Source: Cycas panzhihuaensis
Lineage: Eukaryota > Plantae > Cycadophyta
Assembly: GCA_023213395.1 (NCBI GenBank)
Contig: CM041465.1
Span: forward strand, 252,223,741 to 252,287,740
DNA: 64,000 bases
Direction of reading: 5' to 3'
Positions 1 to 64,000 of this stretch are shown here, piece by piece. A program made the position numbers and the translations under genes. The notes beneath the pieces were generated by a model. The model was given only the letters and a program-made list of their open reading frames with translations, did not search any database and had not been told where the DNA came from. Numbering within the stretch: position 1 is the stretch's first letter; every line of letters starts with the position of its first letter.

Positions 1-239
1 CTTAGGCCACCCAGTAGGATTACATGTATAAGACCCATTTTGTCTATATAAATGGTCATAAATTGTAAATGATGTGGGTTATCTTGATAGAACTTGTTTT
101 ATAAAGATTGTGACATGGTTATTTCTATCTTTTTGTGATCATTTAGCACTCTCGTGTTCCTATGAAACTCTTGGTTAGCTTGTTTGCTCTGTTGGATAAG
201 AAGATGTTGTTGCGATTGTTAAATTCTCTACTATCTCAA

Positions 240-1450
240 AAGTATTGGCGAGAAGAAATGTCCCATCCTCATTAGGCAAGAATATCTATTTGACGAGGAA
301 CTCTGGAAACATCTTATTTCAAAGTAGTTTCACCCATTGACATCGTATCTTTTCTTACTTGGGTTGAAATTATCCTACTAGATCAAAAAGATAAACTAAA
401 TTTTAACTTGTAAGGCACAACTTTTTCGATGTGAACTCCAAATACTTCGAATCATACAACTCATCCTCAAGTATCCATAAAACAACTTAGTTTGTCCAAA
501 CGGGACATGGGGATATGGCTCATAAATTCTTGTTTTAGGTCAAATACAAACAAAGTGATCCCAATCGCAAATTCATCTTGGATGCTCTTGGGCAACCTAC
601 CTTCATACCAAAATCCTCTACAATTTTGATTTATAACCCTAAAGGCACTCATTGAAAAAATGTGGGATTAAAGGGGAGTTATTTATCTATTTTCTAGATT
701 TTTGAAGGCTAATTCACTTGTATTTTAGACACTACAAAGAGTCTACTATGGTATGAACTTGCATGAAGGAAACTTTGTGCACAATTTACAAAAGGTGAAA
801 ATGGACATAAATAGAAAAAGGGCTATTAGATATTTTCAAGTGTGAGATCGGGATGAAGGGTTCTCACTGTTGATCTTTGGCCACTATCACCATAAACTCA
901 TCTATAGATTTAGGTTGTTATCTTGTCCTCTATTTCAAGGAAGAGGGAAAGTACATGGATAGAACATGATACTAACAAGAATAGAAGTCCTTTTGTTTTA
1001 ACAATTTATCCTTTTTATGGTTTCTTCAAAGGAGGATTAGTAACATGCCCAACAAACACACGGTGATGATAGGCGTCTAATAAAAATCGCACCATTGAGG
1101 AGGAAACAACAAATGAGAAGACACATTTGAGACAAGAGTGAATGTGAGACTAAACAATCTTTACTTCAAAACCCTAACAACTTATGTCCTTTACTAGAAG
1201 CACACCATAAAAGTTATGCTCTCAATCAACATGCAGCATCTTCTTTCAATTAAACACAGAATAAATCATGTCTATAATGAAAGACATTAGACTTTTACCA
1301 TTTACTATTAATTCAACTTCCATGTTATAATGGATAGAGACAAAAACCAATCACTAATCAAGTTTCTCACCTCACAATTTATTCGTATGCAATTTGTTTC
1401 TGAAACCAAGTCCATTATTATCAATCATAAATGATGTGCTTGAAACAAGA
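240..1450 (-). repeat. Diverged inverted copy of the ~1.2 kb segment at 3775-5010 (unclassified repeat)
   Basis: Reverse complement of 4901-5010 aligns with about 258-366 (..CATCCTCATTAGG..ATCTTATTTCAAAGTAGTTTCACCC..). Reverse complement of 3775-3843 aligns with 1386-1447. The alignment is colinear in between; identity roughly 75-80% by eye. Confidence 0.85.
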
Positions 1451-4400
1451 CAACATCCATACAAGTTACTCAATCATAAACAATGTACTTGAAACATCAA
1501 AGAGCAACCATCTGATTTGTTGAAAGATAGGTGGATGATAGTAACAACTTCAAATGGAATGGTTTCCCAATCACCACTAGAGACACAATCAAATCCACAC
1601 TCCAAGTATTACAAGGCCAAAGGAATTCTATTCTCCTTTTATTATCATAACTAGGTGGAATTATCTTTGCATCTATACAGCACCAAGCTGGTGGTGAACA
1701 ATGGAATTGTGCTAATGTACAAGTAACCATTACATTAAAAAAAAAAAATTCTAAATCCTATTGGTGAAAAGAATACATATTTATGGGTGAGGTTTGTTAC
1801 TCAACCAATATGTGATCACAACAACCTTGAAATAAGACAAGATTACCACATCTTAATACAATTTGGAATATGAACAAAGGACAAACATCGATTGAGACTT
1901 TAGCCATTATTTCCATGTCATCTTTGGTGGGACCCCACCTCCTACCAAATTCATAATAACCTATAATTTATAAGCATTTTAAAATCAATTATCTTTGTGA
2001 AACCCTACTTTAAGTCTCAAACACATACTTCTATGTAGTTATTACTTTACCCCTATATCTGAATCTCAAGAGACCAATTATGTGAATCTAATTTTGTAAT
2101 CAATCGTCTCTATGGAGACTAGATTCACTTGTCCTTTTCTACAAGGATATCTGGTACCAATCACTTATGCATGATCAATACATGGAAGCTCATTATGCCA
2201 TAGCAACATATTGAGTTGAACCAGGCACTTAACACAAAATGTGGAGAGACCATAAGAGATTTGCTTGTTCCTTAAAACTTCAAAACATGAAAAAATTACT
2301 TGATCTATCATGAAGATAGAGGCTTATGGCACCCAATACCTATTGAAATGGTTTTACAAGTTGGCTAACAAAGAATTTCTTCACAGTCACTAGTAAGAAT
2401 GAGTTTGATAGTCCTAGTGGAAGCTTGTTATAATAACTAGTCCTCATCAGATCAAGTCCCCAACCATGGTAAAGTTTGAAATATGGATTCATTAATCCTT
2501 TCAATGACCTTTTTGCAACCACCAATCTTCAATAATAAAGTCATGATATGAATCAATTTCTCATTCACTTAAGCAAAGGGAAAATGCCTCTTATCAAAAA
2601 TGCTTTAAGCCATCATCATTTTAAAATGAAATTCATAAACTCAACAAGAATAAATTATTTGAAAACTACATAGTAGCAAAAGATATTGCGTTCTCTTTAC
2701 ACAAAGGAATCATAGTAAAAAATCATATTTTATCAATTCTCCAAATGTCATGTAGAAGTTGATTTTCCTTTGCCCTTAAGACTCAGTCTACATTGCATTC
2801 AACCCTCTGACAAGCTCAGTCTTTATCTTTGGATGACTCATTCCAAGGTCATCACCCACACATTTTCATTGTATATTGACAAGGATGGAGATTTGGATAA
2901 AGAGGAGGGATGAGAACCCCAATTTGCCAAGTATGAAATTTGGATTTTGCTATTTGCAAATGATCTGATATTATTGGCAAGACAAAACACATCCAATATA
3001 AGCATTTAAAAGCTTCAAAAGAACTATGGAAAATAGGTACAAAAGTATGCACAAATAAAAAGGGAAAAAACAAAACATAGTAGTAGCCTTATTACCAAAA
3101 TGAAGTTCTAGACAACTGATCATAGTGTCCACTATACAATGAAAAATGGGTAGAAAAGAAAAGAGCTTGAACCAACCATTACTACTTGAGTTTAAATTTC
3201 TAGAAAAAAATAAAATAGGAAAGCAATATTACTACTACAAACCAAATGTAAATGCCACATAAGTTGTGGGGATAGGAGGCTTGGGAGGCCTCACTCTACA
3301 CAATGGTAGATTCTAATGATACTCCATCGATGTAAAGTGTAGGACAATACTTAATAGTGCTAAAATGGAGAAGATTTGAGAAATTACAAAAGAGAGTAGC
3401 ATTAAATTTTTTAGAACCAAAACCAACCCCTCATATATAAAGTTACACTCATGAAAATGGGGTCCATAACTACAAGATATTACAAAAAAGACTTGTCATT
3501 ACTTTTCCGAGAATAAAAGTCACACTTCAAACAAAGTCTAGTACCATAAAACTTAAGAACACAAAATGCATAAATGAGAAGCATTTACAAATTTACCACA
3601 ATTAGAACAAACACAAAATATGGTTCTCTAGAAATAACCACTCTACCAATAAGGAAGCCCATCTCTACAAAAGAACCAAAATTTAAGAAAATTCCAAATG
3701 AAGTCTTGGTGAATGTTTATGAGACAACCACCACTACCATGCTTCTCTCAGAAATATTGTAAGGATGTTGTTTGGTGTTTCAAGTACATCATTTATGATT
3801 GAGAATCTTGCATGGGCTTGGTTTCTTGAAGCAAATTGCATGCAAAAATAAATTGTGAGACCGAACTTGATTGATGATTGTTTTTTGCCTCTATCCAAGA
3901 TAGCAAGGAAATTGAATTAATAATACTAAATGGTGAAAGATTTGTGTCTTTCATTGTAGATATGATTTGCTTTGTGTTTAATGGAAAGAAGATACTGCAT
4001 GCTTGTTGATTAGAGCATAACTTTTATGCTATGCTTCTAGTAGAGGACATAGTTTGTTAGCATTTTGAAATATAAATTGTTTAGTTCTAATTTCACTCCT
4101 ATTACTTCCATCTATCTCAAATGTGTCTTCCCATTTGTTGTTTCCTCACAATGGTGCAAATTGTCATCAAACACCCGTTGTCATTGGTGTGTATGGTAGG
4201 TGTGTTACGAATCCTCTTTTTGAAGAAACCATAAACAAGAATAAAAGGTTAAAACAAAAAAGACTTCTATTCTTGTTAGCATCATAGTCCGTCTACGGAC
4301 TTTCCATTTGCCTTCAAATGGAGGATAGGATAACAAATCCTTTTTTTTTCTTAAAGGCAAATGAGGTTTTGGTGATAGTGGCCAAAAGCTTAATAGTGAG

Positions 4401-5304
4401 AAGCCTTCATCCCAATCTCACACATGCAAATCTTTGATAGCCCTTTTTCCATTTGAGTCTTTATTTTTACTTTTTGTAAAGTGTTCACAAAGTTGGCCCT
4501 ACTCAAGCTCAGACCATAGTAGACTCTTTGTAGCATGTAAAATGTGAGTGAATTAGCCTTTAGAAATCTAAAAAATAGCTGAATAACTCCCCTCTAATCC
4601 TACATATTTTTAGTGAGTGCCTTAGGGTTACAAAGTTGTAGAATGTAGAGTATTTTGGTATGAAGTTAAATTGTCCTAAAGCATCCAAGACAAATTTGTA
4701 GATTGGGATCAATGTTTGTATTTGATCTGAAGTAAGAATTATGATCCACATCCTTATTTCTTGATTTAGACACTTGCTATGTTTTAGTAAGGATCTAGCG
4801 AAGGGTAGTATGATTCCAAAAGTATTTTGAAGCACACAATGAACAAATTGTGCCTTGTAAGTTAAATTTTAGTTTGTCTTTGATGCGATGAGGATAAGTT
4901 CAACACAAGTAGGAAAAGATCTAGTATCAAGGGGTGAAACTACTTTGAAATAAGATGTTTCATAGAGTTTCTCATCAAATAGATAGATTTTCCTAATGAG
5001 GATGCACATAGGTTGGTTAAATATCTTCAACACAAACACTTGGTGGTGTTCTCTAACTTTTAAGTATAAATTTGTCAATGGAATCATTATGAGCCCTTCC
5101 ATTTTATTCTTTAATCTAGACTAGTTTTAGTTTAAAGAGCCCATGCTTATTAATTGAGGGCACCAGATCTTGACTCTGAATTAAACATGTGTTGTTGTTC
5201 TTTTTCTTTTAAGGATAAATTGGTCAATAGGATTTGTTATGAGCCATTCCATCCTACATCCTATTCTTTTAATCTATATAGATAGACGGGTTTTCAATTT
5301 AAAG

Positions 5305-6030
5305 TTTTCATGGCTATTAAACAACAATATCGAATCTTCATTGGATGTAATCGTAGATCAATCAACTTCTTCTTGGAGTTCGGAATGGCCAAATTATCAC
5401 ATAGACTTGAGGTTTCCTTTCTATATACCAAGGCAACATTTGAGTCCACAAAACATTCATTATATTTCCTATGGTTTGATTGTCAAGTTGTGAGAAAATC
5501 ATTCCAATTGTGATCTTGTTTGAAGCTCATTCATTTGTCTTACCTAGTTCTCTAGTGGACTTGTATGTATAGAAGATACTATGATGCCTTTTAGAATGGT
5601 ACTTTGAAGAAGTTGCTTAAAGAATAGTATGGATAGATTATGTGATATCAAATGTGTTATGTAACCTTTAGTGAGCATGCAGGCGATTGCGATTAATGGA
5701 TAGTTTCCATGGCCCATTATCAATTTGACCACTAATTGGAATGTAGTTGTGAACATCAAGAACAATTTAGATGAACCATTTATGATCGCATGGTATGAAG
5801 TTCAACAACTTACCAGAAATAAGGTTGTACATTTATTGCATTATTTATAAGACTAATGCATTTATATGGGAAGAAAATCCTATAGTAATTTTGGGTAATT
5901 ACTTGTTTTAATGTGGTGCATTATAATCTCTTTTGATGTACGACATTGATGATGCAATAGGGATGGTTTGCAACATTGCTAGAACTCTTGGTAAGATCAT
6001 GTCTATGGGATTAGTTCTCTCGTTCTTATT
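5305..6030 (+). pseudogene. SKU5-like: Partial duplicate of the SKU5/SKS pseudogene (possible exon 1 remnant, exon 2, start of exon 3)
   Basis: AG/GT-bounded 110-bp exon 5683-5792 encodes AIAING*FPWPIINLTTNWNVVVNIKNNLDEPFMIAW. The next exon starts at 5961 (DGLQHC*NSW*DHVYG) and is cut by the deletion at about 6030. Confidence 0.85.
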
Positions 6031-6589
6031 TTGAATGTTGCAGTGAAGGGACTATTTTAAATGTTCTAGATATTGAAGTGAAGGCACTATGCTACATTCT
6101 TGCACTATTGTAGATATTGCAACTATTGTAGATGTTGTTGCCTTCAACAAAAAGTAAACATATTGTTTGATGTTGCAATTTTGTAAATGTTTTAATTATG
6201 AAGGTAATATTGTTATAGAGGCACCAATTCAAATGCTATAAATAACACAACATTGTAAATGTTGTAATATTACAACAAAGCTATAATGTTGCAAGAAATG
6301 CAAATGTTATGAATGTCGAGGATGATTCTAGATGCCAAAATATTACAATGTCAAGATAATAAAATTGTTGTAGAATGTGCCTTCAAGATAATGTGAAGGT
6401 AAGACATGCAATACTATTGTCATCAGAAAATATGAAGGAGCGTGAAATCTTAGAAGAGAAAATAAGAGAAATATAAGAGTAAACTCTCCTTAAACACCCT
6501 CCTTCTCCTCGTTATGATCATATTATAATAGTGAAACTGAGGAAAGATGAAAGAAGTTGTGAAAGATAAAAGGTAAAAGTTGCTTTAAA

Positions 6590-7407
6590 AGACAACCTAT
6601 AACTCATTGGAAGGTTACCCTAGTGTTCTTGAGACTAAATCATATGACCTTATAAGTAAATGTTTCCCACAAGGCTATGAAAGAGCTCTTGTGGTGATAT
6701 TCAGTTGTGATAAGAATCAAGTTGTACTTTGAAAACCCATCCATAAGGGACAAGACCTCAAAACTGATAGTTTGATCGATGACCTAGTCAATGGAAGGAA
6801 ATGGGAGGTTGCCTTTGTAAAAATCAATGCAGATGCATATCATTCTATTCTTTATGAGGATGGGGATGATATTAGCTACCCATTATGGATCATCAATTAG
6901 AGTGACAAAATTCACATTTAATTGTTTCATAACCCGTACTTTAAGACTATCCACAACTTGGCTATAATAGGTCACTACTTTTGTCGCATTGCCCTAACAT
7001 CTTTCTTGGAGACAATGTTATTCATGATAATATCATGGTTGATTCTTTTCATGTCAAACTAGTGCCATGCAAACATGTCAAAAAGTTTTTTTAAGAGATT
7101 AGTGTAAGCATTGATCTCTTTAGGAGTGGTTTCAACGCCATTTTTGGTAATCATAGTATTTGACATTAGATCTAATATTATACTTGTGGTTTCTCCCACG
7201 AGCATAGGGTTCTCTTCCTCAAAGTGTTTGAGAGATGAAGGAAGTGCTTGTTCCATAGACATAATTGTTGCATCACATTGTAGTGTCTAAATACCTCCTC
7301 TAGGATTGAGAACCTTTTCAAATCCTAGTTTATGGTGGCTAGGAGGAAGGTTGAACTTGCCAACCATGTGCTCATGTGTGGCCTCGTCATTTTTAAAATA
7401 ATCCATT
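6590..7407 (-). mobile_element. Duplicated Ty3/gypsy (Ogre/Tat-like) pre-RT/RT N-terminal fragment
   Basis: Minus-strand FDMFAWH and VLSLMDGFSKYN motifs; duplicate of 12345-13157. Confidence 0.8.
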
Positions 7408-8744
7408 GCTCTGTTTAATGGAAAGAAGATACCGCATGCTTGTTGATTGGAAGCATAACTTTTATGCTATGCTTCTAGTAGAGGACATAGTTTGTTAGCA
7501 TTTTGAAATATAAATTGTTTAGTTCTAACTTCACTCCTATTACTTCCATCTATCTCAAATGTGTCTTCCCATTTGTTGTTTCCTCACAATGGTGCAAATT
7601 GTCGTCAAACACCCCTTGTCATTGGTGTGTATGGTAGGCGTGTTACGAATCCTCTTTTTGAAGAAACCATAAACAAGAATAAAGGTTAAAACAAAAAGAC
7701 TTCTATTCTTGTTAGCATCATAGTCCATCGCACTTTCCATTTGCCTTCAAATGGAGGATAGGATAACAAATCCTTTTTTTTTCTTAAAGGCAAATGAGGT
7801 TTTGGTGATAGTGGCCAAAAGCTTAATAGTGAGAAGCCTTCATCCCAATCTCACATATGCAAATCTTTGATAGCCCTTTTCCCATTTGAGTCTTTATTTT
7901 TACTTTTTGTAAAGTGTTCACAAAGTTGGCCCTCACTCAAGCTCAGACAATAGTAGACTCTTTGTAGCATGTAAAATGTGAGTGAATTAGATTTTAGAAA
8001 TCTAAAAAATAGCTGAATAACTCCCCTCTAATCCTACATATTTTTAGTGAGTGCCTTAGGGTTACAAAGTTGTAGAATGTAGAGTATTTTGGTATGAAGT
8101 TAAATTGTCCTAAAGCATCCAAGACAAATTTGTAGATTGGGATCAATGCTTGTATTTGATCTGAAGTAAGAATTGTGAGCCACATCCTTATTTCTTGATT
8201 TGGACACTTGCTAAGTTTTAGTAAGGATCCCCGATGAAGGGTAGTATGATTCCAAAAGTAATTTGAAGCACACAATGAACAAATTGTGCCTTGTAAGTTA
8301 AATTTTAGTTTGTCTTTTGATGCAGTAGGATAAGTTCAACCCAAGTAGGAAAAGATCCGGTATCAAGGGGTGAAACTACTTTGAAATAAGATGTTTCATA
8401 GAGTTTCTCATCAAATAGATAGATTTTCCTAATGAGGATGCACATAGGTTGGTTAAATATCTTCAACGCAAACACTTGGTGGTGTTCTCTAACTTTTAAG
8501 TATAAATTTGTCAATGGAATGCATGAGCCCTTCCATTTTATTCTTTAATCTAGACTAGTTTTTAGTTTAAAGAGCCCATGCTTATTAATTGAGGGCACCA
8601 GATCTTGACTCTGAATTAAACATGTGTTGTTGTTCTTTTTCTTTTAAGGATAAATTGGTCAATAGGATTTGTTATGAGCCATTCCATCCTACATCCTATT
8701 CTTTTAATCTATATAGATAGACGGGTTTTCAATTTAAAGTTTTC

Positions 8745-10710
8745 ATGGCTATTAAACAACAATATTGAATCTTCATTGGGTGTAATCGTAGATCAATCAA
8801 CTTCTTCTTGGAGTTGAATGGCCAAATTATCACATAGACTTGAGGTTTCCTTTCTATATACCAAGGCAACATTTTGAGTCCACAAAACATTCGTTATATT
8901 TCCTATGGTTTGATTGTGCAAGTTGTGAGCAAATCATTCCAATTGTGATCTTGTTTGAAGCTCATTCATTTGTCTTACCTAGTTCTCTAGTGGACTTGTA
9001 TGTATAGAAGATACTATGATGCCTTTTAGAATGGTACTTTGAAGAATTTGCTTAAAGAATAGCATGGATAGATTATGTGATATCAAATGTGTTATGTAAC
9101 CTTTAGTGAACATGCAGGCGATTATGATTAATGGATAGTTTCCATGGCCCATTATCAATTTGACCACTAATTGGAATGTAGTTGTGAACATCAGGAACAA
9201 TTTAGATGAACCATTTATGATCGTATGGTATGAAGTTCAACAACTTACCATAAATAAGGATGTACATTTGTTGCATTATTTATAAGACTAATGCATTTAT
9301 ATGGGAAGAAAATCCTATAGTAATTTTGGGAAATTGCTTGTCTTAATGTGGTGCATTATAATCTCTTTTTTGATGGCATGACATTGATGATGCAATAGGG
9401 ATGGTTTGCAACATTGCTAGAACTCTTGGCAAGATCGTGTCTATGGGACTAGTTCTCTGGATTCTTATTAGAGGGAATTAGACCTATCAATTTCAAGCTA
9501 AAAATTAGATTGATAGTTTTGTTTACTTCCCCTCACTCTAATTTCAAAGAGAAGCTAGAATGTTTGGAGGAATCATTATGAACAATCACCTGATGATTTT
9601 TGTTCCCTTTGGAACTCTAGATGGAGACTTTATCATCTTTATTGGTGACTAGTATATCAGGAGTCATAGGTTGAATACAATCCCTCTATGTAAGTGGGAA
9701 CTTGAATCTAGTTTTTATGTATGGCCATTTTGTTTTACAAAATTCATTGGGTAGAAAGCATTAATTGATTGATTTGCTTTCTTATGAGGCAATATCTAAG
9801 GAAAACATTTGTTGATGGGAAGGACCTTGGAATGCTTGATGAAGTGCTCATTAATGGGAAGGGTCCTACCATTATAATGCTTCGATCCTTGTTGGTATCG
9901 AGTATAGAAATTGAATGTTAAGCTTGTTAGGTTTATGCTCTAGTCAACTCCTTTGATAACATCTAAGATTGGCCAAAGTGGTACAAACAGATTGAGGATA
10001 TTTGAATGAATAGCGTAGAAAAACCTATCGCTTAAGGGTACACAATGTCGGTAGTGCCACATGTTTGAACTTAAGAATCTAAAATCACAACATGCTTCTT
10101 ATGGAGACAGGGCCATTCCTACATAGTGCAACAAAATTACCAAAATTTAGATATACGTATGGGTTAGTCTTATTCATTCTAGGTTCAAATGAGACCATAA
10201 TGCAAGCACTAATTATTATATTGTTGCAAGCACACAATTTGTTAATACGACTATCTAGACCAATGTCACTAGTGCTACCACTCTACATTACTCCAACTCA
10301 AAGGTCTGCATTAGGGCCTCTTCCATATGCCCCAATGATTATTATGACAAGTACCTCTCATTTGAACTTGCCAAGATCCATAAGGTGATTTTTCACTAGC
10401 TGCATTGAATATTTGATGCTCCTTTTTGTTATTCTTTTATTTCTTACAATATAATCAACCACTTAGTTTTGCTTGCATCTTTTATACATAACTAGTGGAA
10501 TCGTCTTCAAGAGGTACTCGACCTAATCCATGGGGTTTTTTCAAATATGGGCAAATAAATATCACTCAGGTGTATGTGTTGTAGAATAAACCATTTGAAA
10601 TAATTAAAGAGAAGCGACATTGCACTTTGAATGTCATCTCTTTTAATGCTCTGTCAACTAGCTCAAACTTAAAGATTGTTTTAATTTAACTGGAGTCTTC
10701 AAACTTTATT
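8745..10710 (+). pseudogene. SKU5-like: Unprocessed SKU5/SKS (monocopper oxidase-like, multicopper oxidase family) pseudogene, 3'-truncated
   Basis: Exons: 9118-9227 (ING*FPWPIINLTTNWNVVVNIRNNLDEP); 9399-9669 (NSWQDRVYGT..TYQFQAKN*IDSFVYFPSL..VPFGTLDGDFIIFIGD*YIRSH); about 9793-9926 (LRKTFVDGKDLGMLDEVLINGKGP); 10019-10384 (KTYRLRVHNVG..NHNMLLMET..SYIVQQNY..NASTNYYIVAS..LHYSNSK..RSI); about 10496-10710 (RPNPWGFFKYGQINITQVYVL). All match the Arabidopsis SKU5 protein as I recall it. Many stops and frameshifts. Exon 1 (about 8745-8820) is only weakly recognisable. Confidence 0.93.
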
Positions 10711-10719
10711 TTTTGGTAG

Positions 10720-11400
10720 ATCTATGGAGGACATCTTGCGATAAAGAGGATAGTACAAAGATCATGACAGTGGGATCCTTTTGGCCTTCCTTACACAAGA
10801 ATGAAAAGCATTATGTTGCTTGTTATGATGCCTACAACTAATGGAGAGACCATCCAAAGGATTTTCCATGCCTATGCACATTTCTTTTTAATTTAGCCCT
10901 TTGAAAAGTGGGGCATTGATTTCGTAGGGCCAATGCATCCAACATCAAGCAAGGGATACCAACACATACTAGTTTGCTCAAACTTTGTGAAGAAATGAGA
11001 ACTTGAAAGGATGCCACTGAGATCATCCAAGTGCACAAGTGTGATTGGGGAAAAAGATTGCCAAAAGCTATATGGGCATATTATATTACTTGGAAGACAG
11101 CTACAGGAATTAGTCCCTTAGAATTGATATATGGAAAACACGTTTGTCATGCCAATGGAATTAGAGATGAAAACACTTGGGACATCTAATCAATCAGACA
11201 TGTTACTACCCGAGGCCTAAAAGCAAGGTTAATGGACATTTATGAATAAGAAGAGATTCAAGAGCAAGCTTTATAAAGAACTCGGATCGAGACAACATTA
11301 GAAAGCAATGGCATGAACATTACATCTAACAAAAAGTTTTAAAGCTGAGCAACAGCGCTTGTGAATTGATATAGGTTGAAGTTGCCAAGAAGCCAATGAG
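10720..11400 (+). mobile_element. Degenerate Ty3/gypsy integrase fragment
   Basis: FWPSLHK, EKWGIDFVGPM and W..RLPKAIWAYITTWKTATGISPLELIYGK motifs; part of the catalytic core between them is missing. Confidence 0.85.
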
Positions 11401-11589
11401 TTGAGACAATTTTATAAAGATAGTGCAAAAACAATCTAGACTCTAAATAATATAAGATCATTATCTAGATTTGATTTTGTGCTTAGTTAGTCATCTAACT
11501 AAGCATTTAGCTCTTTTTATTCATGCATTTAGGAGTTGTTTAGCTGTTATAGTCTCACCTAAAAGTTCATGCTTTAATGTGGGGAAGTT

Positions 11590-12140
11590 CTTGTAGATAT
11601 CACTGCCTTGAACAACAAGTGAAGGTATTGTTACTCTATTGTAGATGTTGCACTATTGCAGATGTTGTAGATGTTGCAATCTTCAATAAAAAATGAAGGG
11701 ATTATGGAAAATGTCATATCATTGTAGTTATTGCAGATGTTGCAACTATTGCAATCATTGTTGCCTTGAACAAAAACTGAAGGCACTATTTTGAATGTTG
11801 CAGTGAAGGCACTATTTTGAATATTCTAGATATTGAAGTGAAGGCACTATGCTACATTCTTACACTATTGTAGATATTGCAACTATTGTAGATGTTGTTG
11901 CCTTCAACAAAAAGTAAACATATTGTTTGATGTTGCAATTTTGTAAATGTTTTAATTATCAAGGCAATATTGTTATAGAGGCACCAATTCAAATGCTATA
12001 AATAACACAACATTGTAAATGTTGTAATATTGCAACAAAGCTATAATGTTGCAAGAAATGCAAATGTTATGAATGGCGAGGATGATTCTAGATGCCAAAA
12101 ATATTACAATGTCAAGATAATAAAATTGTTGTAGAGCGTG
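11590..12140. repeat. Degenerate minisatellite-like tract (ACTATTGTAGATGTTG / TGAAGGCACTATT motifs); duplicated at 6027-6380
   Basis: Many imperfect copies of the short motifs are visible directly. Confidence 0.7.
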
Positions 12141-12344
12141 CCTTCAAGATAATGTGAAGGTAAGACATACAATCTTGTTGTCATCGGAAAATATGAAGGA
12201 GCGTGAAATCTTAGAAGAAAATAAGAGAAATATAAGAGCAAACTCTCCTTAAACACCCTCCTTCTCCTCGTTATGATCATATTATAATAGTGACGAGGAA
12301 AGATGAAAGAAGTTGTGAAAGATAAAAGGTAAAAGTTGCTTTAA

Positions 12345-15300
12345 AAGACAACCTATAACTCATTGGAAGGTTACCCTAGTGTTCTTGAGACTAAATCATA
12401 TGGCCTTATAAGTAAATGTTTCCCACAAGGCTATGAAAGAGCTCTTGTGGTGATATTCGATTGTGATAAGAATCAAGTTGTACTTTGAAAACCCATCCAT
12501 AAGGGACAAGACCTCGGCGATAGTTTGATCGATGACCTAGTCAATGGAAGGAAAGGGAGGTTGCCTTTGTAAAAATCAATGCGGATGCATATCATTCCTA
12601 TTCTTTATGAGGATGGGGATGATATTAGCTACCCATTATGGATCATCAATTAGAGTGATAAAATTCACATTTAATTGTTTCATAACCGTACTTCAAGACT
12701 ATCCACAACTTGGCTATAATAGGTCACTACTTTTTGTCGCATTGCCACGACATCTTTCTTGGAGACAATGTTATTCATGATAATATCATGGTTGATTCTT
12801 TTCATGTCAAACTAGTGCCATGCAAACATGTCAAAATGTTTTTGAAGAGATTAGTGTAAGCATTGATCTCTTTAGGAGTGGTTTCAACGCCATTTTGGTA
12901 ATCATAGTATTTGACATTAGATCTAATATTATACTTATAGTTTCTCCCAGAGGATAGGGTTCTCTTCCTCAAAGTGTTTAAGAGATGAAGGAAGTGCTTG
13001 TTCCATAGACATAATTGTTGCATCACATTGTAGTGTCTAAATACCTCCTCTAGGATTGAGAACCTTTTCAAATCCTAGTTTATGGTGGCTAGGAGGAAGG
13101 TTGAACTTGCCAACCATGTGCTCCTGTGTGGCCTCGTCATTTTAAAATAATCCATTCCTTGGCCTAAAAGCCTAATCATATGGATGAGTTTGATTTTAGG
13201 TTTATCACGCGGTACTTCTATTGAGCAATAAGCACTCTAACCCTAACTTCCTCTAGGATAAAGAAAGTGTCCATCCCAAAGGACATAGAGTCTAGTCCTA
13301 TTTTGATTACTTTGTGGCCTTTGAAACAAGAGGGATGATGTTAGATCTACTTGAGGAGGCATTGGTTAGTTGAAGAATCCTCATAACTACATCTATGTAA
13401 CTTTTGTGAAGGAACTATAGCACAATGGAGTGTGGAAGCCACTTCTCCCATTTGTACTAACCATGGTCTTCAAGGAGAAGGTTGTAACCAATGTCTTGGC
13501 TTGTTATTGCTACTTAAGTGTTTACAATTTTTCCTTCTAAGGAGACAAAATTGTGGTTCTCCCAAAGGGTAATTTTTGTGTTATGCCATATTTTTGATAA
13601 ACCCAAGTGGTTAGTTGGAATTCCATTAACTAACTATAATAGGTATGATATTGATTGTAGTCCTAGAGTTAAATATGCATTTATTAACTCTTATATCTCC
13701 ATTTATGAAACTAATGTAGAATGGGAATTTTGTATTTCTCTCCTCTTCGGACTAGGAAGAGTGGAGGGGTTGAAGATGATCAAAGGCATAGAAGGGGTAT
13801 AGAGTGGTGCAACTAGAACCTCTAGGCAAATCTCCATATGGTTAGAAGATATCTTCATGATATCAAGTGGGGGCATGCTTGATGTGACTGATTATAACTC
13901 ATCTAAGATGGAATAAGGCCTACCGTTGGTAAGTTGCAGCAAAGGGCCCATAAAGGCAACTAATGTGTGTGGTAGGAAGAGACTTAAGAAGGATCATTAA
14001 TGGCCTCTCCTCATGTGTGGTTTACTCTATACTAGCCTCTTTGGCTTTGGCTTAAGATTAAGTCGTGACAAGAATTCCATTTTCATCAATTGCACTACAT
14101 GTGTGGAAAATTTTAACACCCATAACCTTAGATTTTTGTTTAGATTTAAGGGATGTGTTACCAATAGCTAGGCATTTCTGACAAGGCTAGTGAGATTTCC
14201 CCCCACTAGAAGGTGGGTATTCCTTGATGACAATACATGAAATATCCTTAGCTTTGGTCACTTTAGCTATATGAGCATTAGAATCCTAGCATTATTATGT
14301 CTAATTAAGCGGTGCAAGTGTTGTCTCCTTTTGGAAAAGAGGCGTGCAGTGTGAATTGATATTACTTAGTGTTACTAGATCCAAAAGGATGGTGCAACCA
14401 TTATCCCTTGTTAGGTAGTGATGAGGGTGGAACAAGGTGTTCATCCGCTCTTTCATGCATGATGATATTGATCACCTTTCCTTCATCCTTATTAGGGGAT
14501 TTTGAGCCAGATGGGAAAGTATCATGAGTTTAGGATTTTAGCTTAGCTTCCTACATCTGAGTATCACTGGATTTACCATCACTTGATTGTGATGTCTCAC
14601 TTTCTAAGGAAGGTCTCTCAAGCATATTCTTCTAAACTTTGTCCTTACCTTGTCCCATTTTCTTACTGTGATTAGGGAAATGATCCTTATAGATTGGTTG
14701 GATTTAGAGCTAAGCTTATAATGTCAGGCCTGATATTGGTCTAGGGCATGATAATCCTTAGTATTATGATAGTTTAGTGATACATGTACCACATGGAAGA
14801 GATTTAAGGAAATGGTTATCATTTTACTTTGGATGATCCTTCTTTGACTACTGAGTGAGCATTATGGTCTTTCTCCCTTGTGATTACTTTCCACCCTTTT
14901 ATGGCGGCTCACTATTTTTGGTCAACTCTAGCTTATTGAGTGTTGCTAGTGTCGTCTAGGTATTACATAGCCAAAGGTGAGAGAGTCTCATAGTTTATCT
15001 GATGGCCAAGTCCATTGGGTTCTTGAATTTAGAAGTGTTTCCTTTTTGGCATGTAGGGTTCAAAGGTTAGCGATCCTATATTGTATATTATGGGCACAGT
15101 ATAACTAAGCACTTACAGATTGCTTCCTCATAAGAGATAGGCTCGAACTTGAGGACCTCATAGTGCACCTCAAGTGAGGGCATTCGTGAAGAGGTTATAT
15201 AGTTAGTGACTAATAAAGTGTCATGCAACCATGGAATTTGAATCCAAGTCACCTTGTAAACATGGAGTTGGACTCATTTTTTCTTTTCATAAGAGCAAAC

Positions 15301-16290
15301 AAGGCTCTTTATAGAGTATGGTAGGGCTTAGCCATGCGAAAATATTTGATAAAATGGTCCATCGAATTGTTGAAATTTATGGGCATGCTATTTAAAGTAT
15401 ACAAAACCATTTCAAGGCTTCTTTATTAAGGGATCTAAGGAAGATTTCAAGATTACGACTACAAAGTACATGTATTAAACACAAGTCAAGGCATATACAT
15501 CGATGTGAGAAGCTAAGTTCAAATCCAAGTCCATCATCATACTCGAGGAGTTTTGACATGGGTTGTAGCGGCCCAACCATGGCTACCTCATACATGAGGG
15601 GAATCCTCATATAGTTAGCATAGGATTTCCACAAAGTAGTAAGCATTTTAATCCATCCCTGTTATTTATGAAGAGGTGTTCTAAGATGAATGGGATTTGT
15701 TATTCATTGCTAGAGTAGGTACTTAATTATTGGTACAAATGACAAGCGTTTGGGAAAGAGCAAGTCCATACCAAATTGCTAAGGTTGATAACAAGTATTA
15801 AGTCAATTTTAAGTGTAAGGAATTATGGCGAGTGGTGATGACATAAGATGCGGTGCAAGATGAGCATCGAAGTTGTTGATGCAATAATTACAACGTGTTG
15901 TGAGTAAGGCTAACATAGCTAGTGACCTATGGAAGGAGTATGATTGTGGGTATATGAAGTGCCCTTGTACCCAAATACTCAAGCTAACGTTGGCCACGCT
16001 AAGATGGTGTTTGAGGAACTTCTGTGAGTGGTGTAAAAGGTGCATGCTCATGTGTGTGCACTATGGATGTTGAACTTTGGAATGCCATCGAAGTGAGATG
16101 CCTTTGTGTTAACTTGCGAGGAGAATGTAGGGGAGTCATGTATTCCGGATCAAGAAGGAGAACTATCCTTAATACTAACCAAATATTCAATTTCAAATGG
16201 GATGGTAGGGAATAACTATCAATAGCTTGTGCACTAGATCAAAATGCACCTTATTAATTGAAGCCCCTTGCATGGAGCTCAATTTTATAC
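12345..16290 (-). mobile_element. Truncated, degenerate Ogre/Tat-like Ty3/gypsy gag-protease-RT (5' part)
   Basis: Gag FLRSLNKEALKWF (about 15400), pre-RT KNDEA..EHMVG, RT LSLMDGFSKYN and FSLKNTRVTFQ. RT is truncated near 12345. The motifs are shared with the element at 29493-48629. Confidence 0.8.
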
Positions 16291-16429
16291 TACTAACTCT
16301 ATAAGATGGAAGTATGACTTACGCATACATTAAGTTCTATATTGTGTTTAAGAGAGAACCTCAAATAATATTGATTTTGTAATAATGATATAGCTAATCA
16401 ATATCAAGAAAATAAACACGTGTTGGGCG

Positions 16430-17760
16430 AAATTGGTTACGCTTAAGTTGATATGTTTAATAATAAATTTAAAAAATTTGAAGGAAAAGATAAAGAGCGC
16501 GTAATATTGAATTGGAATTCAAATACATTGTGATTTGATTTAAACCGGGGCGTGGTTCATTATTGCTTTTCTTTGCTTTTTTGTTTTTGTTTTGACGGGA
16601 GGAGTGCTTTTTAAACAACGTTATTACATTTAGTATTATTTAATGGGGCCGAGTTGTGCAGAGGCCTCTGCTATTGAACAGCTAACAACTGGGGGCGTGG
16701 GCCGTGTTTGAAATGCGAATATGGCGAGTGTCCATTCTATTTGGGATTTTGTGTGTCTGGAACCATCTCCATTGTAGGCGGCAGGGCAGCTTCGTTGCAA
16801 ATCTCGGCACTCTTCAGCGTCTGGACTTGTGATCCGATTCCATTGTCACTGCTTCTGTTTTATTATGTAATCTCTCAATTCCACCCCACCCCTGTACAGA
16901 TTCATATCCATTTCTGCTATGGTTCCATTCCTGCCTCTCCTCACAACGATCTCGTCCACTCTCACCTCACGGAAAGCATTACCATCTCTGTTCTGCAACG
17001 ATCGATGGGCGGATTATTAGAATTAAAAGTCGTTCTCGTCTCCAAATTAGTGACAGACGGCTGGTGGAGGTGCAAGCCCTTTGGTCTGCAAATTGGTGAA
17101 ATTTGCGGAGAACTTCAAAAAGCCTTTAAATCTACAGCAATGAGACTTTTACCAGGTGCGAGGGTGTCCCTCTCTCTTCGCTTCTTATGCTTTGATTGAA
17201 AGGTTTGATGCATGTCAATAAAATGATCCATATAGATTATTTGATTTATCGACTTCTATTTTGTATGTGGAGATGCGATGGCCTATTCCCAGTCGTCGGT
17301 GATTTGGAGCGATTTGCTCTTTCGTCAGGTCCATATAAATTTTTCAACGTTTATTGGCAATTAAGCGGTTTTCCATTAATTTGGCAGCAGTCTGCTATTG
17401 ATAGTGCGTTTATGCAATTTTTCTCAAAGTCTGTCCGCCATTACGTGATTCTCTCCACTAATTTGCAACGGTCTACCGTTCATATGTTATATTTATGCAA
17501 TTAATTACATATAGACCTCCGCTCCTATATATCCTAATAAATTTGATATCCATTTAGTTCAACTGTATGTGTGATGATACGGATTTGCATTGTGTAGCTG
17601 CTCTGCGCCCATCTCATTCCATGTGTTTATAATCCCACAAAGCCAACTCCAAGAGAGCTTGGTCCCATCTTTCTTTAGGTGGGTAGTGCTCTTAACGCCA
17701 AAATAATTTGATCTCCTTTGTATTTTTATTGTATTTGAATCGCAATGCGCCTACTTAATG
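16430..17760 (+). promoter_or_regulatory. CpG-retaining non-repetitive island, candidate promoter / first exon of an unidentified transcript
   Basis: CpG-rich relative to the flanks; GGGGCGTGG twice (about 16547 and 16692), TGGGCC site-II-like motif, 14-bp palindrome at 16658-16671, candidate donor CAG|GTGCGA at about 17155. No recognisable protein. Confidence 0.45.
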
Positions 17761-19059
17761 TTGTGTGATCCCTGACACATAGGAGTCATAACAACCCCTT
17801 CTTACCATTAAGAACTTCAAAAATTGGATAATTATTTTTTACTGTTGTTGTTTTAATTTTTATTAAATTATTAATAATTTATAATAATAGATTGCTCATT
17901 TCTCTTCCTTAAACGATCCATCATTTACTTTAGATAGGCAAAAATTGGTTGATCATAATAGCCACAATTTTAGGAATTGAATTGGATTCAAATACTACTT
18001 TTAATTCTATAAACTTAACATATGTATTTGTTATTGTGTAGGTAAGATTGAAGTGGAGATTGGATAAAAACATTACGAGAATCATTTAATGCGATTGGAG
18101 CAAGGTTTTAAGTGAATTAAAGGAGATTATAATACATTTGTTTATTTATTTAGTAGACATTTTGGAGTTAGACACTCTGAGTAGCTCTTCTCTTATTTTT
18201 ATAAATGTATTGGTATAATATTATGTTTATTTAGGGAGGAGGGTGAGGAGGGGTTTGAATTTCTGTCTCAAGGAGAAATGTTTCTATTATGAAAATTAGC
18301 GCCCTACCAACTCCATTTATTTCATTCATATGTAAATATATTAATAAATTTTTTTTTTTCGGGAGGTTTCAAATTCCTTCCTTAGGGACTCAAGGATAAT
18401 TTATAATTTAGCATTCCTTTGGGACTTTTGAGGGTGTGTGTCTTGTTGATTGTTTTTGTGTGTTGGTCGATCATATTTGCACAATGTTTCTTTTCTTTTC
18501 TTTTTTATGAATACATTACTTCACATTCATCCCTGCACAATTTATTTTATTTAATCTTGTTGATGAGTTGAGATCTACATAATTTCTAAAAAATTAGCAT
18601 CTCATACAAAAAATTATGCTTTAAAAGTTTGAAAACATTTTAGATTTACTCTTTCTTGTTTAATAGCATCTATGTCAAAATATTCTTGATGACTCATAAA
18701 ATAATAGCATTTCAAATAATATAATATAACATTTCATTGCATTACAATTTTTATTTCCTATGTATACAACCCATTATATCGAATATTATATTATAATGCA
18801 ACACTTTAATAATAATTAAATTCAAAATTACATTTTATTTAGCAATAAAAATGTCCTTCTTTACTCCATTATTTTATTTTGATGTTCTTTATTTTCTTTA
18901 CTTAGATCTTACTTAGCATAATTCAAAATTTGTTGCTTTTATAATTATAAATATTTGTATTATTTGTTTTATTTCAATTTCATGTATTTACTATAACACA
19001 ACGTGATGGTTTATTTTTGCATTTATGTAATAAATTTTTAATATGTCATATTTATTTAG

Positions 19060-20004
19060 TATGTGCCAACTAATATATGTCTAGCTTTCCATATAGCATG
19101 TATCTTTTCATTCATATATATATATAGACACATACACACACACATGTATATATATACGAGATGCATATACTATATATTTATATTTATATCTATAATTTTA
19201 TACATACACATCTGTCTGTATATATATACATATGTAATGCATACTAATATATTTATATATTTATATCTATACTATAATTATATTTATATATTTATCATTA
19301 TATTTATGTTGATATTTATTCTTATACTTATGTTATCTAGTACTTCATACTTATACCTTATTTGTACCTTATATATTTTATCTTAATATTTCTATTCATA
19401 ATTATTCTTATATATTTATATTTAAGCTTATTTATAATAAATATGAAATAATTTATATAATAATATCTCTCTCTCTCTCTCTATGTATATATATATGTAC
19501 TCACATATATATCGTATTTGTGTGTGTAATGCAATGTATTGATATTTATGTAAGAAACATGAGCAGGAGACACACATAAATCACTATATATTATGAATAT
19601 ATACATATACATAAATATAGAAACACACATATAAATATATAAACACACGTATACTCATATTTATATTTATATTTATTGTTATACTTTATAGTTATACTTT
19701 ATGTTGATATTTATACTTATATTTATAATTAATATAAAATAATTTCTATCATATTATCACAGATAGATAATCTCTCTTTATATACACACACACACACACA
19801 CACATATCTATACATACACACGCATATACATACATATCTAAATATACATGCATAATTAATTTTATGTTAATACTTATTTATATTTATGTTTATTATTATA
19901 CATTACATTTATACTTTATATATTATGTTAATATTTATAATTATAATTATTCTTACATTTATATTTATACTTATAATAAATATAAATTAATTTATATCAT
20001 ATTA

Positions 20005-20038
<34 letters not shown>

Positions 20039-20083
20039 CATAAACACACATACACACATACATATATATATACAATTTTACAT

Positions 20084-20122
<39 letters not shown>

Positions 20123-20174
20123 AACATATACACATAGCATAAATGCATATATATGTCGATACACTAAATATATA
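19060..20174. repeat. AT-rich compound microsatellite field: (TA)n, (CA)n, (TC)n, in roughly 250-300 bp higher-order units
   Basis: A TAATAAATAT..ATAATTT..ATATTATC(TC)n-like block recurs at about 19436, 19730 and 19975. Confidence 0.9.
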
Positions 20175-20674
20175 NNNNNNNNNNNNNNNNNNNNNNNNNN
20201 NNNNNNNNNNNNNNNNNNNNNNNNNNNNNNNNNNNNNNNNNNNNNNNNNNNNNNNNNNNNNNNNNNNNNNNNNNNNNNNNNNNNNNNNNNNNNNNNNNNN
20301 NNNNNNNNNNNNNNNNNNNNNNNNNNNNNNNNNNNNNNNNNNNNNNNNNNNNNNNNNNNNNNNNNNNNNNNNNNNNNNNNNNNNNNNNNNNNNNNNNNNN
20401 NNNNNNNNNNNNNNNNNNNNNNNNNNNNNNNNNNNNNNNNNNNNNNNNNNNNNNNNNNNNNNNNNNNNNNNNNNNNNNNNNNNNNNNNNNNNNNNNNNNN
20501 NNNNNNNNNNNNNNNNNNNNNNNNNNNNNNNNNNNNNNNNNNNNNNNNNNNNNNNNNNNNNNNNNNNNNNNNNNNNNNNNNNNNNNNNNNNNNNNNNNNN
20601 NNNNNNNNNNNNNNNNNNNNNNNNNNNNNNNNNNNNNNNNNNNNNNNNNNNNNNNNNNNNNNNNNNNNNNNNNN
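20175..20674. other. Assembly gap (500 N)
   Basis: Run of N. Confidence 1.
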
Positions 20675-20699
20675 TACTTTTATGTGATCTATTAAACAA

Positions 20700-21747
20700 A
20701 TGTAATAGATTCTAACTAAAAGCAAAAAAGGAGAAAGGGGTGGATGGAGAGAGACGATGTGTACCTAGGAAGTGTAGTGGTTGATGAAGAACCTCACTTG
20801 TATACGCAATGGATGCCTCTCACACTATAGTTGGTATGTAACCAAAGGTTGGTATGTGAAAACAGAGGCTTCCTTACCTTCCACGTGACAGCCTAAAGAC
20901 AAAGCGGAGTGGGAAAAGCAAAAAGAAACGAGTAAATGTACCAAGAAACAAAGCAAGCATAAGAGAAAAGAAGGGTGAAGACTTACTAGGAGTCATACAT
21001 TCTTCCCTCTCTCTGAACGTTACTTCAGACTTGGATCCATAAGTGAGTCTTTCCTTTCAAGAAGAAGTTTGCAAGATACTATATAGGTAAACCTATATGA
21101 TATGAATGCCAAAATTTTATATTTTAAGTTAATGTGTTGGCTACTCCTAAAAATAATTCTACTTTCCTTAAGGTAAACCACGATGTACCAAGTAAGAAGG
21201 AAAGGGTAGCCTCATGATGGAAAAACCCTCATGCAAAAGGCTCTCACGTAACCTCAAAATATAGCAAAGTGAAGGTTATGCAAATGAGTCTATGAGCAGC
21301 AAATAAGCGTAAGGGGATGAATGATGTGGGATATAAGAGATGCTTAGATAACATAAAATCATTTATGGAGCAGGTGAATCACCATGCAAGCCTCATCAAG
21401 GTCCAAATAGATGATGGACAAGGTTAGGGGGCATAGAGAAGGTCCAAAAGAATGGTGTGTGCAAGCACAGGAATTAGCACGGCAAGGGCATGTATCTTGA
21501 TATCCGGTGAGCTTAGATTCCACCCACTCTAGTTAACTCAAGGAAAGCATGGGTGCAAGAGAGGAAGGAAGGAAGGGTTTGCCCTTGGGAGTAGGTCTAA
21601 CTAGGATGGATCCCACCTTACTCCCTTCACCCAATCCTTGTCAGCCCTCTCTTAAAGATTTCTTGAAGAAAACCAGTAGAGAAATGGGAAGGAAATCAAG
21701 GTATACAAAGCTAAACATAAGGAAAAGTAATCCTTTCTATAGCCAAA
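20700..21747 (-). mobile_element. Left part of a long Ogre/Tat-family LTR split by the CRM insertion
   Basis: Local similarity to 41341-41430 (CCCTTGGGAGTAGG..) and to 46930/47390 (GTGTACCTAGGAA, CCTCATGATGG). Continues at 28401. Confidence 0.55.
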
Positions 21748-22797
21748 TGATCTAGGAGGATCTACCATATGTTTACAGGATGCGGAAAATGCTAGGCATT
21801 TGCATAACTAAAAGAGATATGGCCAAATGGTATCAAAATTCTATGAAATTTTGTTTAAAGGGATAAGACACATCCAACTAGATGTGTACAAAAGGTGGGG
21901 TTCAGAAAATATCATTTGATTAGAGTTCAAGCCTTGTCTTTGCATAAAAATTAATCCCACAGCTAGCAGAAAAAAATAGAAAATATATATTATAATTATA
22001 TGAATAGAAACATGACCAAATAATATCCAAATGAGCTAAAATTTTGAGGAAGCGGAGGATACATGTGTTCCTATATGTGTACCAAATTTGAGTTGAATTA
22101 GAGTCCGTTAAGGTTAGTTACAAGCCACAACTTTTAAGAATTGCATGAAGGCCACTTGGACAGCAGAAAAACAACAAATACATATTATTATTAAATGAAT
22201 AAAAATGTATCCAAATGACATCCAAATGAGATAAAAATTTTAGGAAAATTTGAGGGGACATGCGTTCCTATCGTGTACCAAATTTGAGCTAAATTGGGTA
22301 TGTTAATATTGTTACAAGCTACAACATTTTAAGAATTGTATGAAGGCCACTTGGACAACATGCATTAGGGTGGTTAGTGGTTATACTTGCATGATTGCCA
22401 CTTGTTAAACATGCAATTCAGGTTTCTTTCTATAAATTGAGCCCTTCTGAGGTTGGAGAGGTGGTTCTTGGAGATGTGACTTGGGAAGCATCCTTGGAGA
22501 AGCATTTGGAGGGTTTGAAGGTCCCACTTATGGTATAATTGTAACATTTATTCCTTGTAATTTTACCATTCTTTTGCTAGTTGATTCTCCACCATTAAAT
22601 GAAGATTTTCATGGTTTAATAAAAGTATTACTCTCATACTTTTTGGATCAATATCAAGAATAATTTATTTGGTGTAAATTTTCCTTTCATGGGCTCATTA
22701 TTGTTTGATGTTATTGAGTTTTCTACACTAACTCCGGGATCTCAAGGAGGAAAGGTTGATAATTGATTTCTTCACCAACTAAGCTCTTTTGGGATCA
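21748..22797 (+). repeat. CRM 5' LTR (about 1050 bp) with internal ~190-bp tandem units
   Basis: Direct repeat of 27348-28395; TATA-like CTATAAAT at about 22430. Confidence 0.95.
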
Positions 22798-22930
22798 TAT
22801 TTTGGCATCGTAGCCTCACGATCTTTGTTGTAGGGACTTGAATGGTACAAAACAAGGAAGGATACAAGAGAAGGTGAAGACTTTCTTGTGTTGCAATCAC
22901 CAAGAAGACAAAGAAAGAATCCAAGCACCA

Positions 22931-25900
22931 TGGGTGAAAAGAAGATGGAGAAATTAGATTTGAAAGGCTTGAGAAAAAGCGTCGAAGCCTTGATGCAAAT
23001 GATGACCCACCTACCTCTAGTCAAAGGAAAAGGCAAAGAGAAGGAATTTGAAGGAGGATCACATATGACCACGACCATGAAGAGGAAGAGGAGGAGACCT
23101 TAAAGCACTCTTTTGAAGAAAGCAAGGGTACTTCATCTCATCAACCCTTCAAGGTGGAGGCAAGTTGGATATTCCAACTTATGATGGAGAGGTAAATGCT
23201 GAAAAGTTGGACCATTGGTTGGATCAACTTGAAACCTACTTCACAATCTATGCTTATAGTAATGCCCAAAGCTTTAGGTTGCTAGGCTCAAGTTGTGTAA
23301 ACATGCATTGACATGGTGGAATGCATATTTAAAGACTCATGATGTATCTTCTTTTTCATGGAGGGATTTTAAGAAAATAATAAAGAAGCAATTCTACCCC
23401 ATAGGTCATGAGGAAGACCAATGGGTCACTTGGCAATATTCGCCAAGGGAGAGGTGTAAGTGTCCAAGACTATACTTCTTTATTTTTTAGGCATGGCATC
23501 TTACTTGGTATTAATGGATGAACATGTCACTCTTATGAAATTCATTGGAGGATTACATGAATACATAAGGAAGGAACTAAGGCTTTTAAGGTTCAATCCA
23601 TTGGAGAAGCAAGTAGGATGGCTATGGCAATAGAAAGTAAAAGTAAGAAATCTACACTCATGTCTAAAGATTCTACTTTTACTTCTAATAAGTATGAAAA
23701 GAATCTAAATGGCACTCATCAAAAGGCAAGAAGAAAGAACTAATTTTGTTAAAAGTTCTAACTATTGTGAGCATTGTGATATTAGTGGTCATATTACAAA
23801 GTGTTGGAAGTTGCATCTAACTAAAGAAGCATATCGAGGATATGGAATTAAGAAAGAAGGAAAAGGGAAAGCACTACTTTACGAGGTGGAGATTCAAAGT
23901 GAAGGAGAAGAAGAGAAGGTCACTCTACTTACAAATTATGAAGATGATGCTACAAGGGAGGAACTATTTCACTTGAGCTTCAAGTGAAATAGTATGATTG
24001 GTGCCATTATAGATCAGGGAAGCAAAAGAATTTGATCTCAGAAAGTTTGGTAAAGAGCATTGGTTTAGTAACTACTCCTCACCCTCACCCATATCCTCTT
24101 GGTTGGATCCATAAAGATGTAGAAATGCAAATATCAAAACAATGTACACTTAAACTTTCCATCACTAATGATTTTGTTGATGAGGTAATATGTGATGTGG
24201 TGCCCTGGATGTATGCCATGTTGTGCTTGGAAGTCCCTACTTGTGGGCTCGAGCTGCACTCTTCTATCGAAGGAGAGAAAGTATCGATTGATGAAGGATA
24301 ACAAGGGCTTCATCATAAAGGCCACAAGGAAGCACGTGGATAAGATAGCATTAATTTAATTCTCAAGCAAAAGGATGATCAATGCATGTGGTAAATTTGT
24401 CATCTTAATGGTGAGGAGAAAAGAAGAGCGAGATGAAGAAGGTCCTTCTACTCACACTCTTCTTATATCACCTAAACAAATGCAACAAATTGAGGAGTTA
24501 AAGACAAGGTATGATATTCTATTTCAACATGTTGATGGGCTTCCACCAAAGACAAAGATAGAGCATGAAATCACTCTTGTAGGAGATGCACCATTACCTA
24601 ATGTTGCTTTGTATAGGCACTCCATTGTAGAAAATAATGAGATAAAGAGGCAAGTTGAGGAGTTAGCATTCGAGGGTCATAAGACCTTCATGTTCACCTT
24701 ATGGGTCACCAATTGTCTTGGTGCCTAAGAAGGATGGAGGATGGAGAATGTGTATAGATTTCCGTGCTTTGAATAAAATTACAATTAAAATCGCTACCCT
24801 TTACCTCGTATAGATGATTTGTGATCAAATTCAACATGTTTGTTATTTCACTAAATTGGATTTAAAAGTGGTTATCACCAAGTTAGGGTAAGGAGGAGGA
24901 CACATGGAAGACGGCCTTCAAAACAAAGCAAGGACTCTTTGAATGGATGGTTATGCCTTTGATTGTGTAATGCTCCTGCAACATTCATGAGGCTAATGAA
25001 TGAAATATTAAGGCCTTACTTGGATAATTTTGTTGTTGTCTATCTTGATGACATTTTGATTTTCGACAACACATGGGAGGGAACATTTGCGACACATAGA
25101 AGAAGTTTTAAAGACTATGGCTAAGCATCATTTGAAGCTTAATGTGAAGAAGTGTGAATTTGGCAAGGAGAACTTGATCTTCTTAGGCTTTGTGGTTGGA
25201 GGAGGAAAGTTGAGCATTGATCCACTCAAGACTCAAGCCATCCTCAAATGGCCTAGGCCAACAAACATCACGGTGAGAAGTTTTTTAGGAGCTTGTCAAT
25301 ACTTGAGAAAGTTCATTCTTTATTTCTCACAGGTTGCAGCACCTCTACATGGATTGACAAAATCTAGTAGAAAGTTTACTTGGGGTTCCAGAGAGGAAGA
25401 AGCCTTGCTTCTTTTAAAGAAGAAAATTTGTGAAAGCTCTTAGGTTTAGCGATGCCAAATTTGCAAAGGCCTTTTAGTAGAAGGCGATGCAAATGGAAAT
25501 GCGATGGGAGCTGTCCTTATTCAAGATGGGAAGCCTATTGCGTACCATTCGGAAGTATTCACCCCTCAAGTGAAGAACTACCCAACATATGATCGAGAAA
25601 TGTTCGCACTTCATCGAAACATGCAAGCATTGGAGGTCATACTTGCTCGGAAAAGAGGTTGTAGTTCATCTGGGTCATAAGCCTCTTCAATTTTTACAAA
25701 CTCAAAAGTAAATTACTGAAGCAAGGCGCATGAAGTGGATGAGTTATTTACAATAATTCAATATTGTAATTAAGTATAAAAGGGATCTAATAACAAAATT
25801 GCATATGTTATCTAGACCACATATTCCACTTCTTCTTCTACTTTGTTTGTAGTTCTCTTATGAGTTTGCGGTGGAACCAATGCATCATGAAGAGTACAAA

Positions 25901-27308
25901 GACTTGTACCATGAAGATGAAGCTTTGAAGGAAGAATTAGAGAACCTAGCGAAAGGAAGACCTTCCCGACTTGCTTGGAAGGATGGTCTACTTTTCAAGG
26001 GAGCATTCTATGTTCCATCAAAGGAGACAAGATCAAGTGGCTTAGAGAAGCCCATACTTCTAAAGTAATTTAGTCACTTTGGTATAGAAGACTTTAGCAA
26101 ACTTGAGAAGATATGTTGTATAGCCAAAATGCAAAATGATGTAAAAAATATGTAAAAGTATGTGTAATGTGTAATACTTCTAAGCCTTCTTCTAGAAAAT
26201 TAGGATTGTATACACCACTACTATTCCCACTAGGCCTTGGGAAAGTATCTCCATTGATTTTTAGGGGACTTCCCGTGACTAGGAAGGACATGATTATCTT
26301 TTGTTGTTGTAGATAGGTTTAGTAAAATGATATGTCTAATACCTTGTAAGAAGACAATCACAGTGCAGGGAGCGGTGAGTTATTCTTGAGCATGTATGGA
26401 AGAATTTTAGCTTGCCTTCTTCCATCATTCGGATCGGACACTCGATTCCTTTCATCATTTTGGAAGTCACTATGGGAGATGATGGATACCAAATTGAAGA
26501 GGAGTACAAGTTTCCATCCTCAAGCAGATGGACAAACCAAGTAGTGAATAGAACTTTGGTACATCTATTGAGGGATACAATTCAAGCATCCAAAGACTTG
26601 GGATGAATCATTGGCTTTTCTACAATTTGCTTATAATGGGGCGATACATGCATCACACTCTAAAGCACCTTTTGAAGTTTGTTTGGGATACTTACCTCAA
26701 AGTCCATTTGACTTAGAGTTTTCCATGCAAGCTAAGGAAGGATCCGTCAAAGAGAAGGAGGAGCATGACAAGGCTTTAAGATACTTGAGAAGATCCAGAG
26801 TCCTGAAAGAAGTACATGATCAACTTCTAAGGACTCAACAAAGTACAAGGAAAGATATGACAAGCATAGGCAAGAGTGTACTTTCCAAGAAGGAGATTTA
26901 GTATGGTTATACTTGAGCAAGGAGAGGTTAAAAGGAGAAGGTAAGAAACTCAAACCTATAAGGTATGGACCATTCAAGATTTTGAGAAAAGTAGGTGGCA
27001 ATGCTTTCCAACTTGATCTTCCACCTTATATGCAAATATATTCAGTAGTAAATGTTGAATACTTAAAACTCTTTGAGCCCTCCATGCTAGATGAGGAACG
27101 GGACCAGCTCACTTTACCTTGAGTTGATGATTTGTATTTAGAAAGTGAGGAGCCTCTCGAGGAAGATTGTATCTTGGAGAAAATCTACCAAAGCAAGACA
27201 TAAGACACATGAATCTTTAGGGATTGGAGTAGCAGGGGCAATTTCCTAGTAAGGCCAAGTGGTTTAGTAGGCAACAAGGAGAACAACACTTCCCCATATC
27301 AATTCTAA
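22931..27308 (+). pseudogene. CRM gag-pol polyprotein, frameshifted
   Basis: HALTWW (gag), CEHC..GH..CW zinc knuckle, HPHPYPLGW (protease region), [12 protein letters not shown] and VVYLDDILI (RT), RNase H, integrase, RYGPFKIL..DLPPYMQIYSVVNV. Confidence 0.9.
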
Positions 27309-27347
27309 GCCAAGCAGGAGTTGGCTATTTTTCAAGGAAGGGAGCCA

Positions 27348-28395
27348 TGATCGAGAGGATCTACCATATGTTCTGGATGCGGAAAATGCTACGCATTGCC
27401 ATAACTAAAACAGATATGCCCAAATGGTATCAAAATTCTATGAAATTTTGTTTAAGGGATAAGACACATCCGACTAGATGTGTACAACAGGTGGGGTTCA
27501 GAAAATATGATTTGATTAGAGTTGAAGGGTTGTGTTTGGATAAAAATTAATGGGAGAGGTAGGAGAAAAAAATAGAAAATATATATTATAATTATATGAA
27601 TAGAAACATGACCAAATGACATCCAAATGAGCTAAAATTTTGAGGAAGCGGAGGAGACATGAGTTCCGATATGTATACTAAATTTGAGCTGAATTGGAGT
27701 CTGTTAAGGTCATTTACAAGCTACAACTTTTAAGAATTACATGAAGGCCACTTGGATAGCAGAAAAATAGCAAATACATATTATTATTAAATGAATAAAA
27801 ATGTAGTCAAATGACATCCAAATGAGCTAAAAATTTGAGGAAGCTGAGGGGACATGCGTTCCTATATGTGTACGAAATTTGAGCTAAATTGGAGTACGTT
27901 AATATCTGTTACAAGCTGCAACATTTTAAGAATTGTATGAAGGCCACTTGGACAACATGCATTCTGGTGGTTAGTGGTTATACTTGCATGATTGCCACTT
28001 GTTAAACATGCAATTCAGGTTTCTTTCTATAAATTGAGCCCTTCTACAGGTTGGAGAGGTGGTTCTTGGATACTTGACTTGGGAAGCATCCTTGGAGAAG
28101 CATTTGGAGGGTTTGAGTCCCCCTTATGGTATAATTGTAACATTTATTCCTTGTAATTTTACCATTCTTTTGCTAGTTGATTCTCCACCATTAAATGGAA
28201 TTTTCATGGTCTAATAAAAGTATTACTCCTCATACTTTTGGATCAATGTCAATAATAATTGATTTGGTGTAGAATTTTCCTTTCATGGGCTCATTGTTGT
28301 TTTGATGTTATTGAGTTTTCTACACTAACTCCCAGGATCTCAAGGAGGAAAGGTTGATAATTGATTTCTTCACCAACTAAGCTCTTTTGGGATCA
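27348..28395 (+). repeat. CRM 3' LTR
   Basis: Follows the PPT; ends GGGATCA before TSD CCAAA. Confidence 0.95.
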
Positions 28396-28400
28396 CCAAA

Positions 28401-29492
28401 GGACAAAAGAGAAGAAAAACACACTTTCAAATAGGCTCCAATGAGGTAAATATATGCTAAAACATGAAAACAAGATACGGGGTACCTGTTGGGCTGGGTT
28501 GAGGGTAGATTTACCCCTGCAACTAGTGGAGGAGGGCAGGTCCTGTAAGGTTTGCAGGGTATTTCCCAAAGGGGAGCTGTAGAAGACACTTGCTGGGCAA
28601 AATTAAGGAAGAAATGAGGAGATCTTGCTTGGAAATGCTTGGAGGAGGGTCTCCCACCACGTGACAGAGCTGATGTAGGCATATCTTGGTGAAATGGCGG
28701 AAAAGCAGAGTTATAAAGCGCACTGTGAAGGAGAGTGGGAAGAGAGCGGAAATAGAGTAGAACGTGATGTTTGAGAGCCAAGAGATGTGAAATAAAGTAT
28801 TTTTTGGGATATATACCCATCCTAACCCTAATCAAGTGATTAGGGTTTGGTTATGGCTGAGTTGGTCACTTATCCAGGTGGCAATTCCATAAAAAAAGTG
28901 AAAATTTCCACAACGGATAAAAAAAATAAAGTGCAACAGTCCCATCATGGTAAACTTCATGGTACCACAGTAAACTTTGCGGTACCACATAGTTTACAGC
29001 GTTCGAGACCAAAATGCCAAAATGGCAATGGCCAAGGTTCTAGAAGCCCTAGAAAGAGGTGTGACAGGCCTAAGAGGGGCTGACCCTCTGTCGGTGGTAG
29101 GGACAATCTAGATGACATGTGAACTAGGCCAAATGAGGCACCAAGAGCTAGAAATCCTAGAAATGTCGTGATGGGGACATAGGATCAGGGTATGAGCGGA
29201 TCATACCAGCTGAGCGAGGCCTAAGGTGACATGGAGATAGCACAAAGGGTCATAAAGCACCATGGGGATGCCTACCTGCGAAAGGTAGGTCCGTTATCGT
29301 CCATAGGCCAAAAGTATGACAACCAGCATGATCAAGCGGTAGATGTAAGGTGATCATACAAATGTGGCAATCAATCGTGCAATGAGGCAATGCTTCATCT
29401 ACCTTTCCAAAGAGCAAAGAAAGGTGAAAGGGAGAAGCATACTGCGCACCTAAGTCGACCTATCCATATCCATTCTCGGTAGCCGAGAAATA
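28401..29492 (-). mobile_element. Right part of the split Ogre/Tat-family LTR
   Basis: The terminus (GAAGCATAC..CCATTCTCGGTAGCCGAGAAATA) resembles the termini at 42735 and 48629. Confidence 0.55.
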
Positions 29493-31029
29493 GGTGGCCA
29501 TCACACTTCTAAAGCTTGGGGGAGTTAGAGTAGGTTGGACGATCAAGAGACGTGACTTCATTAGATCTGTTGACCTTAGATGATTACATGCAGCATCCCT
29601 ATCAAGGTGTCCACTAGGACAACAATGAGGAGGAAGATGGCAGTGTAGCAGGGCTAGTCCCAGAGGCCAAAGAGAAGGTAGGAAAGAGAGATAAAACTAT
29701 CAGAGGAGATGAGGAGGAGGCAAAGGCTATTGAGGATGAGGAGGCACATGGTACTAATATGAAGGTCAGTCAAGGACAAGACCAAGAAACATCACCAGAT
29801 CTAAGGGAGGCCCCTCAGAGAGGTATTACCCTTTGCCCTTTTGATTTTAACCCATTGTAGTTATTTAATTATATGTTGATTTTGTATGGATTTATTACTG
29901 ATATATGAACTTACTAACTAATAGGAGGGTATTCTGATGAAGCTTGTCAATAGCATTATTGTCAAGTTATTTCCTATGGTGCATGGAGAGGGATAACCTC
30001 CTATAGTAAATAGTGGAGAGCTAGCATCGACACATCCCCACATAGTAGTATTTGCCCCCTTATTAAGGGCTATGGAGATGTGGACCACAGAGGTTCATGA
30101 GCTTCATGTGGACAGGGATCAGATCCAGGCTAAGCAGGATCACTTCCAAATGGAGGGGAATTAGCTATAGGCCTGAGTGGGGGAGTTAGAGGCTGGAGGA
30201 ATAGAGATAATGCCTCCATTTATAGTGGCATCGATATAGATGGCTCCTAGAGCTAAGGTCCAGATTATAATGCTAAAAGAATGACTTGAGGTAGTTCGGG
30301 AAGAAAGGGATCAACTTAAGTCAAGGTATGATTAACTAGTAGAGTAGATGGCAGTCTAATCTTCTATGACTCATACAACGATGAGGATGTAATGATACCA
30401 GAGGAAGGAGGGCTATCTATAGGATGAAAGTAGTGAGGCCGAGCCATCATAACAGTTGAGGAGGAGTATGGGGGATACTTGGACACCTTTGGAGTAAAGG
30501 AGGCAATAGCCAAGGGATGACACCCCTTGAGGACATGAGTGGTGGTTATAGTTTATATTTTGTAGAAGAAAGCTAGGTCTCTAAGGATAGATGGTTTATG
30601 TATATGATTGTACATCCCTATAAGGACCCTAGCTTCCTCGTAGGACATTGTATCCCTATACATATTGTACTTCATTTTTATATATGTATATACATGTATA
30701 TAGGGACTAATTAGTATACCATCATTTTTATGTCTTCAGTGTACTTATTATGTGGATATATTTTTTGTACGTTTCATCACTCCTACATGTGTATGTGCTT
30801 ATTTTATGTAAGTTTTAACTTGATATGTATTCTTGTATATGGAATCATAACTTATACACTAAGCACACATATATAATCCACATGAAATAATGTCATGTAA
30901 TTAGGAACTAATTACAACTCCTAGAGGAATCCCATGCCCCCAATATGGGGTTAATCTCATGACCAGCCAAGAATGGTATGAGATAAACCTTGGTGGAGTG
31001 CCCTATAAAGAGGTGACAACATCTAAGGC

Positions 31030-31210
31030 GAAGGTAGTTTAGGCTTATTTCAAAGTAGGGGAAGGAGTCAAGATGTTTTAATGCCATGCCCCTTATAGGG
31101 AACACCCATCCTCATAGATGGGAGTAGTTTAGGCTTATTTCAGAGTGAGGATTTGGTAGTTTAAGCTCATACCAGAGCAACGTTGGTAGTTTAGGCTCAT
31201 ACCAAAGCAT
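31030..31210 (-). repeat. Short repeats (GGTAGTTTAGGCT(T/C)AT..AGAG) downstream of pol
   Basis: Four imperfect copies at about 31032, 31124, 31154 and 31184. Confidence 0.75.
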
Positions 31211-34200
31211 CACTTAGTTGCCTCCCTATATTGGAGGGTCAAGAGGTCAATTGTAGAACCTATTAAGGAATTTCCAATTGATAGCCTTTTCAAACTCAAG
31301 ACCTTCCTATGTAGTAATGTAATAGACACTATTATTAAGGGATTCCATGACCATAAAGGGCATATCCATTTGGGGCCAAATTTAAAAGGAAGTCATATAG
31401 TTATTTTAGTTTAAGGACTTGGCCCCCAAGGACTAAAGTCATGGTCATAGTCATTTATCATACATCTTTTAGGCTTTAGCTTTGGACATAAGGTTAGCGT
31501 AATAAGTGACAAGGTATTTTTCATCTAACACCTCAACATCGAGAAGATGGGCTTGGCATTGCCACTCTTTATCTATGAACTCCTTAAGGGAAACCCTTAA
31601 AGGAAGGGATTTCAATCTTAAGAGGTAGTGCCACTTTTAATCTATAGACCAAGGAAAATAGCATCATACCTATGGTCATCCTGATAGATGTTCTATAGAC
31701 CTATAAGGTCGGGTGAAGTTGGAGGTGCTAATCCCATTAGAATTTGGCAATAGTCTTCTTAAGAATGTTGATCAAGATCTTGTTGAAAGATTTGATCTAG
31801 TGATTGGTATGGGGGTAATATGGAGATGAGGTTTTATAAGAGATTCTAAAACTCTTACAAAGTTTATCCAATTCCTTATTGTCAAATGGGGTCCCGTATC
31901 AGTTATGAGGACATTGGGGACCCCACACCTATAAATGATATGTTGAAAGATGAAGATAACTATTGTCTTGTTTGTTGTTGAGGATAAAAGGATAGCCTCA
32001 ACCGACTTTATGAAGTATTCTATTGCTTTTAGAATGAATTTATATTGGGTAGAGGATAGTGGGGTTATGGCCCCAATGAGGTCAAGACCCCATTAGAAAA
32101 ATGGCCATGATGACATTACGACATGCAATGCCTTGAAAGGCTAGTGGATTATATTGGAATGCTCTTAGCATTTCTAACACCATTAAGCATAGGTGTGGGC
32201 ATCCTTAAAAAGAGATAGCTAATACAAACTCATGTATAAGATTCGTTGGGCCATAGATTAGTTACCAAAATGTCCACTGCAAATGTTGTCATGGCATTCA
32301 TGGAGAACATGATCAGTTTCCTCTAGAGTAAGGCAATAAAAGAGGACATCATCAAATGATTGCTTATAGAATATGTCCTTAATGAGGAAGTACTATCGTA
32401 TGATGGCCCTTATGCATTATCAGACTTTATCACTAGCATCTGCGGGGTGCTATTGTCGAGTTAAATAACTAACAATATCATCATACCACTTGTTGTTGGT
32501 CAAGAGATGCTCGTAAGTCTACTAGAGAGCTAAGAAGGGTTCAAAAAGTAAGGAGTCATCAATTGGTATATTGGCAGAATTAAGGAGGGGGGCATTAGCT
32601 AGTTTCTCTACCACAACCATCCCCTTATTTGACTTGTGGTTAATGACCTTCAAGTTATATTCTTGGAGGAGAATAACCCATTGACCTTTTCTCTCTATCA
32701 AGTTGGACCAGGTCATCAAAAAATATAATGGGTCTAATTGAACTATAATATGAGTAGTATTGCCTAGGAGGTAATGGTATAGCTTCTTCACAATGAACAG
32801 TAATGCTAGGCATTCATTCTTGGCTAGGGGATAACTTAGCTCAACTACCTTGAGAGTATGGCTTATAAAGTGGCGACCCTTCAATATTAGAGTCATCTTC
32901 CTAAGTGAACATAGCACCAATTGATTTGTTAGTTGGTAAGGTATAGAGGATAAAGAGCTAATTAAATAAAGGAGGGGCCAAACTAGGGACTAAAATGAGA
33001 GCTTTCTTGAGCTCTTAAAAGGCCACTTAGGCTCTAGGGGTCTAAATGAGCAGGGTCCCCTTTTTAAGTAAGTTGGTTAGTGATTTTGTATTGATGGAAA
33101 AATCCTCCAAAAAACATCATAAGAAACCTAATTGCCCCATAAATGACTTAATTTGTCATTGCATATTAGGGGGAGACATCTCAATTACATCTTTGACCTT
33201 ATCTAGGTCAACCTTAATTCCTTCTTACAACAAGAGGAATCTTAAAAGTTTACTAGTCATCATTGTAAAGACATTTTAAGCGATTTGGGGCTGATATGAT
33301 ACATACGACACCTAGTGAAAATCTTCCTTAGGTCCACAGGGCCATCTTATAGGAAAGGCCCATCAAGTCATTTATAAAGACCTCAAGAATCTTGTTAATA
33401 AGATCATGAAAGATGAACTACATGACCCTTTAGTAAGTTACCCTGGCATTCTTCAAGCCAAAGGACATTGCTTTAGAAGTGAATGTTCCTTAAGGAATAA
33501 TAAAGGTCATTTTATTGCAATTCTCAAGGGATATTTGGATTTAGTTATATCTAGAGAAGCTATCCATTAAGGACATAACTTCAAACCCCATTATACAATA
33601 AATAATTTGATTGATGAATGGTAGTAGGAAATTATCTTTAGGGTATGCATTATTTATATTCCTAAAGTTAACACAAATCTAAATGGTCTTGTTCTTTTTA
33701 GTGACCGGGACTATGTTGGACACCCATTTCAGGTAGTCAATTAAAGTGATAAGGCTCATGTTATATAGCTTCTCCACTTCTATCTTAACCACAGTCAGTA
33801 GTTTAGGGTGCAATGGATGTTATTTTTGTCGAAGGGGTCAGGCACCTAGAATTGTCATAAGATTGTGGGTGACACTATCAGGGTCAATGCCCTTCATATT
33901 AAAATAGTCCCACATAAACATATCACAAAACTCAAGAAAGAGTTTTGTGTACTCCTCAACCTCCTAGGGTGAGCATTCAACACTTATCATGATAATCTGA
34001 CCACTAATAAGGATAATGTCCTTAGTTGTTCCTACATACAAGACAATCCCTTCCTCAAAGTAGAGGAGAGCTTGGTCAATAGGTCCCATTGGGATCGGCT
34101 AAAGGAGAGCTAATGGATAATCACTTCTAAAAACTAAACTTATGGTGTTCAAAAGGTAAGTTAGGTGAGGATCCTACTAAATGCTCTAACAAGGCCTCGT

Positions 34201-36581
34201 CATTCTTAAAGTAATCTATCCCATGGATAGTCTTGCTTGTAGGAGGTTGGGGAGTTTGTAGAGGTGTAACAGACTAATAGTAATCAACCAACTAATCCAC
34301 GTAATGGGGTGACTCCTCTAACGAGTTAGAGTACACTCTTATGATAGGTCTCTTCTCTACCTATGCTAAAGCACTTAAAGAGGGCTCAGGGTCACATATA
34401 ATGGACTTGTCATGAGAAAAGATGGATTCTGAATCTTCATCGTCATCATGTATTAATGGGGATTAGCTAGGCCATTTTGGCGAGGTTTCTCGTGTTGGTT
34501 AGTTCCCCACATACATAAGTAAATTTATAGTGCATGGTAAGTAAAAGGGAATCAAGGAGGGGTCTAACACATGGTTGGTAGACCTACCCTCTATCCCCCA
34601 TGGAAGGTGGATTAGATCAAAGGAGGAGGAGAATTCCCCCCAAGCATATCCTTAGGAGGAGGCGGTCTGACTAACTCGGGTGCTTGTTACATATGATTCA
34701 GGGCGAATGGCAAGACATCCATACCCTAAGGTAGGGGGATTCCCATCTTAGAGGAGATGGGGGAGCTTATAATGAAGGCAACCATGACACATATGGGTTT
34801 GGATCAAATGGAGGAGGAACATCAATTTGTGATGATTCCCCTCCTGTGATGTTAAGGAAAGAAACTTGTCATGGGGCCTCCTCGTAACCATTGTTGAACT
34901 CCCTATTGCTAAGAATGGCTAAATAGTCATAGCTCCCAACACCAATGGGAGAAAAGTGCACCAAGTTTAATTGAGGGGTAGGGACTCCCTCCCTTTCATA
35001 GGGTACTTTATCCTCAAAGAACCCTACATCAAATGGATCGAATGAGTCCCCCTCTCCATCTGTCACTCCAAAAATCACTTGGCATGGTTGATGAGAAGGT
35101 TAGGTAGGTGGTGGATCTCAAGTAACAACCTTGATTTTCCCTTGGTGGAAAAATTTCACTTAGCCCCATCATGAGATGAAAACTACTCCTATTTGGTCTG
35201 ACCAAGGCTAACCTAACATGAGGTTATAATCAACATTGATGTCTAGAACAACGATGTCTATTTGTATGGTTTTATCTTCTAATGTGAGAGGGAGTGTCAC
35301 TATCCCCAATTGTGCCTTCTCACTCCCATCATACCCTTGGCATCTCTAAGGGATGAGCTCAAGAGAATCTATGCATATCTTTTCTAACATACATATGGGC
35401 ATAGCATTTACTAAAAAGCTATTGTCCACAATGGTCCTCTTGAGGGTGAATTTGGGCATCTCAATTATAATTGTGAAAGGATAGTATTAATGGAGTTACT
35501 TATACTTGCCTGATTAAAGGTCACATGGGTCAAATATGATGAGAGTAGACCCTTGCAAAGGAGAAGTGCTCAAGGTATGAATGGATATGTCATTGTACTT
35601 AAGAGCCTATAAAAGGAGGGCTCTCTGATCGAGACAACTCTTAAGGACATCCATCATGGGCATTCCGGAGAGACTATACAAAGCTCTTCAATAATTGAGA
35701 AAGTCTTCTCCTTCCCCATAAGTTGGAAAATGGCCTGTCTAAATTCATAAAGCCCTGGGTATATAGGTATGGTCTTTGGAACCACAAGAATCTCCATTAA
35801 AGGAGTCTCTAAGGATAATTATTATTACAAAGTGGAGGCCTCGCCAACCTCCTTCATTGCTTAAGAACATACAACCGAACACACTCAAGTTGTTGGGTAT
35901 TGTGACAACAATTATGGGGCTAAAATTATGGCATGTTTTTGGTGCGGTTTCGCCCCCTAATCTTTCTCAGGGGGTTCTAAGAGGGGCGGGAGCCTCCCTT
36001 GGCGGTGTTGGGGCGTGAACGCCCATTAGGAAGGGTTCGGGCGATAGCCCCTCAAAAAGTGGCCATGTAAACCTTATCAAAATGTAAAGAGAATTAGGGT
36101 TGTTCGATACAAATACCCTAGATTCTCGGTTGAGATTCGGTCTTGGATGTTCCTCTCATGTAACTGTTTTAGGGCTTTTCTTATTATGTTGTAATGTAAT
36201 GCAATGTAATTGTGATGAGGGCGGTGGCTGATTGTTGTTCCAGAGAGCACTCTATAACTGTGATGTACTATTTCTCCATTCTCTGAATAAAGATCGATAC
36301 CTTTCATGTGGATGTTTCCCTAGCACACTGCTAGGGTTTTATCACATTATATCGGGTGCACATGTGATGTTTGGCTTTCATTTTCTTGTTACTGTATAAT
36401 CTTTGATTTTAGAACTTGCATGTAATTTTAAGTTTCAATTTCTGTAACTAGTTGTAAGAATGAAATAGATCTTGGTGGCGGTTAAAGGGTTGGGACCTTG
36501 TATTCTCAACAAGTGGTATCTGAGCCACTCTTTTTTTGCAGCAAGTTTGTGAAGGTTTTGGTGTCGACTTTTCTACACCAA

Positions 36582-39500
36582 ATGGCGAAACTAGCAAGTG
36601 TAAAGTTTGAGGTGGAGAAATTCAATGGCAAGAACAACTTCGAGTTGTGGAAGCTAAAAGCGTCTGATATTCTTGTATAGCAGGGTTTGTACAAAGCCCT
36701 TGCAGGCAAATCGAAGAAACCCGCAGGGATGGACAATGATGAATGGGATGATTTAGACAAAAAGGTACTTAGCACAATACAATTGTGCTTGGCGGATGAA
36801 GTCTTGTTTAACATCGCAAGGGAGCATACAATGACGAGGATTGTGGACGGTTAGAAGGCACATATATGACCAAATCGATGTGAATTGAATCTACCTAAAG
36901 AGGTAATTGTACTCGTTACGGATGAAGGAAGGTACAAAAATTGCTAACCATTTAAATATTTTTAATACTCTTATTTATCAATTGACTAGTATCAATATTA
37001 AAATTGAGGATGAGGACAAGACTGTTACCCTGTTATGCTTATTACGAATCACAGGATAATATTGTCACCTCAATTAGTTTTAGCACTCTGGATGAATTAT
37101 AATATGATTTTGTTGTGAGTGCTTTACTAATGGAAGAAGTGCATAGGAAGTCTAGTCTTGAAACCTCCACACCAGAAGCCATGACATGAAGGGGTAGAAA
37201 CGTTTGAGAGAGGACAAAACTCAAGGGATATATCAAGGTCCAAGTCAAAGAGCAAAAAGAGTAAGCTCAGGTGTTGGCATTGTAATAAGACCGATCACCT
37301 CAAGAAGGATTGTTACAAAAGGAAAGAGTTCTAGAAAAAGGAAGATCCTACCAAGGAGGTGAATCAAGTGGAGTCAAATCAAGGTATGGATGATGATGTC
37401 TTGGTCGCTTGTAATATTTCTCATTATCACCATGATTGGTTATAAGATTCAGGTCCTTCACACCACATGTGTCCACACAAGAGTTGGTTCTCATCATACC
37501 AACCTCTTGATGGTGGTGACGTGCTTATGGGAAATGAAGTTTTTTGTAAGATAGTGGGCATTGGTAGCATCAGAATTAAGATGTTCAATGGGGTAGTCAG
37601 AACATTGGCGAGGTTAGACATGTACCTAATTTGACAAGAAATCTGATTTCCTTGGGTGAATTAGATTCGAGTGGTTTTAAGTATACAGGTCATGAAGGAG
37701 TCCTAAAGGTGTCAAAGGGCACTTTGGTTGTTATGAAAGCCTTAAAGAAAGGAAATATTTATATTTTAGTGGGAATGCGGATGTCGATGACACGGTGTCG
37801 AAAGGCGCAAAAGATCACTTTCGCCTATGCTCGACTATGGCATCGAGACTTGGGCACATGAGTGAGAAAGGACTTAAGACGCTGATAAACCATAAGTTGC
37901 TTCCTAACTTGCAGCTTTTAGATTTGGCTTTCTATAAATATTGTGTTTTGGAAAATAGTATAGACTCAAGTTTAAAGCAGTCACACTAGTAAAGGCGTTC
38001 TAGATTACATACATTCGGATATATGGGACCGACCCTAAAATATCTTGTGGAGGATCATTGTATTTTGTCACATTTATAGATGATTACTCCAGGAAGGTAT
38101 GGGTCTATTTTTTGAAAAGGAAATCTGAAGTTTTCAGTGTGTTTAAGCAGTTCAAGGCTTTAGTTGAGAACAGTACTTGTAAGATAATCAAATGTTTAAG
38201 AACTAACAATGGAGGTGAGTTCAACTCCTTGGAGTTTTAGAACTATTGCAGAGAAGTTGGGATCGAAAGACACAAGACCACTAGCTATACTCATGACAAA
38301 ATGGCATTATTGAGCGCATGAATAGGACACTCTTGGAAAGAGCAAGAAGCATGCTAAGTAATGTAGGAGAGGAGTAGGGCTTGTGGGCAGAAGCTATTCA
38401 AATAACTTGCTATCTGGTAAACAGGTCACCATCACTTGCAATAGATTACAAAATTCCTGAAGAGGTATAGACTAGACATCCATGTCATTATTCAAATTTA
38501 AAAGTTTTTGGTTATGATGCTTATGCCTAGACTGACAAAAGTAAATGTTCAAAGTTAGACCCAAAATCCAAGAGATATATCTTTGTTAGTTATAGTGACA
38601 AGGACGGTGTGAAGGGATCCAAGTTGTGGGATCCTACTACCCACAAAATCACCATTAATAGAGATGTCATAATTAATGAATATCCCCTTGTAAAATTAGA
38701 CAGTGTAGAAGCTGAAATGAAACAGGAACAACACGATGAACATCAACAAGTTAAGTTTGAAATGCAGCCATCTATGGAATCAGATGAGCATGAAGATCTT
38801 TCTGAAGATGAATCGATGGGCGATTCATAGGAGTATGTGGACACTCCTCTACCAGCAGTTAGAAGATCTACACGAGTTAGTCATCCACAGCGGTATAGCC
38901 CTTCTATTTCTATTGCTTTAGTTTCTAATAATGGTAAGCCCACATGTTATCAGGAAGCAATAGATAATATCCATGGAGAGAAGTGGATAAGGGCTATGCA
39001 GGAAGAGATAGATGCCTTGAAGAAAAATAATTCATGGGACTTGGTAGAACTTCCACATCGCAGGAAGATTGTTGGTTGCAGGTGGGTTTTCAAAAAAAAG
39101 CAGATGTTGATGGAAAGGTTGATAAATATAGGGCAAGGCCGGTGGCTAAAGGTTTTGCACAAAAACAAGTATTGACTTTCATGAGATCTTTTCACGGTTG
39201 TTAAACTTGTTGCAATTCAGTGTTGTTAGCATTGGTAGCTTCTCTCGATTTGGAGTTGGAGCGATTAGATGTAAAACAACTTTTCTACATGGAGATTTAG
39301 ATGAGGAGATCTATATGGATCAACTAGAAGGGTTTGTACAAGATGGTAGGAAAAGACTTATTTGCAGGCTCAGGAAATCATTGTATGGTGCAAGCGATCA
39401 CCTGAGACATTGGTACAAGAAATTTGATGCCTTCATGGAGAGCCAAAATTTTAAAAGAAGTGAGTATGATTATTGTGTCTACTTTAAATTTATGAATAAT

Positions 39501-42500
39501 GGCTTATTCATTATCTCAGTTATATGTTGATGACATGCTGTTTACAAGCAAGAGCATGGAAGAAATCAATAAGCTAAAGGCTCAATTGGCTAGGACTTTT
39601 GATATGAAGGATCTAAGAGCTACAAAACAAATCTTAGGTATGGAGATACACAGAGACAGGAAAGATGGTAAGCTATGGTTATCACAGCAGAAATATATAG
39701 AGAAGGTGCTAACTAGGTTTGGTATGGCAAATGTGAAACCCATGAGTATCCCATTGGGTTCCCACTTCAAGCTTTCTTCAAATTTGAGTCCTAGTAGTGA
39801 AGAAGAAAAGGCTTATATGTCTCATGTGCCTTATGCCAGTCTGATGGGAAGTTTGATGTATGCCATGGTATGTACAAGACCTGATATTTCACATGCATTC
39901 GGTGTAGTTAGCAGGTTTATGGCAAATTCAGGAAAGGAACATTGAAATGATGAAATGGGTGCTTCGGTATTTGATAGGCATGAGTGACTACTACATCACC
40001 TTTGGGGGTACAGGTAATCAGGTTTGTGGATATGTCAATTCAGACTTTGCAAGAGATTTAGACAAAATAAGGTCTACTTCAGGTTACGTTTTTAATCTTA
40101 CAAATGGTCTAGTTAGTTGGAGGTCCAAATTGAAAAGCACAATTACACTGTCAACCACGGAAGCTGAATATGTTACTGCAGCACATGCTTGTAAAGAAGC
40201 AATCTAGTTACAGGGTATATTGGTTGAGATTGGAAGGAGACTGAAACGCTCTCCACGGGGCAATGATCCAACGCCTAGCGGGAAGGACACAAAACCACAG
40301 GGCTAATAGGCTAAAGAACGAGGATCATACCTCATGGACGTCCGTCTTGTGCCGAGGCGGAGTGCAGGGCTGCAAGGTGCTGGTTGCTTCTAGGTAGCCA
40401 AGGCGAGACCCTCCTACCTTCGGATGGCGGGAAGGGGAAAAGGAACTTCACGCCGCTACTTCTCAAGGCAATGAGAAAGCGGCGAAGGGTAACCAACCAA
40501 GCGTGTCGCAGTAAGATATGTGCAAGAGCGGCTAAAGGGAATCGGTCAAAGAATCTCGAGACACTATAGTGTGCGGTGTAGCAAAGAAAGCGCACGTAAA
40601 GCAAATGTAAAGCAAAGAGCAAGTACAAAATAAATAGTTATTTCTTTTCCTTTTCCTTATATTTCTCTAACTAAAGCAAGCGTAAAGAAAGCGTAAGAGC
40701 GAGAAAAAGGAGTATGAAGGGTGAGCGGAGAATACTGATCCGTGGTTGGTGACGCAGTGTCAGTCCGCAGTTGCGCTTCCTCCGTCGTCCTCCTCGTATG
40801 CGACGTCGGTTGCAGCGGTGATGGGGATCACTTACCTCCCAAAGCAAATAAGCACTAACTAAAGCGAAATGATGAAAATAAAGCTCAAAGCGGCATATAC
40901 AAAGGGAAAACGTACCAAGCAAGTGTCGGCCGTGATGGGTCGACCTTATGCGTCCTCTCGTCCCGAACGCTCCTGCAAGCAAATAAGCGGAATACCTTCC
41001 TCTCGAAAGAGAGGCCACGAGATGCCAAAAGATATATGTATATATGTTGCAAGTAAAGCGAACTAAGTTTAAAAGATATGGCTAAATTCTAACATGCAAT
41101 GAAAGAAGCAAAGTCACACGATAAGCATGCCAAGGTCACATACCACAAACGCACCCCAAATGGGGTTGAGTATAGCCTCGGGATGGCTAATTCACCCACG
41201 AGAGGTCTCCACAGGATGTAAGGGAACGATGCTAGCATGCGACAAAAGATCATGGGGCAACGGGTGGCGTATGCCAAGGTAAACACTCAACCGATTCTCA
41301 AGCCTCTACAGCCCTACTTCTTAAGCAAAAGCGGAAAATGAAGGGGAGAGGAAAAGGGACGGAACCCTTGGGGAGTAGGGCAGAATGGGGGCGGAACCGC
41401 CTAATCTCCCTCAAACCCTCGTGTAACCCTTTATCTTGGGTTTGCCCAAGAAATGGCGAAAGAGAAGGATGGGAGAAGAAGGGTGAGTGGAAGAAAAGAA
41501 TGGGAAACTAAGCCTATCCTCGGGTGACACTCTAATAAGCCACAAATACTATGGTTCCTTGCATCAACATTAAGGGGAAACCAAGAAAATGCATATATAA
41601 AAGGAAGCAAAGAGTTGCAAGTGAAATAATACAAAAAAAACAAGCAAAAACACCAAAGAAATGACACCAAATACCTCAAATGATGAAGGAGGAGTGCATG
41701 TGAGCACTTGGCAACTTGGAGCAGCGGTCCAAGAGATGCTTATGAAGCAATGTAGCATGTCCCTTGCAAGAGAGAGGAGTGGTGGAGCCTCATGCAAAAA
41801 GGTGAGATGGAAATGGTTCCTTGATGGTTTTCTTGGTGCAAAATCCTCTTGGAGGCCTTCAATATGTGTGAGGAGGAAGAGTGCTTGTATTGGAGCTCGT
41901 GAGGGGCGTGATGGCCACTGTATCTCCAATGATAGCAGCCCTTGGTGCCTCATCCCACAATTTGTTGAGAGGTGTCTCTTGTACTTGTTTGTTTGTCTTG
42001 TCTTTTGTGAAGAAAACTTGAGAGGAGAGTGAAGTAGAGAGTAGAAAAATTCATTCAATAATGAGGCAAATGAGTGAAAAAGCGTTTTTATGTCTCGAGT
42101 GAAGCAAGTGAGCGTTGGGGGCCTCGGGCGCCTCAACTGGTTAGGAGCCATGGCGATTCACGAAAAATCGCGCCATCAGCGTGTTTCTTTTAAATTTTAA
42201 GCAGTCGTCATGACAAACTTAAGCGATGTGGCCATGGAATTCAAGCTTAGCTTAGTTTCCGTGATGCAAACAAAAAAAAAACAGAAAATTAAAGTAAGAA
42301 ATCAGGTTTCTAAGGTAAAATCACAAGTTAAACACAAAATACATTAGTCAAGAGCGGGTTTTAGGTCATGGGCATGTACTCAAGCGGTGCAAAAGACCTA
42401 ACTAAGGGTTAAACCAGGCTTAGAAAGGGTTTGCAACATAAGCGGCCTTGTAACACGCATAAGCAGTGGCAAAAGCATCCGAAAGACCATGGAGCGTCGT

Positions 42501-42976
42501 GGGTGGTTGTGCATATACGGGTGTCGCATTCGATGAATGCCCCATTGTGAGTCGTCATAGGCTAAAAGGTCTTAGGCACATGCATAATGAACAAGCAATC
42601 AAACAGGTGCATATGGACAGGCACATGTCAATCAAACCATTCCCAATTACTGCAGCGATCATAAGTAAGCAAAGTGAAAACATATACCTGCACAAACCTG
42701 TGTCGATCGTCCGAGTCCATTCGATGGCAGGAAGCGAGACAGGAAAATGTAAAGGTATTTTGTGACAGTCAAAGTGCCATTTACTTAGCCAAGAATCTAA
42801 CTTATCACAGTAGAATAAAGCATATTGCTCTTAAGTACCATTTCGTTAAACAGGTTATGGAAACAGGTGGAGTGGCACTTGAGAAGATTCACACCAATCA
42901 TAATTATGCTGATATATTCACAAAACCAATACCAGTAGAGAAGTTCAAATGGTGTTTGACTTCTCTTGGCTTGTAG
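36582..42976 (+). pseudogene. Copia gag-pol polyprotein, disrupted by stops, frameshifts and the solo-LTR insertion
   Basis: Colinear gag-PR-INT-RT-RH motifs across the ORF fragments. Confidence 0.9.
40242..42735 (-). mobile_element. Solo LTR (about 2.5 kb) of an Ogre/Tat-like family inserted in the Copia RNase H
   Basis: TSD GAGAC (40237-41 and 42736-40); removal restores EIGRRQENVKVFCDSQ. The ends TGAAACGCTC / CAGGAAGC resemble the LTR at 46182-48629 (TGAAATGCTC / CAGGAAACA), which has a similar length. Confidence 0.85.
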
Positions 42977-45900
42977 AAAAGATGATGAAGGGTCCAGGAA
43001 AGGCACCGGGTAATTGTTGTCAAGGTGGAGATTGTTGGGTATTGTGACAACAATTATGGGGCTAAAATTATGGCATGTTTTCGTGATTTCCTCCTAATCT
43101 TTCTCGGGGGTTCGAGGGGTGGGAGCCCCCTTGGCCCGAAATCTTGAGGGGCATGGGCGCCCCCTAAGAGGGTTCGGGCGATGGCCCCGACTTCAAAAAA
43201 TTGGCCATGTAAACCTTATCAAAATGTAAAGAGAATCAGGGTCGTTCGATACAAATACCCTAGATTCTATGGTTGAGATTTAGGTCTTGAATGTTCCTCT
43301 CATGTAGCACGTTTTAGGGATTTTCTTATTATGTTGTAATGTAATGCAATGTAACTGTGATGAGGGTGGCAACTGATTGTTATTCCAGAGAGCACTCTGT
43401 AACTATGATGTACTATTTCTCCATTCTACAGCAATAAAGATCGATATCTTTCCTGTATGGATGTTTCCCTAGCACACTGCTAGGGTTTTACCACGTTGTA
43501 TTGGGTGCACATGTGATGTTTGGCTTTCATTTTCTTATTATTGTATAATCTTTGATTTTAGAACTTGCATGTAATTTTAAGTTTCGATTTCTGTAACTAG
43601 TTGTAAGAATGCAATAGATCTTGGTGGCGGTTAAAGGGTTGGGACCTTGTATTCTCAACATAAGTGGTCTCAAGTAATTAGATGATCCTCTTACCCTTAT
43701 TATTAGGATGAGAAGATGTCACATTTTGAGCCATTGGGCTCGAAGGGGATGAAGTATTGGCAAGTTCTTTACCCTTGATTCGGTTTGACAAGGGGGGAGG
43801 AGGAGGGTCTCTCCTCTTATTCCTCATTTATCTATTTTTTTGTTGTCCCCCTTGATCTTGTTCCTTATGGTTTGCGAATGAATCTTGATGGATCAGATGC
43901 TCCAAATTAGGTTTGGAAGTGCCTTAGGATGGGGGGTCACATGGCGGTGCAAGTTTAGGGTGTTGTTTCCAATACCTCAAATCATCGCGGGTGCACTCAC
44001 CATGAATCAAGCACCACCTCTTTTTAGGAAGGGGCCTTGTCCTCTTCCCTTGAGGAGATTGGGCACCTTCATTCTTAGGTACGGGTGTTTGGGCAGTTTG
44101 ATGAACCTATCAGTAGCCTTATTGTGGAGTGTGTGGATTAAATATAGGCTGGGTTAGTTACAACTTTAAATCTCATATCATCTGCTCAAAAGAGTAAATG
44201 ATAGAAGTGAGTGGGTCCAAGGTCTTATCAATTATTCTACGAGAGATCCTAGAAGGTTGTTAAGTTCCTTGTTGGTCATATTATGGAGGTAATGCCTTGT
44301 GATGCTATGAGTTTCTAGGAATCCTTTTGAGACCAGCTTGGATCTCGATGGATTCCAATGTCAAATATTTAGCTATGGCAAACTCATAAGTAGTCACATC
44401 TATTTTGAGGACTTTCACATATATCTCAGGATGCAATGCATTCATGAAGATGTCTCTCTTCAACCCCTTCAATAACGTGGCCTTAGAAGAGTGAACAAGG
44501 TCATGGAATCATCAAACAAAGTCACGATTCAATTACTTGTGGCCTTGCTTAAGCGAAGGAATGACCTTCATCCCACTTTCAAAAGGTTGACCTACATAAA
44601 AGTAGTTGATGAAGGCATCAACTAACTGTTGAAACATGGATGTAAAGTGGGCAGGGAGATAGTAAAACCACTTTAATACATCTCCTTGAAGTGACCTAGT
44701 AAATAGTTTTATAAGGATATGGATGTATGCCCAATAATCTATGTATACCATGGCAAATGCCCTAATATGGTCTGTGTGGTCTTGGGAGGAAGTGTCGTTG
44801 AATTTAAGCACTTCAAGTGGACGAGGAGATAAATTTGTTCATAACATCTCTACAGACAAGGGGGTCAATCAGTAATCGACAAAGGGGCAAACCCCTGGCT
44901 AGGATAGTGGATCAATTGGGGCATAAGTGGGTGTGGAATAAGGATATCCTCCTCTAGAGTATGGTTAGTAGGAGAGAGACACATAGGAAGCATGTCCCTA
45001 CTAATATAGAACATAAGGGGAAGGGGCAAACAGGGTCCCCAATTGATAGGAGGGAATGTGCCTCAAATGAGGGTGTATGGCATAAGGAGGTAGGTGAGGA
45101 CCCCTTGACCCACCTTAGGAGGTGTTGCATAAGCTAGTGGGATGTGGGATTATGTACTTGTAGGAATAGAGGCATGGTAAGATGGGGCATGCTAGACTAT
45201 GTATCCCCCTTAAGAGGGGGCAACAGGTGACATAGAATAAGGAGGATATGGTAGGGGGGTTTGACTAAAGGGCCCCCTATAGGAGGGGCAACCCCATAAG
45301 GGTGAAGAGAATCTACCTCGTAGGTAAGAAGGGGGTTTGAACCCCTATGCCCCTAAGGTTATGATGTATGCCTTGGGGGACATGGAGGTATAATAAAAGA
45401 AGTGATGGGCGGGGTTATGATGGGTTGAGGGATGGTTGTTTACCTTGGAGGACTTGTGCACCTTGGGAAACCTCTTTATTTAAAGGGGCACCTGCAACCA
45501 TTAGTGTGAATGCGGTGGCAGTAAAGGAGATTAAAGGTATGGCTTCAGTAGAACTCACAGATGAAGTAAAGAGAAGTTGGCTAGTAGCTGCCTCGAAATA
45601 CTCCCTTAATACTTCTACCATGTCACTTGGTGGAGTATGGTTTAGGTCTTGAGAAGAGGTATACTCTCTTGGAAGACCAGAATAGGTAAGGAGGGGAGAA
45701 AGAGCCTACTCAGGATAGTTAACAAGATCTATGGGTTTCCCCCCTCCTATGATATACACAGGGGGAGGCAAAGGGTCTTGATAGACCTTTGGTTTCTCCA
45801 TGGCATGATAGGATGGGTTCCCTCCAATATGGATAGGGTCCTCATACAGGTAAGGGGCCTCAATATGAGGCCAATCGGGGCATATAAATCGTATGCCCAT

Positions 45901-46160
45901 TCTGGTGGATACCCCTCCATCAATGACTCTTAGTAGAATGAGGCGATGGAGGAATAAGATGGTTCTACTTCCAATGGAGGCAAGTTATATAAGTAATGAG
46001 AGAAACATTGCATTCATGGAATGACTAAATTTGCTTGGGAATAGAGGTGGAGAACAAGGGTAAGGGGTATGTAGATTATTATTCAATACCCTATTTAACC
46101 CTAAATGTGAGAGGGGTATGCATGGAAAGTCCAAAAGGTTTCAAAGCTTTCCAAATGGCA

Positions 46161-46180
46161 AGTCCCCAGTATGGTCGCTA
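46161..46180 (-). other. Primer binding site, tRNA-Arg type (Ogre-like)
   Basis: Minus strand TAGCGACCATACTGGGGACT vs typical TGGCGACTCCACTGGGGA, immediately inside the LTR end. Confidence 0.7.
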
Positions 46181-46181
46181 G

Positions 46182-48629
46182 TGAAATGCTCCTAATAGTG
46201 ATGACCTTATAGCTAAATAATGGTAGACCTAGGTTGTGAGACCTACACATATGAAATGAGTCATAAGATGTCAATGTAGGGTGCCTATGTGCTATTAGAG
46301 TGTGCATGTAAAGGGAGTCATTCCTTTCTACCTAAGAGGCTAAACTAAGGGCATCCAAGTAAGGGTACATGTGCATCAAAGGGAATGGGTGACTCTTGGA
46401 TATCAAATGATACCTATGGCAAAATGAGGATGTGTAACCTACTCCTAAGATGCAATTACATGCTTTTTCAATTTGGGTGAATGTACTTAGCCTATTCCTA
46501 GTGGGGTTTATATTCTACCCTTATAGATTCAGGACTCGTGTTAGCACAGTCCCTCTTCATGTTTTGGATTTAAAATCTAGTATGTAATCTATTGGCTCAA
46601 TCCCCTACTTTAGAAAATGTAATGTAATGTAAGTGGAAATGCAGATAAAAAAAATGCAACACAAACAATCTTTTCCTTTTCCTTTTTTTTTTTTCTCTAT
46701 TTTTTTATATGGAAGAAAAGGGAAGGGAGGAAAAAGGGTGATAGGCAAATTAACTCAAATCCTTTTTCTTTCCTACTTTCTCTCTCTCTCTTTTCTCTTT
46801 CTTTTTTTTTGTTTTAGTTTAGGGAAATAAAAGGGAAAAAGTGGGAATAAGAAAATAAAGAATTTCTTTTTTTTTCTCTTGCTTTCCTTTAAAACGCAAC
46901 TAATGAGAAACGATAAACTAAAAAGATAAGGTGTACCTAGGAAAATAGAGGTTGGAGCAGTGGTAACTTCCTTCCAATAAACCACGATGTCCTTGGTGCT
47001 ATTAGAAAGAAATAGAGCTAACACTTACATGCTCCTATAGGGATTTTGGTAGCATTTCTGCTTATCGAAAACCCTTATGATTAAAAAAAAAAAAAAAATG
47101 CAAAAGGTGCAAAAAAAGCTTTAAAATAAAATGAAAGAGAAGGGATATATAACTTACCTTTTGAATGATCATTGATATGAGAATTGTTGCAATACTTGCA
47201 TGATAGAAATTGATTGAGAATTTCACCAACTTCTACCTCCTTCCTATAAACACATTAGTTTCCTACAAAGATAGCAAAGAGCTATAATATCCCTAATGGA
47301 AATTACCACATGTAGCTCATAAAATGATGTAAGTTCAAAGCATAAAGGAAACATTATAAAATCAATGAGCATAAAAAGAAAGATGAGTGGAGATGGGGTG
47401 CCTCATGATGGTAATCGTCCCCTGATATGTTTGGTTCTATAAGTTATACTTAGGAAACCTCCCAAACCTTGTAACTTTCCCCAATGGATCAGTCAAGAAA
47501 CAAGCACAAGGAATCAAGAAGAGACTCTACTCATAAAGGTAAATGAGATGATGACAAACAAAAAAATCCACTAGCATATCACCATTAAGAAAATCACACA
47601 ACATGGCATGATCAAGATGAAATAAGGAGAATGAAGGTCACCTCAAGCATAGGTGAGTGGATTACCCATACCTTAGTAAGGGAATGATGGCTAATGGCTA
47701 CTAAATCTTCCTCCCAAGGATCCTCCAATAGTTCTTAGATGTTTGCTCCTAACCTCCCAAATGATAGTTAGTTATTTACACCAAATGCTAAAGTTCTAGC
47801 AGAATTTCAACAACATAATAGTAGGATTTCTCTTACATAATGGTCTTCTCCCTTCCTTTTGAAAAAGGAAGGGATTTTATAAATGAAATAGAGTGAAGGA
47901 TTGGTGGTTTTCAACCCACAATATAGGGGAAACTATCAACCTAAAAACCATGAGTCATGTTCATGGTTTGAGAGATTTTGATATGAAAAGAACAAGAAAA
48001 TGTGAGGTTTGAGATATATTTAGCCCCCCAACACTAATACGAGCCAACCTTATGCTGATGCAGCTTGTTAGGTCTAAAATTTGGCCATTACTGATCTAGT
48101 TCTCACTATTAAACCTGAATCTAGGTTGGTGACAATTGTATCACAAATTTCTTTGTGGTACTACAAATATGTTTGTAGCACCACAAAATACTTCGTTGTG
48201 CCACTAATGTAGACAAAAATTAGGGCAATAAAGAAACAATTCTATTTTTCACCAACTTCCCCTCAAACAGTCAAATAGATTCACTAATGACAGGTCTTAT
48301 AAGCATTAATCAATAAGTATTGGATGAGAAAAGGGTGAAAATGAAGCCAAACAAGATGAAAGAAATGATAATAAGTCAAGAAATGAGTTGTATGTGGTCA
48401 GGGAGGCAACTTTTCTAATCTAAGAACATCAATGGGTGGACATAAGGGGTATGGACCAAAGTCTCGATTGACATAAACATACACAAGGGGCATGGATCAA
48501 CCATCAAGCATGTACCAACCACACAATCTCATATATAAATCAATAAAGAGTGAAAAAGGGCAAGAAACATACTTACACTTACCTTATTTGGTCAAGGATC
48601 CACACCTCATTCCCAGAAGCCAGGAAACA
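46182..48629 (-). repeat. 5' LTR of the Ogre/Tat-like element (about 2.45 kb)
   Basis: TG..CA ends, adjacent PBS, termini similar to the solo LTR. Confidence 0.7.
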
Positions 48630-48789
48630 TACCCATCCTTACTTTACATAACTCATATGTAGATTATATGGCATGTATTAACAATTCTATAGAAGGCATT
48701 AATGGGATGTTCATGTAGAATAGAAAGGAAATTTTCTATGGGTCATAGAAATTAAAAGGCATGACATAAATTATCTAACACATAACTTA

Positions 48790-50450
48790 GAGTTGGTTAA
48801 AACTATGTATAGATTAAAAATATGGAGATATCATTTACTAGGTAAGAAGTTTAAGTTAAGAACCGACTATGATAGCTTCACATGTCTTTCTACATAATTA
48901 TAGTTGAATGTGAGATAAAGAAGATGGATGGATTTTCTATCCAAGTATGACTTTGGCTTAAACCATATTAAGGGGGCAAAAAATAAAATAAAATTACTAA
49001 TACACTCAATTGTGGGAGCCATATCACTTCTTTTGATATTGCTCAACTAGGATTAAGAGCAACTATAAATCAAAAGCTACTTAATGATGTGTGGTGTAAG
49101 AAGGTGAGGAATACCTTAATAATCAATAGGAAAGTGAATAGGTGGATGCAATATTATCATATACATCTATATATTACTACTTATCAAAAGATGGATTCCT
49201 CTTGTTTTGACAATGAATTTATATTCCAAATGATATTGCAATAAGAAAGTTAATTATAAAATAAAGTTCATGATGCTCCATATGCAAATTATTAAAGATA
49301 TTAGAAGACTTATATGACTATAAGGAATAATTAGTTTTGGCCAAGTATGAAGAGGGATATAGTAGATTATACCTCTCATTACTTATAATTCTAGGAGGTT
49401 AAAATAGAATATAAATATCGTAGTAGATTAATATAATCATTGGAAATTGTAGAATGGAAATGGAAGAATGACTCTATTATGATAGTGGTTGATAAGCTAA
49501 CAAAATCTACTTGCTTTATTCATATGTAGTTGACACATAAAGTGATTAATATAGTAATAATTTTCATGAAGGAAGGAATGTAACTACAATGAATTGTTAA
49601 GGTATTTATTTATAGCAAAGACACTAATTTCACATCCTAATTTTGGCAAGAAATGTTGAATGAGTTTGGAATTAAATTAAAGTTTGCTACAACATATCAT
49701 CCTAAGACAACTGGATAAATAAAACAAGTTAATTAGGTGTTAGAAGATATGTTAAGAATGTATATAATAGAATAACAATCAAATGGAAAGATTACTTACA
49801 TGTGATAGAATTTACTTATAAAAATAGTTATCATTCATCCTTAAGCATTAGTTAATTTGAAACATTATATATGTAAACATATAATACATCCTTGAGTTAG
49901 GAATATTTGGAGGATATATATATTACTAGTCTAAAATTATTGCAAAAAGTAAAAGAAATGGCTAACATAAAAAAAAACGTTTGAAGGATGCACAAGACAC
50001 ATATAAAAGTTGTATCAACTTCAAAATGGTAGTACAAGTATTTAATATTAGGGATCACATATTTCTTTATATGAAACTAAGAGAAAACTCTTTGAAGTTG
50101 AGAAAATGTAAGACACTAGTAATAATATACTATGGACCATTTGAGATCTTGAAGAGGATAAGATCTGTTGTATATAGGCTTGCATTACCATCTAATTTAT
50201 GTGTGTATGATGTACTTCATATTTCACTATTAAAGAAATATATACATGATCCTAATCACATTATTGATTAGTCTATTATTTGCGTAGAACCTAGAATGAA
50301 ATTTTATGTGAGATCCATTCATATATTAAACCAAAAGATAAAGATATTATGGAATTGAGCCATAAAGTAGGTCAAGGTCTAATGGAGATATATGGGACTT
50401 AATGAACAAACTTCAAAGCTTGTAGAATGTATGCAATAATAGTACCACAA
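48790..50450 (+). mobile_element. Highly decayed Ty3/gypsy chromovirus (Tekay/Del-like) RH-integrase-chromodomain fragment
   Basis: WRYHLLGKKFKLRTD, RRWMDFLSKYDF, YGPFEILKRI..YRLALP..HISLLKKYIHDPNHII, and chromodomain-like KV*WRY. Confidence 0.85.
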
Positions 50451-50452
50451 TC

Positions 50453-50528
50453 TATATATATATAGATAGATAGATAGATAGATAGATAGATGGATGGATG
50501 GATGGATGGATGGATGGATGGATAGATA
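50453..50528. repeat. Compound microsatellite (TA)n-(GATA)n-(GATG)n
   Basis: Directly visible. Confidence 0.95.
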
Positions 50529-50779
50529 TTACTCTTTGCTTTATGTTTTGATATAATCATCTATTGTTGTAAATGGGGGCTAACAAAAAAACCTAATAGG
50601 TACGTTGATATACCTTTTTATATTTTCCATTTTGTATTATAATGTTACATGGCATTGGAGGCGAGAGGCCTTTAATATGACATTCTTGCATTCTAAGGAT
50701 TTAGTGCCTAACTATCATAAATGACGTAAATAATAAGTACATTAATAATGTATGGCTAGATTACTTAAGGGAGGGGAAA

Positions 50780-52356
50780 AAATAAGACATGTATACATGA
50801 TATGAACAAGAAAGGATTCCTAGGGGGTTATTTTAAAAGCCATTATCTTATGTTTAATTTTTTTCTTTCATAAACCCACTTGGTTTTGAATATAAGTTTG
50901 TAGATATAATAACTAAATCTACATATACAAAGTTGATCATTCCTTTAAAAGTGGACCATTGCTATTATTGGGAAATGTTTTCAATGATTGGAGCTTTTAG
51001 TAGGAAGTGGGTTTTAACTCTTTTTATAAACTTTAACTAACATGCTTGAGGGATGACTCTTTCTCTATTACATGGGATATTCCATGTTATTATATTTTAT
51101 CTATTTCATTCTAGTTTTGAATAATATAAAGGGTAATTTGAAGTGTACATGAAGCTAGTTGTGATATAAGTGGTATGACTCCATCGATATAGCTATAGTT
51201 TTCTGATAGTTTTATTATTGCTAAAAGCTCTTTTGGATGCCCAAACTAGTATGATATTATGCTATTATGATCATATATGGGGGTTACTTACATGGTGAGA
51301 AATCACGATATATGATATAAGTTATATGATTGCATATTAGTATGGGGCTCTCCGTTGATAGTTCAGTATATGACTAACAATGATAGCAAGCCATATATGT
51401 TGACATGGCCTAGGACTCTTGATTATAAGTGCTAAAATGGTATAGGACCATTTATGGTAAGATGCCATTAACTTTAAGATGACATGGTCTAAGATTATTT
51501 ATGCTACCATTGCTTTTAGTACGATATATTGACATGGTGGATGTCATATGCAATGTGATTCCACCATATAAGACATGGTGTTATATATTGAGCCATAACA
51601 CTATTGCATTAAGTCATATTGTTGCTATCATCGGTTGAGTTACTATGTTTCTAACTTGATGACCAAGGATCGGGTTGAGAGTTAGAGATTAGAAAGAAGT
51701 AATCTATCATTCATATCATATTCCTTAGCTTAGAGACAAATTCTCATGTTAAATTTCTAAATGGTTGTGAGGTGAATACCTTTGAACAATTTAGCTTTTT
51801 CCATATAGAATATAAATGCTTACATTAAATTATGTGTGAATGTTTATATGGAAATAATGTAATGATTATCTAGGTTATAATTAGTTATAACTTCATAAGA
51901 TATTATATATGTTGAGATTTAGGCTTTAGTTATATATTTAATTTTGCATTATAAAGAGTAAATCATACACATACTAGTATTTTTTACATGTATAGTTCAT
52001 ATCTTCAACATGTCGTGCAGCTTGCTAGTCTAGTAATTCACTACATTGTTGTATTTTGAACTCAAGCTATCCAAGAGAAGTGCTATTATATTGATATCAG
52101 AGAAATTACGTCTATTATTTTGTATAGTTTAGGAAATAAGACTAGGATAGCTTGGTTTTAGGTTGAAATTATTTCCCCACAATGGGTAGTTACTCAATTA
52201 GGTCATGATGTGCAAGTTTGATCACCAAACAACATAAACATAAGTCTCATTTATAGTCCATTATAGTTAGTGTGTTTCCATAACAATTTGAAAATGAGAA
52301 GAGCTAAGTTTAGAACAAATAGTAGTTGGTTAGATATTTATAGGAGGAGTGTCACG
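50780..52356 (+). mobile_element. Probable 3' LTR of the decayed chromovirus
   Basis: Follows purine tract AAGGGAGGGGAAAAA (about 50767-50781); ends GGAGTGTCAC. Boundaries uncertain. Confidence 0.4.
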
Positions 52357-52599
52357 ATAAGTTAAGGAGGAGTGCATATCTAATAGGAAGCCAACTAGCC
52401 ATTGACATTGTGCGTTTAAAACTATCAAGATCAATAATAAATAGAGTGTCAAAAAACATGTAAGCCATCTAGGGCCATCTTTGATAAATCTTGGCCACAA
52501 CACATAGAAGACAATAAGTTGTCTTAGAAAACTAATGTTGACTATGACTAAAGATGTAATAGGGAAAGCAAATGTCACTAATGGTAAAAATAGAACTAT

Positions 52600-53640
52600 T
52601 GTAAATGCTCCTTTTTAAAGTTAGGTGAAAATGGATTGTGGGGTGTTCTCATCTTAGCATGAAAACAAGGAGAAAGATGAAGATGATGACCATATAATAT
52701 TTATAGGTGATGTTTTGCACTTGACCAAAAGGGAAGATGTGTGGATTGACTACCTAGTTTGGGGACTTACAAACAAGACCATCCTTACAAAATGGCCAAG
52801 ATAAGACAATAAAGAAGTGGGACCGCGGAGCATGTAGGCCAATTATAGCTCCTTTAATAACTAGTAAAGGCAGACAAGAAGGACCTCACCTATGAAAGTC
52901 ACAACTTGGAAAAGAATTTGACAACTTAAGTGGGCTCAAGGAGGAGTTGGCAAGTTTTGACATAGAGAGAAATAAACCATGGTGAAATAGACCATGGTGT
53001 GGAGGTCAAGGTTAAACATGGGGAGGAACAAATCATATTTCCAAGGGCAACTATAGTCGAGAGGAGAGATTGATTGTGCGGGAAGATTTTGGTGTATTGT
53101 GAGCAACACAGGGTGATTATTGAAACTTATAAAGAACATTCAAGGGAATGTGTAAGACTAGGTGGGGACTATTTAAGTGAATGCCTAGGACTGTGCAAGG
53201 TCGTTTAGGAGGAACAAACAAGCCTTGCAAATAACTAGGTTGGGCCATTTGTAAGTCAGCTAACCTTTGTTAATATAAATCATTCATTCCTTTTAGTGTC
53301 ATCGTGTTTTTTGTTCTTCATGTTTGTGATGATATAGTCAACTAGTATAGTTCTTCCTTAAATGGTGGTTTGGTTTAGTTTGGTTTTTGTGTTTGATTCC
53401 CTTGTTCTTATGATATTTGGTCATCTTAGTAGGTTACTCATGGATAATACACTCATGAGCGTCTTAATGACCAATTAGATTTAATCCATATGGAAGGCAC
53501 GCGAGGTTGAGCCTCTCAAGTTAGCCAAACATAATAGTGGAGATCTTGGGTAATATCGAATAGGTTTAAAACTTAACGAGTTTATTGGGAATTTGAACTT
53601 GGTTTAATACTTAATATTGAAAATATCAAGAAATGTTACA
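52600..53640 (+). mobile_element. Possible LTR fragment
   Basis: TGTAAAT..TGTTACA ends and a TATA-like CTATTTAAG at about 53169; no TSD found. Confidence 0.3.
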
Positions 53641-53798
53641 TAAGAAACAAATGCTTAGGTTGGCCTTGTTTAAGGAATGTGTGACATAGAAACATGGGTT
53701 GGGCTAGGCCATTCGAAAGCTTAGCCAATGGACAAGTAACAAAGCTAGGAAGAACAAAGGGTGCCAAGTTGGGAAGTGTGACAACCATTGTTTGAAGA

Positions 53799-54386
53799 GC
53801 AAGACTAGGACGTAGAAGTCCACCACTAGGTCTTAGCGTATAATTGTTTGGGGACCAAAACCATAGGAGGCATAAGTGCCGCAAGACTGGGACATGAAAA
53901 TCCACCACCAAGTCTTGGCTTACATTTGTTTGGGGGACCAAAACCATAGGAGGCATAAGTGTTGCAAGACTAGGATGTGAAAGTACGCCACTAGATCTTC
54001 GCTTACATTTGATTTTGGGACCAAAACTGTAGGAGGCATAAGTGTTGCGAGACTAGGACGCGGAAGTTTGCCACCAAGCCTTAGCTTACATTTGTTTGGG
54101 GGACCAAAACTATGGGTGGCATAAGTGCCGCAAGACTAGGACGTGGAAGTCTGCCACCAAGTCTTCGCTTACATTTGTTTTTGTTTTTAGGACCAAAATC
54201 GTAGGCGACATAACTGTTGCAAGACTAGGACATGGAAGTCCGCCACCAAATCTTAGCTTACATTTGTTTGGGTGACCAAAACCATAGGCAGCATAAGTAT
54301 CGTGAGACCATGCCATGGAAGTATACCACCAAGTCTTAGCTTCCATTGGTTTGGGGGACCAAAACCATAGGAGGCGCAAGTGCCGC
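53799..54386. repeat. Tandem array, about 7 copies of an ~83-bp unit
   Basis: GCAAGACTAGGAC..CCACCAAGTCTTAGCTTACATTTGTTTGGGGGACCAAAACCATAGGAGGCATAAGTG; units start at about 53799, 53881, 53964, 54047, 54130, 54219 and 54302. Confidence 0.95.
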
Positions 54387-54619
54387 TGAACATGCCAAAG
54401 AAACCATTCCGCTAGGGAAAATAGGAATGGCAGGTTAACAAGAGAATGGAGCCCACAAGTTTTGGAGAAGAAATAGAGTCGACTCTAAATTAGATGTTCA
54501 GCCCCAACCATCTCTAAAATACAATGAGGGATAGCAAAGAAGGGCCACGAAGTGGAGAAAAGTAAAGAGAGCTCAGTACTTAGTCAGAACCTCGGTCAGC
54601 AATGTAAATGGAAAGCTGA

Positions 54620-54990
54620 CAGACACTTTCGTGGGTTCACGTGGGACTCTGTTATGTTATGTTTCGATAAAGATAGCCATCCGTAAGAATATCTGAACTG
54701 ATTTTTGTTATTTTTTATTTTCCGTGGAAATTCTGTAGCGGGCCAATCGGTGATGAACACGTTCCAATATTGTGGCGTATAATGGCCTGCCACGTTTCTG
54801 TTGCCACGTACACCACGCGCCGTCGATGTGACCGGGAGCCCCGTCCCATCCCATATGCGGAAACCCTGTTGACATTGACTTTAAGGTGATACGTTCGGGA
54901 GCTAACGGTCAATTTGGCGTGCAAGGTTCGCTCAAATGGATCAGCCCCCCTTCGTTTGCGCATTATTTTGATTGGGAATTCGGTAGCCCA
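54620..54990. promoter_or_regulatory. CpG-rich island with ERSE, ABRE/G-box and CE3-like motifs
   Basis: CCAAT-N10-CACG 54743-54761; CACGTG 54638-43; GCCACGT 54789-95 and 54803-09; CCACGCG 54813-19; TTGAC cores at about 54869-54881. Confidence 0.5.
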
Positions 54991-57900
54991 TCAACAAGTC
55001 AAGAAGTGCTAAAATAAAATTTAAGATAAGAGGTTATGGAGGGTAGGTGGGGATGGGATAGGAAGACATCATTTCATTCGTCGTCATACCTCACAAACAC
55101 TAAGAGTGACAATGGGCTTATCTTCCCATCATTAATCCTACCCACCGTTGGTTGTGATGAATTGAAAATAGCACAATTTGCTTGTGCCTATCGCTGTCAA
55201 CCCCACCCACCATCCATTCCAATGATGGGGAAAGCAATCCCACCTCACTCAAGACAAACGTGATGGCGTTGTGGATGGAGTTTTTGGGTTTCTCTCAATG
55301 AAGGTCGTCGAGAAATCATCAAGGTGGTTGGGTTGGGTCATTGGGTTGATAAGGGCAATGTGTGGTACCATGGGGCTTATGAAGCAATCCAATAATATCA
55401 CGTTAAAGCACGATAAGAAAATGAAGGCTTCCCCTATGTCCAAAGAAACAGACATAAAGCCCACCTAGTAGAACATGGAGCAAGAAACAAACGCGAGAAT
55501 ATTAGTGGAAGGTTTAAGGTTGTAGATGGAATTTACCTATCACTCAAGCGCTCATAAACTAGGGCTGCTAACGACAACGCCACCCTCTATTAATTATTAC
55601 AAGGATCCTATATACATAAGCAATTGGTACTCCGCATTTTTAATAGAAGATTCTTATTTTTCTAATCAATAGAGTCCTTATACCTTCATAAAACTAAAAT
55701 ATTTAAAAATAGTTGTTAAACACCCATATGGGGCCTTTATATGAAGATCAACATAGTAGGGGAGTATGTCACAATGTGGGGCCATTGAATGGTTGTATGA
55801 AAAAAATATGGTGGCATATGCTCCAAGTTGCTTGATAACCACCTTCATGTCCATCACCAAACTTTGCCACTAATGCCTTATTCCATCAAACAATACCTAA
55901 CACTAATTTGCAAGTCATCTTCTAAGGAAATAATATCACACTAGGTTTGACCTTTAATTCTAATATTTAATCATGCAATATGTACTTCTAATATTTCAAA
56001 ATTTTCAATTTAGGAAAAGATAATGATGGAAAAATGGCATGCCATCTTTGTGCAATGAATGCATTTGATCTATGATGACGACATCAACAATTTTAGGACC
56101 CTTTCAAATGTCCACAAAATGAAAATAAAAATGCCAACCATAACAATCTTTCTTTTTATGGTGTAATTGCTTATAGTATATAAAAATTATATGTTAAATA
56201 AGAAATCACATTAAGCATTGTCTGCCAATCATTTTCTTAAGAGTAAATAGTGTCGAATTGGTTATATTTTTGTCACTAGGATCTAATTATAGTAAGTGAA
56301 AAAAATTGTTCATCAAAATTATGATCATTATTCGGCAGGTTAACGATTCTAAATAGGCTTCATTACAATTATATTTTGTTTTTAGTTTATCATATAACTT
56401 TTAAGGTTTATAAAAATGCTAAAATTGATCATGTTAATTTTCACATTGATAATGAAGATTAAAAAGGTTTGAACTTAAGTGATCTTGACTTTGCTTACCT
56501 AGTAGTAGCATTCTATTTCTTTTCAAATTTAAGTATATAATTATGTGAGATTTCTTTATGCAAAGCCAAGAGGATCTAAGGTTGTATAATTTAATGAGAT
56601 TTTTTTATTTAGAGCCACAATGTTCTAAAAAATCATAATAAGTAGATGATAAAATATTGAAATTGGTAAAGACAATGATGCTTATTCATTTCCCATATAT
56701 GTGCCTTTTCATAGGTAGTTTCAAACTTGTAAATTAAGTTTCAAACGTGCATTTGAAGCATGCTTATTCTATGCTCATGGCATCGGAGAATGTTGGATTG
56801 ATTTCTAAAGACTTATTAAGTTTGGCATATGAGATCCACTACCTACTATTTACTTTCATAAGAACATTTGAATTCTTAATGTGTGTGTGGGCGGTTAGGA
56901 GGTGGGGGGTGTGGTAGGGGTGGGGAAGCATTTTTATTCAAGTCAATAGTGAATGGTTAGTTAGAATTCATTTGTTAGCAATCACTAGAAATCATTGGAA
57001 ATTCTTAAATTTATCATTCTTTGAAGTTCTTACTTTGTTGAAATTATTGATTCACTAAATTGGAAATATTACCTTTCACGTTCTTATTTCGAAATTTGTG
57101 GATCAAATTTAAATTTTATGGTTGAAAATTTTCTTCTTTCACATTTAGAATTTGCGTCATAAGCCAGATTGGTATCAAAGCAACTTTTCTTATAAAATCT
57201 ACTTGTATCTTCAATAAATTTTAGGAGCATTTTTCAGTACTTTGGATAAGGAGCCATGGGTCTAATTTTTTAATTAGTACTAGTGTTGTTGGTCTTACGA
57301 GGTAATATCACAAATTGGTTTTCATTCTACCATGTGCTTGAACCAAGGATGACTAGTGAAAATGAGTTATAAAGAGAGTGAATGTATATTTTTTGTGCAT
57401 AACTTATTAGTGTGGAGGCCGTTACCAAAGCCTAGTAAGTCACAAGAGTTTCTCTATTGTGTGTAAGTACCAAAATTGAAAAATATACCATATAATGGTG
57501 GTTTTTGGTCCACTAGTAAAACACCTAATCAATATGCATTCTAATCATTCTACATGGTTTATATAGGCCTAATCAATGAGAGTTAAAGTTAATGAAACTT
57601 TGATTAATTGAAAAGGCTTTCTAGTTAGCAATAAAAATTGAGGACTCTAATGTATGCTTCTTCGACATGAAATAATAGTAAAATTGTTGTGAAATTAAAA
57701 TTTGTTTTCTAATAATTAGAGGAAAATGATAGAATATATGTTTTTGATATTGATGTGGTGATCTTATATTCAACTATGCAAGTGTATAGTTTTCATAGTA
57801 AATGAAGCTTTATTGGTAGAATTTCCTCACCATCTAGAGGAGGATTTGTATTAAAAGAATTCTCAATAAGAATGGAAGGCGAAAGTGCATAAGATGTTCA

Positions 57901-60878
57901 TTAGGATGCCACATTATAGGAAGAACACTCAAACTAAAAACTTAAATAAAAGGATTTACTACAAGCAAATAAAGTTGTAGATAACTACTAATAATTAAAC
58001 TTGATGATAAAAGTGCTCCTATAGCATTGAACCTAAATTCAAATTGGTGAATAGTTCTTCACGAAACTATGATTTTTGAGATATCATTGAAATAATTTCA
58101 TTTAGTTTTGAGCAGTATTTAAAAGCCTTAGATACTTAAAGTATTGAATAGGTCATCACTTACCCTTTTTTCTAATATTTTTAATGAGGATTCCAATCAT
58201 TAAAAATATTACATAAAGTTATAAATAAAGGAAAGTAAGAGGCTTCCCATTGCCCCTATGGATGAGTCTGACCTCCACTTCAGGATGTAAAAGATATGAC
58301 CTCAATACCTCTAAAATAAGCTTGTCATAGTTTCACATAAACATGTGGCAACAAAAACATAAAGTACGGCAACATGTTAAACATAATTTTAATGAGTAGA
58401 AAAGGACCCAACTAGGCTACTTTGTCCATCACCTCCTTTATTATGATTCTCATCCTACCTCAAGGTCTGGCCTTTTGCCATATACCTCATGTTATGTTAT
58501 TTTCTTGTGAATATTTATATATATACAAACAAATTAGTAGAAGTAACATTTAACCAAAGGCTTAAGTGATTGTTATGTGGTTTATTTTGTATATATGTAT
58601 GAGGAAAATGAACACGCAATTGTGCAAAGTCGAAGGATAGTGCCTTATAAGGACACCATACATCATATTGAATGGATATACATGAGGAAAATTAAAAGAG
58701 GTAGTGGTAAGTAATATAAAGAGATTAACCTCACATTCTTAAAGGTGGCCTAATTAACCTATTTACTAAACTTAGAAACTTACGTACTTTTATGGAAGTT
58801 GAAATTTTATATTTGTAAATTGGAAGTTAGAATATAATCAATAGAAATAATCTAACATCTTAAAAGCATGAAAAACTTCTAGCCTCTTAGAGTTACTTGT
58901 AACATCCAAGTCATTGGTTGTAGTGAGCAAGAGTAGAAATATTTTGTGTAAAAGAAGGTAATGACTTTTAATATGTATAACTCTTTATAAATTGGTGTTA
59001 TTTTTTAATTTAAGAATTATGTTGTTAGAAATTATCCAAGTGAGTAAAGTATGAACTAGGCTTTATTCCAATTGATGCATAGGAATATGGGAAGAAGCCA
59101 ATTAATCTTAGTATTATAAAATGACATTGCAGTACCCACTAGCTACTTTGAGGATGGAAATTGAACAAGGTAGAATTATAGAATTATCATTTATATATAA
59201 TTTTATTATAATCTATGGATTCTACTTACAAATGTTAAGGTGTTAGAAAGTTTTCACTAAAGAGGTCAACAATGATATCATTTTTGTAGTAAGTATAAAT
59301 AGTGAAAGATAGAGATGCAACATGACATTGATGTGATAGAATATGGGCAACCCACACCTATAGAGGGCCAATTAGTGATGTTAAACTCTATACTTAAGGG
59401 TATGATGACTATGGTGTCAGAAGCTACATTGAGAGAAGAAAGAATTCAAAGAAGAATAATATTTTATAAAAGACTCTTATGGAAGCTTTGTAATAAAGAC
59501 AAGTTTTCGTTAAATAGATTTCTTCATCAAATTTGAATAAAATTATTAGAAAAAGTGGTGGATTGAATATGGATCTAATGATGATTCTCTTGTTAGTATT
59601 AAAGAAAATGTTAAAAAAAGGAAAATGAACTAATTGAGATGCTTGAAGAAAAACCAGTTGGGATATATTACGTAAGTAAGGAAAAGAACGCTTGTGAGCA
59701 ATTTGAAAAGAAACTAACAAAGAGGTATAACAAAGTAATAAAAGACATATTTATGAGAAATATGATGAATATTTAATTCACATGCAAGGACCTAACAAGG
59801 CATAATCCATCCTGGAGTAGTATGAAGAAGAATTAGAGTAGCAAATCATCATAAGTAATGCAACATTTATGAGTTCAAATCTTATTTTGTATTTATCCAT
59901 TTCATTTAGTCATTTTATAGTTTCTATTGAGTTTTCATATTACATGGCTCTGCCATATGCCCCACTCTTGACTTATCAAGAATATGGGGTTGATACTAAA
60001 TCTAAGCTCTTCAAATCCATTATTTTCATAGGCAAAATAATGATTCCTCTTGAGATCATACATTTATTACCCTCCTCAATCTATGGGTTATCCATTATCA
60101 AGTTTAAATAAAAGAAGACATCCTTCTTATTGTCATGATATCCCCCTTCCTCTTTCTAAACCCCCACTCTCCTTATATCCTTGCTCAATTAATGTATATT
60201 TCTCTTTTCATTGTAAGGTCTTATTTTCTCTCACTTTACTTCTTAAATTATCTTATAAGTAGCCACCTTATCCTCAATCAACTTTTGCACTCATCCTTAT
60301 GCATTTCCTCACATATTTCCCCTATATATTTCCATCTAAATCCCCCCCCCCCCCCCCCTTCAAATAAGGAAAATATTATCTTTATCCTTTATTTATTCCT
60401 TATTAGTACACACCTTTTTCATCTCCCATCATCCCTTTTTCCCATATATTTTTCTTACGAGTCCACTAAAATCCTTGTCCCATAAAGAATACCTATCCCT
60501 TATTCCTTATCCACCTCCTATAAACCCCCTATATATATCATTCCTTAGTCATGCTTCCAACCTAATTTATTCTTACATCCTATCTTCTTTGTTGCCCATA
60601 GATTTCTCCCTAATATTTATCTATACAAAATACTTATTATACTAGTTAAAAGCCATTCTCTATCTTTTTCATGTCAATTCTATACATGCACCATGCCCTA
60701 GCCTTATTAGTAACCTATATCACCTCTACTAACCCACATCCACACTTTAATTTCCACCCCCTACATCCTTCTTTCTTACCTCCATAGATAACTTATTATG
60801 CGTTGGCATTGAGGAGTAGAGTAGGAGGATTACAAAGCCATTGTGAGTGAGTTAACCAGACTTCTAATATAAAGGCGG

Positions 60879-63800
60879 TGTTAAAAACCACCAGGGAGAT
60901 ATTCTCCACCATTATATAGAGTTTTAGGGAGCTGGTAAGCGCATCTTCTTGATATCTAATTGAAAAATCAAATAAGCATTAAAATATTAAACACATTAAT
61001 AAAATAACATACCTTACTTGGTTGTGGTGGCTCCATGTCAGCTCTAGGTGGCTACTTGGTGGCTTTAGGTAGCCCTAGGTGCTTTTTGGAGGCTTAAGGT
61101 ACCTTTTAGGGGCCCAAGATAGGTGCATATACTCTCATATTGGGCATTATCCCAATGTTCTACCCCATAATGGCTAATGTGTAAAACTCCTAACATTTCT
61201 TTGAATTTCTGAAATTTGATCCTTCCCAAAGATTTTGTGAAGATGTTAGTTGCTTGATCTTCTATACTGTAATATGCCAATTCTATTTCGCCTGCTTGTA
61301 CTAGCTCTCGAATGAAATGATATTATGTCTAGATATGCTTTGTTCTACCATGAAATATTAGATTCTTTATCATCTGAATTGTGCTTTAATTATCACACTA
61401 AATTTTAATTAGTCCTTTCGCCTATCTGAAAATCTTGTAGAAGTCGTCTTAGCCAAACTGTTTCACATGCGCTAAAGACTATTGCTTTATATTTTACTTC
61501 AGTTGTAGATAGAGAGGTCAGATTTTACTTTTGTGCTTCATGCTATGGCTATCAAACCCATCCGAAAGTGTAACTCAAGTAGATTTTTATCATCAATGTC
61601 ATCTGTCCAATCTAAATATATATGTCCTATCAATCTAAAATTTGATGAAGCTTTATAATGTAAACCATATTCTATAATGCCTTTAAGATACCATAGAATC
61701 GTTTTGGTTGCTTAGCAATAAGTAGTCTTGGGGTATTACATGAATCGAGATACTATACTGATTGAATGCATGATGTCTAGTCAAGTAGAAATCAAGTAAA
61801 TCAAACTACCAATTAATTATCTGTAAAGTGTAGGATCAATAGGTACAGAATTGTCTAATTTAGATAGCTTGATTCTTATTTCAGCTAAAGTTGCTAAAGG
61901 TTTGTAATCAGTCATCCTAAACTTTTGTAGTAAGTCCAAGGTGTATTTCCTTTGAGAGATGAAGATACCAATTTTGTCCTACCATACTTCTAAAACTAGG
62001 AAGTAATACATTAATCCCAAACCCGCTATTTAGAATTCGTTATACATGGCTTTCTTAAAGGTTTGTAAAAGATGGGGGTCATTTCCATCATCTACATAGA
62101 GTCCCATAATTATAATTGAATCACCCTTGATTTTGATATATAGATTTGGATCTGATTGAGACCTTTCAAACCCTTGATCTCTAAAATATTTATTAATGTA
62201 GGAATACCAGGCCTTGGGTGCTTACTTCAAACCATAAAGTACCTTTTTATGTTTATACACTTTGTCTTTTTCCCCCCTGACTTCAACACTGAGGAGTTGA
62301 GAGACATAACTATGTTCTTCAATGTAGCTATTAAGGAAAGTGCTTTTGACGTATATTTGACAAGCATTCCATCCCATTTATGCTGCCAAGCTCATCATCA
62401 TACATATAGTTTCCATTTATGTAATGAGGACAAATGTCTCATTATAATCAATACCTTCTCTTTGTGCATAACCTTTGGCTACCAATCTAGATTTATATTT
62501 GTCGATTAATCTGTCAAAATAGAACTTAATTTTATCAACCTATTTAGTACCAATTGCCCTTTTATTATGAGGTAAGTCAACCAATTCCCAAGTATCATTC
62601 TTGATAATGGAATTATATTCATCTTCCATTATCTTTTTCTAATTATCTTATGTATTGGCTTCTTTAAATGTTTAAGGCTCATGGGACTCCATAACTTTAC
62701 TCATAAGGGCAAAGTTTACCCTATGTGAGCGAGTAGATCTCTAATTACTATTTAAGATGTTACCCATATCGTGATTCCTTTAAACCCATTTAGGAAGGCA
62801 TTATGGTAGAGGTTGAGAAGAGGTTCCCTCCCCACTTAGTTCATCAATGACTCGTTTAGAGTCAAACATATGTGGCACATATCTTGACTTAGTGGAGGTG
62901 TCAAGATTTATCACCACTTCCTTTATCTTTTCTTGGTCATTATGGTAGCAAGTGTCTACTTGGAATTTTATATCTCTACTTACCATAGCCTTCCTTGTTT
63001 TATGTGCTAAATTTTTATCTTTTAACATGCACCTTACCATTTCTACAATGATGCAATTTTTCCTCTCAAATACACCATTTTATTATGGGGTGCAGAGATT
63101 TGTGAGTTGCCTTCTTATCCCATGATGCATGCAATATGCCTTAAATTCATTGGAAATGAATTCTCCCCTATTATATGATCTTAATGAGAGAATTTTATAT
63201 TCACTTTATCGCTCCACATAGGTTTTGAAGTCAACAAAGTATTGGAAGGCATTAGATTTAAACTTTAAGAAGAATACCCAAGTCTTTCTTGTGTAGTCAT
63301 CAATAAATATAATGAAGTAACATGCACCTGCCAATGAGGGGACATCTATAAGACCATAAATATCTGTATAAACTAGTTGAAGTGGTCTAGATTACCGATA
63401 GCTATAATCTGGAAAGCTTTCTCTGTGTTATTTGCCAAGTAAACATCCCTTGCAAATGTTTTTATCCACTTTAATATTGGGCAACCCAGTAATTACATCC
63501 ATCTTTTTCACTAAAGTCAAACCGCTATAGTTTAGATGTTCAAATCTCTTATGATATAGGTCACTATCTAATTTAACCATGGTCCTTAAGGCATAAGTGT
63601 CTAATGGAGTAAGGATAAGTTTATAGAGTCTATCCTTTATCATTTTTCCTTTTGCGACAACTGCCTTGTTTCTTCACTTGTCTTTAATTGTACATTCTCC
63701 ATTATCAAATATAACCTTGTAATCCTGGCCCATCATTGGTTCTTCAAAGCAGAAACATATAATACATGATCAAGGTATCTATATTCCTCTATATATATCA

Positions 63801-64000
63801 TGAGAGCAATATTTCCTCTACTAACCGACTCATGGGATGTGTCATCACCAAATATTATTAATTCCTTTTTAGTTTTATCTAAAGTGTGGAATAAATGCTC
63901 CTTGGATGTCATATGAGTGGAACAAACCAAATCAATATACCAATTATCATCTTCTTCATGGGCAATATAGCTAGATAAGAAAAACCTATTATTATCCCTT
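60879..64000 (-). mobile_element. Degenerate Ty1/copia element (PR to RNase H plus short 3' LTR, about 60879-61157); runs off the window
   Basis: CSTHMT (protease), LYHKRFEHLN (pre-integrase), FIIFIDDYTRKTWVF (integrase), IFISQRKY (RT), EDQATNIFTKSL (RNase H); decayed PPT at about 61160-61170. Confidence 0.88.

Follow-up and report, generated by a model that had tools for sequence, protein, structure and literature searches.

The 3' long terminal repeat (LTR) of a decayed Ty3/gypsy retrotransposon carries a short tract in which every cytosine of the sister 5' LTR is read as guanine, while none of the guanines, adenines or thymines in between has changed. We analysed this tract within the window, by which we mean the whole 64-kb stretch of DNA under study, and the result supports one strand-coordinated event rather than a pile-up of point mutations. 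The coordinates of the features on which the argument rests are given in Table 1.

Table 1. The retrotransposon, its LTR pair and the stretches that set the two LTRs apart (positions count from the first nucleotide of the window).
Feature	Position	Strand	Basis
C>G tract; 12 of 12 cytosines, supported as ancestral, read G; 0 of 8 G changed	27509..27563	+	LTR alignment
Sister stretch with 12 cytosines, 5' LTR	21913..21967	+	LTR alignment
Second C/G cluster, unsaturated	27392..27419 vs 21795-21822	+	LTR alignment
Candidate patch of replacement or resynthesis, 129 nt; no LTR difference besides the 12 C>G	27489..27617	+	
Ty3/gypsy LTR retrotransposon, decayed	21748-28395	+	TG..CA ends, 5-bp target duplication CCAAA
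Target-site duplication CCAAA, 5' copy	21743..21747	.	Same 5 nt directly 3' of 3' LTR
Target-site duplication CCAAA, 3' copy	28396..28400	.	
5' LTR, TG..CA, 1050 nt, three ~195-nt tandem units	21748..22797	+	Alignment, repeats
3' LTR, TG..CA, 1048 nt, three ~195-nt tandem units	27348..28395	+	Alignment
Decayed internal region, Ty3/gypsy order gag, RT, RNase H, integrase SH3	22798..27347	+	
Polypurine tract AAGGAAGGGAG before 3' LTR	27334-27344	+	

The host of the tract is a dead LTR retrotransposon of the Ty3/gypsy type in plus orientation, because it combines two direct TG..CA LTRs between 5-bp target-site duplications (CCAAA) with a polypurine tract, Pfam domains in the gypsy order and broken reading frames. 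The Pfam matches fall on broken pieces of open reading frame in the order Retrotrans_gag, RVT_1, RT_RNaseH and SH3_Tf2-1, and the longest open reading frame in the 4.5-kb internal region is 118 aa. In a gapped alignment the two LTRs differ by 62 substitutions and 16 indels (~92.4% identity). They stand ~5.6 kb apart on one gap-free stretch, the sole run of N in the window (500 N, 20175-20674) lying upstream of both. AT-rich DNA (GC 16-18%) laden with microsatellites and minisatellites leads into this gap over 19000-20175, and the retrotransposon starts ~1 kb downstream of it. The surrounding DNA also has a persistently positive GC skew from 21 to 60 kb (+0.1 to +0.29 per kb), with A exceeding T and with window totals of 12658 G versus 10269 C; as inverted copies flip its sign, the skew most likely reflects the sense strands of plus-oriented, purine-rich retroelements.

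Within the LTR alignment the tract stands out as 12 consecutive differences of one type only, uninterrupted by any indel, with C in the 5' LTR at 21913, 21928, 21932, 21933, 21938, 21943, 21956-58, 21960, 21963 and 21967 opposite G in the 3' LTR. The 55-nt core contains 12 C, 8 G, 17 A and 18 T in its 5' LTR form, and every C but no G, A or T is altered. The nearest cytosines retained in the 3' LTR lie at 27499 and 27607, which sets the span of the event at 55 to 107 nt, and 27500-27606 is the longest C-free run of the whole window. Ten of the affected cytosines are in CHH context, two in CHG and none in CG; the base 5' of the changed C is T four times, G four times, C three times and A once, with no TpC bias, and C>T is absent from the tract, where all 12 changes are C>G. 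Given 13 C>G among the 62 LTR substitutions, a run of at least 12 has a probability of P < 3e-10, and the confinement of all 12 changes to C, among the 20 C/G sites of the core, has P = 8e-6.

A sequence-only reading of this DNA had claimed a conversion of 12 of 12 cytosines in 55 bp of the 3' LTR, indifferent to neighboring bases, seen in CHH and CHG contexts, leaving A, T and G untouched and arising in a single coordinated event. The gapped alignment, the context counts and the two probabilities bear out each of these points, and the strings that it quoted are present in the window (the 5' string from 21911, the 3' string from 27507). Its description of the remaining LTR differences as mostly transitions does not hold, since 25 transitions and 25 transversions lie outside the tract.

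The tract is without a companion among the paralogous pairs of the window. Self-BLAST of the 64 kb, followed by run analysis of every such pair, gave no other same-type run longer than 3; the other pairs differ mainly by transitions and least often by C/G transversions. One run of three C>G sites, at 43136, was considered as a further instance and set aside as alignment noise in a GC-rich indel region, and the other long C-free or G-free runs in the window were rejected as tracts, being microsatellites or polypurine/polypyrimidine DNA with no sister copy. DNA folds of the tract region were no better than those of shuffled sequences for either LTR version (z -0.58 and -0.07), giving no sign of a hairpin, and an inverted-repeat scan returned only weak repeats of 9-21 nt, none of which brackets the tract.

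Several other features of the window are recorded here in their own right. Direct repeats of 96% identity (3975-6030/7412-9469 and 6027-7410/11787-13159, with an inverted relative at 264-1464) resemble LTRs or tandem parts of another element; they show an ordinary, transition-rich spectrum with no same-type runs and so serve as an internal control. Four complex, non-microsatellite C-free stretches of 48-70 nt with 16-21 G (55010-55066, 18193-18262, 31798-31845 and 47857-47911) have a composition like that of the converted tract and no paralogue in the window. An ~800-nt domain at 60000-60800 is extremely poor in G (35 G, 206 C, 185 A and 275 T over 60100-60800); it holds a poly-C run of ~19 nt near 60341-60359 and ends sharply on the right at about 60800, where G rises from 1-2 to 19 per 50 nt. 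No sister copy occurs in the window, and the domain may be either naturally rich in pyrimidines or a G-to-C-type tract of far greater size. At 53799-54386, units of about 83 nt repeat in tandem with ~80% identity to one another.

The direction of the change depends on which letter was there before, and cytosine is supported as the ancestral state at the 12 sites, because the paralogous 195-nt units, the end of a family contig and the deep coverage of the 5' form all agree. Where the paralogous ~195-nt units of both LTRs can be aligned with the tract, they read C or T at its positions (CAAGC, TTGCAT, ACAGC), and the family contig end, taken from Logan contigs, reads ..AATCCCAAAGCTAGCAG... These contigs derive from other samples and were aligned at a likeness of at least 85% on 21740-27720; the best public run shares at most 46% of the sampled words of 26400-29400. 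The family is abundant: in four public runs, which come from four studies and three organisms, its contigs pile up on the 5' form, and over 21740-22010, where the family contigs are very deep, there is no strongly supported alternative letter among the matches listed. Summed contig depth over 27340-27539 is 4,200-16,000 versus 300,000-425,000 in the matching bin of the 5' LTR (21740-21939), that is, 1.4-5% of it, and at 27456-27458 it is 0-16, these other-sample contigs barely covering this part of the 3' LTR. Given this depth ratio, the contig data support the view that the G form is rare or absent in the family, rather than the common variant of a subfamily. The earlier supposition that C is ancestral thus finds backing both in the paralogous LTR units and in the family contigs of the four runs, and these contigs give no sign of the common G subfamily that had been named as the mark of acquisition by recombination in place of mutation at this locus.

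Searches with the tract itself were negative within their scope. Six small open reading frames across the tract had no exact counterpart in the searched collection, homology search with the 56-aa frame spanning it produced no candidate, and a degenerate tract pattern had no match in viral contigs and prokaryote genomes. The sole match of this pattern in a metagenome contig (MDSV01128448.1, 2824-2855) is AT-rich, has no BLAST similarity to the window and was dismissed as chance.

Over the 129 nt that contain the tract (21893-22021 in the 5' LTR) we observed no ordinary difference between the LTRs, against 8.8 expected at the density of the remaining LTR sequence, with its 63 events in 921 nt, which gives P = 1.5e-4 at the tract's place; a largest gap of at least 130 nt anywhere in the LTR has P = 0.016, a post hoc value. 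AT-richness is not the cause of the gap, because elsewhere in the LTR pair differences strike A/T and G/C sites at about equal rates. This local identity suggests that the C>G changes came with the replacement or resynthesis of as much as 129 nt on a sister-like template, which could have happened either in the cell, by conversion or repair synthesis, or in the computer, as a read-sized patch. The stretch keeps an element-specific C at 27607, where the family majority is T, and hence the donor would be the sister LTR or a very close copy, if the patch extends that far.

Some 90 nt upstream of the tract the LTRs show a second cluster of C/G differences, with G in the 5' LTR at 21795, 21802, 21814 and 21822 and C in the 3' LTR, so that its direction is opposite to that of the tract. 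It consists of three clean sites and one TG/GC dinucleotide and is unsaturated, with 3-4 of about 9 G differing. Only two further C/G differences occur in the other ~970 nt, and the cluster is therefore non-random (P = ~3e-5 for at least 3 C/G changes in 28 nt). On its polarity the paralogous 195-nt units give conflicting signals; the 5' LTR has no strongly supported alternative letters among the matches listed, which hints that the 3' LTR may be the derived copy here too. If the 3' LTR is derived at both places, G>C followed by C>G would amount to a strand switch of the kind known from the surroundings of resected breaks or from places where two new strands meet. Ordinary LTR differences are present between the two clusters, and for this reason we do not claim one event for both. 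Pairing of the upstream G>C sites with the C>G sites of the tract was also considered and rejected, the folds being about those of shuffles and the inverted repeats providing no link.

The reading that we place first, with slightly less than even confidence, is that the tract is a real mutation of the 3' LTR, made in one step, linked to repair, strand-specific and REV1-like. A short patch of the 3' LTR (55 to about 129 nt) would have become single-stranded and been resynthesised in the course of break or gap repair, most likely on the sister LTR or a near-identical copy as template. The new minus strand would have received C instead of G opposite each plus-strand C, and the following round of synthesis would have fixed G on the plus strand. 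A REV1-type deoxycytidyl transferase filling non-instructive sites derived from cytosine would give the expected outcome; in a mirror alternative, G would have been inserted opposite damaged guanines of the minus strand. Four elements of this scheme we infer from the pattern of changes: that the DNA passed through a single-stranded state, that repair was the setting, which polymerase acted and what kind of lesion it met. A change confined to one strand needs a single-stranded intermediate, a uniform outcome calls for C opposite every plus-strand C or G opposite every minus-strand G, and the patch-like identity fits repair of a broken or gapped 3' LTR on the sister LTR, REV1-type insertion taking place at each template C of the strand being copied.

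Published work offers parallels. REV1 puts C opposite abasic sites and thereby produces C-to-G changes (PMC4303225), and together with Pol zeta it makes GC>CG changes on undamaged DNA at stall sites (PMC3874155). In the human germline, C>G clusters are strongly strand-concordant and go with double-strand-break repair and non-crossover gene conversion (PMC6511033), and human segmental duplications with frequent interlocus conversion are enriched in C/G transversions (PMC10172114). For the mirror alternative, G is known to be placed opposite some guanine adducts, such as N2-ADP-ribosyl-dG (PMC11359729). The second, partial cluster may also count for a real event, given that variable penetrance is expected of a biochemical process.

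Against the repair-linked reading count the 100% penetrance, the absence of C>T and the independence of context, all of which are unprecedented, together with the absence of a hairpin or stall structure and the post hoc nature of the patch probability. To our knowledge plants have no DNA cytosine deaminase of the AID/APOBEC kind, and the plant 5-methylcytosine (5mC) glycosylases cut the strand and leave no abasic sites that could be bypassed.

That the tract is a technical artefact, with the plant DNA carrying C and the G coming from sequencing, read correction, polishing, patching or data handling, is a substantial possibility. Twelve of 12 sites with a single outcome, sharp edges and no indels look more like a rule than like biochemistry, and the tract with its difference-free surround of at most 129 nt is about the size of a short read or a correction patch. 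The G form moreover has no independent sighting, the other-sample contigs being as shallow at 27456-27458 as stated above, and the window comes from a scaffolded assembly, as its 500-N gap attests. However, an error driven by context should also have struck the near-identical 5' LTR on the same contig, where all 12 C are kept, and this untouched sister counts against a deterministic, context-dependent base-calling or software error. The partial cluster upstream is likewise unexpected from a simple in-silico conversion, and the consensus of many reads should outvote one aberrant read. No sequencing platform or program known to us changes C to G and spares A, T and G; loss of dye in two-colour Illumina chemistry would also make A into T, and nanopore miscalls at 5mC are transitions.

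A further reading, which we consider unlikely, is that the tract is the product of a recurrent germline process that rewrites every C (or G) of one strand in retrotransposon patches of 50-250 nt. Such a process would combine enzyme-driven, base-specific excision or adduct formation with subsequent bypass of the REV1 type, and it might be directed at silenced or transcribed LTRs; to this mechanism we attach the same low probability. That it would constitute an unrecognised pathway of hypermutation or genome defence is, in our judgment, equally unlikely.

The cause first proposed from the letters, a mutation shower on the resident 3' LTR in which methylated or deaminated cytosines were cut out en masse, translesion synthesis passed over their sites and no patch was copied from a template, now appears improbable. 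It would account for the strand coordination, the C>G outcome and the CHH and CHG contexts, and the REV1 rule that it invokes is documented (PMC4303225). However, lesions on an already diverged LTR would have left the old differences standing, and the 129 nt around the tract, where about 9 were to be expected, have none; the data therefore point to a resynthesised or converted patch and do not support a shower in situ. Methylation by the RdDM pathway, moreover, usually lies on both strands, yet none of the eight G changed. The ROS1/DME-type 5mC glycosylases are bifunctional lyases, and 12 excisions on one strand would end in a correctly refilled gap.

Very improbable, in turn, is the acquisition of the G haplotype by recombination or gene conversion from a family member that already carried it. 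The patch-like local identity is compatible with a conversion tract, but the family contigs of the four runs lie on the C form, with depth over the corresponding part of the 3' LTR at a few percent of the 5' bin, and the patch retains its element-specific C at 27607; with a donor of this kind, the G tract of that other copy would itself need explaining. We discount almost entirely an origin in 12 separate point mutations or in selection favouring a motif free of C, for which nothing speaks beyond the existence of the differences. Against it stand the probabilities of the run and of the strand restriction, the rarity of C/G transversions in other paralogous pairs, a dead element that is non-coding here, and the lack of structure (z -0.6, -0.1). 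An in-place inversion or a template switch to the complementary strand is impossible, as A, T and G are unchanged.

If the tract is real, a plant germline can convert all C of one strand within a short patch in one event, and the break-associated C>G clusters of humans and yeast would be extended to plants in an extreme, saturated form, leaving a sequence footprint of REV1-type synthesis in vivo. It would also represent a class of multi-site events that inflates LTR-based insertion ages, with 12 of the 62 substitutions here coming from a single event, and one that would escape variant callers working on short reads. Should the tract instead be an artefact, it exemplifies a specific class of error in a chromosome-scale plant assembly, one that would corrupt both the dating of transposable elements and studies of mutation spectra.

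Several known systems share some features with the tract and differ from it in others. Our literature search found no report of G-to-C hypermutation, and nothing relevant on clustered transversions in plant LTRs or on a class of assembly error that turns C into G. Hypermutation by APOBEC3G (G>A), ADAR (A>G) and the adenine mutagenesis of DGRs (diversity-generating retroelements) resembles the tract in acting on one base of one strand, densely, over retroelement tracts of 100-150 nt or longer. The action of these systems precedes or accompanies reverse transcription, and as a rule both LTRs would bear its marks, whereas the change here is of another base and confined to the 3' LTR; the tract appears younger than the insertion of the element.

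We know of no evidence for adducts of pierisin-type enzymes in plant germlines. The N2-ADP-ribosyl-dG that these enzymes form is a base-specific enzymatic modification after which G:C to C:G can predominate, and it fits the mirror reading, but G:C>T:A changes result from it as well, its known sources are butterflies and bacteria, and it has not been described as saturating one strand (PMC11359729).

Known mutation clusters are sparse and mix C>T with C>G, and those made by APOBEC enzymes need TpC. In the kataegis produced by APOBEC, UNG and REV1, C is deaminated to U in single-stranded DNA, the uracil is excised and REV1 inserts C (PMC4303225). The tract is alike in being a strand-coordinated cluster at cytosines whose C-to-G outcome is explained by dCMP opposite an abasic site, and with 12 C>G in 55 nt it goes beyond the six or more closely spaced, strand-coordinated C/G mutations by which kataegis is recognised. 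It differs in having no preference for the TpC (TCA/TCT) context among its preceding bases, in showing 12 of 12 C>G in place of partial targeting with mixed C>T and C>G, and in a density of 100% where kataegis is sparse; on the TpC test, APOBEC-type kataegis was rejected as its origin.

The activity of REV1 and Pol zeta on undamaged DNA shares with the tract a GC>CG signature, here entirely C:G>G:C, that arises without exogenous damage in short, error-prone patches, although the events described are single changes or complex ones of at most 6 nt at hairpin bases (PMC3874155). The tract, in contrast, has no hairpin and comprises 12 separate sites between which the intervening bases were copied correctly.

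The sequence-only reading knew of no described plant process that gives saturated C-to-G tracts in transposable elements; taken as a claim that no parallel has been described, this was too strong, as strand-concordant C>G clusters, far sparser, are known from the human germline (PMC6511033). Those clusters comprise a few mutations over kilobases, whereas the tract takes in every C within 55-107 nt, and the link to a break is one that here we infer. The class of substitution and the strand concordance are nonetheless the same (PMC6511033; PMC10172114), with 12 of 12 C and 0 of 8 G affected in the tract, and where the human clusters accompany break repair or conversion between repeats, the plant tract lies in an otherwise identical stretch of 129 nt between two repeats, a candidate conversion patch.
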